Shown here: positions 1-64,000 of the stretch, one piece after another
How positions within the stretch are numbered: the first letter of the stretch is position 1
Layout: each line of letters starts with the position of its first letter
Assembly (NCBI RefSeq): GCF_036971445.1
Contig: NW_027211801.1
Coordinates: 620,001-684,000, forward strand
Origin: Narcine bancroftii
Taxonomy: Eukaryota
DNA length: 64,000 nt
Direction of reading: 5' to 3'
The notes under the pieces: generated by a model
Databases searched by the model: none
Told to the model about the DNA's origin: nothing
What the model saw: only the letters and a program-made list of their open reading frames with translations
Position numbers and translations under genes: made by a program

Positions 1-187
1 GCTCAGTTGAAATTTATTAATGGAAAATTTGATTGAGGTAAATATTTAACATGGGACATTATACAATTCACTAAAATAGATTTTAAAAATCTATCCTAGA
101 ATTTATTTAAAAATGGAACACCAGATGATTAATTGGTAATACAGACCCTATTTTATTATGGAATAAAATAGATTGTGAGATTGGTGG

Positions 188-2699
188 TGTGAGAGATGAG
201 TAAAACTGATATTCAAATATGAACATGAAGAAACTAAAATTGATACATGGATAAATGTATGAAGCCAGTACAAACAGGATGAGACATGGATATTAGAATG
301 CAGGAAGCAGAATCAGTCTGAGTAAGATAAGGATCTCTTAGCCTTTAGACAGAATCAGCAAGTTCACTGTATGAATGAGATGAGGAGAGATAATTGTTAA
401 TAGAATGTAGGAAGTAGAGTTAGTATGAAAGAGATAAGGGTCTCCTAGCGCTAGACAGAAGTACCAAGTTCTACATATATAATTAGTAAGCCTTACACAG
501 ATTTATCAAGTTATGTATATTAAATCAGTAAACCCTAGACAGGATTAGCGAACTCTGCATATGAAGAGACTGTAGCTGAGAGTCGGAAAGGTGTGAATGG
601 GGACAAGGGCAAGGTTGTGAATAAGGACAATGAGGATAATGACATGAGATGACACCAACAGGATACCCCCTGGTCCCCCAAGTTCACAGAAATAGCACGT
701 AGGCAGGCAGGATTACTTAATGCCAAACCTCTCCAGGAGGCAGAAGAATGTAAGGGGGAGGGTATTCCTATACTGAAATGAACTGTATAAAAGTTGGGTG
801 AGCCCCAGTGTATGTGTGTATTCCCATGGTAAGGGGAAGCACCCAACTTTGCATTGTTGTTTAATAAATGTTCTTTGTTCTCAATTTTTGTCTCGAGCAA
901 TTTCTATGAAAGACCCCAACAATGAAGACGCTGTTTACATCCGGTACCGCACGGATGGCAGTCTCTTCAATCTGAGGCGCCTGCAAGCTCACACCAAGAC
1001 ACAAGAGAAACTTGTCCGTGAACTACTCTTTGCAGACGATGCCGCTTTAGTTGCCCATTCAGAGCCAGCTCTTCAGCGCTTGACGTCCTGCTTTGCGGAA
1101 ACTGCCAAAATGTTTGGCCTGGAAGTCAGCCTGAAGAAAACTGAGGTCCTCCATCAGCCAGCTCCCCACCATGATTACCAGCCCCCCCACATCTCCATCG
1201 GGCACACAAAACTCAAAACGGTCAACCAGTTTACCTATCTTGGCTGCACCATTTCATCAGATGCAAGGATCGACAATGAGATAGACAACAGACTCGCCAA
1301 GGCAAATAGCGCCTTTGGAAGACTACACAAAAGAGTCTGGAAAAACAACCAACTGAAAAACCTCACAAAGATAAGCGTATACAGAGCCGTTGTCATACCC
1401 ACACTCCTGTTCGGCTCCGAATCATGGGTCCTCTACCGGCACCACCTACGGCTCCTAGAACGCTTCCACCAGCGTTGTCTCCGCTCCATCCTCAACATCC
1501 ATTGGAGCGCTTACATCCCTAACGTCGAAGTACTCGAGATGGCAGAGGTCGACAGTATCGAGTCCACGCTGCTGAAGATCCAGCTGCGCTGGATGGGTCA
1601 CGTCTCCAGAATGGAGGACCATCGCCTTCCCAAGATCGTGTTATATGGCGAGCTCTCCACTGGCCACCGTGACAGAGGTGCACCAAAGAAAAGGTACAAG
1701 GACTGCCTAAAGAAATCTCTTGGTGCCTGCCACATTGACCACCGCCAGTGGGCTGATATCGCCTCAAACCGTGCATCTTGGCGCCTCACAGTTTGGCGGG
1801 CAGCATCCTCCTTTGAAGAAGACCGCAGAGCCTACCTCACTGACAAAAGGCAAAAGAGGAAAAACCCAACACCCATCCCCAACCAACCAATTTTCCCCTG
1901 CAACCGCTGCAATCGTGTCTGCCTGTCCCGCATCGGACTTGTCAGCCACAAACGAGTCTGCAGCTGACGTGGACTTTTTACCCCCTCCATAAATCTTCGT
2001 CCGCGAAGCCAAGCCAAAGAAAGAAGACATCTATTTCTAACAAATGGGGACTCGTCCGGGATCACACTCCCTCCACTGACAGAGTGCCCGACGACGGGGG
2101 TAGGTGCACCCCAGCTGATTCAGCTGGACTCACGGACGGAGGGTGATTGGTCAGTGGACGAAGCGAGTGATATCTGAGAAGAGGCATTGAAAACAAACGA
2201 TGAGAGAACGTTAAGGAAGCGGGCTAGAGATTGCTACTGGAACTCGGTAAGAGGAATTCTACTTGCCTGTTAGTATGGGAAGTGTGGGTAGCAAGGAAGA
2301 TAATCCTAGTGAAGGATGTGAGAATCAGATAACCACGTACAGCCCGTTGGGATTGATGTTATCTGACTGGGGCACGCGGAAGACCCATGGAAAGAACAAA
2401 CTGACCATGGTCAGGTATTGTTGTATAGAATGGGTTAAAAGCCCAATTAAAGGGAGCTCCGAAAACTGGCCAAAGTTCGGATCCGATGATGACTGGATGT
2501 GTCAAGCCTTGAACATCTGGCTCTATCAAAACCAGAAAGATAATCTTGAGAGCAGGGAATATGCAGCCTGCTGGCTCAGGGAACCATTCGATCAATTGGT
2601 TTTGAATGAGAAAGAATGCAAGGACAAGAGAGATGAGGAACATTTTGTCCCTGAATCACAAGGATGGGATGTGTTACATTCCCTTCCTCCACCTTATGC
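188..2699 (+). mobile_element. Truncated class I (gamma/epsilon-like) endogenous retrovirus: 5' LTR, tRNA-Pro PBS and gag start
   Basis: LTR TG(188)...CA(2042) with TATAAAA 786-792 and AATAAA 863-868, interrupted by an RTE. PBS TGGGGACTCGTCCGGGAT 2045-2062 is 17/18 to the tRNA-Pro PBS. The element is absent from the paralogous L1 at about 58985. Confidence 0.88.
906..2027 (+). mobile_element. 5'-truncated RTE-clade LINE inserted in the ERV LTR
   Basis: RT C-terminal ORF (LLFADD, FTYLG, C-terminal CxxC..H) with an AAAG-rich tail. Near-identical to the other RTE copies in the window. Confidence 0.9.
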
Positions 2700-2724
2700 T
2701 AAGATTTCAGGTAAAACACCTTGA
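2275..2724 (+). CDS. gag: ERV gag matrix fragment, truncated after the PPPY late domain
   Basis: MGSVGS myristoylation-type start, SPLGLMLSDW...YC...W...WPKFGS matrix-like motif, PPPY at 2686-2697. It runs into L1 sequence at about 2700. Confidence 0.8.
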   Translation: MGSVGSKEDNPSEGCENQITTYSPLGLMLSDWGTRKTHGKNKLTMVRYCCIEWVKSPIKGSSENWPKFGSDDDWMCQALNIWLYQNQKDNLESREYAACWLREPFDQLVLNEKECKDKRDEEHFVPESQGWDVLHSLPPPYAKISGKTP

Positions 2725-4600
2725 AATCAAAATAAACTTTTTCCTTTGATTGGTAATAATTAATTTTGAAAGATATGGAATCAAATGAGGATTTCAATAA
2801 TAAAAGATTGTTTTGAAGCTGGTTATTTTGTTTCTTTTCTACTAAAGAAAGAAAATATAATGTTCCAAATAAATACCTTTTTTTGTTATTATCAAGATTA
2901 AGCTCTTTTAATTGATAAATTAGGTCAAAGTTTAAGATTAACTGGATAGTCTGAGTTAGAAATGTTACCTATTAAAGTGGGTATTAATAAATTAATTTCA
3001 GAAATGTATAAATTACTTCAAAGGAAAATGGTCCAAAATCGATATTCATAAATCGAGATTAAGGTGGGCAACATATTTAGGTAGAACAACAGATCAAAAT
3101 GATTGGAGAATGTTATGTAAAGATAATATGACTAAAATTCTCAATGTAAGATGCAGATTAGAACAATATAGCTTTTTACATTAATAATATTTAACACATT
3201 AATTATTAAAAAGATTTAATTGAATTTCTTCAGATTTATGTTTTAGACGTCATAAAGAGATAGGTTCTTTGTTCACTCAATTTGGCCGCATATTAAGGTT
3301 AAGTCATTTTGGATACAAATTGAAGCATTTTCAGCAAGTGTTAAAGGTTAAACATCCGTTAGACCCAAAATTAATTTTATTAGGAAATATTAAAATGTTA
3401 ATTGTCAAATTATTTTTTTACAACCAGCTTCAGCTGTTTCAATGAAATGGTTTAGCTATTACCTGGAAGTCTGATATAGATTGATGTCTTTTGACCAATT
3501 CATGATTAAATATGGTCTAACTTATAATACATTACATTGTTATTTTCAATCGAGGGCTTAATTGAGAGAGACATTAGGACTGGAAATTATTTTAAAAGAT
3601 CTTTCACATTTGAAACAAATTATAGTTGATGGAATGATTAAAAAGTTTATTTTATTTGCATAAATATTATTAAAAGACCAGAAAACTAAAGTAGGTTTGT
3701 TTAATTCAAAAAAACAAGGGAACAAGATTTGGATATGATAATATATCAACAAAACTGGCAGAATTTGTGTGAAGAGGTTATGACAAATACTATTAATGTA
3801 TGATATAGATTAATGCATATAATTTTTTAGATCAATTGTATATTAGTCCTCAGAAATTGACTAGATGGTGATTGGATTTATCGGATCCATGTTTTAGATG
3901 TGGAAGAGAAATTGGAACTGTTCTGCACTCTATGTGGTCTTGTTCAATGGTCAACCCGTTTTGGGTTTCTATCAGTCAATTTTTACAACCGAAAACAGGA
4001 GTAAATTTTCCTTTAAATCCTCAATGACTTTTGCTGGGAAATTTTGAAAGTGTTTCTCCTAAATTATTTTTGTTAGATTCCCAATTAAAGCTTGTTAAGT
4101 GGGTTTTAGTAACAGCAAGAAAAGTGTCACTGTAACACGGAAATCTGATGTTCCATTAACATTAGAGGGATGGTTCGCAGAGATTCCATTAGAAACAATA
4201 CGGATAAATTTACTGATAAATATTATTTATGTTTCCAAATTTGAAATAATGAAATAAAAGTAATTATTTTATTAATTTCTATCTTGACCAGTCAAGTTTT
4301 CCTTAAAAAAACAACTTCATGATGCTTTTAAGGTATTTGTGTCTCAACTGATGGAATCCAAATTAATAACATAATTGTTTGATAATGAAATATCTTATAT
4401 TTTAGATTTCGGATTAGATTAGTTTGGGGGAGGGTGGATAAATAGTTTTTTTTTGTAATTTGTAGTTATTTTAGATTTTATATTTTAGTATTTTAGCTTT
4501 TATAAATAAAGTGTCAATACATATTTGTAATATTTTATTATGTACTCATGCTATAACATTCTTATACTTTGACATTATATATGTTGAATAAATAAAATAC
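2700..4600 (+). mobile_element. Old degenerate L1/Tx1-like LINE 3' fragments
   Basis: AT-rich ORF2 C-terminal remnants (CFRC...H..WSC) with a 3' UTR and A-rich end. Paralogous to 56940-59390. Confidence 0.7.
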
Positions 4601-4619
4601 TTTAAATTATCAGAGAGGG

Positions 4620-4835
4620 TCCCGCCAGAATATTAAGGTGTTGTTCCTCCCATTTACAGGTGGTCTTGGTTGGAAAGGGCATGAGACCTCGAACAGACCA
4701 TTCAGAGCGGGAGAAGGGAGTAGATTTGAAGTGGGTGGTCACTGGGAGATCCCTGCCACTGGTGCAGATGGAAAGAAGGTTCTCAGTGAACGGATCTCCT
4801 AGTCGGTGCCGAGTCCTTCCAATGTAGAGGAGGGA
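4620..4835 (-). mobile_element. Penelope-like element GIY-YIG endonuclease fragment (paralog at about 56720-56935, +)
   Basis: LLYIGRTRHRLGDPFTENL...DLPVTTHFKS...KWEEQHL follows the YIG.T.R.L..RF.EH...HF...EE pattern. Confidence 0.75.
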
Positions 4836-5007
4836 AAGTGCAGAGGTCAGAGCCATGCTGGGCCGAGAGGGAGGTCGCAATCGCTGGCTCTCTGCAAGGT
4901 ACCCCTAGAATTCTCCAGAGGTTGGGTCCCGAGCACCACCTTACCTGCTGAATTTACAGCGAGGAGTTGAATAATGACAGACCACAGCAAACTTGCCTCT
5001 TCTCCAC

Positions 5008-5013
5008 TTTATT
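5008..5013 (-). terminator. Polyadenylation signal (AATAAA) of IgL gene A
   Basis: AATAAA about 440 nt after the stop, followed by GT-rich sequence. It is conserved at the equivalent position of the paralog (56528-56533). Confidence 0.7.
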
Positions 5014-5453
5014 GAGTTGTGCTTTGCACAGGATCTGATCACTACAGGTTCACTGTCTATGGGGGAATCTCTCCACATTCTACACACAACAGGAGTTGAA
5101 ATGTGGGGCTGGAAGGACAATTCTACAGAATACAGGAAAATCTGATTTTGGAGATGATTAAGAATTGGGTTGGTCTCCAGCAGTGAACATTTTTGCACGA
5201 TTATACCACACAAGGCAGACACAGACCCCAGAGAGGGCATGAAACATGGGCAGAGAATCAGGAACAAAACATGAAAGTCTGCAGACACCCGTGGTTGAAG
5301 TAAATACACAACACTGGAGTAACTCAGCAAGTCAAACAGTGTCCTTTATATAGCAAAGGTAAAAATACATAATCAACATTTCAGGCTTGAGCCCTTCATT
5401 GAGCTGTGAAATCCAAGGCACGAGCCAAGAATCTGCGTGTTCTGCTGGCCTCA

Positions 5454-5779
5454 CTACACACAGGATAACGACGAGATGGACTCGTGCAGAGGCGAGCTCA
5501 GTGAGCTGTGGCTCACGATGCAGGTATAGCTGGAGCCTGTGTTCCAGGCAGTGGCGGACACATGCAGGTAACTGCTCTGCTTGTAGGTCTGGTCAGCATC
5601 AGGGGATGCGACACCCGTCGTCACCCCGCTCTCTGTCTCGACCCCATCCACGCTCCACCGGAGTGACGCGAAGCCTGGCTTAAAGCCGCTCACCAGGCAA
5701 GACAAGGTGGCCGAGCCTGAGTCGGTCTCATTCTGGGAGGGAGGGAGCAGTTGAACCGAGGGTTTCCGAGAGTCGCTAC
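5454..5779 (-). CDS. IgL: Ig light chain gene A, constant (C1-set) exon
   Basis: Acceptor CCCTTCTGCTCTCCCACACAG|GT in phase 1, matching the J donor. Reads SDSRKPSVQLLPPS...ATLSCLVSGFKPG...W...YKQSSYL...WNTGSSYTCIVSH...SCV*, with a penultimate Cys for the heavy-chain disulfide. Spliced CDS 49+363+326 = 738 nt = 245 aa plus stop. Confidence 0.95.
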
Positions 5780-6834
5780 CTGTGTGGGAGAGCAGAAGGG
5801 AAACGTCAATAGGTGATGAAGTCCCAACATTAACACCAACTCTGAATAAAAGATCCCATGGACATGAACACGATGGCCTTTATAAATCAAAGTATAGAGT
5901 ACAGGAGTTGGGATGTTTTATGGTAAATTAGAGCAAAACATTGGTCATGAACTAGGATTGAAAGAGTGCAGAGAACATTTACTCGGCTGTTAACAGGACC
6001 TCAGGAACAGAGTTACAAAGAAAGGTTAAACAGGCTAGAACTTTATTCCCTGGGGAAAGGAGAATGAGGGAGATTTAGCAGACATATTTAACGTTACGCA
6101 CAGACAGAGAAAATGCTTTTTTCAACTGAGGATAAGTAACATACAAACCAGAGGACATGGGTTCAGGATGAAAGGGGATATTTTGGGGAAGTAGAATGGG
6201 GAAGTAGAATGTAAAAAAATAATCTTCTTCCTTCTGACATCAAAAAAACACAAATATGAAGAAATTAAATTTTATCCCCTTAATTTTTCTAGAATTAAAT
6301 ATAATTGATGAATAAAATTATAATGAACTCTCCGATAAATGACATTTATAATTTTAGTCATACTAAATTCATCCAATCATTTTGATGAATAAATATTCCT
6401 TCATCTTTTACCCATTTCAACCTATATTTATGCAAATCCAACATAGACATTTTATTCTGTAATAAAGAATACATCACAGATCTAAATCCCTTCTTACCTC
6501 CCTCTGTAAGTAAAATTTCAAACTTTGATCAACTAGGTAACCGTAAAGTATGTCCCAAATTATCCAACAATAAAACATTAAATTGATAATAAGAAAAAAG
6601 AGTATTTGAAGGAATATTATTTTTCTCTTTCATTCTTTGGAAAGAAATAAAATAACCTGCTTCATGAGAATCTTGTACAAATTTAATACACTTTTGATCC
6701 CATAACTTCAAAAAATGATTATTGTGTAAAGGAAAAAAGCTTATATTGATACAAAGGAGTTTTATCTGAAATCTTCCCTTGAGTACCTAGAACTTCATTT
6801 ATTTTATACCATAGTTGCAAAATATGTTTCATAT

Positions 6835-7020
6835 TCTTGGGCTTGGCTTCGCGGACGAAGATTTATGGAGGGGGTAAAAAGTCCACGTCAGCTGCAGGCT
6901 CGTTTGTGGCTGACAAGTCCGATGCGGGACAGGCAGACACGGTTGCAGCGGCTGCAGGGGAAAATTGGTTGGTTGGGGTTGGGTGTTCAGTTTTTCCTCC
7001 TTTGCCTTTTGTCAGTGAGG
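6835..7020 (-). mobile_element. Short RTE LINE 3' end
   Basis: Reverse complement of about 1835-2020. Confidence 0.9.
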
Positions 7021-7053
7021 TTAGGGTTAGGGTTAGGGTTAGGGTTAGGGTTA
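7021..7053 (+). repeat. Interstitial telomeric repeat (TTAGGG)5-TTA
   Basis: Five perfect vertebrate telomere hexamers directly at the RTE truncation point. Confidence 0.95.
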
Positions 7054-10000
7054 TTTCATCAAAAAGAAGCTGATCCATCCTCTTCTCACCAATTTGAGAT
7101 CATTCACTATTTGTCCATATCAATGACTTTTCCAAATCAAACATCCTTTTAATAAATTTCAACTGTGCCACATCATAGTAATTTAGAAAATTCAGAAGTT
7201 GTAAACCTCCTCATTCATATTTCCAGGTTAATTTTTGTAAAGATACCTTTGCCATCGCATCTTTCCATAACAATATGCTCACCATGGAGTTCAAATCCTT
7301 AAAAAATTTAGTGGGAATCTTACAAGGAATAGATTGAAATAGATTCTGAAAACGAGGAAAAATGTTCATTTCAATACATTTAACTCTTCTTATTAAAGTA
7401 ATTGGTAAATATTTCCATTGATTCAAGTCATTTTTAATTTAAAAAATAATGGTAAATCATTTATTTCCTATAAATGACTATAATTACTATCTTCCTGAAC
7501 ACCTAAATACTTCATTTGATCCAACCATTTAAATTTAACAGTATGTTTGGAAAGAGAATAATCTATTGCCTCTAATGGACTAATCTCACTTTTTTCCCAA
7601 ATGATTTGACAGCCTGATAGTTCTCCATACTGTTTCAGTCTGTCATGTAACCACTTCAAAGAATTCTGAGGTTTGTTAAGAATATCAAAACATCATCCAC
7701 AAACAAATTAATTTTAAATTCATCAAACTTCACTTTAATATCTACAATATTACCATCTTGCATAATCATCTGAGCCAAAGATTCAATAACTAATGCAAAA
7801 AGAGCTGGTCACAAAGGACATCCTTGTCTAGTTGATCAATTCAACAGAAAAGGTAAAGAGAACTGTGCATTTGTCAAGACTCTAGCAATAGGATTTTTTA
7901 ATATAATGCCTTAATCCAACAAGTAAATCTTGGACCAAATGTAAATTTCTACACAACGTTTAAAAAAAAACTCCACTCAACTCCATCAAAGGCCTTTTCT
8001 GCATCCAATGAAATAACCAATGGTAGTTTGGATTCCTCCCAAGAAATCTTAATCAAAGAAAATAATTCTGCTGAATTTATAAAGAATGTTATTCTGCTGA
8101 ATAACAATTTTTAATAAATCTAGCCTGATCCAAATGAATTAAATCTGGTAAATATTTTGCCAATCTATTAGCTAGAACCTTTGTTATAACCTTATAATCA
8201 GAATTCAACAACGAAATTGGTCGATAAGACCCATCTTTCAATGGATCCCAATCTTTTCTTGAATAAATGGTTATATGGTTATATGGTTAACTATTATAAT
8301 AGCTTGAGAAAATGAATCTGGTAAAGAGTGAACTTCCATTCCTTGTTTCAATACATCTATTAACAATAGCATTAATAAATCTTAAATACTGGATCTTATG
8401 GACCAATTTCTTTGTGAAATGTTGGTTACAAAATTGTAACTAAGGTTCTAGCAAATTGATTGAGGAAACACTTACCAGGTTTAATACATTTAGATCAAGC
8501 TGGTGTTATTAAAAATCATTATTCTTCAGATACTATTGCAATATCAATTAGTATGATTCCTATTTCTTGGGAGGAATCCAACTGACCAGTGGTTTTATCA
8601 TTAGATGCCAAAAAGGCATTTGATCGGAGAGAGTGGAGTTTTTTATTGAAGGTATTAAAAAGGTTTGGGTTTGGACCAATGTTTATTCATTGGATTGAAT
8701 CTTTCTATCAAAAAGCTTTTGCCAGATTGGGGACGAATGGTCAAATATCATCATGTTTTTATTACAACGATTGAGTAGACAAAGTTTCCCTTTGATTCTC
8801 GCATTGTTTGCATTAGGTATTGAAACCTCGGCTCAATTCAAAAGACAAGAAAATAATATTAAAGGTGTTAAAGTGAAATCTGAGGAGTATAAGACTAATT
8901 TATTTCCAGATGATGTTTTGGTTTACTGAACAGAAACTCAGAATTCTTTGAAATCACTATGTGAAAGATTGAAACAACATGGAGAAATATCTGGCTATAA
9001 CATTGATGAGGGAAGAAGTTAGATTCTGCCATTGATTGATGGTGATTATCCTCATTGTAAAATGATTCTTCAATTTAAATGGTCAGATCAAATTAAATAT
9101 TTAGGTATTAGGTTGGATAGGAAATTGGATCATTTTTATGAGTTAAATTAGTTGCCTTTATTTCATAAAATCAAGAGTGATTTCAATAGATGAAAGATTT
9201 ACCTCTCGCATCAATAGATAGAGTTTTTTGTATGAAGATGGATATTTTTCCTAGAATACAATATCTTTTTCAATCTATACATTGTAAATTCCTCAAAAGT
9301 TTCTTAGGAATTTGAATTCTACAGTTAGAAAGTTTATTTTTATGGAAAGATATCATGTTGAGAGAATGTTTACAAAAATTAACGTGAAGGTATGAACTGG
9401 GAGATTTACAACATCCAAATTTTCACAATTATTAAAGAGGACCATGATTGAAATGAATTCATAGAATGTTGGACTTGGATTATCCATTGGTTTGGGCTAA
9501 TACTGTGTTATCCACAATTGCTGAGAAGAAAAATAAGCAATTTATTGATAAATGGAATTCCAAGTTATTATTCACATAAAATTCACCTATTTTGAGACAT
9601 TTAATTGAATGATAGAAAATGATAAATGACGAAATAGGTAAACCGGGGAAAATTTCAGCTAAGACAACTTTATACCCGAATAAACCTTTTCCTTTTACGC
9701 TTAATAATCAAAATGTGAGATCAGAAAGGAATTAAAATTGTACAAGATTGTTATGAAGCTGATTATTTAATGTCTTTTCAAAGAATGAAGGAAATTCCAC
9801 AAAGTACTTTTTTTTGTTATTACCGAGTTAGAGCTTCACTACTGGATAATTTGGGACATTCTTTAATGTTGCCAAGGCAGTTAAAAGTTGAAATTTGGCT
9901 TATGGAAGGTGGGAAGAAAAAAATTTGTGTCTGAAATGTATTTGTTATTACAGAATAAAATGCCTAAATTAGATTTATATAAGTCGAGATTAAATAGGGA

Positions 10001-10573
10001 AAAGGATTTTGGGATCATAGTTGATCAGGAATTTTGCGGTAATTTATGTAAAGATAGTGTGACTAAGATTGTTAATATGAGATAAGTTGCTTCATTATAA
10101 CTTTATACATCAGTGATATTTAACCCCTGAAAAATTAAAGAGATATAATTTAATTTCTTCAGATTTATGTTTCAGGTGTCATAAGGAAGTAGCTTCTTTC
10201 CTACATTCTACTTGGTTATGTGATTATGGTGAAACATTATTGGACACAACTTCAAAAGTTTGTAGGGAAAGTTCTTAAGAATAAATTGGACCCAACATGA
10301 TTTTTGTGAAGTGATGTTAAAATGTTGACCTTGGAATTGAGATTAACTGGGTATCAAATTGCGTTGGGGGCCCACACACACCAATCTGGGGGTCGGGATG
10401 AGGTGACTTTCCCAGGTCAAACCTCATCTGGCTGAGGGGGATCTGCAGAATCTGTCTCCAGCGCGGGGTCTCGACAGTTTACTGACATCTTCTGTGCTCA
10501 CGGACAAAATGAATGAAAAATAGATTCTCAGATCTGGAAATAAAAGTCCGAAAAGTTCCTTGACTTCACTCAC

Positions 10574-10936
10574 TTGTTACGATCAACGTGGATCCAGGGC
10601 CGAACACCCAGGCATTTGCTGAACTGTCCCATGTAGCACAGTAGTAGACGGCGGAGTCTCCAGCTTCCAGGCTGCGGATGGTCAAGGTGTGAGTGTTGGC
10701 CGAGGAGTCTCTGGACGGGGCGAATCGGCTGGTGAACCCGCTGCCTCGGTAGATATCATTATTCGGATATTGTACCAATACCCACTCTGGAGCTTCTCCG
10801 GGTCGCTGTCGGTACCAGCTCATGTAGTAACTTGCAACGCTCCCCCCCTCCAGCCGACACTCCAAGTGGACGGTCTGTCCCGCAGAGAGTGGGTCGGACA
10901 TTGGGGTCTGATGGAGTTTAACCAACGCCAGGACAC
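10574..10936 (-). CDS. IgL: Ig light chain gene A, germline-joined V-J exon (type I / NS5 / sigma-cart-like)
   Basis: Acceptor TTTTTTGTGTCATTGCAG|GT. Open frame GVLA-LVKLHQTPMSDPLSAGQTVHLEC...WYRQRPGEAP...DSAVYYC-ATWDSSANAWV-FGPGSTLIVT, then donor A|GTGAGT. V-set Cys/Trp/YYC and the J motif FGxG are contiguous with no RSS between them. QTPxSDPxSAG, the long CDR2 (IYRGSGFT) and RFxPSRD resemble shark/skate type I light chains as I recall them. Confidence 0.95.
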
Positions 10937-11063
10937 CTGCAATGACACAAAAAACACCGCAGCGGGTGAACGCGGGAAAACAAGGCGCGGGGAAAAGGTC
11001 CAACCCGGCTCAGTTAGCGGGGAGGGGGATAGCATCAACGGGGAATGGCCCCCGACTTCTCAC

Positions 11064-11112
11064 CTGGAACCCAGACCATCAGAGACCACAGGAGACCCAG
11101 CGCAGAGACCAT
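11064..11112 (-). CDS. IgL: Ig light chain gene A, leader exon (MVSALGLLWSLMVWVP-G)
   Basis: ATG at 11112, 16 hydrophobic codons plus 1 nt, then donor CCAG|GTGAGA. A 127-nt intron leads to the V acceptor. This is the classic split Ig leader. Confidence 0.93.
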
Positions 11113-11204
11113 CGCTCCGGACAGGTGAAGACAAAGCAGCGCGATTGGGTTCCTCGAACTCCCGGAGTCGCTCCGGTTCTCCCGTCTGCAAAGCGGCTCC
11201 GGAG

Positions 11205-11370
11205 GCTCTGTTTAAGAAGGGGTGTCCATGAGGGGGAGGGGTCAGGAGGACGCCGTGGGGCGGAGAATCACCCCATCTGGTTGTGGTCCCTGAAATGTTC
11301 TCAGGTCACATACATGACACAACACAGACTTTTTCCCGCGGGAGGGGCAGAATTAGCACTAATGACACAG
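11205..11370 (-). promoter_or_regulatory. Putative IgL V promoter of gene A (TATA-like CTTAAAC about 100 nt upstream of ATG)
   Basis: Position relative to the leader, and homologous sequence (CATAAAC) upstream of leader B. No perfect octamer was seen. Confidence 0.35.
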
Positions 11371-14300
11371 ACACAGACAGTGCCCTCCATCAGAGAACAT
11401 GACAGCACGGAAACAGGCCCTTCGGCCCTTCCAGTCTATGTAAACCATTTTATTTGTATGCTCCCATTGACCTGCACTCAGCCCACAGTCCTCCATACCC
11501 CTCACATCCAAGTATCTATCCAAATTCTTCTTAAATGTGAACATTGACCCCCCCTCCCATCCATGTCCCTTCCCACATTCACCACTTCAAATCATTCCAC
11601 ACTCCCACCAATCTCTATGTGAAGAATTTCCCCAGAACCTTTCCCCTTTCTCCCTTAACCTACGTCTTCTGGTCTCTATCTCACCTACCCTCAGTGGAAA
11701 TATCTTACCTACATTTATTCTGCAAAATCCCCATCATAATTTGAAATAGCTCCATTAAATCTCCCCTCATTCTTCTACAGACAAGGTAATAATTCCTAAC
11801 CTTGACCAAAACATCCCAACTCCTGTACTCAATACTTTGATTTATGAAGGTGAAAGTGCCAAAAGCTCACTTTATGCCCATATCCCTCTGTGATGCCACT
11901 TTGAAGGGATGATGTATCTGTATTCCCAGGACCCTCTGTTTACTGCACTCCTCAGTTGAGAATGTTTGGTATTAAGATGCTTTTTCCATTATTTGCCCCT
12001 GTTTTCCACAGTTTTCAATGTAATCCGATAATTCCCATGCAATTAAAGTGAAGATTCCAGATTTTATTCAAGGTTATTTTTACACATTTTGTTTTGACCA
12101 GGGAGAAATTACAGCCCTTAGTTGCGTCATTTCAGGGAACCATAAAATTTGGGACATTTGGCTTCACAGCTGTGTGTTAGAACTCAGGTGTATTTAATTG
12201 CTTCATTGGTGCAGGTACAAATGAGCGAGGCTTGCTCTAATCATTAGGAGTCTGTGGTTGCCATCTTTCTACACGAGGACCAAAGTTGAGCCAATGAAAG
12301 TTAAAGAAGCCGGTAAACCAGAATAAAACACTGAGAAACATCGTAAAACCTTAGTCTCCTGTGGACAGTCGTCATTGACGTATCCAGACTTGCCTCCTGA
12401 AGAGTGTTTCTGATCTATCCGACAGGAGTTTGTGGACTTTTCTTCATTCTGCTGAGATTTCTTCTGTCATCAAGAGTGGAGGTTTTCCTTGGTCGACCAG
12501 TCCCATTGCTATGACTGAGATCACCAGGACCCTATTTCTTTTTAATCATTCTGGTCATCCTAAGGTTTGGGCGATGTCCCTTACTGTTTTATTCTGGTTT
12601 TTCACCCTCACAGGTACTTCTTTGACTCTCATTGGCACATGTTTGTGACAATAAATCATGATTCTGGCTGATTTCTCTCCACAGGTACTACTTTGGTGCC
12701 AGCAACCCTCTATTTATTCATTTATTTATTTTGCAATTCATCAGGTGGCTTTTAACAATGTGGACATAATTAACAAAAAGATATCAACACTCTCAGTTCC
12801 AGCCATGTAAACTTTTCAGGAGTTCAGGGACTTGAATATTGGCCTTCAGTGTTGGAGGGATTGAATTTTGGAGCAGTCAGGTTGTGTTGTTCTGGTGAGG
12901 CTGCATCTGGAGAATTGCCCCAGTTCTCATCTCTTAACTTGAGTAAGGATTAATTGGTTCTGGAGGCGGTGAAGAGGAGATTCAGCAGGTTGGCCTTTGA
13001 AGTCATCTGGAATTGCACTCACTGGAATTTAGGTGAATGACAGTGGATCTAATAGAAATGTCTAAAATTATGAAAGGCATAGATAAGATAGAGGTAGGTA
13101 AGTTGTTTCCATTGGTGGGGAAAGATCAGAACATGGGCACTTAACGCAAGATTCAGGGGAGTAGAGTTGGGACATTGATTTGGAGGAACTCCCTTTCCCC
13201 GAGATTGGGGAATCTGTGGAATTCACTGCCCATTGAAGCATTCGAGGTGACTTCAGTAAATATATTGAAGGCAAAGTTGTGTACAATTTTACATAATAGG
13301 GGAATTAAGGGATTTGAGGAAAAGGCAGGTTGGTGGAGATGAGCCCATCATCAGTTCAGTCAAAAGGTTTGATGTATCTGGGACTTGTTCCCTCCTCCCT
13401 CACCCTCAGGCCTAGTCAGGCAATGGTTTCCAGGTTTGAAAAGACAGCTGCCTTTTGTGGTTCTCATTAGCTCCCTCTGGGACGCTGGCGGTGTTGTCCG
13501 AGCCTTTATTTAGCTGCCATTACACAAATCTACACTGTTTTTAATCATGCAGGCAGGTGTTGTGGTCACTTGGCTCTAGCAGTTGTTGAGAGGGCGGGGA
13601 GGAGACAGAAAGGGAGAGAGTGCTGATGTGGGGCAGCACGTTTATAATTCTGGAATCATTAATGCTCCACCATTTACTGCAAGGCTCTGGGTGAAGGTAT
13701 TAAAGATAAACATAACAGTTCTGAGGCCATTCAAGTACTGAACTTCAGTCCGGGAGCAAAGGCCGAGAGGGAGGCAGAAACAGCGGAAACTCGGTGTTAG
13801 GGACAGGACAGGGGCAGTGATTGCGTGGTTGTAATGGGCCGAAAAGCCATTAAAGTGGTAGCAGATTATTGCTTCTCAGACTGGAGGCTTGTGACTAGTT
13901 GTGTGTCTCAGGGATCAAGGCTGGACCCATTGCTGTTGGTTTTTCTTTGACTATTTGATTAAAAATTTTAAAACCACAACATTAAGTCAATAATGAATTT
14001 TACATATATATGCATATATATATAAGACAATACATGTGGTATATATACTAATCCCTACTCCCTCCCCAACACCCACCTCCCTTCCAATACTCTTCAGAAA
14101 GAAAGATGTCAGAGATTATGAATGAATATATGTTCAAATTAACCCCTGTGAAACCGAGTCCCACCAAGAGGACGAGCTGTTGAGAGCTGAAATTTTCAAA
14201 AACACTTGTTGTAAATATGGGCTCCATATTTATGGGCTCCTTAATATTTATCACTTAAATTCTAAGTTAACCTTTGAAGAGGAAAGCAAGATCTCATTTC

Positions 14301-15799
14301 AGTATGTTATCTCTGCATCCACAAATCTGTATCAGACTTCCAAGTAATAGCAAGTTGTAAAAATTCAATTTGATAAATGTTTTACCTTAATGTTAAACTA
14401 AACATTTTAATATATCCTAATAGAAATAACTTTTGGTCTAATGGAAGTTTAACCTTTAACACTTTCTCTCAACATGCTTTAATACATGGCCAAGTCGAGT
14501 GAACAAATGAACCTATGATGTCTCAAACATAATTCATAAGAAATTCAATTAAATATTTTTAATTTTTCAGGTGTTAAATATAATTGATCTAAAAAGTTAT
14601 ATTGTTCTAATCTGCATCTTGCATTGATGATTTTAGTCATATTATCTATACATAACATTCTCCAATCATCTTGATCTATTATCCTACCTAAATCAGTTTC
14701 CCACTTTAATCTTGATCTACAAATATCTGATTTAGACATTTTCCTTTGAAGTAATTTAGACATTTCTGAAATAAATTTCTTAATACTCTCTTTAGTAAGT
14801 AAAATTTCTACCTCAGACTGGCAAGGTAATCTTAAACTTTGACCTAATTTATCAATTAATAAAGTTTTAATGTGATAATAACAAAAAGGTATTATTTTTA
14901 GTTGAAAAGAAATATAATAACCAACTTCAAATCAACTTTCTATCATTTGAATCCCTATTTGATTCCTATCTTTATAAATTGATTATTAACAGTCAAAATA
15001 AAAAAAATTATTTTGATATAAAGTTGTTTTACATGAAATCTAACCTTTCCCACCTATTTCATAATCTATTTTATTCCATAATTCAATTAAAAATTTCAGT
15101 ATTAGTGGGTCCTTACTTCAATTAAAATTCCATTAATAAATCTGAACTGAGCAGCGTTATAATAATTTGGAAAAGTGGAAGCTGTAAAATGTCGCACTGC
15201 TAAAGGCAGAGCTGCTGAATTAAATGCTGTCCACACCAAGCACGTAAACCAGTATCTGCCATTTATTCAAACCACGCGCGTTCCTTTTTAGTGGGGGCGA
15301 GAGGGGCAACAGGCTCATGGGGGTGATGTCATAATGCAGATGTAAGGCCTGGTCATTCCCCTGGCAACGTGCTCCTGCAGCCTGGAACTTCAGTGCGGTG
15401 GGAATCAAGTCTCTGTGCTCTCCCGTGTTGGTTGTTTGCTGCAGTGATTTGGCCAGTCATGTGTGTGTTTGACCTGGCTCACTACAGGACCCTGTGATTG
15501 AAATTTCCAAATTAATTTCTCTAAGGAAATTCTTACCATTTTACCTTTCTAATTAAACAGATCCTTAAAATGTTTTGATGTATATTGTAAGGAATGGATT
15601 GAGAAAGATATTGAATGCTTGGGAAAATATTCATCTTGATATAATTCACTCTTCCTATTAAAGTGATAGGTAAATAATTCCATCTATTCAAATCATCTTT
15701 AATTTTATTAAATAATGGTAAATAATTCAACTAATATAAAATATCCAAATTTTATACATTTTAATTCCCAAATATTTAATTCCTTTCCCATATCACCAT

Positions 15800-17585
15800 A
15801 TGCACCAATTACAGTATGGAAACAGGTGATATCAGCCCCTCTCATCCACACCGATTTAAGTGATCTCTTCTTGTCCCACCCACCCACTCCCTGTCCAGAA
15901 CCCTCCAATCCCCTCACATCCAAGCACTCATTCAACCTTCTCTTAAATGACAACATTGGTCCTGCTGCAACCACTCAGCCCCCACTCTCTGAGTGAAGAA
16001 GCTTCCTCTCATGTTACTCCTAAACTTTTGCCCCCAACCCATAAATTATGACTCCTCGTTCCAATCTCACCGACCCTCAAGGGGAAGAGCCTATTCACAT
16101 CTACTCTGTCTGTCCCCATCATAATTTTAAATACCTCTATCAAATCCTCCCTCAACTTTCTATGCTCCGATGAATAAAGAGCCAGTCAACTCAATCATTC
16201 TTTGTATTCTAGATACTGCAATCCAGGCAACATTTTAGTAAATCTTCTCTGAACTCTCTCTATCTTATTGATATCCTTCCTATAATTTGGGGCCCACAAC
16301 TGCACACACTATTCCAAATTTGGCCTCACCAATGCCTTGAACAGTCTGTCTTGGGTAAACTTATACCTCTCATTTTGTTCGTTTTAGATTGGTCACAGTG
16401 TTTGAGCTACCGAAAGAATATAGACACACACACCGAGAGCAGTTCAGTTTATACAAATGTTTATTACAAATTCAAAAGCTGATTTCACACTACAATATGC
16501 AAGCCCTTCCCAACTATACTTATCAACGCTTGGACTGGTCCCAACTGCCGAAGTGAGGCAACGACTGCACACTTGTCGTTGGTTGTCAGGACGCCAGTAG
16601 CAACTTCTCCACCTCCCCTGACCGGGACGTTGGCTGGACTCCAGAATTTCTTCTTCTTGCTGAGAGATGTTGCCACCTCTCGGAGAGTCTCAAACTTCAG
16701 CAGCGGGACCATGACTTATATTACCCAAAAACTGCTTACCCAAGCACCTATTCCCAGCACAGCAAGAAAGATAAGCAAGCAAGCTAGCATGCTAGGCTTC
16801 TAACGAATAACATAACTTTCAGCTTATCACTTTGAATACAATGGTTTATTTTGCATCAAGGCAAGGCCTCTGACTGTCTGTGACCAAAACAAGCAGGAAG
16901 ATTAAATGTTCTTGGTACACAGATGTCCTTTCGTCGGATAACAGCATCTCTGGCCCTTTGGTGGAATTTAGCTTATGTCTGCTGAATCTAAAACACAAGC
17001 AGGTTCTCAGCCTTCCAGACCCCAGAGCTGCAAGTTTAAAAAAAACAGGTTAGAATCTTCCATTACACAGTCTTAATACCATCTCCCAGATCCTATATTC
17101 TCTGCTTTGATTTATAAAGGCCAGCATGCCAAAAACCATCTTTACCACCCTATTTACATGAGAATCCATTTTCAAAGAACAATGAAGCATTATTCCAAGA
17201 TCTCTTTGTTCCTCTGCATTCCTCAATGCCCTCCCCTTCACTGCATATTTCCTGTTTTGATTATTCTTCCCATAATGAAGTACTTCACACTTATCCATAG
17301 TAAACTCCATCTGCCATCTTTCAGCCCACTCTTCTAAACAGTCCAAATCCTTCTGCAGTTCCCAAAAACCCTATTTTTGTATCATCTTCATCTTTATTAA
17401 CCCCAATTTTCCACTCTATCATCTAAATCATTAAAATAAATGACGAACAGCAAGGGACCCAACAGCGAGCCCTGAGGCACACCACTCATCGCCAGCCTCC
17501 ATCCTGACAGACAGTTATCCACCAATACTCTTTGGTGTCTATCTTCAAGCCACTGTTGAACCCATCTGACTATCTCAACATTAAT
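15800..17585 (-). mobile_element. CR1 LINE fragment interrupted by the solo LTR
   Basis: SGVPQGSLLGPLLFVIYFNDLD and WAERWQMEF..DKCEVLHYG motifs. Confidence 0.8.
16347..17067 (-). mobile_element. Solo LTR inserted in a CR1 fragment
   Basis: TG...CA termini flanked by a 5-bp target-site duplication CAGTC (16342-16346 and 17068-17072). Minus-strand AATAAA near 16460. Confidence 0.8.
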
Positions 17586-17703
17586 ACCATTTAAATTGAA
17601 CCTTTTTTTGCATTGAGTATAATGCCCCTCAACCAAAAGCATAATTTCACTTTTATCTCAATTAATTTTATAACCTGTTATTTCACCATATTCCTTTAAT
17701 CTC

Positions 17704-20300
17704 TGTTGTGAACTGTGATTCACTATTAATGTGCTGTACTGACGACTGGTCCCACCTCCCTGCTCCTCCCCCTGTTACCTGTATCTAACCCTAGTTTCAC
17801 ACCTAAACCCAGAACCCAACTGAAGCCTATTCATGACCCCTACATGTGTTGTAATGTAATAAAAGTGTATGTTTTCCCTCCAGTCGAGTGTGAGCTTTTA
17901 TCTCCACGACAATTTTATTAGCTGACAAACAAGGATGGAGATGTTACTCAAGCCAAGTTTGCTGCTAATAGACCCCCAGTCTCCTGAATGTGGCTGTGGA
18001 GTTTTCATATTGGCTAGACTGCTTCCAGGCCTACCTGAACTCGGCCAGGGACATCTTCCATACAGACAAACTCTGGAGTTCAGTGGTCATGACAAGGGTA
18101 GGGACGAACGGGTACGTAGTCGTCCGAGATTTCCCGATGTACGAGCCCACCATCGAGGAGCTGAATGCCCACTACATAAAAGCCCGGAACGTGGACCTAG
18201 TGAGGCACTGGCTTGCCCTAAGACGCCAATGGCCCGGAGAGTCGATTGAGGACAACGTGCTGGTTATGCGGACACTGGCTAAGAAGAGCAGGTATGTGGC
18301 CACCTCAGGCCACATCTGGAAAGCTAAACAGATCCAGAACACTCTGGCCGTGGGGGTCCACGCCAGGCATGTGAGGCAGCAACTGCTTGAGTCAAGAAGG
18401 AAAAACATCATTAGCCATGTCACGCTGGCCAAATCTCTGGAACAGGTCAGTCTCGAGAACAATGTCCTCGTGGCCTACGAGATGGCTCTCTCGGGTGAGC
18501 ACCTCCAAGGACCGGATCCTCCCTCTAAAGGCAGCTGCCTCCTGAACCCAGGAGTGCTTTTTCTGCAACAAGGGACAGCATCCCGTTGCCTGCTGCCCAG
18601 CCAAAGACTTGCGTGCTCCAGCTGTGAGAAGAAGGGACATTGGGTGAGGGAGTGCCACACTAAGGGAGGTCCGGCTTCCAGTACCAAGACATCTGCCCTG
18701 GGCTCACCCAAGATTGCCTGCTGTGCATCCCGCTGCCTACAGAAATAGCGCAAAAATCAAGAATGACATCGAGAATGACAACATTTCTTTGTGGATGATT
18801 AAAATCTCCACAGAGAATTTTGGGCATCACCTACTGGCCAGGAAGCCCTTAACCACACACCAGATGCCTTGTCCAGGGAATGCTGTGCATCCGCATACAC
18901 CGGTCAACTGTGGACCTTACAGAATACGCTCTGCCACCCAGGGGTCACCCGCATGGCTCATTTGATCAAGTCCCGTAACTTTCCCTATGCAATGGAAAAC
19001 GTCAGGTCATGCCAGGTCTGCGCTGAGTATAAGTCACACTTTTATCACCCAGCAAAAGCACACCTGATCAAGTCATTCAGGCCCTTTGAACGGCTCAGTA
19101 TCAACTTTACAAGACCTTGCCTCTCCACGAACTGGAATATATGATTTCATTCATCGATGATTACTCCCACATCCCGGTCGCCATCCCGTGCTCAGGCACA
19201 CATGCTATGTCTGTTATGAAGGCCCTAGATTCTATTTTCAACCTGTTCAAGTGTCCCACCTATATTGATAGTGACAGGGGCTCAGCCTTCATCAGCGAGG
19301 AGCTGCCTCAGTTCCTGTTGGTGGGTGCATCATGTCCAAAAGGACAACTAGTTTCAACCCCCAGGGGAACGGGCAGGTTGAAAAAGAGAATGCCCCGATC
19401 TGGAAGGCTGTCAAACTTGCCCTGAAGCAAGAAGGCCTTCCAGACTCATGCTGGCAGGATGTCCTCCCCATCGCGCACCACTCCATTTGGTCGCTACTCT
19501 GCACTGCAAACAAACCTACTGCTCATGAGCTCACGTTTACATTCAACAGAAGGTCGACATCAGGGACTAAGCTCCCAGCTCGGCTCAGTAGTCCTGCTCC
19601 GGTCCTTTTCAAGAAGCACGTGAGGAGAAGCAAGACGTGAGGAGAAGTAAGGTGGAAAGGGTGAAATTGCTCCATGCCAACCCCACGTACGCATACATGC
19701 CGTACCTGGATGGTAGGGAAGACACCATCTCCATCAGGGACCAGACACCTGCTGGAACAGAGGATCCATTGCCTCAGAGGCCCCACAATCTACTGAGCTT
19801 TTTCTCCCCACCCCTGCTCGGGGCCTCACGGGACCTGGTTTTGTAGGAGAGTGAATCCACCTCCATTGTCGAGCTGGAGCCCTAGCCCACTCACCTTCCA
19901 TCACAGGCGGACCACGAGACTCAAAGACCCCATTACACCTCGGTGCTAAGGCACTTCAACAGGATCTCCAGAGCCCTAGACCTCCTCAATCTGGAAATAC
20001 TATCATAAATATTTCTCTTCTGTGTCTCTTCCTGGCTATTGATGCTTGTTCTCGTCATCCACAGACCCTTAATTCTGAAGGAAGGGGTGAATGTAGTGAA
20101 AAGGGATTCACTAGACGTGTGCTGTAGTGATGACTGGTCCTGCCTCCCAGCTCCTCCCCCTGGAGCCTGTATATAAACCCTGGTTTCCTGCCTAAACCCA
20201 GAACCTCACTGAAGCTTATTCGTGAACCCCACCTGTGTTGTCAGCTAATAAAACCATTTGTTTTCCCTCCAGTCGAGTGTGAACTTTAATCAACGCCACA
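17704..20300 (+). mobile_element. Internally deleted Gypsy/Ty3 LTR retrotransposon
   Basis: LTRs 17704-17911 and 20092-20300 (TG...CA, AATAAA), PPT GAAGGAAGGGGTGAA, gag with zinc knuckle CSSCEKKGHWVREC, integrase (IDSDRGSAF, PQGNGQVEK). No matching target-site duplication. Confidence 0.88.
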
Positions 20301-20481
20301 TGTGTTGAGGTGACTTTTCAAGGGTCAAACCTCATCTGGCTTAGGGGGATCTGAAGAATCTGTCTCCAGTGCTGTTTCTTGACAGTTTACTGACATCTTC
20401 TGTGCTCACGGACAAAATGAATTTTTTTAAAAATTCGCAAATCGAGAAATAAATGTCCCAAAATTTACTTGAGTTCACTAC

Positions 20482-20519
20482 TGGTAACGACCAATATCGT
20501 TCCAGGGTCGAACACTTAT
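20482..20519 (-). pseudogene. IgL: IgL cluster B unrearranged pseudo-J segment (*VFDPGTILVVT)
   Basis: Aligns to WVFGPGSTLIVT of gene A. It has TAA at the Trp codon, FGPG changed to FDPG, and a weakened donor (A|GTAGTG versus A|GTGAGT). The downstream intron sequence 20305-20480 matches 10400-10573. Confidence 0.88.
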
Positions 20520-20558
20520 CACTGTGCGATGTTCCAATAGAGAGGACCTCCTAAAATC
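20520..20558 (-). promoter_or_regulatory. J-type recombination signal sequence with 23-bp spacer (cluster B)
   Basis: Plus strand CACTGTG-23 nt-CCTAAAATC (nonamer 6/9 against ACAAAAACC), abutting the J segment. It is 12/23-compatible with the V-RSS and in deletional orientation. Confidence 0.82.
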
Positions 20559-21292
20559 TTCAATGCTCCAACAGGCCGTCTTCAGCACCAATCCCTGCAC
20601 TGTTCAGGCGAATCCACATTACAGAAGGAGACCTGAAAGCAAAAATCGAACCGGTCATATCACAAGTTAGGGGAAACATTCAGGTGTGTGCGGGAGAAAG
20701 AGTTAACTCTCAGACATTGGGAAGGCCAAATTTGGAGAATTACATGCATTTGGTCACCAAACTGCAGGAAAGACAACAATAACATTGGAAGGAGGTGGGC
20801 GGAGGATTTACACGGATGTTGCCATGTCTTGAGGAACTCAGTTACAGGGAAAGTTTAAATAGGTGAGGAGTGAAAAAGGAAAGTCTGCAGATGCAATGAT
20901 TGAAGTTGGAACAACGGTGGGGAAACTCAGCAGGTCAAGCATCAAATTTTATGTAGCAGAAATAGCCTGAGCCCTTCAACAAGGGTTGAGGGGGCGCACG
21001 GACAAAATGGTGAGGGGGCGGGGGTGGTGCAGGAATCTAAATAGGCAGGAGGTCAGAGGTGGATAAGGGAGGGAGGGCACATCAGCCAACAAGGGGAGGG
21101 GGGATGGGTCTGTAAATGGGGAGGGAAAGGAGGTGGAGAGCTGGAGGGAAGGGGAGAGGGAGATGGGGAAGAGAGGGAGAATGGGGAGTCGCTAGTAGTG
21201 GGTGGTCAATCGGCCAGGCAGGCAGGAGAAAGAATCCTGGTGATGGATGTGCGGGCACTGACAAGAAATCTAAATCTCAGGCCACCCCAGAG

Positions 21293-21320
21293 GGTTTTTG
21301 TAAAGTGCGTTCTCAATGTG
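21293..21320 (-). promoter_or_regulatory. V-type recombination signal sequence with 12-bp spacer (cluster B)
   Basis: Minus strand CACATTG-AGAACGCACTTT-ACAAAAACC: heptamer 6/7, spacer exactly 12, nonamer 9/9. It is preceded by CCAGCAAAGGT, which resembles the V 3' end of gene A (TCAGCAAATGC). Confidence 0.92.
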
Positions 21321-21377
21321 ACCTTTGCTGGAGGGGTCAGGTTATAATAAATGGGGAATGGCCCCCTGACTTCTCAC

Positions 21378-21426
21378 CTGGAATCCAGACCATCATAGAC
21401 CACAGGAGATGCGGCGCAGAGATCAT
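21378..21426 (-). pseudogene. IgL: IgL cluster B leader exon (MISAPHLLWSMMVWIP-G), intact but with no V exon downstream
   Basis: Paralog of leader A with ATG at 21426 and donor CCAG|GTGAGA. Only 57 nt separate the donor from the V-RSS heptamer. Confidence 0.88.
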
Positions 21427-22419
21427 TGGTCCAGACAGGCGAAGACAAAGCTGCGCGATTGGGTTCCTCAAACTCCCGGAGCCAATCCGGTTCTAGCGTG
21501 TGCAAAGCGGCTCCGGAGGCTCTGTTTATGAAGGGATGCCCATGAGGGAGAGGTGTCAGGAGAACGCCGTGGGGTGGAGAATCACCTAATCTGGTTGTGA
21601 TCCCTGAAATAATCAGATTTGTTCTCAGGTCACATACATGATATAACACAAACTTTCTCCTGCAGGAGAGAGGGATAATTACCACTAATTAGCCAGAGAC
21701 AGACAGTGCCCTCCATCAAAGAACATTACAGACAAAACAGGCCCTTCAGCCCATTTAGTCTGTGTCGAACAATGTTACTGCCTAGTCCCACTGACATGCA
21801 CCCCACCCATAGCCATCCATACCCCTCCCATCTAGGTACCTGTCCAAATACTTCTAAAATGTGAACATTGAGCCTGCATTCACCACTTAAGCTGACACCT
21901 CATTCCACACTCCCACTGCTCTCTGTGTGAAGTTCACCCAAATCTTTTCCCCTTTCTCCCTTAACCCATGTCCTCTGGTCTATATCTCACTTCCCCTCAC
22001 GGGAAAATCCTGCCTATATTTACTCTGTCTATCTCCCTCATAATTTTAAATACCTCTATCAAATCTCCATTCATTCTTCTACATTCCATGGAATAAAGTC
22101 CTAACCTGTTTAACCTTTACTTGTACGTCAGTTCCTGAAGTTGGGGCAACTTCCTAGTAAATCTTCTCTGCTCTCTTTCAATCTTTGTGATAACTTTCCT
22201 GTAGTTTGGTGATCAAAACTGCACACAATGCTCCAGATTTGGTCTCACCAATATCTCATAGAACTTGACCAAAACGTCCCAACTCCTGTTCTTAATACTT
22301 CAATTTATGAAGGTCAAGATTCCAAAAGCTCTCTTTACGCCCCTATACCCCCGTGATGCCATGTTCAGACAATGATGTATCTATATTCTCAGGTCCCTCT
22401 GTTCTCCCCCACTCTTCAG

Positions 22420-23150
22420 TTTAGGATGTTTGGAACTAAGATGGTTTTTTCCTTTAATTACATGTGAATTGTCTGATTTCAAGTTGAAAACTGAGGAGAA
22501 CAGCAACAAATAAAGTCCACATTCCACTTTATATTCAAGGTTATTTGTACACAGTTTGGTTTGACCATGGAGAAATTACAGCCCTTTTTATCCATAGTCC
22601 CGTCATTTCAGCGAACCATAACGTTTGGGACATTTGGCTTCACCGCTGTTTGTGAGAACTCAGGTGTGTTTAATTGCTTCATTGGTGCAGGTATAAGTGA
22701 GCGAGACTTGCTCTAAGCGTTTGGAGTCTGTGGTTGCCATCTTTCTACACGAGGACCAGAGTTGAGCAAATGAAAGTGAAAGAATCCATTATGAGGCTGG
22801 AAAACCAGAATAAAACAGTGAGAGACATCGTCAAACCTTAGTCTCCGGAGGACAGTCGCCATGACGTATCCACACCTGTTTCCTGAAGAGTGTTTCTGAT
22901 CGGTCCGACAGGAATTTGGGGAATCTTCTTCATTCTGCTGAGATTTCTTCTGTCATAAACAGTGGAGATTTTCCTTGGTCGACCAGTCCCATTGCATCGA
23001 CTGCGATCACCTGGGTCCTCTTTCTTCTCAATGATGTTCCAAACAGTTGATTTTGGTCATTCTGAGATTTGGGCGACGTCCCTTACTGTTTTATTCTGGT
23101 TTTCCACCCTCACAGGTACTTCTTTGACTCGGATTGGCATGTTTGTGCCA
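22420..23150. mobile_element. Tc1/mariner-like DNA transposon remnant with internal inversion (paralog about 11960-12650)
   Basis: N-terminal transposase-like segment (MKVKESIMRLENQNKTVRDI) appears once on each strand. Confidence 0.55.
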
Positions 23151-24619
23151 ATAAATCCTGATTCTGATGGATTTATCTCCACAGATGCTACTTGGCTGGC
23201 TGAGTCCTTCCAGTAACCCTTCACTTTTATTTATTTTGCTTTTCATAAGATGGCTTTTAACAACGTGGACATAATTAAAGAAAGGAAATCAGCACTGGCG
23301 TTTCAGCCATGGATACATTGCAGGAGTTCAGGGACTAGAATCTTGGCCTTCAGTTCTGGATGGATTGAATTTAGTGGCAGGCAGATTGTGCTATAACTGT
23401 AAAAAGTCCTGCTCAGGCTGCATCTGGAGAACTGCAGCAGTTCTGGTCTCCTTACCTGAGGAAGGATGTACTGGCTTTAAAGAGGTGCAGAGGACATTCA
23501 CCAAGTTGATTCCAGAGATGAAGGGGTTGGCCTATGAAGAGAGAATGAGTCGTCTGTGTAAGCACTTGCTGGAATTTAGAAGAATGGGATGGGATCTTAC
23601 AGAAATATATAAAATCATGAAATGTATAGATAAGATAGAGGTTGGTGAGTTGTTCCCATTGGTGAGGGAGACCAGAACGAGGGGACTTTGCCTCAAGATT
23701 CAGGGGAGTAGCTTTAGGATGGAGATGAGGAGGAACTGCTATTCCCAGATGGTGGGGAATCTGTGGAATTCGCTGCCTATTGAAGCATTCCAGGCAACCT
23801 CAGTAAATATATTGAAGGCAAGGTTGTTTTGATTTTTACATAGTAGGTGAATTAAGGGATATGGTAAAAGGCAGGTCAGTGTAAATGAACCCATCATCAG
23901 GTTAGAGAAAAGGCATGATGTATCTGGAAATTGTTTCTCCTCCCTCACCCTCAGGCCTAGACAGACAATGGCTCCCATGGTCGAGAAGACAGCTGCATTC
24001 TGTGGTTCTCATTAAATCCCTCTGGGGACCTCAGCGGTGTTGCCCAAGCCTTTACTTAGCTGCCATTACACAAATCAACAATGTTTCTAATTCTGCAGGC
24101 AGGTTTTGTGGTCACTGGGCCCCAGCAGTTGGTGAGGGGGGAGGGGAGGAGGCAGGAAGGGAGGGAGAGCTGATGTGGGCTGTGTGTTTATACTTTTGCA
24201 AATATTAATGCTCCACCATTTACTGCGAGGCTCTGGATGAAAGTATTAAAGATAAACATTGCAGTCTGGAGATAAACACATCAGAATAAAGTACTGAGAT
24301 TCAGTCTGGGAGCAAAGGCCGAGAGGGCGGCAGAAACAACGGGTAGTCGGTGTAAGAGACAGGGCAGTGGGCACTGAGGGTTGTAATGGGACAAAAGGCC
24401 ATTAAAGTGGTAGCAGATTATTGCTTCTCAATGCGGAGGCTAGTGGTATGTCTCAGGGATCAGGGCTGGGGCCAGTGCTGCTTGGTTTTATTAATTTTTT
24501 ATTTAAAAGTTTAAAATCACAACTTTCAATCAATAATGAATTATATATATATGATAATACATGTGGTGTATATACCAATCCCTCACTCCTTCCTCCCTTT
24601 GAGCCCCCACCCCTTGACC

Positions 24620-27160
24620 ACCTGAAGCCAACTGCAGGGGCTGAGCAGGGGTCAGTCGAGGTGATTCACCTGGACCAATTGGTTGAAGGTGAGGGCTGAG
24701 TCCGGGCAGGCTGTCTGGACACAGCACCTGGTGATTTAGGTGGGCTAATCGCAAGGGTCAACTTGATTGCTTGGGGAGATCTTGATTGGGAGGTAGGGTG
24801 TCCTCCCAACAGGAGCTCAGTAGTGCCACCAGGTGATGGATGCTGGCTCTCCATTACAGTCCATCCCTTCGGAAGACACACTGCACGCCAATAATATATG
24901 ACAAGAGATAACTAAGTCTAATGGATTAAGGTTGAGGTGCGTATGTTTCGACAGGCAAAACAAAGAATAATCCTCGCTATAATAATTGGAATAAATACAG
25001 TCCCCCAGTATATGATAGTTGCCCAGACATTCCCAATGGAGCCAAATGGCCACAAGTCTCCCCATGAGATGATGTGCTGGAGAAACTGCTCCCTGGAATT
25101 TTATAATTTTAGCCACTGAGTCCCAAATATGGTCAGCAAGGTGGGTGATGTTGGAGGATACGTCAGGTAGGTAGTTGCAGCGTCCTTACCAATGACAGCA
25201 CAGGTACCACCCCATTCACTGCCAGCAGGTAGTCAAGGGCCTTGCAATTTTGCAGTGTGACCATCTGGACCGCCGTCAGCTCCACAGCTGCTCGGTCAAG
25301 GCGTCCTATGTATGCTGAAATGTCTCTGCCGTCTCGTTGGCCAACTTCTCAAGGAGGGCAGTCATCTGGATCTATTCAGTGGAAAGCCGGGAGGTACCGT
25401 ACCTGGGGAAGGCGATCATGCAGAACCTTTCCGCCGCTGTGATGGTTCTCTTGTTGCGCTGGTCTCCAAAGGCTGGGTGCTCCCCCAGGTCATTGAGAGT
25501 GTGGATATAGGGCACAATGAATGCGGGGAAACTGCAGCCGAGACTGGTGCCAGGCAGCCAGAGGTAGGTGCAGTGGATACATACCCAGTGGGTGACATTC
25601 AGGGTCCAGGGAGCCCCCAGCATGTTGACACCTTTGGAGGTGTCGTGTACCCTCTATGCAGGCAGTCACTGTCTCCGACTGGGAGGTTGGAGGTGTGTCT
25701 GATGGGGAGTCTGCACCAGCACTCCTTTGGTTTGTGGAGGAGCGGTGGGATGACGAGGAGTGGTGGGGGTGGGGGGGGGGGGGAGGGTGGTTAGGACTCA
25801 AGTGGAGAGCAAATTGTAAAAATTGAAATACTAGTTCCTAACATACCCACCGCATCTGGGGTCAGAGGAGGGGACAGTGTTCATTGGAGAGGTCAAGGAT
25901 AGTGGGCTGCCTTCAGGCCCATCCCATACAGATAAGCTGAAGCCTGCTGGAGCAAAGAGTCTATGTAAGCAGTTCATCTGAGACTCGTCCAGCAGCATGG
26001 GAGTCAGTGGTGGTGATTGATCGGTGTGTACTGGGGTTTGGACCTAGATCAAACAGTCCGATCTGTTAGTCTTAGTGGCAAAGGCTCAGGCAACGTGGAG
26101 GAAGGGGTTTGTAAGTGTGACATTACCGATGATCGCAGCGAGCAGTGGGGACATGTTGGAGACTTGCATGGTCCCGTGGGGTGAAAGAATAATGGGGAGA
26201 GTGAGGGGTGGGGGGATAAACTCAATGTCTCTGAGTAAGATGGTGGGTGTGGAGACAAGACAGGTTAGTGTGACCTGGGATTGTGACCCAACTTGTGTCC
26301 CCAGGACCTCACATGGCAATTTCTCCCTTCTGGAGGGGATCTTTTGTCTGTTGTATCCACATTCTCCCCAAGTTCTCTGTCTCAGGGGGTTGGGTGGGTC
26401 GGATTCAGGAGGTGGGGAGTGTGCCAGGTGATGTAACAGTGGGGTCTCCACTTGGCCAGTGGGCCGTGTGTTTAAATGATCCCCAGCCTGCTACACCATG
26501 CTCAGCCAACCCTGCAGTGTGTGGGAGGGGGTCAGGGTGCGGATACTCTCTTTGAGCAGGCCGTTCATCCTTTCAATTAGCCCGAATACCTGTGGGTAGG
26601 AAGGGACGTGGAGCAACCACGAGATCCCCACCTCAGCAGCCCAGTCCTGGGCTTCAGCACCCGTGAAGTGTGAGCCCTGATCAGATTGTAACTTCCAGGG
26701 GGCTCCATGGATAGATGAGAGGTGCTGGAATACTTTGAAGTGGTTATTCTGGTCAGCTTTCTCGCAGGGTACTGCCACTAATGCACCAGAATATGTGTCC
26801 ACCCTCGTCAGGACATATTTTTTTTCATTTAGGCGTGGTAGCTCTCCGATATAGTCAATCCACCATATGTGTCCTGCTCCCGCGCCATGGCGAATATGAC
26901 CTGGCGGTCCCACTGGATAACCCCTTGGCTTCACCTGTTGGCAGACAGGGCAGTCAAACACACCAGTTTTGCACATTTCTAGGGTGAGGGAAACCCCACA
27001 ACTTTCTGCCTATCGTCGTGTGCTTTGGGCCCCGAGGTGGTCACCTTCCCGGTGTGCCCATGAAGCCAGAACCCATTGTCAGTCTCTTGAGGAGGAGTAA
27101 TTTCCTGGTGTCCCCCCAGGAAGTGGTATGTGATGTTTGGTGTTTCCCTCACCCTTCAGG
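24620..27160 (-). mobile_element. Degenerate endogenous retrovirus 3' half: integrase, env, PPT and 3' LTR
   Basis: Integrase CxxC/WWIDYIGELP/VDTYSG/LQSDQGSHFT (26491-26976). Env with furin site RNKR (25447-25458), immunosuppressive-domain-like LQNCKALDYLLA (25220-25255) and a frameshifted GGTCAVIG..C motif. PPT followed by an LTR starting TGTAATGG at 24858. Confidence 0.85.
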
Positions 27161-27164
27161 ACCA

Positions 27165-27700
27165 TGGCTAAAATTATAAATTTCCAGGGAGAAGTTTGCC
27201 CAGCACATCACCTCATGGGGAGACTGGTGGCCATTTTGCTCGTCTGGGCAACGATCATACACTGGGGGATTGTATTTATTTTTGATATTATCGCCAAGAT
27301 TATTCTTTGTTATGCCTGTCGAATAATTCGTACCTCAGCATTACTCGGTTAGACTGAGTTATCACCTATCATATATTGGCGTACAGTGTGTCTTCCGAAG
27401 GGGTGGATTGTAAAGGAGTAAAGGAGAGGCAGCGTCCACCACCTGGTGGTCTGCTGTGCTCCTGTTTGACGGACACACTACCTGCCAATCAAGGTCAAAG
27501 ACTCACCACAAACCAACAAGGTGACTCTTGTGATTGGACCACCTAAATCACAAGGTGCTGCATCCAGACAACCTGCCCTGACACAGCCCACTTTTGGCCC
27601 AGGTGAATCACCTTAACTGACCCCTGCTGAGCCCCTGCACATGGTTTCGAGCCTTTGGCCACAGCAGCCAATGGGGCTGCATCTGCATCTTTGGACTCCT
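27165..27700 (+). mobile_element. Second copy of the same ERV 3' end (env transmembrane region, PPT, LTR from 27409) in opposite orientation
   Basis: Reverse-complement homology to 24630-25116. GAAGGGGTGGAT|TGTAA at the PPT/LTR boundary. Confidence 0.8.
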
Positions 27701-29729
27701 TGTAGCACATAAGTGTCCTTGAACATCATGAACATATTAATCCCTGCCTTAGTTACCCCAAGGGCCTGCCCTCCACACCCACCTGTGGTAACAAATTCCA
27801 TAGATTCATCACACTCTGGCTGAAGAAATTCCTCCACATCTCTGTTCCTATCGGTCGCCCTACAATCCTGAAGTTGTGTCCTCTTGTCCAAAACTCTCCC
27901 ACCTGGGAAACAACCTTTCTTCGTCTACTCTATCCACACTTTCAATGTTTGAAATGTTTCCATGAAATCAACTTCATTCTCATCAACTCTAATGAATACA
28001 GGTCAAAATCCATCAATGACTCCTCATGTGATAATCCTTTCATTCCCGGAATCATCTTTGTGAACGTCCTCTAAACCTTTTCCAATGTCAGCACATCCCT
28101 TCATCAATGAGGAGCCCAAAACTGCCCACAATACTCCAAGTATACACCAATGCCTTAGAAAGCCTCAACATCACATCCCTGCTCTTGTATTCTATTCCTC
28201 TTGCCTTCTTCACCATTTGCTTTCATTATCACCGTCTCAACCTGCACATTTACCCTCAGACTATCCTCCACGAGGATTCCCAGGACAATTTGAATCTGAG
28301 TACTTTCAATTTTCTCCCCATTTACAAAAATAGTCTGCTCATTTGCAATAGAGATGCATAATTCCCTGAAAGTGACATCAATGGTAAATAGGGTTGTAAA
28401 GAGAGGTTTTGGCAAATTGGCCTTGATCAATCAAAGTATTAACCATTATTAATATAATTAATAAGGGTTTGAATGAAAAGAATAGTTTACCTATAACTTT
28501 AATAGGTGGAGTGAATTCTATCAAGATGTATATTTTACCAAGGATCAATCTCTTTTTCAATCAATTCCTTTCAATATACCTTAAAAAAATTAAGGATCTA
28601 AATTTAATAATGAGGACATTTTTGTGGAAAGGTAAAATGGTAAGAGAATCCTTAGAGAAATTAACTTGGAAATTTGAACAAGGAGGTTTACAGCTTCCAC
28701 ATTTTCAAATTTATTATAAAGCTGCTCAGTTGAAATTTATTAATGGAATGTTTGATTTAAATAAATCTTTAACATTGGCCAATATAGAATTTACTCAAAT
28801 AGATGAAAAACGTATCCTAGAATTTATTTATAAATGGAACACCAGATAATTAATTGGTAATAACGACCCACCTTTATTGAAACATTTAATTGAATTATGG
28901 AATAAAATAGATTATGAGATAGGTGGGAAGCTGAGATTTCACGTAAAAAACTTGATATCAAAATAACTTTTTCCTTTTACTTGTAATACTCAATTTTTAA
29001 AGGTATGGAATCAAATGGGGATTATATATAATGTTCCAAATAATATCTTTTTGTTATTATATAAGTTACAGATTTTTTAATTGATCAATTAGGTCAAAGT
29101 TTAAGATTAACTAGACAGTCTGAGGTAGAAATTTTACTTACAAAAGTGGGTATTAATAAATTTATTTCAGAAATGTATAAGTTACATCAAATGAAAATGT
29201 CCAAATCAGATATTCGTAGATCAAGGATAAAGTTGGAAACTGGTTTAGGTAGAACAATTGGTGATTGGAGAATATTATGTAAAGATAATATGACTAAAAT
29301 TATCAATGAAAGATACAGATTAGTACAAAATAATTTTTTATGTCAATTATAATAGGACCTGAAAGATTTAATTGAATTTCTTCAAAAATGTGTTTTAGAC
29401 ATCATAAAGAGATTGGTTCTTTTGTTCATTCAACTTGGCCGTGTATTAAGGTTATGTCATTTTGAATACAAATTAAAGCATTTTTAGAGAAAGTGTTAAA
29501 GGTTAAACATCCGTTAGATCCAAAGTTATTTTTATTAGGAAATATTAAAAAGTTTAGATTAAAATTAAAGTTAACCATGTAACAAAGTATATTTTTAGAA
29601 CTGGCTTTAGCTGTTTCAAGGAAATGTGTAGCTATTAACTGGGCCTGATATGGATTTGGGGATGCAGAGATGACATATTGAAATTAGATCTTGTCATCCT
29701 CTTGAAAAGATAACTTAGAATTTAGATGA

Positions 29730-30413
29730 TAAAGATTGTGAAAGGGTATTTCGAGGTGCCTTGGGAGGAATTGCTCGAGCAATTGCTAAAACACCAAATT
29801 TTTGCAGGACTTTTGAAGGGTGCTTTTTGCAAGAGTGAACACAGCATCAACATGCAGCTTGCATGGGAACATGTGATCTTTGCGAGCTGGACAGAACAGC
29901 TTTGCTCTCAGAGAGGGAAGGAGTGGGAGAGAAAGAGTCAGAGAAATCAGTTCCAGAGGGACAGGCTGACAAACTTTGGAAGACTGCCTGGTCAAAGGAG
30001 AAGACTGGCGGTCTGAAAGGTGACCTGAAAGGAAGAGGATCATCTGGAGAATCCTGAAGAGGGCAAGTTTCATCAGCAAGACTGATGGAGAAGGAATCAG
30101 TTGCGGATGTCCTCGAAAAGGAATCTCTCTCTGAAGACCAACAAGAACCCTCCTGAGTGGTAACCATTTGCCTGTTAAGCACCAAAGACTGGTGAACTTT
30201 GTTTATGCTAACTTCTGTGCACAGTACAAGAATTGCCTGCAACCAGTGAGATTGGACTGTGACCCAAAGAACTCTTCTAATCGTAAATATACATTACACA
30301 CACCTGCACTTATTAATAGAGGGGGATTAAATAGTTTAGGTAGGTTAAGTAAGTAGGTTGAGTAATAAGTTAAAGTTTAATTCTGTTTTCTTGTTCAAAT
30401 ATAATTAAAAACT
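29730..30413 (+). repeat. LTR-like interspersed repeat (related copy about 50650-51640)
   Basis: Shares segments such as AAGAATTGCCTGCAACCAGTGA with about 51100-51570. Family not identified. Confidence 0.5.
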
Positions 30414-30976
30414 TGTGGTTTCCCCCAATTGCAAGATCGGGCTGGCACATCACACAGCAGCAGACGTGGACAGAGAATTCCAAATCAACTCCCAGGACAA
30501 TGAACCGGTGGGGGTAGAAGATGGAGCAGCATCAGCCCAACAGTCCTAAAATGGCATTGATCCAGCTGCCCAGCTAACTCTGCAGAAACAAGCTGGGGAA
30601 GAAGGGTATTCATATGCATGGACGTTCCTGCCTGCTTTTGTTATTCATCTGGCTGACCCAGTCAATCAGCAAAAATAGCCGGAAATTGAACAGTATAAAA
30701 GCAGCCTTTCCAGCACTAATAATACAGTGAGCTTAACCTGCCACACTGAGTATGTGCGTTTCTTTGTAGCGGTCAGTTACAATTGGTGACCCCGATGGTT
30801 AATAAGGAATCTCAACCTTGCGATGGAGAAGTTGGTCTGAAACTTTCGACCTTCTGCACAGTTCGAAATGGCATGTGTTTTCAGCAGGCAGAGGCTTAGT
30901 TCCAGATCTGGGGCATCACAGCAGAAACCACCTGTAACTACCATGTGATCAGCACCCTGGATCCACAGACTGCAGA

Positions 30977-33900
30977 CAGAGTGGTGTAATGTATAGCCTG
31001 TGTATCCAGTTATATTGTATCATACGTAAGCTCGTATTTTTTGTATTTCTCATCGTTCCAGAACATAACTTCTCCCATGTTTCCTTTTTTATCTTTATAT
31101 TTAAATCTTGTTCCCATTTTTGTTTAGTTTTACCATTTGTTTCCTCATTCTCCTTTTCTTGCAGTTTAATATACATATTTGTTATAAATCTTTTGATTAT
31201 CATTGTATCTGTAATCACATATTCAAAGTTACTTCCCTCTGGTAAACTCAGACTGCTTCCTAATTTGTCCTTCAAATAGGATCTCAATTGGTAATATGCC
31301 AGCACTGTATCTTGAGTTATATTGTATTTATCTTTCATTTGTTCAAAGGATAATAATCTATTTCCTGAAAAACAATTTTCTATTCTTTTGATCCCTTTTA
31401 TCTCCCATTCTCTAAAGGAAAGGTTATCTATTGTAAAAGGGAGTAACTTATTTTGCGTCAATATTAGTTTTGGTAATTGATAATTTGTTTTATTTCTTTC
31501 TACATGAATCTTCTTCCAAATATTGAGTAGATGATATAATACTGGAGAACTTCTATGTTGTACCAATTTTTCATCCCATTTATATAATATGTGTTCAGGT
31601 ATCTTTTCCCCTATTTTATCTAATTCTAATCTGGTCCAATCTGGCTTTTCCCTTGTTTGATAAAAATCTGATAGGTATCTAAATTGTGCGGCTCTATAAT
31701 AATTTTTAAAGTTTGGCAGTTGTTTATACCATTCTGTTAATTTATCTAGTGCTATCCTCGGTTTCCCCCCTTTCCATAAAAATTTCCTTGTTATTTTCTT
31801 TAACTCCTTGAAGAATTTCTCTGTCAGGTGAATTGGCAAGGCCTGAAATAGGTATAATATCCTTGGAAAAAATGTTCATTTTAATACAGTTTATCCTTCC
31901 TATTAGTGTGAATGGTAAATCTTGCCAATGCTCTAAATCATCCTGTAATTTTTTCATTAGTGGATAATAAATGAGTTTATATAGTTGGCCGAGATTTTTA
32001 TTTATTTGTATACCTAGGTATCTTATTGCTTGCATTTGCCATCTAAATGGTGATTCCTTCTTAAATTTTGAGAAATCCACATTATTCATAGGCATTGCTT
32101 CACTTTTATTTACGTTGATCTTGTAACCCGACACTTCTCCATATTCCTTCAATTTCTTATATAATTCTTTTATTGATAGTTCTGGTTCTGTTAAGTATAC
32201 TATAACATCATCCGCAAATAAACTGATTTTATATTCCTTGTCTTTTATTTTTATCCCTTTTATATTATTTTCTGTTCTTATCAATTCTGCTAGTGGTTCT
32301 ATAGCTAACGCGAACAATAAAGGTGATAGTGGGCATCCCTGCCGTGTTGACCTGCTTAAGTTAAATTGCTTTGATACATATCCATTTACTGTCACTTTCG
32401 CCAATGGTCCCTTATATAATGCTTTAATCCAATTAATATACTTCTCTGGTAAACTGAATTTTTGCAATACTTTGAATAAATAATTCCATTCTACTCTGTC
32501 AAAGGCCTTCTCTGCATCTAAAGCAACTGCTACTGTTGGCGCTTTACTCCCTTCTACTGCATGAATTAAGTTAATAAATTTACAAATATTGTCTGTTGTG
32601 CATCTTTTTTTTATAAATCCAGTTTGGTCTAGATTTACCATTTTCAGTACATACTCTGCTAATCTGTTTGCTAATAGTTTAGCTATTATCTTATAATCTG
32701 TGTTAAGTTTTTCAAGCTTTGTTGGGACCAAGGAAAACTGCCTCAGGATCTTCGTGATGCCACCATCATCACCCTGTACAAAAACAAAGGCGAGAAATCA
32801 GACTGCTCAAACTACAGGGGAATCACGTTGCTCTCCATTGCAGGCAAAATCTTCGCTAGGATTCTACTAAATAGAATAATACCTAGTGTCGCCGAGAATA
32901 TTCTCCCAGAATCACAGTGCGGCTTTTGCGCAAACAGAGGAACTACTGACATGGTCTTTGCCCTCAGACAGCTCCAAGAAAAGTGCAGAGAACAAAACAA
33001 AGGACTCTACATCACCTTTGTTGACTTCACCAAAGCCTTCGACACCGTGAGCAGGAAAGGGCTTTGGCAAATACTAGAGCGCATCGGATGTCCCCCAAAG
33101 TTCCTCAACATGATTATACAACTGCACGAAAATCAACAAGGTCAGGTCAGATACAGCAATGAGCTCTCTGAACCCTTCCCCATTAACAATGGCGTGAAGC
33201 AAGGCTGTGTTCTCGCACCAACACTCTTTTCAATCTTCTTCAGCATGATGCTGAACCAAGCCATGAAAGACCCCAACAATGAAGACGCTGTTTACATCCA
33301 GTACCGCACGGATGGCAGTCTCTTCAATCTGAGGTGCCTGCAAGCTCACACCAAGACACAAGAGAAACTTGTCCGTGAACTACTCTTTGCAGACAATGCC
33401 ACTTTAGTTGCCCATTCAGAGCCAGCTCTTCAGCGCTTGACGTCCTGCTTTGCGGAAACTGCCAAAATGTTTGGCCTGGAAGTCAGCCTGAAGAAAACTG
33501 AGGTCCTCCATCAGCCAGCTCCCCACCATGACTACCAGCCCCCCCACATCTCCATCGGGCACACAAAACTCAAAACGGTCAACCAGTTTACCTATCTCGG
33601 CTTCACCATTTCATCAGATGCAAGGATCGACAAAGAGATAGACAACAGACTCGCCAAGGCAAATAGCGCCTTTGGAAGAGTCTGGAAAAACAACCAAATG
33701 AAAAACCTCACAAAGATAAGCGTATACAGAGCCGTTGTCATACCCACACTCCTGTTTGGCTCCGAATCATGGGTCCTCTACCGGCATCACCTACGGCTTC
33801 TAGAACGCTTCCACCAGCGTTGTCTCCGCTCCATCCTCAACATCCATTGGAGCGCTTTCATCCCCAACGTCGAAGTACTCGAGATGGCAGAGGTCGACAG

Positions 33901-36900
33901 CATCGAGTCCACGCTGCTGAAGATCCAGCTACGCTGGATGGGTCACGTCTCCAGAATGGAGGACCATCGCCTTCCCAAGATCGTGTTATATGGCGAGCTC
34001 TCCACTGGCCACCGTGACAGATGTGCACCAAAGAAAAGGTACAAGGACTGCCTAAAGAAATCTCTTGGTGCCTGCCACATTGACCACCGCCAGTGGGCTG
34101 ATATCGCCTCAAACCGTGCATCTTGGCGCCTCACAGTTTGGCGGGCAGCAACCTCCTTTGAAGAAGACCACAGAGCCCACCTCACTGACAAAAGGCAAAG
34201 GAGGAAACACCCAACACCCAACCCCAACCAACCAATTTTCCCCTGCAGCCGCTGCAACCATGTCTGCCTGTCCCGCATCGGACTAATCAGCCACAAACGA
34301 GCCTGCAGCTGATGTGGACTTTTACCCCCTCCATAAATCTTCGTCCGCGAAGCCAAGCCAAAGAAAGACAAAGAAGAATTATTGCTGTTTTACATGAATC
34401 TGGTAAGCTTTGTGTTTTATCAATCTGGTTGATTTCTTCCAGGAGGGGAGGAATTAATAAATCTTTAAATGTTTTATAGAATTCTATTGGGAATCCATCC
34501 TCTCCTGGTGTCTTATTATTTGGTAATTTTTTTATTATCTCTTGTATTTCTACTATTCCAAATGGTTCTGTTAATTTATTTTGTTCCTCTATTTGTAGTT
34601 TTGGTAGTTCAATTTTAGTTAGAAATTCATCTATTTTTCCCTTCTTTCCCTTCGTTTTCAGTTTGGTATAATTGTTCATAGAATTCTCTAAAGTTTTCCT
34701 TGATCTCCTTTGGATTATATGTGATTTGTTTGTCTTTTTTCTTGATGCCAATACCATTTTCTTAGCTTGTTCTGTCTTAAGCTGCCATGTTAGAATTTTG
34801 TGCGTTTTTTCACCTAGTTCATAATATTTCTGTTTTGTCTTCATTATATTCTTCTCCACCTTATATGTTTGTCGTGTTTCATATTTTATTTTTTTATCTG
34901 CCAATTCTCTTCTTTTAGTTGTATCTTCCTTCATTGCTAATTCTTTTTCTATATTTACTATTTCCCTTTCCAACTGCTCTGTTTCCTGATTATAGTCCTT
35001 CTTCATCTTGGTTACATAACTTATTATTTGCCCTCTAATGAATGCTTTCATTGCATCCCATAGTATAAACTTATCTTTCACTGATTCCGTATTTATTTCA
35101 AAATACATTTTAATTTGTCTTTCAATAAATTCTCTAAAATCCTGCCTTTTGAGTAACATGGAGTTTAATCTCCATCTATACATTCTTGGAGGGATGTCCT
35201 CTAACTTTATTGTCAATATTAAGGGTGAACGGTCCGATAATATTCTAGCTTTATATTCTGTTTTTCTTACTCTATCTTGCATACGAGCTGATAACAAAAA
35301 TAGGTCTATTCTTGAGTATGTTTTATGTCTAGCCGAGTAATATGAATATTCCTTTTCCTTTGGGTGTTGTTTCCTCCATATATCCAAAAGTTGCATTTCA
35401 TCCATCGATTTAATTATAAATTTGGTTACTTTGTCCTTTCTGTTAATTTTTTTCCCAGTTTTGTCCATATTTGAATCCAAATTCAGGTTGAAATCCCCTC
35501 CTATTAATATGTTCCCTTGCGTGTTTACCAAAAAAATATCTTGCATAAACTTTTGATCTTCTTCGTTAGGTGAATATACATTGAGTAGATTCCAAAACTC
35601 CGAATATATCTGACATTTTATCATTACATATCTCCCTGCTGGATCTATTATTTCCTCTTCTACTTTAATTGGCACATTTTTACTAATTAATATAGCTACT
35701 CCTCTTGCTTTTGAATTATACGACGCTGCTGTTACGTGTCCTACCCAATCTCTCTTTAATTTCTTGTGCTCCAATTCAGTTAAATGTGTTTCTTGCACAA
35801 ATGCTATATCAATTTTTTTCTTTTTTCAGTAAATTTAGCAGTTTCTTCCTTTTAATTTGGTTATGTAGTCTGTTAATATTTAAAGTCATATAGTTCAGCG
35901 TAGCCATTTTATACTTTGTTTATCTTCCCTTTCGGTTTCTCCATCATTACCTTTCCTTCTTATCCATTTCTGCTTTCTTTTTTTGAACACTTTATAAGAC
36001 AACATTTCTAAAACATCAAACATTTTCCCTATTCTCCAATTTAAAACTTCTTTAACCCCAATCTCCCCTCCCCCTCCTGAGATGTCCTTTATCCCTTGTC
36101 GGACAACCACATCTCCCCTCTCCATTTGGATTTGCGAATTCACTCGCAAACGTCAGCTGATTTTGCAGTGACCGTAACTCCTCCCTACCCAGCCCCCACC
36201 AGAAAAGATTTCAATTTTCATATGTAACAAAGGTCACTCTTTTAATTCCCTCCTTATTCCCTCTATTCCATTTCCTTCCCTTATTAATTCTTGTCTATAC
36301 TCTATATATTTTCCTCTAAATACAGATACATTCATGTATGCACACTATATATATACACACATATACCCCTTTACACACATACATATAGATCGTGGTCATT
36401 TTTACTCTTATTACATGTCTTCATCTCTCTGCTTGTTTTGTAGTTGTTCTGCAAATTTCCTTGCTTCCTCTGGATCCGAGAATAGTCTGTTTTGTTGCCC
36501 TGGAATACTTATTTTAAGTACCGCTGGGTACCTTAACATAAATTTATATCCTTTTTTCCATAAGATCGTTTTCGCTGTATTGAACTCCTTCCTCTTTTCC
36601 AGGAGTTCAAAACTTATGTGTCTTTTTAGTTCGCAGTCTTTTGTCCTCTCGTTACACGTCTTCATCCCTCAGTCTATTTTGTAATTGTTCTGCAAATTTT
36701 CGTGCTTCCTCTGGATCCGAGAATAGTCTGTTTTGCTGTCCTGGAATAAATATTTTCAATACCGCTGGATGCTTTAGTATAAATTTATACCCTTTCTTCC
36801 ATAAAATCGCCTTTGCTGTATTGAACTCCTTTCTCTTCTTCAGGAGTTCAAAACTTATATCTGGATAAATAAAAAATTTTCGCCCTTTGTACTCCAGTGG

Positions 36901-38027
36901 CTTGTTGTCCTCTCTTACTTTCTCCATTGTTTTATCCAGTACCTTTTCTCTTGTGTATTGCCCTTAGGAATTTTACTAAAATGGATCTTGGCTTTTGTTG
37001 TGGTTGTGGTTTAAAGGCTAATGCTCTATGTGCCCTTTCTATTTCCATTTCTTGCTGTAGTTCTGGACATCCTAAGATCCTGGGGATCCAATCTTTTATA
37101 AACTCTCTCATATACTTGCCTTCTTCATCTTCCTTAAGGCCCACTATCTTTATATTATTTCTTCTGTTATAATTTTCCATTATATCTATTTTCTGAGCTA
37201 ACAGCTCTTATGTCTCTTTAACTTTTTTATTAGATTCCTCTAATTTCTTTTTTAAGTCCTCTACCTCCATTTCTACTGCTGCTTCTCGTTCTTCCACCTT
37301 GTCCATTCTTTTTCCTATTTCTGATATGGTCATATCTATTTTATTCACTTTCTCCTCTGTACTGTTTATTCTTCTTCTTAAATCACTAGCTTGCCATTCT
37401 TTAAATGAATCCATGTATTCTTTAATAAGAGAAAGTATATCCTTTATCTTGCCTTTCCCTTCTTCTTCCATTTCACTGTACTCTTCCTCTTCCTCTTCTT
37501 CCTCCTCTGGTTTGGCCATCTGTTGTTTCTTTGTTTTCTTTTTCTTCTCTTCTTTCTTGTTTTCGTTGTCTTCTATGTTCTCCTCTTGCTGCTGCTGTTG
37601 TGTAGCTGTCATTGCCAGCTGTGGAGATCGACTCCCCAGCTGGTCGCCCCTCCCGTCGGTGTGTTTTTTTGCATGCGCATCGCGCATGCGCGAGGAGTCG
37701 CACATGCGCGGTTGCGCACTTTTAATCGGCTCAGCGAGCCATTTTTGTAGTCCACTTTCTACCGACCTGAGGGAGCGGGTTTCTCTCTCCACCGCGGGCC
37801 TCTTCGAACAGGTAAGGCCTTCTCCTTCTTCTTCCGTTGTCTTCTCTTCCTCTCTTCTTACCGTTGGTTTCGATTTTCCTTTTTTCGTCGCCATCTTCTT
37901 TCCACCTTTATATTCACTTTAGTTTAATTTTTATTTTTGTGCCTTTGTGCTTTCCTTTATTTTTTTCAACTTTTCTGGAGAGGGCTGGAGTTCACCGTCC
38001 GGCCACTACTCCATCACGTGACTTCCC
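30977..38027 (-). mobile_element. Near-full-length L1-clade LINE (ORF1, APE endonuclease and RT), frameshifted and 3'-truncated
   Basis: ORF1 coiled coil plus ENYNRRNNIKIVGL and YPDIS (37894-36652). ORF2 QETHL, GGDFN, SRIDLF, PGEDGF, LDAEKAFDRV, RQGCPLSP, LFADD. Confidence 0.92.
32716..34375 (+). mobile_element. RTE LINE (5'-truncated, open RT frame 32828-34312) nested in the L1
   Basis: NYRGITLLS, FVDFTKAFD, GVKQGCVLAP, LLFADN and an AAAG tail. It replaces a short stretch of L1 ORF2. Confidence 0.92.
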
Positions 38028-41000
38028 CCTGTCAGCACTTATCAATGAGATGCTGTCCCTCCTGGGAGAGGAACAGCCGAGCATCATGTTCGATAAGGCA
38101 TTCCTGGAACAGATACCTGAAGACATCCAACTGCTCCTGGCAGATGCGGATTTCACCGACCACCAGAAAGTTGCAGCACTGGCAGACTTTCTGTGCAAAC
38201 AGAAACAGAAATGCTCGGCTACCGTGAGGCTAGTAAAGAAGCCCCACAATAAGACCAGAGCAGTCCCAAACAAGGAACAGCAGACGAGAGGCAGGAGCAA
38301 GTCCAGCGACAGATGGTGTTTCTTCCACCGGAGATGGGGCACCGAGGCCCACTGATGCCAGTCCCCCTGCAAGTTCCAGGGAAACGACAAGGCCAGCCGT
38401 CACTGATGGCCACGACAGCTGGCCACCAAGAGAGCCTCCTGTACATCTGGGACCTCCTGTCTGGCAGACACTTCCTTCTGGATACAGGAACAGATGCCAT
38501 CTTGATATCCCCGACAGGGTTGCACACTAGGTGCAGGCTATCGGGACCCACGTTGAAGGCTTCCAACAACACCAGTAAATAGACCTTTGGCACTCATAGG
38601 GCCGACCTGCAGTTCGGAGGCAGTCACTTCCCGGTGGATTTCACGCTGGCCGCAATGGTACAACTATTTCTCGGAGCGGATGTCCTGCAAGTCAAGAGCC
38701 TCCTGGTGGACCTTAATGGTAAGCGACTCATCCACATTGAAAACGACCAGACCATCACACTGATGAGCACTAGGTTTCTGGCAATGCATCTGGACTCTGT
38801 CCACAGCTTGGAGGATGTGTTGTCCAAGGTGCTAGCGAGATTCTCAGCAATCATTTCCCCTTAGTTCACAGTGGAGATGCCTCGACATGGCATCACACAT
38901 CACATCCTGACCAAGGGCACATTTCTCCACGCAAGGGCGAGACCACTTCCCCCAGAGAAGCTACAACTGGCTATCGTCGGCTCAACAAAGCCACCACCCT
39001 GGACCACTACCCGGTGCCACACATCCAGGATTTTGCGGCAAACTTGCATGGGGCAACAATATTCTCAAAAGTGGACCTCATGCGAAGATATCACCAGAAT
39101 GTGGAGCATCTTGATGACATCCCTAAGACGCCTAGCATTGCTCCATTTGGGCTGTTCGAGTTCCTGAGAATGCCATTCGGGCTCAAAGATGTGTCACAGA
39201 CATTGCACTGACTGAATGACCCAGTAGGCCGAGACCTGGACGGCACTTTCATCTACCTCAACAATATCCTCGTGGGAAGTAGAACCCAACAGAAGCATCT
39301 TCAGCACCTCTGAAATCTCTGTAGTCATCTGCAGGAGTTCGGCCTCACCATCAACCTGATCAAATGCCAGTTTGCCCTGAACACTATTGACTTCCTGAGC
39401 CACAGGATTACAAAGGACGGGGCCACACCACTGCCTGAAAAGGTAGAGGCCATCCGCAGCTTCCCAAAGACCAGTACAACCAAATATCTGCAGGAGTTTG
39501 TGGGGATGATAAACTTTTAACACAGGTTTATCCAAGCAGTTTCTTGAGTGATGTGCCCTCTGTTCATTTTAATGTCCAGCAAGGAGAAGGACGTGACCTG
39601 GGATGGTGAATCCGCACGTGCGTTTGTGGAAACCAAAGAAGCCCTGGCCAAAGCTGCACTCCTGACCCACCCCAGACCAGATGCACCCATGGCCCTCACA
39701 ATTGATGCCTCAGGAACAGCGATTGGTGGAGACATGGAGCAGCAGATAGAAGGAAGTTTGTACCCACTAGCTTTCTTCAGCAAACATCTGCGGCCCCCCG
39801 AACTAAACTATAGTGTTTTCGATAGAGAGTTGTTGGTGCTGTACTTAGCCATCCGCCACTTCCGGTACTTTCTTGAGGGAAGGGCTTTCCCAGCTTTTGT
39901 GGACCACAAACCACTGACTTTCGCCCTGGCTAAAATCTCCAATCCCTGGTCATCCCACCAACAGAGACTCTTGTCTTACATCTCGGAGTACACCACCAAC
40001 TTCCAGCACATCTTGGGCAAAGACAACATGGTCGCGAACGCCTTGTCGAGACACAGCATCCACTCCCTGGTCAATGGTCTGGACTTTGGAGCCCTGGCAG
40101 AGGCACAGCAGCAGGATGACGAGATCCTGCAGTACAGGACCACTGTCACAGGCCTTCGCCTTCAGGACTTTCCAGTTGTCATAGGTACTACCACCTTCCT
40201 GTGCGACCCTTATGTGGCCACCGGGCAGGTTTGACCTTTTGTCCCAACGGCATGGAGGGGATGAGTTTTTGACTCCAACCATGGGCTGGCACTCCCATCC
40301 ATCAGGAATACTGTATAGCTGGTGACCAGTAAATACATGTGGCATAGATTGCAGAAACAAGTCCGGGGGTGGGCCAAGATATGTACGCAGTGCAAAACAG
40401 CCAAAGTGCACCAACACACCAAGGTCCCCCACCAGCCTTTCGAGACTTTCGAGGTTTGACAACATTCTTGTGGACATAGTGGGACCCTTGCCAGTCTCTC
40501 AGCATTTCTGCTACCTGTTCACAGTGGTTGACTGCTTCACCCGGTGGCCAGAGCAATCCCCGTGGCTGACACATCCACCAGGTCCTGTGCCAAAGCACTC
40601 CTCTCGTCCTGGATTGCAAGATTCGGACTGCCACAGCACATCACTTATGATCGAGGTGCACAGTTCACCTTGAGTTTGTGGACCGACAATGACAACCTGT
40701 GGGGCAGTCAGCTACATCATACGACCCATACCATCCACAAGCCAATGTCATAGTGGAGTATTTCCACAGGCATCTCAAGACTGCCCTCATGACCAGACAC
40801 AAGGGCCTGTTACAGAGTTCTGTGTTGTGTATTGACCTATGTGTTGTGTGGTTTTATGTTAAAAAGTGACAGTTTGCCTTTGAGAGTCAAGGTGAAGGTG
40901 GACTGCAGAAAGTGGGAGACGGACTGGGCATGTGCAGAAGATGGTCGAGAAATTTCTGGACTAGGAAGACAAACCACCCTTGAGTGTGGCTGTGAAGTGG

Positions 41001-41494
41001 AAGGAGGCCCAAACAGAGTCATTGTCTGGGAGACAGTTTGGAAAGTTGGGCAATTTAAAAGGGATGAACATTCTGGAAGAAGCCAGAAGGATCTGGACCA
41101 AGCCTCTGTTCCTATCTTGGCAAGCAACACAAGAAGTCCACTTCATATTTTGTGCTCTCTCCCTCTAAAAGATCTTGTGTCTTTAGTTTACCAAACAAAC
41201 TGAATTTTGTTTATGATCTTTACTTCGAATGTCATCGAAATTTTGTGAGTCTTATGTGTTTTGTGTTTATTTTGTGTCTAATTTTTTTTCTGTGGGGTGG
41301 TGGGAAATATAACTTAGACTTTGATTACATACGTTATATTTAGGCTGGGGAATTTATAATTTTACACTGTTATAGAAATTTGTATATTAAAAAGTGGGCA
41401 TTGTTATAAAAGGGGGGATTTTGAATTAAAGTATGAAATTTTGTGAATAAATAATTGTTCATGTTTCTTTCTTTTTTTCTTCTTTTGGTTTGGC

Positions 41495-41872
41495 TTCGCA
41501 GGTGATTCCGGTAGAGGACCCATGATTCGGAGCCGAACAGGAGTGTGGGTATGACAACAGCTCTGTATACGCTAATCTTTGTGAGGTTTTTCAGTTGGTT
41601 GTTTTTCCAGACTCTTTTGTGTAGTCTTCCAAAGGTGCTATTTGCCTTGGTTAGTCTATTGTCTATCTCATTGTCGATCCTTGAATCCGATGAAATGGTG
41701 CAGCCAAGATAGGTAAACTGGTTGACTGTTTTGAGTTTTGTGTGCCCGATGGAGATGTGGGGGGGCTGGTAGTCATGGTGGGGAGCTGGCTGATGGAGGA
41801 CCTTAGTTTTCTTCAGGCTGACTTCCAGGCCAAACATTTTGTCAGTTTCCGCAAAACAGGACGTCAAGCGCT
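41495..41872 (-). mobile_element. RTE LINE internal fragment
   Basis: QRLTSCFAET...ESWVLYR, nearly identical to the other RTE copies. Confidence 0.85.
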
Positions 41873-41884
41873 GTGTGATATGCA

Positions 41885-42750
41885 TTCTTTGTTGTTGTTG
41901 GTTTGATCTTTTAACACATAAAATGAGGTGACCAGGAATCCACACAATATTCCAAGTGTGGTCTGCATAGAATTGTATAGATCTGCAAGATTCTTTCTCG
42001 GTTCTTGAACTCAATAACCCGACTAATGAAGGCCGGCACACAATACACCATCTTATCCACCCTATCAATTTGCACAGCAACTTTGAGAGAATGATGGAGC
42101 TGGATCTGAACATTTCTCGTTCCTGCCACACTGTTAATAATCCTGCCATTAACCACGTTCTCTGCCCTCATGTTCAACCTTCAAAAGTGCGTCACTTCTC
42201 ACTCTCCAGTTTGAACTCCATCTGCCACATCTCTGCAAAACTGGATCACCTATGACAACCTTTTACACTATCCACAACACCTCTATCTTTGTGTCATCTG
42301 CTGACGTACCTACCCTTCAACTCCCACCGTCATTCATAAAAATCACAAAGACCAGAGGTCCCAGGGCAGATCCCTTTGGATTGTCACTAGTCATTGACGT
42401 ACAGGCAGCATATGTTCCATCTACTACTACCCACTGCTTTCTGCAGACAAGCCAGTTCTGAATCCACACAGCCAAGGCTCCATGGATCCCATGCCTCACG
42501 ACGTTCTGAATGAGGCCACCATGGGGACCTTGTCAAACTCCTCACTAAAATCCACATGCAGCACATACACTTCTTTACCTTCATTGATTTCCTTTGAAAC
42601 CTCCTTCAAAAGCTCAGTTTGACTCGTGAGGCATGACCTTCCCCTCACAAAACTATCCATGAGAAGATGATACATCTCTGAATGCTTGTAAGTCCTGTCC
42701 CCAAAGTATCGTCTCAAATTGTTTGGCCACTGCTGATGCGCGACTGGCTG
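41885..42750 (-). mobile_element. CR1 LINE fragment
   Basis: DFSEEFDKVP, PKGSALGPLVFVIFMND and RPHLEYCV..WSP motifs. Confidence 0.75.
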
Positions 42751-44107
42751 GATTATCATTTTAGATTTAGACATACAGCACAGTAATAGGCCCGTCAGTC
42801 CACGAGCCCAGACCACTCAATTACACCAGTGACTTCCAACCCCCAGTAGGTTTTGAAGGATGGGAGGACCCAAAGCACCTGGAGGAAACCCATGCAGATA
42901 CTAGGAGAATGAACAAACTCCCAACAGACAGGGCCAAATTCAAACCCAAGTCGCTGGCACCTTAACAGGGTGGTGGAAACTGTGATGCTAACCGTGCAAC
43001 CTTAATTATTCCCAGGATACTTCCTCCTACTTTCACTGAGCTGCAATTGCTTCCAATTCCAGTTCCCTTGTTTCCCAGAGGGCTCTGACCCCTGCCCAGT
43101 GACTCTGTCCCCAGTGCCTCCCACTGATCAGATGACCACAGCTTTCACAGCTCCCGCCCCAACTTTTCTACCCCAACTCCACCATCCACAAACTCCCCAC
43201 ACCCATCCTGTCCTGCCCACACACACACAGGGCCAAGGTTGATGATGGGGGGTAGCTCCCAGCCATTGGGCAGCCTGCTGCTAGGATCACACAACTCAAC
43301 GAGTGGGAGCAAGAGTCCTGGGGCAAGAGGTGGAGGGCAGGAGTTTACTGCAGCAGCCGGCTGCACGGGGCCACAGCCTCTGGGTGGGGGAGGGGGTCTG
43401 TCTTTTGAAGACCTGCAGTGGCAAGAGAGAGGAATAAGACATGGAGATTGTGGGCAGATTTCCCGACACCAAGGGGCAGGGGTCTCCCCACCTTGTTGAA
43501 GGTTTGGGACACTGCCATCAGGAAGGAGACTGGACCACTGCCCTACACACACCTCCACCTTCTGGGGGTCCTAAGAGCAGCTCAGTTTCCAAGGCTTATC
43601 AATGGGGAAAGGAAGGTTGTGGAATGGGGTTGAGGCTGATTGGAGATGGACACATTGAGGTGAGGGAACCAGTATAGTGGGAGGCATGGGACAGGAGCTT
43701 TGGGGATAGGGTTAGAAGGGGGCAGGGGCTTTGGGGATGGACCCGGCAGATGACGGGATTTGTTGGTGATCCAGGTGTGGGATGGGGTTTGTGGATGATC
43801 CTGGTGTGATATGGGGCTTGTGGGAGGAACTGGTGAGGGAAGGAATTGGGGATGGTCATGGTGGGGGATGGGATTAATGTTGGACTCAAGTGGGGTATGG
43901 GATTGTGGACTGACCCCGGTAGGAGATAGGATTGGAGGTGGACCCAGTGGGGGATGCAACTGGGGACTGACTCATTGGGGGATAGGTTAGATATGGACAT
44001 AGTGGGGGATGGGATTGAGGACTGACCCAATAGACGGAGAACACCCCCAGAACTCCAGGTCACTCATCTTGGCCACCTTGGACTAAGCTTTCTCACTTTT
44101 ACATGAC

Positions 44108-44323
44108 NNNNNNNNNNNNNNNNNNNNNNNNNNNNNNNNNNNNNNNNNNNNNNNNNNNNNNNNNNNNNNNNNNNNNNNNNNNNNNNNNNNNNNNNNNNNN
44201 NNNNNNNNNNNNNNNNNNNNNNNNNNNNNNNNNNNNNNNNNNNNNNNNNNNNNNNNNNNNNNNNNNNNNNNNNNNNNNNNNNNNNNNNNNNNNNNNNNNN
44301 NNNNNNNNNNNNNNNNNNNNNNN
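44108..44323. other. Assembly gap (N run)
   Basis: 216 N. Confidence 1.
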
Positions 44324-45815
44324 CTCCCTATCTGGCACATCACCCTCTCTCTGTGTGTTGGACAGATTTGCCTTGTTGACTCTGGTAACGGGGCTGCCTT
44401 TCAGGTCTCCGGTGATCACTCACTGTTATCTGAGGGGTACTCTATAGCTCCAAAGATGAGCTCTGGTCCTTGATAATACCGGGAACAGATGAATGCTGCA
44501 CTGTAATCAATATACACTTACACGAAGGTATCTTCACCTGCAACTCTGCCTCAAGCATCTTGGTCATTTGAACCCGTCATCCCTCATTGTGCTTCAACCC
44601 TGAATTGGCCTTGTTTGAGCCCAAGGTAAAAGGAGGGATCAGGCTTCCTCGCACCAGGTTGGTTTTTGGGGTCCAGATCAGACCCCATCACATCTACCAA
44701 AACCAGAGCTACTTGCTTTCGGGCTCAGAACACGACAACACAGGGACAGGTCTTTCTTTGCACATGTTTAAACAGGAGAGGACTTTGTATTCTGGAGCGT
44801 CGGAGAATAAGAGGAGGTTTAATGGAGCTGTTCAAAATGATGAGGGGTTTGGAAGCAGGCTTTTTCCACTGAGGTCGGGTGAGGCAAGGGTGAAGGATGA
44901 AATGTTGAGGGGGAACACGAGGGAGAATTTCTTCACGCAGAGTGGTGAGAGCGTGGAAGGAGCTGCCAGCTGAAGTGGTGAATGTGGGCTCGATTTTGAC
45001 ACTTCAAACAACTGGACAGGTACATGGGTGGGAGGGATATGGTCCAGATGCAAGTCAGTGGGACTGGGAAGAATAATAGATCAACAAGGGCTGAATAGTC
45101 CGTTTCAGTGCAGAAGTGTTCTGTGTCTGCACCAAACACACAGCTCAGTTTGTCCAAAAATTCAGCCAGCTCCCTCTACACCCTGCATATTCACTCCATA
45201 GCAGTCACTCTCAACCTTTTGTTGGCCTTATTTTCCCCCCCCAACCCCCCCCACCCCACCAGCATCTCCGTCCCTCCTCACCCCCCTCAGGACTCAGCAC
45301 AAAGTTTATGGGCCATCTTTCTCTGTGAAACAGTCACATTTTGGTTTCTTGCATATTTCTTTCCTACTGACTCCAAAAATAACAAAAAGATATTTATATT
45401 ACCTTGATACAATGTGTTGTGGCCCCCACAGAGAACCCTCTTAAAACCTGCTATTATATCTGCTTCCATCTCTGCTCCCAGGAGCCCATTTCATGCACCC
45501 ACTGTATGGAAAAGTTAAGGCACCACACATCCCCCTTCAACTCTCACTCCCTCACTTTAAACACACGTCCTCTGCGGTGTGACAATTTTACCCTGGGGCA
45601 AAGGTCCTCACTGTCCAAAGCCTCTCACAATGTTACCAACCTGACACAGGTCTCCCCTGAGCCTCTGATGCTCTTGATAAAACAACCCCAAGTGTTTCTG
45701 ACTTCTCCCCGTAGCTCATCTCCTCAAATCCAGCAACATCCTGCTCCTTCCTCCTTCCTTATTTCTGTCCCCATCCTACCTTTGAATTCAGGCACCTGCC
45801 CATTTCTACAGACAC

Positions 45816-45850
45816 CTGACGAAGGGTGCAGGCCCGAAACATTAGTTATC
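45816..45850 (+). ncRNA. Minimal hammerhead-ribozyme-like core in a Penelope-type terminal repeat
   Basis: CTGACGA-A-GGGT-GCAG-GCCC-GAAAC fits a CUGANGA box, stem II hairpin and GAAA box. Stems I and III were not confidently assigned. Confidence 0.5.
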
Positions 45851-48172
45851 TTTACCTTTCTATGGATTCTGTGTGACTTGCCCAGTTTACCCAGTAGGTT
45901 TGTGTATTGCCCTTGGCCCCAGCATCTGCAGATTTCCTAGCAATACAGCATTTCCCACCCAGTTCATTTAGCAAAGAGTCAATTAGCAAATGCCACGGTA
46001 AGATATTTGGGTTATGTAGTTGGCCGTGGCAATCTTGCACCTATTCAAGCTAGGGTGAATGCAATTTCTGAGTTGCTGACTCCCAATGGCAAAAAAGCAG
46101 TGAGAAGGATTAGAGGAATGGCAGTATGTTACTAGAAGAGTTTACCCAGCAAGTTTGTGTATTGCCCTTGGCCCCAGCATCTGCATATTTCTGAGCCAAC
46201 CCCTCCCCTATCCCTTCCCAGAGCTTCTGCATCCATTACAACATCAAGCATTATAGACCAGTACAGGCCTTTTGGCCCATGATCCTGTTGCCACCTTTAT
46301 AAACCTTCTCCACAACAAACTAACCCTTACTCAAACCACACCCATACCCTTCTGTTCCCTTACATCCACATGCCTGTCTAAGAGTCTTTTAAATATTCCT
46401 ATTGTAACAGTCTCCACCACTACCACTGACCATGAATTCCAAGCCCCTTCCCTCTCTGTGTCTAATAACATCTCCCCTCACCTTAACCAGATGCCCTCTG
46501 GGATTTGCTACTGTCACTTTCAGAAAAGGTGCTGGTGCCAATCCTATAAAAGCCCCCAGAATCTTATTTAGAACAAGTTATTAAGTTGAGGAAGGGGCAA
46601 GTTGGAGGAGGGAGGAGAGAACTGGTGGGGGAGGGGAGAGAGCCAGGGGAGGGGTAAGTGGAGAGGGTGGGGAGGAGTGTACAGGGGGAGGGGAGAGAAC
46701 CGGGATGTGGAGGGAAGCAGGTTTATGGGGAGAGGGGTCAGGGACCGCTTTGAGTTAGTGAATGGGTAGACACAGACATACCTACCTGCCGAAGTCACGG
46801 AGCTTTAACACGGCCGTCTCGGGATCCACCAGCATATTCTGGGGCTTGATATCTCGAAGGCAAACCCCCCCAATCATGGATGTAGGCCAGGCTCTGGAAC
46901 AACTGGGTCATGTATACCTGGCAACACAGCAATGCAGCATTTCCCACCCAGCCCAGTGCCTCCACTGGCTGGGCCTAGTCCCAGTGCTGGGGGGAAGGGG
47001 TGGATCAATCTCTGCCACTCTACATCCATCCTCATCACCCCCTCCACCCTTCCCCCACACCTTCCCTTCCCTCCTCATCAATACCCAGTGAGACCCTCAT
47101 TCACCCCTCATCAAAAAGTTCCCAGCGACCTCCTGCATATCCTCCAACCCCACCCTGCCCTCCTCTCTGAGTGCCTGCTGCCCCCAGTGGTCAACACAAC
47201 ATGGCCAGAATCCAAGGGCTCAGTTAGTAGAGCATTGACGGTCCGTAGTGGACCCGTTGCCTCCTTCATCAACCGACTTCTGGTGAGACTGCACAAAGTG
47301 TGCAGCCCCAACCACCCTCCCTCGTGAGGCAAGGGTTTACCAGGAGAGAAAAGTGTTTTGAGTGGAGGAGAAATGTTTTTAGCTGGGTGTTGGGTGGGGC
47401 CGAGCATGTGGAGGCCGAGTTGTTGGGATGATTTAGAGCAGCCGTTGATTCGTAAGGGCACTAAATGAGGTTATGGGGAAAAATCAATTCATGATATGAA
47501 TGGAGGAAACAGACTCAAGGGGCTGAATGGCCTAATTTGTTTCCCTTGTCTTGTGGTCTTGGCTGGTGCTGTTTGGAGTTGAAATGGCGAGAGGTCATAA
47601 GTTTATGGGTGTGGAGCTGTACAGTGGAGTCAGCAGGACAGCCAGCATCCAGGGGTAGGCACTGGGCGGAGGGGCAGGTCGGAGGAAACAGAGAGACTAC
47701 AGCGAAATGGATAGATTCAGGGAATGGGGAAAGAAACAGCAAATGAAATACTGTGAGTGGGGTTGGGGGGGGGCACGTGGGACTTATCTCATCACCGGAG
47801 GAGTAGAAGAAGTAGCGGAAAGTCACAATGTTGGTGTGATCCAACTTCCACACGATCTGCAGTTTGTGGTTCTGCAGTGAGGAAGGAACATCTGCAAGGG
47901 TGGGTAATGGGTCAGCACCCAAGGGGTGACTTGTCCAGGTTGGGGGTGGACATGAGGGAGACTCGTCAGGAGGTCAGAGGTGGGGGACTCATCAGGAAGC
48001 TGAACGTGGGTTAGGGAAATTCAACAGGAAACCGAAGGGAGGGGGATTTGATGGGAGGCAGGGGTGGGGGGCTCGATGGGGGGGGGGGGGAATTAGTGAA
48101 GAATAATTTCAGTTTTCATGGTTGTGTACCCAGCTTCAATTGAACAATGAATTTGGAGACAATCTCCAATAT

Positions 48173-48354
48173 NNNNNNNNNNNNNNNNNNNNNNNNNNNN
48201 NNNNNNNNNNNNNNNNNNNNNNNNNNNNNNNNNNNNNNNNNNNNNNNNNNNNNNNNNNNNNNNNNNNNNNNNNNNNNNNNNNNNNNNNNNNNNNNNNNNN
48301 NNNNNNNNNNNNNNNNNNNNNNNNNNNNNNNNNNNNNNNNNNNNNNNNNNNNNN
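48173..48354. other. Assembly gap (N run)
   Basis: 182 N. Confidence 1.
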
Positions 48355-51053
48355 CCTCACACACTGCTCTGCCTCGATTCCTCCACCCCCTCTCTCCACC
48401 CCCACCCAACACCATCACTTCTTGTTACCCCACTGCCTTCCATCCATCCCCTCCCACCCTATCCCCCCAGCTGAACACTATATCCCCTAGCTCTGATCCA
48501 ATCTCCCTAAGCCTGTGGTGCACCCCCTTCCCTTCATTCCCCCCTCTTCTTTACCTCTGCTCCCACAGACCCCATCGCTGTATCCTCTCCCATGCCACTG
48601 CTCTCCCCTCCCCAGTCCACTCCAGCTGCTTCAGTAAGTGCCGTGCATTCAGGATGGGGAGAGGGGGTTAAATGTGGACTCCATTCTCTCCACACATACT
48701 GGGTGAAGGATGATAGCAGAGGAGTCCCTGTCTCAGTATGAGAGCATGTGATAGTCTCTTTATCTCACCCATGGATGCTGGACGCTTCCAAACACAACCT
48801 CGTTAATCAGAGGCTCCCTGGGATGAGACCTCCTCCTACTTTCACATGCGGCCATAATCCAGTTCCAAGAGAGGCATCTCCTTCTCGTGCTGCTGTGCCA
48901 CGGCACGGCTCAGCTATGGCAACACAGCAGCAGGTGCCCTCTGCTCTGACATCATCACCCCCTGTGACATCATTACCCCCTCTGTGACACCACTAGTGTC
49001 AAGGGCAGGCACATCCATCCATTTAAATCCTCCTCAATTTTCTCAAGGAGAAGGTGGTTGGCAGGTGGGGGGAGTAATTCAGATTGTATAAATTACTCCA
49101 GTTATTATCCATTCTAACTCCTAGATATTTGATCCCATTTTGCAGCCTCTTTAGTCGACTATTTTCTTGACATTGACTATAATCCTCCTTCCTAACTGCA
49201 TGAATTTGCATTTATCCCAATTGATCTTATACCCAGAGATCTCCCCACAGTCCTCCAGACTGGAGCGCAGCTCGGGCAATGAGGTTGTCGTGTCTGTCAG
49301 AAAGATCAGAACATCGTTGTCAAATAAATTGATTTTTTGCTCTTCCTGGCCTGTTCTGAAACCTTTAATGTCTGGATCCTGGCAAATGGCCATGGGTACT
49401 GGCTCCATGGCTAGTACGAACTCGCTCACTCAGCTTGTCTGACGCCCCTTCCCATCCTCATCATATTTTCATGAATGCAGCACCTTTACAGCACCAACGA
49501 TCAGGACTGGGGTCCTGTAAGGTCTGTAAGGTGTTTGTACGTTCTCCCAATATCTGTATGGGTTTTCTCAGAGACTCCAGTTTTATCCCACTGATCAAAA
49601 TGATCCTGGGGCTGTAGATTAATTGGGTGTCATTGAGTGGCACGGTTTCGTGGACCATGCTGTATGCCCTCTCAGTCAATATAGATTATCAATAGATGGG
49701 TCTCAAACATAAATCACTGGGTGACTGTTTTATAATGATGTAAAATGCAAGAGGTTAGCTAAAATGAATGTTGGGCTCGGTGAAGATGAGATTTGATATT
49801 AGATAATGAGGAAATGGCTGAGGCCTTGAATCACTATGTTGTGTCGGTATTCTTAATAGAGGACATGTCGACCATGCCAAGGACATGTTATGGATGTGAT
49901 GGGAACTGAGGACCTGGTTGTATTAGTGATCACTAAAGAGTCGTACTCTAGAAAAAATGAGGGTCTAAAGATAGATAAATCCCCTGGTGCTGATGAACTG
50001 GTTCACAGGGTATTGAAAGAAAGGGAAGAAGTTATAGTTGAGGCCGAGATGAGAATTTGCGAAGATTCTCTGGGCTCTGGGCTGATCCCAGTGGACTGGA
50101 AGATGGCAAATGTCATGCCACTATTCATGAAAGGATGCAGGCAAAAGCCAGGGAACTATAGGCTGGTTAGTTTCACATCTGTAGAGGGAAAATACGAAGC
50201 TATCTTTAAAGAAGAAATAGTGAGGCACCTGGAGCAAAATAGATCTATCAGGCAGATGCACCATGGATTCAGCCTCGATTGCAGAGATATAACTATATAA
50301 CCATTTACAGCACGGAAACAGGCCAGTTTGGCCCAACTAGTCTGTGCTGAACATCATCTCCCACTCAGTTCCACTGACCCGCATTTGACCCATAACCCTC
50401 AACACCTCTCCTGTCCATATACCTATCCAAACTTTCCTTAAATATTAACATCATTTTCGCTTCTACCACCACTGCCGGAAGTTCATTCCATACCCTCCCC
50501 CCACCCTGTGCATGAAGAAATTTCCCCTTATGTTTATCTTAAACTTTTTGCCTTTTCCTCTCAATCCAGGCCCTCTTGTTTGAATCTCCCCCACTCTCTG
50601 TGGGTAACACCTCTCCACATTGACTCTATCGGTCCTCCTTATCACTTTGAATAAACTAATGGAATATATGGAAATGTTTTTGGGAAATAAATTAATAAAA
50701 TAGAGTAGGTTACATACATACACACACATTAAAACAGATCATATATGAAATACTGAAGAATTCATATTCAGTGACTTTTCAGAAATTATGGAGAAATTTA
50801 TGTACATTTCACAAAGAGTGCTAATTGAAATGATGTCATGAAATGAATAGACTGGATTCAGTTTGTCTGTGTTAGATATTTCTGCAAGGCTTTTGACCTC
50901 TCTGCAATGTGCTCACTCAAATTTCATTGAGAGGTTTGTTTACCTAAAACAACAGATGGGAGCAGAAGACTAACTCCTATTGATTGGTGAAGAAGTTGCG
51001 GGGGTTGGTTTGCAAGTGAGAGAGAGAAGGACATGTGGCAGGCACTTGGAATC

Positions 51054-51054
<1 letters not shown>

Positions 51055-51102
<48 letters not shown>

Positions 51103-51103
51103 T

Positions 51104-51134
<31 letters not shown>
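51055..51134 (+). repeat. (GA)n / GAAA purine microsatellite
   Basis: Direct inspection. Confidence 0.95.
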
Positions 51135-51829
51135 CTCTTGGAATAAGTGCAAAATAAAGGAACTCAGTAGTAGCCTGAAAGAAAGAGGCTATCATCTGGA
51201 GAACCCTGATGGGGAAAGTTTCATCACCAGGACATTGAGATGATTAATGGTGGTACCTCAGTTGTGGAAATCCTGGAACAGTACATCTATCTTTGCAAAA
51301 CTACAAGAACTTTCCTGAGCGGTAAACATTTACCTTTTAAGTGCCAAAGCCTGGGGAACTTTATACATGTTAAATTGTGTGCAAAGAATAAGAATTGCCT
51401 GCAACCAGTGAACGTGGACGAATGAGAAGTGAGATTGAACCAAAGAACTTTTCTAAAATTTACACACAGATTACATACACATGCGCTTAGAATTAGAAGG
51501 GGTTTAAGATGGGTAGTTAATTTACAGTTTGATTCTGTTTTCAAGTTTAAAGATAATTAAAAGCAACTTTTGTTTAAGTAACTACTTGTTGTGGTGAATG
51601 TCTACTGCAACTGAGATTTGGGGTCCTTTGGGGGTCATAACATTACAAAAATTAACCTGGAAATATGAATGAGGAGGTTTACAACTTCTGAATTTTCTAA
51701 ATTACTATGATGTGGCACAGTTTAAATTTATTAATAGAATGTTTGATTTGGAAGATTCATTGATATGGGCAAATATTGAGTGATCTCAAATTGGTGAGAA
51801 GAGGATGGATCAGTTTCTTTTTGATGGAA

Positions 51830-52778
51830 TTCTTCTTCTTCTTTGGCTTGGCTTCGCGGACGAAGATTTATGGAGGGGGTAAAAAGTACACGTCAGCTGC
51901 AGGCTTGTTTGTGGCTGACAAGTCCGATGCGGGACAGGCAGACACGGTTGCAGCGGTTGCAGGGGAAAATTGGTTGGTTGGGGTTGGATGTTGGGTTTTT
52001 CCTCCTTTGCCTTTTGTCAGTGAGGTGGGCTCTGCGGTCTTCTTCAAAGGAGGTTGCTGCCCGCCAAACTGTGAGGCGCCAAGATGCACGGTTTGAGGCG
52101 TTATCAGCCCACTGGCGGTGGTCAATGTGGCAGGCACCAAGAGATTTCTTTAGGCAGTCCTTGTACCTTTTCTTTGGTGCACTTCTGTCACAGTGGCCAG
52201 TGGAGAGCTCGCCATATAACACGATCTTGGGAAGGCGATGGTCCTCCATTCTGGAGACGTGACCCATCCAGCGCAGCTGGATCTTCAGCAGCGTGGACTC
52301 GATGCTGTCGACCTCTGCCATCTCGAGTACTTCGACGTTAGGAATGAAAGCGCTCCAATGGATGTTGAGGATGGAGCGGAGACAACGCTGGTGGAAGCGT
52401 TCTAGGAGCCGTAGGTGGTGCCGGTAGAGGACCCATGATTCGGAGCCAAACAGGAGTGTGGGTATGACAACGGCTCTGTATACGCTTATCTTTGTGAGGT
52501 TTTTCAGTTGGTTGTTTTTCCAGACTCTTTTGTGTAGTCTTCCAAAGGCTCTATTTGCCTTGGCGAGTCTGTTGTCTATCTCATTGTCGATCCTTGCATC
52601 TGATGAAATGGTGCAGCCGAGATAGGTAAACTGGTTGACCGTTTTGAGTTTTGTGTGCCCGATGGAGATGTGGGGGGGCTGGTAGTCATGGTGGGGAGCT
52701 GGCTGATGGAGGACCTCAGTTTTCTTCAGGCTGACTTCCAGGCCAAACATTTTGGCAGTTTCCGCAAAGCAGGACATC
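51830..52778 (-). mobile_element. 5'-truncated RTE LINE with (GAA)n tail and short TSD AATTCT
   Basis: ORF 51893-52780 matches the RTE copy at 906-2027. AATTCT is present at both junctions. Confidence 0.92.
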
Positions 52779-55737
52779 AATTCTACGTTATTGAATAATT
52801 ACCTATTTTGAAACATTGAATGCAACTATGGTATAAAATAAATAAATTTCTAGGTACTCAAGTGAAAATTTCAGATAAAAGACCTTTGTATCAAAATAAG
52901 ATTATTCCCTTTACACATAATAATCAATTTTGAGGTTATGGGATCAAAATTGTATTAAATTTGTACAAGATTATTATGAAGCAAGTTATTTTATTTCTTT
53001 CCAAAGAGAAATATAATATTCCTTCATATAATCTTTTTGCTTGTTAACAATTTAAAGTTTTATTGTTGGATAATTTTAGACATACTTTACGGTTATCTAG
53101 ATGATTGAAGTTTTAAATTTTACTTACAGAGGGAGGTAAGAAGGGATTTAGATCTGTGATGTATTCTTTATTACAGAATAAAATGTCTAAGTTGGATTTG
53201 CATAAATCTAGGTTGAAATGGGAAAAAAATTAAGGAGTACTTATTCATCAAAATGATTGGTTGAATTTAGTACGACTAAAACTATAAATGTCAGGTATCA
53301 GTTAGTTCATTATACTTTCATTTATCAATTATTTTTAACTCAGGAAAATCTAAGGGGATATAATTTAATTTTTTCAATTTTGAGTTATTGATGTCAGAAG
53401 GAAGTAGGTTCTTTTTTTTTTACATTCTACTTGGTGATGGTAAACACTCCTTGGAAAAGATTTATGGAATTTTTAGAAGTAATTTTGAAAGTGAAATTTT
53501 CATTACATCCTTTAGTATTTTGTTGGGTAACATTAACAGGTTGGGATTAGAATTAAGATTAAATACATGTAAAATTGCCTTTTTGAGATTGGCATTAGCT
53601 GTAGCCAGAAAATGTTTAGCAATTACTTGGAAAAATGAGACTGATTTGAGTATACAGAGATGGGAGATGGAATTGAGGTCTGCTATTTCGTTGGAGAAAG
53701 TAACATAGAATCTACATGATAATTATTTTTTCTATCGTAAAACTTGGGTCCTGTATTTGAATGATGTAGGTTTGAGTTTTTGAATCCCCAGCCGCCCAGT
53801 GTTGATGTTTCTCAAATTCATGGTAATTAACTGAGGAATTTTGTAATTATGGTTAATCTCCTCATTTCTCTTCCTTTCTTTATTGTGGGAGATAGGTTAG
53901 AGGGGGGTGGGGTTGGGTGGGAGAGTTAGCAGGATGGGGGTTTGTAGGGGTTTAGTTTGTATTAAATATACCATGCATGTTTTTATATTATTTTATCTAT
54001 TAATTGTATATTTTTAATATATGTTTCATTGTTTTAATAAATTAAAGTTTCAAAAAAAAATTTGACATGTAGATGGATGGGAGGGGCATAGAGGGCTATG
54101 GTCTGGGTGTAGGATACCGGGTCTTGGGAAAATACTAGGTTGGCATAGAATAGAAGGACCAAAGGGCCAGTTTCTGTTCTGTTAAGTTCTATGGTTCTAC
54201 AGTTTAATTTTTTTCTACCAAAAACATATGCCCCCTCTCCAGCTTGACAACAACTTTCCCCTCACACAGTGCCCAGTACTGAAACCAATACTTCAAATAG
54301 GGCCTCCCCAATGTCTTACACAATAGTTAATTAACCTCCCAACTCTGGGACAACAGTCTGACCACTGAAGGCCAATGTGTCCATGGCCTTATTTAACACC
54401 ATATTTACAGTGGTGCTACTTCCAAGGTTCAAATTAGGTGCACTCCGCGACCCCTCTGCTGTACATCACTTTGGCGTTCAAGTACCTGTCTAAATGCCCC
54501 TTGAGTATTGCCCCTGATCCTGCCTCCATCGTCTCCTCTGGCAGGTTATTCCAGATACCAACCACACTGTGTGTGGAAATATTTACCACTCTGAACCCAA
54601 TTAAATCACTTGCCTCTCATCTTGAACCTGTGTTCTTTAGTTTTAGACACCACCCCTCACCATAGAAATGAGACTTGCTCTCTCCATTATCGAACACTAC
54701 AGCACAAAACAGGTCCGTCAACCCTCATTGTGTTGCTGACCGATATATACCAACCATCAAAAAATGAAACCCTCACAACTTCATAACCCTCAATTTTTCT
54801 TTTATCCATGTGCCTGTCTAAGACTATCTGAAATGCCCCTTATGTTCCATCTTCCACCCCCACCCCTGGGAATGCCTTCCAGGCATCCACAACTCTCAGT
54901 GTAAAAATACTTACCCCTGATGTCTCCCCTAAACTTTTCTCCCTTCACTTTGCAAAGATGTCCCCTGGTGTTTGCTATTCCTGCCCTGGAAAAGAAGGTG
55001 CTGGCTGTCCACCTTAACTATGCCTCTCAGAACATTAGACCACAGAACATTAAAGCATATCAAGAGGCTTTTTGGCCCTTCTCGCCTGTGCTGAGCTATT
55101 ATTCTGCCTAGGCCCATTGATCTACATTCAGTCCATAGCCCCTCCGTAACCCTTCCCATCTACGTTGCCATCCAAATTTTTCTTCAATGTTAAAATTGAG
55201 CCCGTATTCACCAGTTCAGCTGACAGTTCATTTCACATGCCCACCACTCACTTTGCGAAGGAGTTACCCCTCATGTTGCCCCTAAACCTATCCCCTTGCA
55301 CCCTCAACCCATGTCCTATGGTTTGTATGTTGCTTATCCTCAGTTGGAAAAGCTGACCTATATTTTCTCTGTCTGTACCTCTCATAATTTAAAATATCTC
55401 AATCAAATCTCCCCCCATTCTCCTACGCTGCAGGGAATAAATTTCTAACCTGTTTAATCATTCCCTGTAACTCCATTCCTGAGGTCCAATCAACATCCTA
55501 GTAAATCATCTCTGCACTCTTTCTATCCTGTAGTATGTGGCCAAAACTCCACATAATACTCCAGATTTGTGCTCACTAATGTTTTGCACTAATATACCAT
55601 AACATCCCAACTCATGTACTCAATACTTTGATTTCTGAAGGCCATATTTTAATGTCGGTGGAATCTTTTATTCAGAGTTGGTGTCAGTGCTGGGACCTCA
55701 TCACCTAATGATGCCTCCCTTCTGTTCTCCCACACAG

Positions 55738-56063
55738 GTAGAAACTCTCAGAAACCCTCAGTTTTACTGCTCCCACCCTCCCATGATGAGACTGACTCAG
55801 GCTCGGCCACCCTGTCTTGCTTGGTGAGCGGGTTTAAGCCAGGTTTCACATCGCTGTGGTGGAGTGTGGATGGGGTCAACACAGAGAGCGGGGAGATAAT
55901 GGGTGTCGTGTCCCCGGATGCCGACCAGACCTACAAGCAGACCAATTACCCGAGTGTCCCCGCTGCTGCCTGGAACAAAGCCTCCAGCTATACCTGCATT
56001 GTGAGCCACAGCTCGCTGAGCTCGCCTCAGTGCGAGTATATCTCGTCATTATCCTGTGCATAG
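55738..56063 (+). CDS. IgL: Second Ig light chain constant exon, orphan in this window, possibly a pseudogene
   Basis: Acceptor CCCTTCTGTTCTCCCACACAG|GT and a 326-nt open frame RNSQKPSVLLLPPS...SCLVSGFKPG...YTCIVSH...SCA*, the same length as C of gene A. Non-conservative changes: SSYL to TNYP, VTT to EIM, and an extra Cys. AATAAA at 56528-56533. No plus-strand V or J is visible upstream. Confidence 0.85.
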
Positions 56064-59000
56064 TGAGACCACGTTGGTCAGCAGAACATGCGGATTCTCA
56101 GCTCGTGCCTTGAATTTCACAGCTCAATGAAGGGCTCAAGCCCAAAATGTTGATTATGTATCTTTACCTTTGCTATATAAAGGACACTGTTTGACTTGCT
56201 GAGTTTCTCAAGTGTTGTGTATTTACTCCCACCACAGTATCTGCAGACTTTCATGTTTTGTTCCTGATTCTCTGCCCATGTTTAATGACCTCTCCGGGGT
56301 CTGTGTCTGCCTTGTGTGGTGTAATCATGCAGAAATGTTCACTGCTGGGGACCAAACCAATGCTTGATCATCTCCAAAGTCAGATTTTCCTGCGTTTGTA
56401 ACATGGAAGATACTGTAGAATTATTCTTACACATCCGTGTTTCAACTCCTGTTGTGTGTAGAATGCGGAGAGATCACCCTGAAGATAATGAAAATGTTGT
56501 GATCAGATCTTGTGCAAAGCAGCTCTCAATAAAGTGGAGAAGAGGTGTGTTTGTGGTGGTCTGTCATTACCCAACTGCTCGCTGTTCATTCAGGGGATGG
56601 GCAATGAGTAAGGTGGCACTCGGAACCGAAACTGCAGAAAATTGTCGGGATCCCCCGTGGAGAACAAGTGATTATGACCTAAATCGCGGTCCACCTCAGC
56701 TCCAACCTCCGCAATTTCCCTCCTCTACACTGGAAGGATTCAGCACTGACTAGGAGATCAGTTCACTGAGCACCTTCGCTTCATCGTCACCAGCGGCAGG
56801 GAAGTCCCAATGGCCACCCACTTCAATTCTACCCCCCTCTCCCACACCGAATTGTCTGTTTGTGGTCTCGTGCCCTTTCCAACCAAGTCCACCTGTAAAT
56901 GGGAGGAACAACACCTAATATTCTGCCGGGACCCTTTGTTTTTTTTTTGAATATTTTATTTATTCAACATATATAAGGTCAAAATATAAGAATCTTATAG
57001 CAATAGTACATAATAAAACATTTCAAATGGTGCTGAAACTTTATTTATTAAACATAAATTACTAAAATCTAAAAACATAAAAACTACAAATTACAAAGAA
57101 AAACCCCTATTACCCCACCCTCTCCCAAACTAATCTAATCCCAAATCTAATATATAAGATATTTCATTAAAAACAATGACAAGTTATTAATTCGGATTCC
57201 GTCAGATGACACCAAAGACCTGAAAAACATCATAAAGTTGTGATAATTTGAGGGAAAACTTCACTGATTAAGATAGAAATGAATAAATCCATTATTTTTA
57301 TTTCATTATTTTAGCATTCAGACCCCAAATTTGCAAAAATAAAAAAATATTTATCCCTTAATTTATCCATATGTTTTTCTAATGGAATACAGCTTTGAAT
57401 CTCAGCAAGCCATCTCTCTAATGTTAATGAAACATCAGATTTCCGTGTTACAGTGACACATTTCTTTGCTGTTACAAAAAACAACTTAACAAGCTTTAAT
57501 TGGGAATCTAACAATAATAATTTAGGAGAAAGACTCTCAATTTTTCCCAACAAAAGTCATTCAGGATTTAAAGGAAAATTTACTCCCATTATCGGATGTA
57601 AAAATTGACTGATAGAACCCCAAAACAGGTTGACCATTGAACAAGACCACATCGAGTGCAGAACAGATCCAATTTCACTTCCACATTTAAAACATGGATC
57701 CGATAAATCCAATCTCCATCTAGTCAATTTCTGAGCACTAATATACAATTGATTAAAAAAATTATAATGTATTAATCTATATCAAACATTAATAGTATTT
57801 GTCATCACCTCTTCACACAAATTCTGCCAGATTTGTTGATCTATTATGGTATCCAAATCCCGTTCCCTTCTTCCTCTGAATTAAACAAACTTACTTTAGG
57901 TGTCTGGTCTTGTAATAACATTTATGCAAGTAAAATAGACTTTTAAATCAACTATAATTTGTTTCAAATTTGAAAGATCTTTTAAAATCTATTCCAGTCC
58001 TAATTTCTCTCTCAAATAAACCCTCAATTGATTTTAACAATGTATTAGAAGGTGGACCATATTTAATCATTAATTTCAAGAACATTGTCTGCTCATTTAG
58101 AATAAAGATACCTAACTCAATGACAATATAATTTATTATAAGATAAAACATTTTTAATCATTAATTGGTCAAAAGACATCAATCTATATTAGACTTCCAG
58201 GTAATAGCTACACATTTCCTTGAAAAAGCTGAAGCCAGTCGCATAAATTTAATTTGATACTTAACATGTTAATTTTATATTAAACATTTTAACATTTCCT
58301 AATAAAATAACTTTGGGTCTAACAGAAGTTTAACCTTTAACACTTTCTCTAAAAATGTTTTAATTTGTATTCAAAATTACTTAAGCTTAATGCGCGGGCA
58401 AAGTGAGTGAACAAAAAACAAAAAACCTATCTCTTTATGACGTCTAAAACATAAATCTGAAGAAATTCAATTAAATCTTTTTAATATTTGATGTGTTAAA
58501 TATAATTAATGTAAAAAGTTATGTTGTACTACTCTGCATCTTACATTGAGAATTTTAGTCATATTATCTTCACATAACAGTCTCCAATCATTTGGATCTA
58601 TTGTTCTACCTAAATATGTTCCCCACTTTAATCTCGATCTGTGAATATCTGATTTGGACATTTTTCTTTGAAGTAATTTTTACATTTCAGAAAATAATTT
58701 ATTAATACCCACTTTAATAAGTAAAATTTCTAACTCAGACTGTCCAGGTAATTTTAGACTTTGACCTAATTTATCAATTATCAATCTTGATAATAACAAA
58801 AAAAGGTGTTTATTTGGAACATTATATTTTACTTTCTTTAGTTGAAAAGAAACAAAATAACCAGCTTCAAAACAATCTTCTATTATTTAGACCCCCATTT
58901 GAATCCATAACTTTCAAAATTAATTATTAACAGTCAAAGGAAAACATTTATTTTGATATCAAGGTGTTTTACGTGAAATCTTAACTTCCCACCAATCTCA

Positions 59001-59393
59001 TAATTTATTTTATTCCATAATTCAATTAAATCTGTCAGAATAGGTGGGTCCTTATTACAAACTAATCATCTCGTGTTCTATTTATAAATAAATTTGAGGA
59101 TATATTTTTTAAAAAGTATTTTAGTGAATTCTACAATTGCCCATGATAAATATTTACAACATCCAAACTCTATTAATAAATTTCAACTGAGCAGGTTTAT
59201 AATAATTTTAAAAACGTGAAAGCTGTAAACACTCAGTTCAAATTTCCAAGTTAATTTCTCTAAGGATTCCTTTACCATTTTACCTTTCCACAAAAATGTT
59301 CTCATTATTAAATTTAGAACCTTAATTTATTTGAAGTATATTGAAAGGAATATATTGAAAAAGTTATTGAATTCTTGGGAAAATATTCATCTT

Positions 59394-61305
59394 TTTTTTT
59401 TTAAATTTTTTATTTTTCACACCATAAATCACAATAGCCATGATATACACTTTTTCTTTTCCACACATTTACAGTGACTTTTTCTCCCTCCCCCCTCCCT
59501 CCTCCCAAGCCACCCCCCCACCCCCCCCCCCCTCTCATCCATTTTAGGTATACAATCTAGGTTGCATTAATTCAGTTAGACAATGTTGTCATTCAACAAA
59601 AATACACCAGAAATTCTACTGAGTCCATTCTTTTCTTTTCTTCTCCTTCCATCAACTTAGGTAATGTTTGTTCCCGGTAGGTTTTCGCTATTGTATTTAT
59701 GTAAGGCTCCCATACTTGTTCGAATATTTCAATATTATTTCTTAAACTATATGTTATTTTTTCTAATGGAATACATTTATTCATTTCTATATACCATTGT
59801 TGTATTTTCAAATTATCTTCCAATTTCCAGGTTGACATAATACATTTTTTTGCTACGGCTAGGGCTATCTTGACAAATCTTTTTTGTGCATCTTCCAAGT
59901 CAATTCCAAATTCTTTATTTTTTATGTTACTTAGGAGAAAGATCTCTGGATTCTTTGGTATATTGTTTTCTGTTATTTTATTTAATATCTGATTGAGATC
60001 ATCCCAAAATTTTTCTACTCTCTCACATGTCCAGATTGCATGAATTGTTGTTCCCCTTTCTTTTTTACATCGAAAACATCTATCAGATACTGTTGGGTCC
60101 CATTTATTTAACTTTTGCGGTGTAATGTATAGTCTGTGTAACCAATTATATTGTATCATACGCAGCCTCGTATTTATTGTATTTCTCATCGTTCCAGAGC
60201 ATAACTTCTCCCATGTTTCCTTTTTTATCTTTATATTTAAATCTTGTTCCCATTTTTGTTTAGTTTTACCATTTGTTTCCTCATTTTCCTTTTCTTGCAG
60301 ATTAATATACATATTTTTTATAAATCTTTTGATTAACATTGTATCTGTAATCACATATTCAAGGTTACTTCCCTCTGGTAAACAGGAATATGGAGAAGTG
60401 TCGGGATACAAGATAAACGTAAATAAAAGTGAAGCAATGCCTATGAATAACGCGGATTTCTCAAAATTTAAGGAGGAATCCCCATTCAGATGGCAAACGC
60501 AGGCAATAAGATACCTAGGTGTGCAAATAAACAAAAATCTAGGCCAATTATATAAACTCAATTACAATCCACTAATGAAAAAATTACAGGACGATTTAGA
60601 GCATTGGAAAGAGCTACCACTAACACTGATAGGAAGGATAAACTGTATTAAAATGAACATTTTTCCAAGGATACTATACTTATTTCAGGCATTGCCAATA
60701 CAACTGACAGAAAAATTCTTCAAAGAGTTAAAGAAAATAATAAGGAGATTTTTATGGAGAGGGGGGAAACCGAGGATAGCACTAGATAAATTAACAGAAT
60801 GGTATAAACAAGGAGGCTTACAATTGCCAAACTTCAAAAATTATTATAGAGCCGCACAATTAAGGTACCTATCAGATTTTTATCAAACAAGGGAAAAACC
60901 AGACTGGACGAGACTAGAATTAGATAAAATAGGGGAAAAGATACCTGAACACATATTATATAAATGGGATGAAAAATTGGTAGAACATAGAACTTCTCCA
61001 GTATTACACCATCTCCTCAATATATGGAAGAAGAATCATGTAGAAAGAAATAAAATAAATTACCAAATACCAAAACTAATATTGACGCAAAATAAGCTAC
61101 TCCCTTTTACAATAGACAACCTTGCCTTTAGAAAATGGGAAAAAAAAGGGATTAAAAGAATAGAAAATTGTTTTTCAGGAAGTAGATTCTTATCCTTTGA
61201 ACAAATGAGAGATAAGTACAATATAACTGGAGATACAGCGCTGGCATATTACCAGCTGAGATCCTACTTGAAAGATAAATTAGGAAGCAACTTGAGTTTA
61301 CCAGA
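59394..61305 (-). mobile_element. 5'-inverted (twin-primed) L1 insertion
   Basis: Poly(A) and 3' UTR/ORF2 end on minus (59394-60383), upstream ORF2 segment on plus (60384-61305). Perfect 16-bp TSD GGAAAATATTCATCTT at 59378-59393 and 61306-61321. Confidence 0.92.
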
Positions 61306-61634
61306 GGAAAATATTCATCTTGATACAATTCACTAAACCTATTAAAGTTTTAGGTAAATCATTCCATCTATTTAAATCCTCTTCAATTTTATTAAATAAT
61401 GGTAAATACTTTGATTGATGAAGGCCTGTGACATCATTTTCAGGGAATTATGCATCTCTATTCCAAATGAGCAGACAATGTTTTTTAAATTGGGAGAAAA
61501 TTTAAAATACTCAGATACAAATGGTCCTGGGAATCCTTGTGCAGGATCGTCTGAAGGTAAACCTGCAGGTTGAGACGGTGGTGAAGAAGGCAAATGCAAT
61601 GCTGGCAGTCACTTCAAGAAGATTAGAATACAAA

Positions 61635-62574
61635 TGGAGTCCAAACAGGCAGAACAAAGGGGCACATGGCCCTTTATAGTTCTGCAGGCAGCACTGAGGG
61701 GGCCAATCACTCGGGGCAGTCTGGGTCCCATTGGCTGATGTGGCAAATGGCTCCAACACAAGTGCAGGGGCTAAGCAGGGGTCAGTCGTGGTAATTCACC
61801 TGGGCCAATTGGGTGAAGGTCAGGGCTGAGTCCGGGCAGGCTGTCTGGATGCATCACCTGCTGATTTAGGTGGGCCAATCACAAGTGTCACCTTTTTTAT
61901 GTATATTTATTAAAAATTTTAAAATAGAGTATACAGACATGTTAGAATAACAGATATGCAATAATTTCCCCCCTTTCCCACCTCCCCCAAACCCTACCCA
62001 ACTACAAACTATCCCAAATAAAATATTTTGTAGTTAACTTCTATATGTTCATTGATTTATTCACTACTGTGATGGATGCCTGCTCTTTCCAAAAAATAAC
62101 CCTCATTACACTATTAAACACATATATTTCATATACAGATGCAATACTTGAATTAAAAAAAAAGAACAATTATCATGTAAATTATAACATATCTTTTCCA
62201 ATGGAATACACAATCATAACTCTGCTTGCCATCTCTGGATATTCAGCTCAATCTCATTTTTCCATCTAATTGCTGCATATTTCCTAGGCACTGCTCAGGC
62301 CAGTTGGATAAATGCAAACTGGAATTTCTCCAATTTTAAACCCAAAATCAATGTTGTCCTATATCCAAGTAAAAATAACATTGGATTGAGTTCCAAATTA
62401 AACTTCTTCAGTCCTTCCAAAAATTCCAAAATTCTACACCTAAAAGGTTTCACCCAATCGCAAGGGTCACCTTGATGGCTTGGGGTGAGTCTTGACCTTG
62501 ATTGACATGTAATGTGTCCTCTGAATAGGAGCGCCACAGTGCCACCCTGTGGTCGCAACAGGCTCTCCATTACA
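61635..62574 (-). mobile_element. ERV LTR (family of the 24858/27409 LTRs) split by an L1 3' end (61895-62453)
   Basis: LTR homology on both sides. 20-bp TSD CCAATC(A/G)CAAG(T/G)GTCACCTT at 61875-61894 and 62454-62473. Confidence 0.8.
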
Positions 62575-62989
62575 ACCATTTAAATTGAACTATTTTTTAA
62601 CATTGAGTTTAATCTCCCTCAACCAAAGGCATAATTTCACTTTTAATCCAATTAATTTTATAGCCTGATATTTCACCATATTTCTTCAATCGCATATTCA
62701 AAAAAAGCAAATAATTTTCAGGGCCTGTTAAATAAATCAAATCATCGTCAACAAATAAATTAATCTTCAATTAATCAGAATTAACTTTAATTACTTTAAT
62801 ATTAATATATTTTATTAATTATGCTAAACTTTCAATTGATAAACCAGATAAAGCTGGGTACAAAGGACATCCTGATCTAGCTGATCTAGTTAATAAAAAA
62901 GCTGAAGATATGTCCATTAGTTTGTGTTAGGGACAGGGCAGGGTGCAGTGAGGGTTGTAAGGGGTCAAAATGCCATTAAACTGGTAGGA

Positions 62990-63980
62990 GTTGATTGCTT
63001 CTCAGACTGCAGTCCTGTGACTAGTGGTGTGTCTCAGGGATTGGTGCTGGGGCCATTACTATTTTTCATATCAATGCTCTGGGTGATAATGTGGTGAATT
63101 AAATCAGCAAGTTTGCAGATGACACTAAGTTTGGAGGCGTTGTGGACAGCGAAAAAGGTTTTCAAAGCGTGCAGAGGAATCTGGACCAGCTGGAAAAATG
63201 GGCTGTAAAATAGCAGATGGAATTTAATGAAGACAAGTGTGAGTTGCTGTATTTTGGAAGGACAAACAAAGAAAAGACATACAGGGTGAATGGTCGGGCC
63301 CTAAGGAGTGCGGTAGAACAAAGGGACCTGGGAATACAGATACATCATTCCCTGAAAATGGCATCACAGGTGGATAAGGTCAGAAAGAGAGCTTTTGGCA
63401 TCTTGGCCTTCATAAATCAAAGTATTGAGTACAGTAGTTGGGATATTGTGGTCAAGTTTTATAAGACATTGGTGGGGTCAAATTTGGAGAATTGTGTGGA
63501 ATTTTGGTCTCTGAAATATGGGAAAGATTGAAGAGAGCAGATAAGAATTAGTAGGATTTGGCCAGAATTCAGGACCTGAATTACAGGGAAGTGTTAGACA
63601 GGTGAGGACTTTATTCCCTGGAGCGTATTAATGAGGGAGATTTGATCGAGGTTTTTTAAATTATGAGGAGTATAGACTGAGTATAGCTTTTTCCTAAAAA
63701 TTGAGGACATGGACGAAGAATGAAAGGAGAAACATTTGGGGGAACATGAGAGGGAACCTGTTCACACACAGAGTGGTGGGAGTGTGGAACGAGCTGCCAG
63801 CTGAAGTGGTGAATGTGGGATCAGTTTTAACATTGAAGAAGTATTTGGAGAGTTTCATGGATTGGAGGCTGGAGAGGGTAATGGACGGTGTGCAGGTCTT
63901 TGGGACAAGGCAGAATCTCATTTGGCACAGACTAGATGGGCCAAAGTGCCTGTTTCTGTGCTGTAGACATCTCTGGTTCT
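62990..63980 (+). mobile_element. CR1 LINE 3' fragment (similar CR1 remnants at about 5870-6200, 11400-11960, 12830-13350, 21720-22420, 23320-23900, 27700-28440, 49700-50280, 54060-55650)
   Basis: KFADDTK, MEFNEDKCELLYFGR, EQRDLG and FTHRVVGVWNELP motifs. Confidence 0.85.
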
Positions 63981-64000
63981 AGAATGTCCAAAAACACCAT

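What the first reader, a model, noticed from the sequence alone, without database searches (positions are those of the whole stretch)
10602..10620. The germline V-J junction has exactly the length of a blunt, untrimmed join
Seen: gene A reads GCAAA-TGCCTGG-GTGTTC, with 7 nt between anchors. Cluster B's V end reads GCAAA-GGT|heptamer and its J start reads heptamer|ATAA-GTGTTC, giving 3+4 = 7 nt. Abutting B's coding ends reproduces A's frame and spacing (PAKV*VF versus SANAWVF). Inference: the germline join involved no net trimming or N-addition, unlike typical somatic joints. Caveat: the 7 nt have diverged and the V anchor is short.
Basis: partly seen in the sequence, partly recalled or inferred. 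Interest (0 to 1): 0.7.

Follow-up and report, generated by a model that had tools for sequence, protein, structure and literature searches.

The report
Ray's pre-joined antibody gene, flush joint
This ray antibody light-chain gene has its V and J parts fused in the chromosome at exactly the summed length of the free ends kept in a broken neighbour, likely from one old germ-line joining with no net loss or gain of bases, a kind of event already described in sharks.

Summary
Gene A, a germline-joined sigma-2 (type I) light chain of a ray, has 7 nt between the anchors; pseudo-cluster B's ends give 3+4. B's V end is real: its last 10 nt match 5 of 11 joined paralogs exactly, the intron at most 7/10. 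Eleven of 12 joined loci in the genome have 7 nt; their majority is GGT-YTGG against B's GGT|ATA(G/A). All likely descend from one old join. The inference is weaker than stated. Only 1 of 4 B copies keeps both ends; B is about 86% identical to A and not its sister. An 11-residue CDR3 is also what 2 of 2 horn-shark cDNA-type records and 3 of 3 teleost relatives show. A flush joint can arise through P-nucleotide microhomology, and manta-ray and stingray relatives have joints 9 nt shorter. Lee et al. 2000 already reported a net-zero germline joint with little N-addition. The scan noted single old joins before, in skate lambda genes. Side finding: near-identical A copies differ almost only in their CDRs.

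The parts
11064..11112 (-). Gene A leader exon (MVSALGLLWSLMVWVP)
   Evidence: 127-nt GT-AG intron 10937-11063 skipped in contigs of two runs guessed to be RNA
10574..10936 (-). Gene A germline-joined VJ exon, sigma-2/type I, in frame, no RSS
   Evidence: Pfam V-set 5.9e-17; 63-67% identical to horn shark light chains
10608..10614 (-). The 7-nt V-J junction TGCCTGG (codons N-A-W)
   Evidence: varies at 6 of 7 sites among four A copies
5454..5779 (-). Constant exon of gene A
   Evidence: Pfam C1-set 1.8e-21; J-C spliced loose ends in X4, X6 and X12
21378..21426 (-). Cluster B leader exon (open, MISAPHLLWSMMVWIP)
   Evidence: region 82% identical to A's upstream
21321..21330 (-). Last 10 nt of B's V exon, fused to the leader intron by a deletion that removed the rest of V, at an imperfect repeat (7/10)
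21293..21320 (-). B V-side 12-spacer RSS (CACATTG / ACAAAAACC)
20520..20558 (-). B J-side 23-spacer RSS, nonamer degenerate (3 mismatches)
20482..20519 (-). B J segment, decayed (TAA where joined genes read TGG)
   Evidence: J plus downstream 83% identical to A

Best explanation
Gene A is a light-chain gene whose V and J are fused in the chromosome, likely the descendant of one old RAG-type germ-line join that left no net gain or loss of bases. Shown: the fused gene, its split V-deleted neighbour with 12/23 signals, the equal length in 11 of 12 joined loci, and spliced leader-V and J-C contigs in runs guessed to be RNA. Inferred: the ancestral ends were V ...GGT and J ATGG...; RAG cut at both heptamers; the hairpins were opened and joined without TdT. 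Because V ended in T and J began with A, the P nucleotides of the two ends pair over 2 nt (TA) and would steer the join to the flush product, so true blunt ligation is not needed. The joined gene then duplicated into A, P and C11b lineages, and the CDR codons, junction included, diversified afterwards while length was kept.
For: 11 of 12 joined loci carry the anchor and exactly 7 nt; column majority G,G,T,T/C,T,G,G. V end GGT is intact in 5 of 11. In a 479-column tree of flanks and J (junction left out), A+P+C11b form one side against B+C11a (88/89 support; 92), and an A+B clade is rejected (p-AU 0.019). Contigs of three other organisms lie over the junction without indels; listed differences are the silent 10614 change in all three and the silent 10611 change (J start A) in two, so the join is older than the A copies. 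Enumeration: with these ends, 4 of 16 routes with 2-3 nt homology give the flush product, all through P nucleotides. Hairpins open mostly at +2 and P nucleotides supply terminal homology in N-less joints (PMC2175297, passages). No target-site duplication flanks B's signals, as expected if joined came from split.
Against: The base at the joint is C/T in 9 of 11 joined loci, not B's A. B's J start is decayed (ATAA, ATAG); ATGG is inferred, and A2's ATAC would fit an ATAC start instead. Only 1 of 4 B copies keeps both ends. The tree is unrooted, its key branch is not starred, and P+B is not rejected (p-AU 0.12). The 11 loci are about 5 lineages, and half may be alleles. In one search only X12 bridges the junction by the 31-letter rule, and 14 difference rows were not shown. 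The other 12 of 16 homology routes give -5 or -6 nt. No intact split type I cluster was found in G000 for a direct test.
Confidence: 0.6

Rival explanations
1. One old join, but with trimming balanced by P or N nucleotides; the length matches because selection kept the usual 11-residue CDR3.
For: The joint base differs from B's. CDR3 is 11 residues in 2 of 2 horn-shark cDNA-type records and 3 of 3 teleost relatives. Lee et al. preferred this route (2 P, 2 deleted) for the net-zero R7 joint. Horn-shark split V ends read 3-4 nt longer than B's, judged from protein read-through into the heptamer, so end length varies between clusters.
Against: V's last three bases and J's TGG are both retained in the P class, leaving room for about one exchanged base. 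That base is a silent third position (Val), and ATGG is seen in C11a and listed for X10 and X12.
Confidence: 0.25
2. Several independent germ-line joins, some recent and with N nucleotides, all filtered to the same length.
For: The four A copies have four junctions; A3 and A4 differ at 5 of 7 junction bases though their flanks differ by about 0.17%. A4 keeps B's GGT and A2 keeps B's ATA. Nurse shark NS4 had at least five separate joins.
Against: CDR1 and CDR2 vary in the same way (3 of 39 and 10 of 33 sites, against 1 of 258 in framework), so a CDR-directed process acts regardless of joining. No split A-type V was found. An N-A-W junction like A1's is indicated in other organisms at roughly 88-95% identity.
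Confidence: 0.12
3. The match is a coincidence (B's 'V end' is intron), or B arose from a joined gene by insertion of RSS-bounded DNA.
For: The intron resembles the V end at 7/10 in register in the P class.
Against: 10/10 match to V ends, directly followed by a 12-spacer RSS with a perfect nonamer. No 3-5 nt duplication around B's signals. Horn shark type I genes are split (PMC5192425, passage).
Confidence: 0.03

Closest known systems
Germline-joined NS4 (kappa) genes of nurse shark, esp. R7 against split S10 (Lee et al. 2000, PMC2193156)
   Same: Joined and split clusters of one isotype in one genome; RSS removed cleanly; a joint of net-zero length readable as blunt or as P plus trimming; little sign of TdT.
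   Different: Here the isotype is sigma-2, the split partner is a V-deleted pseudogene about 86% identical (NS4 pairs up to 99%), and one old join is favoured over five separate ones.
Skate type I (sigma-2) light chains (Raja erinacea, PMC2192082, abstract only)
   Same: Germline-joined, expressed, with differences between germline clusters concentrated in CDRs and replacement above silent changes.
   Different: At least 89 clusters and no split gene reported in skate; here 4 copies with open VJ frames plus four relic split clusters that keep both RSS (J side damaged in two).
Nurse shark NS5 / horn shark type I (sigma-2, sigma-cart)
   Same: V-J-C cluster; 63-67% identity to horn-shark records; NS5-2 is drawn with a 12- and a 23-spacer RSS; nurse shark has both split and joined NS5 genes.
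   Different: Those species keep rearranging clusters; none with an intact V was found in this assembly.

Membership tests
Ig light chain sigma-2 (type I, NS5, sigma-cart) | Leader, V-set VJ and one C1-set exon in a cluster | tested here: met
   spliced contigs
Ig light chain sigma-2 (type I, NS5, sigma-cart) | Closer to horn-shark type I-like chains than to other isotypes | tested here: met
   63-67% to horn shark records against 42% or less to other V families in G000; the sources name them only 'lambda-like', so the type I label rests on my recall that these horn-shark cDNAs are type I
Ig light chain sigma-2 (type I, NS5, sigma-cart) | Placement in a rooted isotype tree with reference NS5 | not tested
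   no nurse-shark NS5 sequence was returned or 33
Ig light chain sigma-2 (type I, NS5, sigma-cart) | V 12-spacer and J 23-spacer RSS in split members | tested here: met
   cluster B; the NS5-2 legend names a 12- and a 23-spacer RSS
RAG-made germline-joined Ig gene | VJ fused in genomic DNA with leader intron kept and no RSS remnant | tested here: met
   DNA-type runs X1 and X8 hold intron and junction variants
RAG-made germline-joined Ig gene | Split relatives without target-site duplication; joined state derived | tested here: inconclusive
   no duplication in B and sharks are split, but the tree is unrooted
RAG-made germline-joined Ig gene | Hairpin footprint (P nucleotides) at the joint | tested here: inconclusive
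   flush and P-guided products are identical for these ends
RAG-made germline-joined Ig gene | RAG activity without TdT in germ cells | not testable with these tools
   needs expression data from ray gonad or early embryo

The most novel reading that the evidence does not exclude
The ray germ line keeps editing these pre-joined genes with lymphocyte machinery: copies that are 99.8% identical over 20 kb differ at 15 nt in the 372-nt VJ stretch, all in CDRs, 11 of them adjacent to another, either by AID-type tandem hypermutation in germ cells or by fresh RAG joins. The relic split clusters beside them record the original ends.
Probability: 0.1. Interest if true: 0.75.

Novelty: new member of a known kind. 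Interest (0 to 1): 0.3.

Why it matters
Skate type I genes were reported as all joined, so the ends from which batoid genes were made could not be read there. Cluster B is a fossil of those ends in an electric ray. It supports 'joined came from split, cut at the RSS, little or no TdT' for a second isotype, and it shows why a flush joint need not mean blunt ligation. It adds a data point to a 25-year-old result rather than a new mechanism. The CDR-only divergence of near-identical copies is the part a specialist might follow up.

Tried and rejected
Protein search at near length with E<=1e-30 found nothing; the longer-length search gave 19 proteins. The 50% library added a few relatives, of which I read 6 of 150. 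No intact split type I V was found by protein, DNA or pattern search of G000; these give lower bounds. No listed holder run is on record as RNA; X4, X6 and X12 are guesses, though they show intron skips or exon-to-exon loose ends. AID hotspot test: 9 of 21 variable against 20 of 84 invariant CDR sites, p=0.10 and biased upward, so no support. Adjacent differences exceed shuffles in 4 of 6 pairs, but a few hot codons under selection would do the same. C11a (L010) was dropped from the 7-nt count: it lacks the 5' anchor and is 8 nt shorter. The idea that it holds a piece of B-type spacer DNA got no BLAST support. Not held: Fleurant 2004, Shamblott and Litman 1989, Hsu 2016, Criscitiello and Flajnik 2007, so no somatic NS5 length distribution or shark coding-end DNA was seen; these papers and the unseen body of PMC2192082 may already tabulate such joints. 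No supplements were opened. No fold or complex job was needed.

Full report
What is there. The window holds an immunoglobulin light-chain cluster on the minus strand: leader 11112-11064, a 127-nt intron, a fused VJ exon 10936-10574 and a C exon 5779-5454. The closest named protein, P0002 (source name Narcine bancroftii), is 93% identical, and its VJ reads as paralog A2 does, so this is an electric ray or close kin. Horn-shark chains are 63-67% identical; I assign the gene to sigma-2 (type I, NS5), partly from recall of those records. Contigs of two runs guessed to be RNA skip the leader intron and run from J into the C exon, so A-type genes appear to be transcribed and spliced. Ten kb upstream lies cluster B: promoter and leader 82% identical to A's, then 10 nt of V end, a 12-spacer RSS, about 800 nt, a 23-spacer RSS and a decayed J.

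The observation. A has 7 nt between GCAAA and GTGTTC; B's ends give 3+4. It is not: the 10 nt before the heptamer match the V end of 5 of 11 joined paralogs exactly and the others at 8-9 of 10, whereas the intron in register scores 4-7 of 10. The 7/10 likeness probably explains where the deletion of B's V broke (inference).

The family in this genome. A protein search of G000 gave 87 matches; the 14 rows at 65% identity or more collapse to 12 loci, all joined. They are four A copies, six pseudogenes (P class: 36-nt insert in CDR2, leader donor GT to TT) and two on another contig (C11a, C11b). Eleven have the anchor and exactly 7 nt: TGCCTGG, CGAATAC, TGTCTGG, GGTGCTC, AGTTTGG twice, GGTTTGG twice, GGTCTGG twice, GGATGGG. 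C11a lacks the anchor, is 8 nt shorter and ends ATGG before GTGTTC. There are four B copies: V side 3 nt in three, 2 nt in one; J side ATAA, ATAG, and unreadable in two. The whole set on this contig is doubled at about 700 kb offset, so the counts are not independent. No intact split V was found.

Reading the joint. The column majority of the 11 junctions is GGT-YTGG. B2's ATAG is one change from ATGG, and Trp-Val-Phe-Gly also starts J in two teleost relatives, so ATGG is the likely ancestral J start (inference). Four P-class loci match GGT+ATGG at 6 of 7; the one difference is the joint base, a silent third position. In runs of three other organisms, contigs lie over the junction without indels; the listed changes are silent, and two carry A at the J start (only X12 bridges formally, 14 rows hidden). 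Run X8 of another organism holds the 10612 and 10614 changes of the P-class junction. A flank tree without the junction puts A+P+C11b on one side (88/89), rejects A+B (p-AU 0.019) and does not reject P+B (0.12); it has no outgroup. One old join is the simplest reading, with B a distant proxy (about 86% identical), not A's parent.

Mechanism. RAG cleavage makes hairpins, opened mostly 2 nt past the tip, and P nucleotides often supply the terminal homology in joints without N regions (PMC2175297, passages). With V ending in T and J starting with A, the two P extensions pair. Among 16 enumerated routes with 2-3 nt homology, 4 give the flush product and 12 give -5 or -6. A blunt-looking joint therefore does not show blunt ligation, and one trimmed plus one added base is not excluded either.

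Against over-reading. CDR3 is 11 residues in both horn-shark cDNA-type records (P0003, P0007) and in three teleost relatives, 10 in one unnamed protein, and 8 in all 8 named Mobula and Hemitrygon proteins plus 2 unnamed ones; 5 records read through split V ends and could not be scored. So the length equals a usual length for the isotype, and other rays carry joints 9 nt shorter, whether by a separate trimmed join or a later deletion. Gene A's own junction is poor evidence: among the four A copies 21 of 105 CDR sites vary, 6 of 7 in the junction, against 1 of 258 framework sites, 13 of 711 nearby non-coding sites and 108 of 1700 distant flank sites. A3 and A4 differ at about 0.17% of 20 kb of flank but at 15 of 372 VJ bases, 9 codons replaced and 2 silent. 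Homogenisation of framework and nearby flanks with diversifying selection on CDR codons is the conservative reading (inference); the AID hotspot test was negative.

What is known. Lee et al. 2000 (PMC2193156; parts 1-4 of 7 read plus the Fig. 7 legend) compared joined and split NS4 genes. [quoted passage not shown] The commentary PMC2193153 (passages) agrees. PMC2192082 (abstract only) reports all skate type I genes joined, with CDR-biased replacement differences. PMC5192425, PMC4279169, PMC2435157, PMC13433984 and PMC12227049 were seen as passages. Fleurant 2004 was seen only as a title in a reference list. Six searches listed no paper on electric-ray light-chain joints or on split type I relics in a batoid; the library lacks most subscription papers. 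The scan's earlier notes describe single old joins in skate lambda genes and nothing near this place.

Verdict. Observation confirmed; interpretation partly supported. A new, reasonably well-documented instance of a known process, with a useful fossil of the pre-join ends. Interest 0.3.

Noticed in passing
window 10574-10936 against L002-L004: Four A copies differ almost only in CDRs (21 of 105 sites; framework 1 of 258); A3 and A4 differ at 15 VJ bases with flanks about 0.17% apart.
   Followed up: partly
G000:C12:436000-708000 and 1137000-1391000: The whole light-chain set is doubled at about 700 kb offset: recent segmental duplication or two haplotypes in tandem; not resolved.
   Followed up: partly
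window 10100-11300: Non-coding DNA next to gene A is more uniform across the four copies (13 of 711 sites) than distant flank (108 of 1700), a hint of gene conversion.
   Followed up: partly
window 55737-56057 (+): A second sigma-2 C exon, 78% identical in protein to A's, with no V or J partner seen in the window.
   Followed up: no
L005-L009, L054: Six joined pseudogenes share a 36-nt insertion in CDR2 and a leader donor changed from GT to TT.
   Followed up: partly
L010 (G000:C11:190399729-190400037): Aberrant joined type I pseudogene, 8 nt short at CDR3, grouping with split cluster B in the flank tree; possibly a separate join or deletion.
   Followed up: partly
P0004-P0006, P0008, P0012, P0014-P0016: Mobula and Hemitrygon relatives all have an 8-residue CDR3; CDR2 motif EHQPDND is shared between Mobula P0005 and paralog A2.
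   Followed up: no
L004 leader intron: Copy A4 has a 28-nt deletion just after the leader that keeps a GT donor.
   Followed up: no
window 777-1967, 30949-35825, 32678-34312, 38200-40700, 59593-61336: Long retroelement-like reading frames (LINE- and LTR-type by eye, not searched) fill the rest of the window.
   Followed up: no

What the first reader, a model, noticed from the sequence alone, without database searches (positions are those of the whole stretch)
10574..21426. Germline-joined IgL V-J gene beside its unrearranged, RSS-bearing paralog: a before-and-after record of V-J joining in the germline
Seen: gene A has V and J fused in frame but keeps its leader intron and 4.8-kb J-C intron, so it is not a processed retrocopy. 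Ten kb upstream, a collinear duplicate sharing the flanking TE junctions keeps a 12-RSS after the V position and a 23-RSS before J, 801 bp apart including the RSSs. Established: cartilaginous fish have cluster-type Ig loci, some germline-joined, generally attributed to RAG activity in germ cells, and skate type I light chains were described as joined. Inference: the duplication ancestor was split, and A was joined afterwards while B decayed. If this is a batoid, a split type I cluster is itself notable.
Basis: partly seen in the sequence, partly recalled or inferred. Interest (0 to 1): 0.85.

Follow-up and report, generated by a model that had tools for sequence, protein, structure and literature searches.

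The report
Joined ray lambda gene beside split relic
An electric-ray antibody light-chain gene whose V and J pieces are already fused in the genome lies 10 kb from a broken sister copy that still carries the two recombination signals, the first trace I could find that this light-chain type (lambda), so far reported only as fused in sharks and rays, was once split.

Summary
Gene A (minus strand) has a leader exon (11064-11112), a 127-nt leader intron, one in-frame VJ exon (10574-10936), a 4794-nt J-C intron and a C exon (5454-5779). Its VJ exon is identical to the matching part of RefSeq XP_069768339.1 of Narcine bancroftii. RNA contigs from two samples show both splices.

Copy B lies 10.3 kb upstream. 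It keeps a leader, about 18 nt of V 3' end, a 12-RSS with perfect nonamer, 734 nt of intervening DNA, a weaker 23-RSS and a J. The RSSs span 801 nt. B has no V body and no C exon. A and B flanks are collinear over about 3.1 kb (K2P about 0.20) and share TE junctions.

Lee et al. 2000 already showed joined and split paralogue pairs, and germline RAG joining, for nurse-shark kappa, so the process is known. Reviews state that every cartilaginous-fish lambda gene studied is joined, so a lambda relic with RSSs looks new. Its 12/23 polarity is the reverse of bony-vertebrate lambda (23/12).

Limits: B is one decayed pseudogene. No DNA contig shown bridges A's junction. Other clusters of the genome could not be fetched. 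The scan noted other joined IgL clusters elsewhere in this genome.

The parts
11064..11112 (-). Gene A leader exon (ATG 11112-11110, 49 nt, phase 1)
   Evidence: Sequence. It is identical to the leader of P0014 and P0037. The splice joint 10936/11064 is present in RNA contigs of X1 and X8.
10937..11063 (-). Gene A leader intron, 127 nt, GT..AG
   Evidence: joint 'skips 127'. The intron is also present in DNA contigs: X3 record 16 and X7 records 23-24.
10574..10936 (-). Gene A fused VJ exon (363 nt), V-set domain, in frame, no RSS
   Evidence: Open frame. Pfam V-set, E 6e-17. 100% identical to the matching part of XP_069768339.1 / P0037. Very high depth in the RNA runs.
10605..10614 (-). Gene A V-J junction: the 10 nt between conserved V 3' and J motifs. 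By comparison with B, the V|J boundary falls between 10612 and 10611.
   Evidence: Ten nt separate the same motifs in A, in the paralogue transcript (loose ends at 10607 and 10615) and in B (3 nt of V plus 7 nt of J).
5780..10573 (-). Gene A J-C intron, 4794 nt, largely transposable-element sequence
   Evidence: Joint 5779/10574 (CT..AC on the plus strand, GT..AG on the minus strand) in 9 contigs of X1 and 3 contigs of X8. TE content from self-comparison.
5454..5779 (-). Gene A C exon (C1-set domain, stop codon 5454-5456)
   Evidence: Pfam C1-set, E 1.8e-21. 98% identical to P0014.
11113..14020 (-). Gene A 5' UTR and upstream flank, duplicated in B
   Evidence: Collinear with 21427-24559, K2P 0.20-0.215. 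TE-fragment junctions are shared with B.
21427..24559 (-). Copy B upstream flank, paralogous to A's
21378..21426 (-). Copy B leader exon (open, 88% nt identity to A's) with GT donor
21339..21377 (-). Copy B remnant of the 5' part of the leader intron. Homology to A ends here. The rest of the intron and the V body (about 0.4 kb) are missing.
   Evidence: Alignment. blastn gives 25 nt at 96%. tblastn finds no V anywhere in B.
21321..21338 (-). Copy B stub of the V 3' end (about 18 nt, 12 of 17 positions matching A's CDR3-coding end)
   Evidence: Read. The similarity is short and statistically weak by itself.
21293..21320 (-). Copy B V-side 12-RSS: heptamer CACATTG, 12-nt spacer, consensus nonamer ACAAAAACC
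   Evidence: 0 mismatches to the pattern; it is the only exact nonamer in the window, and 0 of 400 shuffles gave the full pattern.
20559..21292 (-). Copy B V-J intervening sequence, 734 nt. The stretch 20712-20869 is a TE fragment.
20520..20558 (-). Copy B J-side 23-RSS: T-rich nonamer (6 of 9), 23-nt spacer, heptamer CACAGTG on the gene strand, abutting J
   Evidence: The motif alone is not significant. Its position at the J boundary and its pairing with the 12-RSS give it weight.
20482..20519 (-). Copy B J segment (38 nt, same length as A's J part, 71% identity, in-frame TAA near its 5' end), followed by a GT donor
   Evidence: The first 7 nt match the paralogue's junction at 6 of 7 positions (loose ends).
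20306..20481 (-). Copy B remnant of the start of the J-C intron. Homology to A ends at an LTR element.
   Evidence: K2P 0.16.

Best explanation
The window comes from the lambda (type II) light-chain region of the electric ray Narcine bancroftii.

Gene A is a working cluster gene (leader, VJ, C). Its V and J are fused in the assembled genome. It is spliced and abundantly transcribed.

Copy B is a dead paralogue of the same cluster type. It preserves the unrearranged state: leader, V 3' end, 12-RSS, about 0.73 kb of intervening DNA, 23-RSS, J. It has lost its V body and is no longer next to a C exon.

A and B descend from one segmental duplication of a split cluster. In the lineage leading to A, the two RSSs were cut and the V and J coding ends were joined in a germ-line cell by ordinary deletional V(D)J-type (RAG) recombination, with no net gain or loss of nucleotides. 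The joined gene was kept and probably amplified, because at least four joined paralogues share the same junction length.

Shown: the anatomy of A and B, A's expression and splicing, the paralogy of the flanks, and the RSS geometry.

Inferred: that RAG did the joining, that it happened in germ cells, and the order of events (from the irreversibility of joining).
For: - Anatomy of A and B.
- A's VJ exon is identical to the matching part of XP_069768339.1 of N. bancroftii. Three further 245-aa paralogues lie on the same 1.9-Mb contig, all with the same CDR3 length.
- Both splices are seen in RNA contigs of two samples, with exon depth 1e5-1e6 against about 30-50 in the introns.
- DNA contigs of another sample of the same organism label (X3) and of a second organism label (X7) carry the J-C intron next to J, and V next to the leader intron.
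- Lambda assignment: Heterodontus 'lambda light chain' at 63-64% over V and 62-68% over C; V-set and C1-set domains.
- 12-RSS: exact pattern, unique in the window, 0 of 400 shuffles. The 23-RSS heptamer abuts J. The 12/23 rule and deletional orientation are both met.
- A and B flanks are collinear, with uniform K2P of 0.20-0.215 over 2.8 kb and shared TE junctions.
- Junction arithmetic: 10 nt lie between the same conserved motifs in A, in a paralogue's transcript and in B (3 + 7). B's J start matches the paralogue's junction at 6 of 7 nt.
- Precedent for the mechanism and for the parsimony argument: PMC2193156.
Against: - No contig displayed by read laying bridges 10608-10626 in a DNA run. 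Contigs break there, probably where the paralogues branch. Germline status of the joint therefore rests on the assembly, the RefSeq models, the fixed abundant transcript and the family precedent.
- B is a single decayed copy. Its V stub is only about 18 nt, and its 23-RSS nonamer is 6 of 9.
- The DNA of the other lambda clusters of this genome could not be fetched, so no flank tree was built. Gene conversion or mosaicism cannot be excluded.
- The age of the duplication is poorly constrained. K2P of 0.2 could mean tens to a few hundred million years at elasmobranch rates (my own estimate).
Confidence: 0.8

Rival explanations
1. B received its RSS-flanked cassette secondarily. An excised signal-ended fragment was re-inserted by RAG (transposition) into a lambda gene that was already joined, so the direction of events is joined to split.
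For: Re-insertion of excised DNA was raised as a possibility by Lee et al. (PMC2193156, section 21) and discussed in PMC2193153. The RSSs in B sit exactly at the V and J coding ends.
Against: RAG transposition leaves a 5-bp target-site duplication (PMC2193153). In B the last 5 nt before the V heptamer and the first 5 nt after the J heptamer differ. The V-end and J-start nucleotides also add up to exactly the joined length, 10 nt, with nothing duplicated.
Confidence: 0.04
2. B is a mosaic. Its leader, upstream flank and J come from a lambda cluster, but the V end, the RSSs and the intervening DNA were imported by unequal recombination or gene conversion from a split cluster of another isotype (kappa, sigma or sigma-2). 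This would also explain the kappa-type 12/23 polarity.
For: 12/23 is the polarity of the kappa loci listed in PMC5985310, whereas sterlet lambda is 23/12. Nothing in the window is homologous to the intervening DNA apart from a TE fragment.
Against: Lambda-family sequence runs right up to both heptamers. The V stub resembles A's CDR3-coding end, and B's J start matches a lambda paralogue's junction at 6 of 7 nt. Breakpoints would have to fall at the heptamer borders. Divergence from A is similar on both sides of the V-J region.
Confidence: 0.07
3. The RSS-like motifs in B are chance matches in a pseudogene that lost its V-J region through unrelated deletions and insertions. B says nothing about a split ancestor.
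For: The 23-RSS motif is not enriched on its own. The V stub is short. Part of the intervening DNA is TE-derived.
Against: The 12-RSS pattern is exact and unique in 128 kb of both strands, with 0 of 400 shuffles. It lies within 60 nt of the end of leader-intron homology. A CAC..GTG heptamer sits exactly where J coding begins, with a 23-nt spacer to an A/T-rich nonamer. Orientation and the 12/23 pairing are both correct.
Confidence: 0.04
4. A's fused VJ is a somatic B-cell rearrangement or an assembly artefact, and the germline locus is split.
For: No displayed DNA contig bridges the junction.
Against: - Four paralogous genes on the same contig are all modelled as fused, with one junction length.
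- Two distinct fixed junctions (A's and P0014's) are seen in RNA contigs, with exon depth of 1e5-1e6 over A. A rearranging locus would give many junctions.
- No RSS-like loose ends were listed at 10611/10612 in the DNA runs.
- All lambda genes studied in cartilaginous fishes are germline-joined (PMC4279169, PMC5192425).
Confidence: 0.03

Closest known systems
Nurse-shark NS4 (kappa, type III) joined and split light-chain gene pairs (Lee, Fitch, Flajnik, Hsu 2000, PMC2193156)
   Same: Both have cluster-type IgL genes in which a germline-joined VJ gene has a split, RSS-bearing paralogue. Both use the parsimony argument that joining is irreversible. In both, the junctions are explicable by blunt or near-blunt joining without N additions, and the joined genes are transcribed.
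   Different: There the isotype is kappa, the split partners are functional, and pairs are up to 99% identical (0-49 Myr). Here the isotype is lambda, the split partner is a pseudogene without V or C, flank divergence is about 20%, and only one pair was seen.
Germline-joined type II (lambda) light-chain clusters of sandbar shark, horned shark, skate, ratfish and nurse shark (NS3)
   Same: Gene A has the same isotype, the same leader-VJ-C cluster layout and a fused VJ. It belongs to a small family whose differences concentrate in the CDRs.
   Different: [quoted passage not shown] The relic B with RSSs has no reported counterpart that I could find.
Skate (Raja erinacea) type I light-chain clusters (Anderson et al. 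1995, PMC2192082)
   Same: Batoid light-chain genes that are all joined in the germline, are expressed, and vary among copies mostly in the CDRs.
   Different: These are a different isotype (type I, sigma-2).
Lambda loci of bony vertebrates (for example sterlet IgL3, PMC5985310)
   Same: Same isotype by sequence similarity. The J carries an FGXG motif and the CDR3 is lambda-like.
   Different: Their RSS layout is V-23 / J-12. Relic B shows V-12 / J-23, the kappa-type layout.

Membership tests
Immunoglobulin light chain, lambda / type II isotype of cartilaginous fishes | V-set variable domain with conserved Cys-Trp-Cys and a J with an FGXG motif, followed by one C1-set constant domain ending in the interchain Cys | tested here: met
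   Pfam V-set E 6e-17 and C1-set E 1.8e-21. Translation.
Immunoglobulin light chain, lambda / type II isotype of cartilaginous fishes | Closest named relatives are lambda / type II chains rather than kappa, sigma or sigma-2 | tested here: met
   Heterodontus 'lambda light chain of immunoglobulin' at 63-64% over V and 62-68% over C. No kappa- or sigma-named protein appeared among the hits. No formal tree with all four isotypes was built, because reference sequences of the other isotypes were not available by reference.
Immunoglobulin light chain, lambda / type II isotype of cartilaginous fishes | Lambda-type RSS layout (V-23 / J-12), as in bony vertebrates | tested here: not met
   Relic B shows V-12 / J-23. 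As far as I know, this marker was never defined for cartilaginous-fish lambda, because no split gene was known. I treat it as a difference and not as an exclusion.
Germline-joined Ig gene | V and J contiguous in one exon of genomic DNA with no RSS, and with the leader intron and J-C intron kept (so not a cDNA copy) | tested here: met
Germline-joined Ig gene | The joint is present in non-lymphoid DNA and in several individuals | tested here: inconclusive
   DNA contigs of X3 and X7 cover both sides, but none shown bridges 10608-10626. The tissue of origin of the runs is not given. The four fused RefSeq paralogues and the two fixed transcript junctions are indirect support.
Germline-joined Ig gene | The gene is transcribed and correctly spliced | tested here: met
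   Leader-VJ and VJ-C joints are present in RNA contigs of X1 and X8.
Recombination signal sequences (RAG substrates) | Heptamer starting with CAC at the coding border, spacer of 12 or 23 (plus or minus 1), A-rich nonamer, one 12-RSS paired with one 23-RSS, in deletional orientation | tested here: met
   12-RSS: heptamer 6 of 7, nonamer 9 of 9. 23-RSS: heptamer 6 of 7, nonamer 6 of 9. CAC is intact at both coding borders. Activity was not tested.
RAG-mediated transposition product | 5-bp target-site duplication flanking the RSS-ended insert | tested here: not met
   The flanking pentamers differ, and the coding ends sum to the joined length with nothing duplicated. Criterion taken from PMC2193153.

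The most novel reading that the evidence does not exclude
B is the first recorded remnant of an unrearranged lambda (type II) cluster in a cartilaginous fish.

It would show directly that the uniformly fused state of this isotype is secondary, produced by germline V(D)J-type joining of split genes. It would also show that chondrichthyan lambda used the kappa-type V-12 / J-23 signal layout. In that case the V-23 / J-12 layout of bony-vertebrate lambda, or B's own layout, arose by a later RSS swap such as a germline hybrid-joint inversion.
Probability: 0.5. Interest if true: 0.62.

Novelty: new member of a known kind. Interest (0 to 1): 0.52.

Why it matters
For kappa, sigma-2 and heavy chains, split and joined genes coexist, and the origin of joined genes by germline recombination has been argued from such pairs. 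For lambda, every gene described in sharks, skates and chimaeras is fused. The same argument could therefore not be made for lambda, and the RSS layout of this isotype in cartilaginous fishes was, to my knowledge, unknown.

A relic that keeps both signals gives a direct, if single and decayed, data point on both questions. It also points to a place to look: the 1.9-Mb lambda-bearing scaffold of Narcine and its counterparts in other rays.

The finding does not change the accepted picture of germline RAG activity. It extends that picture to the one isotype that lacked evidence.

Tried and rejected
I could not fetch the DNA of the three paralogous Narcine lambda genes or of the Hemitrygon and Heterodontus relatives. 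No flank or segment tree was built.
- The PDB sequence searches with the V and C exons did not discriminate isotypes, because multi-domain antibody chains dominate the lists.
- Read laying (its only call) on 5420-11200 gave the splices, but no displayed contig bridging the V-J joint in the DNA runs.
- A retrocopy origin of A is rejected, because both introns are present.
- RAG transposition into a joined gene is rejected, because there is no 5-bp duplication.
- I looked for a V or J belonging to the second C exon at 55.7 kb. None is present in the window. The idea that this C exon is B's lost C, separated by an inversion, fits its similar divergence from A (K2P 0.18 against 0.20). It has no identifiable breakpoint, because the homology ends coincide with TE borders.
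- Papers by Criscitiello and Flajnik 2007 and Hsu 2016 are not held. The main text of the elephant-shark genome paper says nothing on IgL. The statement that no split lambda is known rests on two reviews (2014, 2016), Lee et al. 2000 and blank searches.
- The spliced leader-VJ-C model was not joined or searched as one sequence. Exons and ORFs were searched separately by reference.
- The N stretches (44108-44323, 48173-48354) were left untouched.

Full report
**What is there**

The window holds one complete light-chain cluster gene on the minus strand, gene A.
- The leader exon is 11064-11112.
- It is followed by a 127-nt GT..AG intron.
- A single 363-nt exon (10574-10936) reads without interruption from FR1 through the YYC motif, a lambda-like CDR3 and the J motif FGPG, and ends at a GT donor.
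- The C exon lies 4794 nt downstream, at 5454-5779, behind a normal acceptor.
- Pfam calls the two exons V-set and C1-set.
- Only one V, two J-like segments and two C exons exist in the 64 kb.

**Identity**

Searched exon by exon and by ORF reference, the VJ exon is identical to the matching part of RefSeq protein XP_069768339.1 of the lesser electric ray Narcine bancroftii. The tblastn hit of the close paralogue P0014 on A's C exon is 98% identical.

That protein shares a 90% cluster with three other 245-residue proteins encoded on the same 1.9-Mb contig.
- All four have the same CDR3 length.
- They differ at 18 positions, 13 of them in CDR1, CDR2 or the junction.

The nearest proteins named by a submitter are Heterodontus 'lambda light chain of immunoglobulin', at 63-64% over V and 62-68% over C. 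The isotype is therefore lambda, the old 'type II', and the animal is a batoid.

**Expression and independent data**

Eleven public runs hold the stretch 10400-11200 or part of it. I laid four of them on 5420-11200.
- X1 and X8 behave as RNA. Exon depth is 1e5-1e6, against about 30-50 in introns.
- Their contigs carry both splice joints, 10936/11064 and 5779/10574.
- Loose ends at 10607 and 10615 spell the junction of paralogue P0014, so a second fixed junction is also transcribed.
- DNA runs X3 (same organism label, differing at scattered intron sites, so another individual or haplotype) and X7 (a second organism label) have contigs that join the J-C intron to J, and V to the leader intron and leader.
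- No displayed DNA contig bridges 10608-10626. The contigs stop where the paralogues diverge.

Germline status of the joint is therefore very likely but not directly demonstrated here.

**The sister copy**

A second leader exon lies 10.3 kb upstream on the same strand, at 21378-21426. It is 88% identical to A's and has a GT donor. Reading downstream along the minus strand from that leader:
- Homology to A's leader intron stops after about 38 nt.
- About 18 nt resembling A's CDR3-coding V end follow (21321-21338).
- Next comes CACATTG, 12 nt, ACAAAAACC (21293-21320).
- 734 nt of other DNA follow, 158 nt of it a TE fragment.
- Next comes a T-rich nonamer (6 of 9), a 23-nt spacer and a heptamer ending in GTG (20520-20558).
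- The heptamer directly abuts a 38-nt J (20482-20519), which has a donor and 176 nt of J-C intron homologous to A's.

The 12-RSS nonamer is the only exact consensus nonamer on either strand of the window. The full 12-RSS pattern never arose in 400 composition-matched shuffles. The 23-RSS would not be significant as a bare motif. Its weight comes from sitting exactly at the J boundary, in the right orientation, and obeying the 12/23 rule with its partner.

B has no V body (tblastn) and no C exon downstream. An LTR element and other repeats follow instead. B's J carries an in-frame TAA. B is a pseudogene.

**Are A and B duplicates?**

Yes.
- A 11034-14020 aligns collinearly with B 21347-24559, and A 10399-10607 with B 20306-20515.
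- K2P is uniform at 0.20-0.215 in three upstream blocks and 0.16 in the intron start.
- Two fragments of a repeat family, whose free copy lies at 62.9-64.0 kb, sit at corresponding positions in both flanks (A 11955 and B 22414; A 13794-13915 and B 24344-24474). Those insertions predate the duplication.

The divergence is large. The duplication is old, tens to perhaps a few hundred million years at slow elasmobranch rates. That figure is my own rough estimate and is not calibrated here.

**The junction**

Ten nucleotides separate the same conserved V and J motifs in three places:
- in A;
- in the P0014 transcript;
- in B, counted as 3 nt before the V heptamer plus 7 nt after the J heptamer.

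B's first seven J nucleotides match the P0014 junction at 6 of 7. This fixes B's heptamer/J border as the true germline border. It shows that the joined genes have the length of an untrimmed join with no additions, like some nurse-shark kappa joints that lack N regions (PMC2193156).

The arithmetic also excludes RAG transposition into a joined gene, which would leave a 5-bp duplication (criterion in PMC2193153).

Because all four functional paralogues share the junction length, one joining event followed by amplification is the simplest history. This needs their DNA to test.

**Mechanism**

The best-supported history has four steps.
1. A split lambda cluster duplicated.
2. In the lineage of A, the 12- and 23-RSS were cleaved and the coding ends were joined in a germ-line cell by the ordinary deletional V(D)J reaction.
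3. The fused gene stayed functional and expanded.
4. The other copy lost its V body and its C exon and decayed, while still carrying both signals.

The anatomy, paralogy, expression and RSS geometry are shown. RAG involvement, the germ-cell setting and the order of events are inferred. The order follows from the irreversibility of joining, the same logic as in PMC2193156.

**What is known, and what is new**

The process itself is established.
- Lee et al. 2000 found joined and split NS4 (kappa) genes in the nurse shark, dated the joinings to 0-49 Myr, and argued for RAG-like activity in germ cells.
- For lambda, two reviews state that all genes are germline-joined in every species studied (PMC4279169, PMC5192425). 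Lee et al. list nurse-shark NS3 among the isotypes in which all identified genes are joined.
- Six literature searches found no report of a split lambda cluster in a cartilaginous fish (one search concerned the Narcine genome).

Gene A is therefore an ordinary member of a known class, already annotated in RefSeq. Relic B appears to be new.

B's V-12 / J-23 layout is that of the kappa loci listed for sterlet, and the reverse of sterlet lambda (23/12; PMC5985310). Swapping of 12- and 23-RSS by a germline hybrid-joint inversion has been proposed from shark heavy-chain clusters (PMC2193153). Such a swap could account for the difference in either lineage.

**Limits**

- B is a single, decayed copy.
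- No DNA contig was shown across A's joint.
- Key subscription papers were not readable.
- The N stretches were left as they are.

**Verdict**

Interest is moderate: a new example of a known process, with one unreported detail (an RSS-bearing lambda relic with kappa-type polarity) that specialists would want verified in other rays.

Noticed in passing
window 55738-56063 (+): A second lambda C exon lies here, with an intact acceptor and open frame. It is 78% identical in protein to A's C and has an extra Cys near its end. Its orientation is opposite to A and B, and no V or J lies upstream of it in the window. Its divergence from A (K2P 0.18) is like B's and unlike the near-identical C regions of the four RefSeq paralogues. 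It may be the C exon that B lost, separated by an inversion. No clean breakpoint was found.
   Followed up: partly
window 10607-10615 (loose ends in run X1): RNA contigs diverge from A exactly in the CDR3 and spell the junction of paralogue XP_069768335.1 (P0014). So at least two germline-fixed lambda junctions are transcribed in the same sample.
   Followed up: partly
P0014, P0035, P0036, P0037: The four Narcine lambda paralogues have identical frameworks and differ at 18 positions. Thirteen of these are in CDR1, CDR2 or the two junction codons. This is the pattern described for skate joined genes, with diversity carried by germline copies.
   Followed up: partly
window 17704-20291: An LTR-flanked retroelement remnant lies here. 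It has direct repeats at 17704-17902 and 20092-20291 (81% identical) and gag-like and integrase-like ORFs between them. It sits where B's J-C intron homology to A ends.
   Followed up: no
window 906-2027, 33263-34380, 51828-52780, 41497-41873, 6824-7025: A young repeat family of about 1.1 kb, with copies 94-98% identical, is scattered through the locus. One copy lies inside A's J-C intron next to telomere-like hexamer repeats.
   Followed up: no
window 20712-20869 and 22099-22256: Part of B's V-J intervening DNA is an inverted copy (73% identical) of a repeat fragment that lies in B's own upstream flank. This is the same 157-nt piece that A's flank lacks.
   Followed up: no
window 5775-5780 / 10572-10577 (tables 5 and 5c): Several minor J-C joint variants with 1-4 extra or replaced letters appear in the RNA contigs. 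They are probably transcripts of paralogous clusters whose J ends differ, laid on A.
   Followed up: no
window 44108-44323 and 48173-48354: Two N stretches lie within the region that another first-reader note calls a GSK3A-like pseudogene.
   Followed up: no
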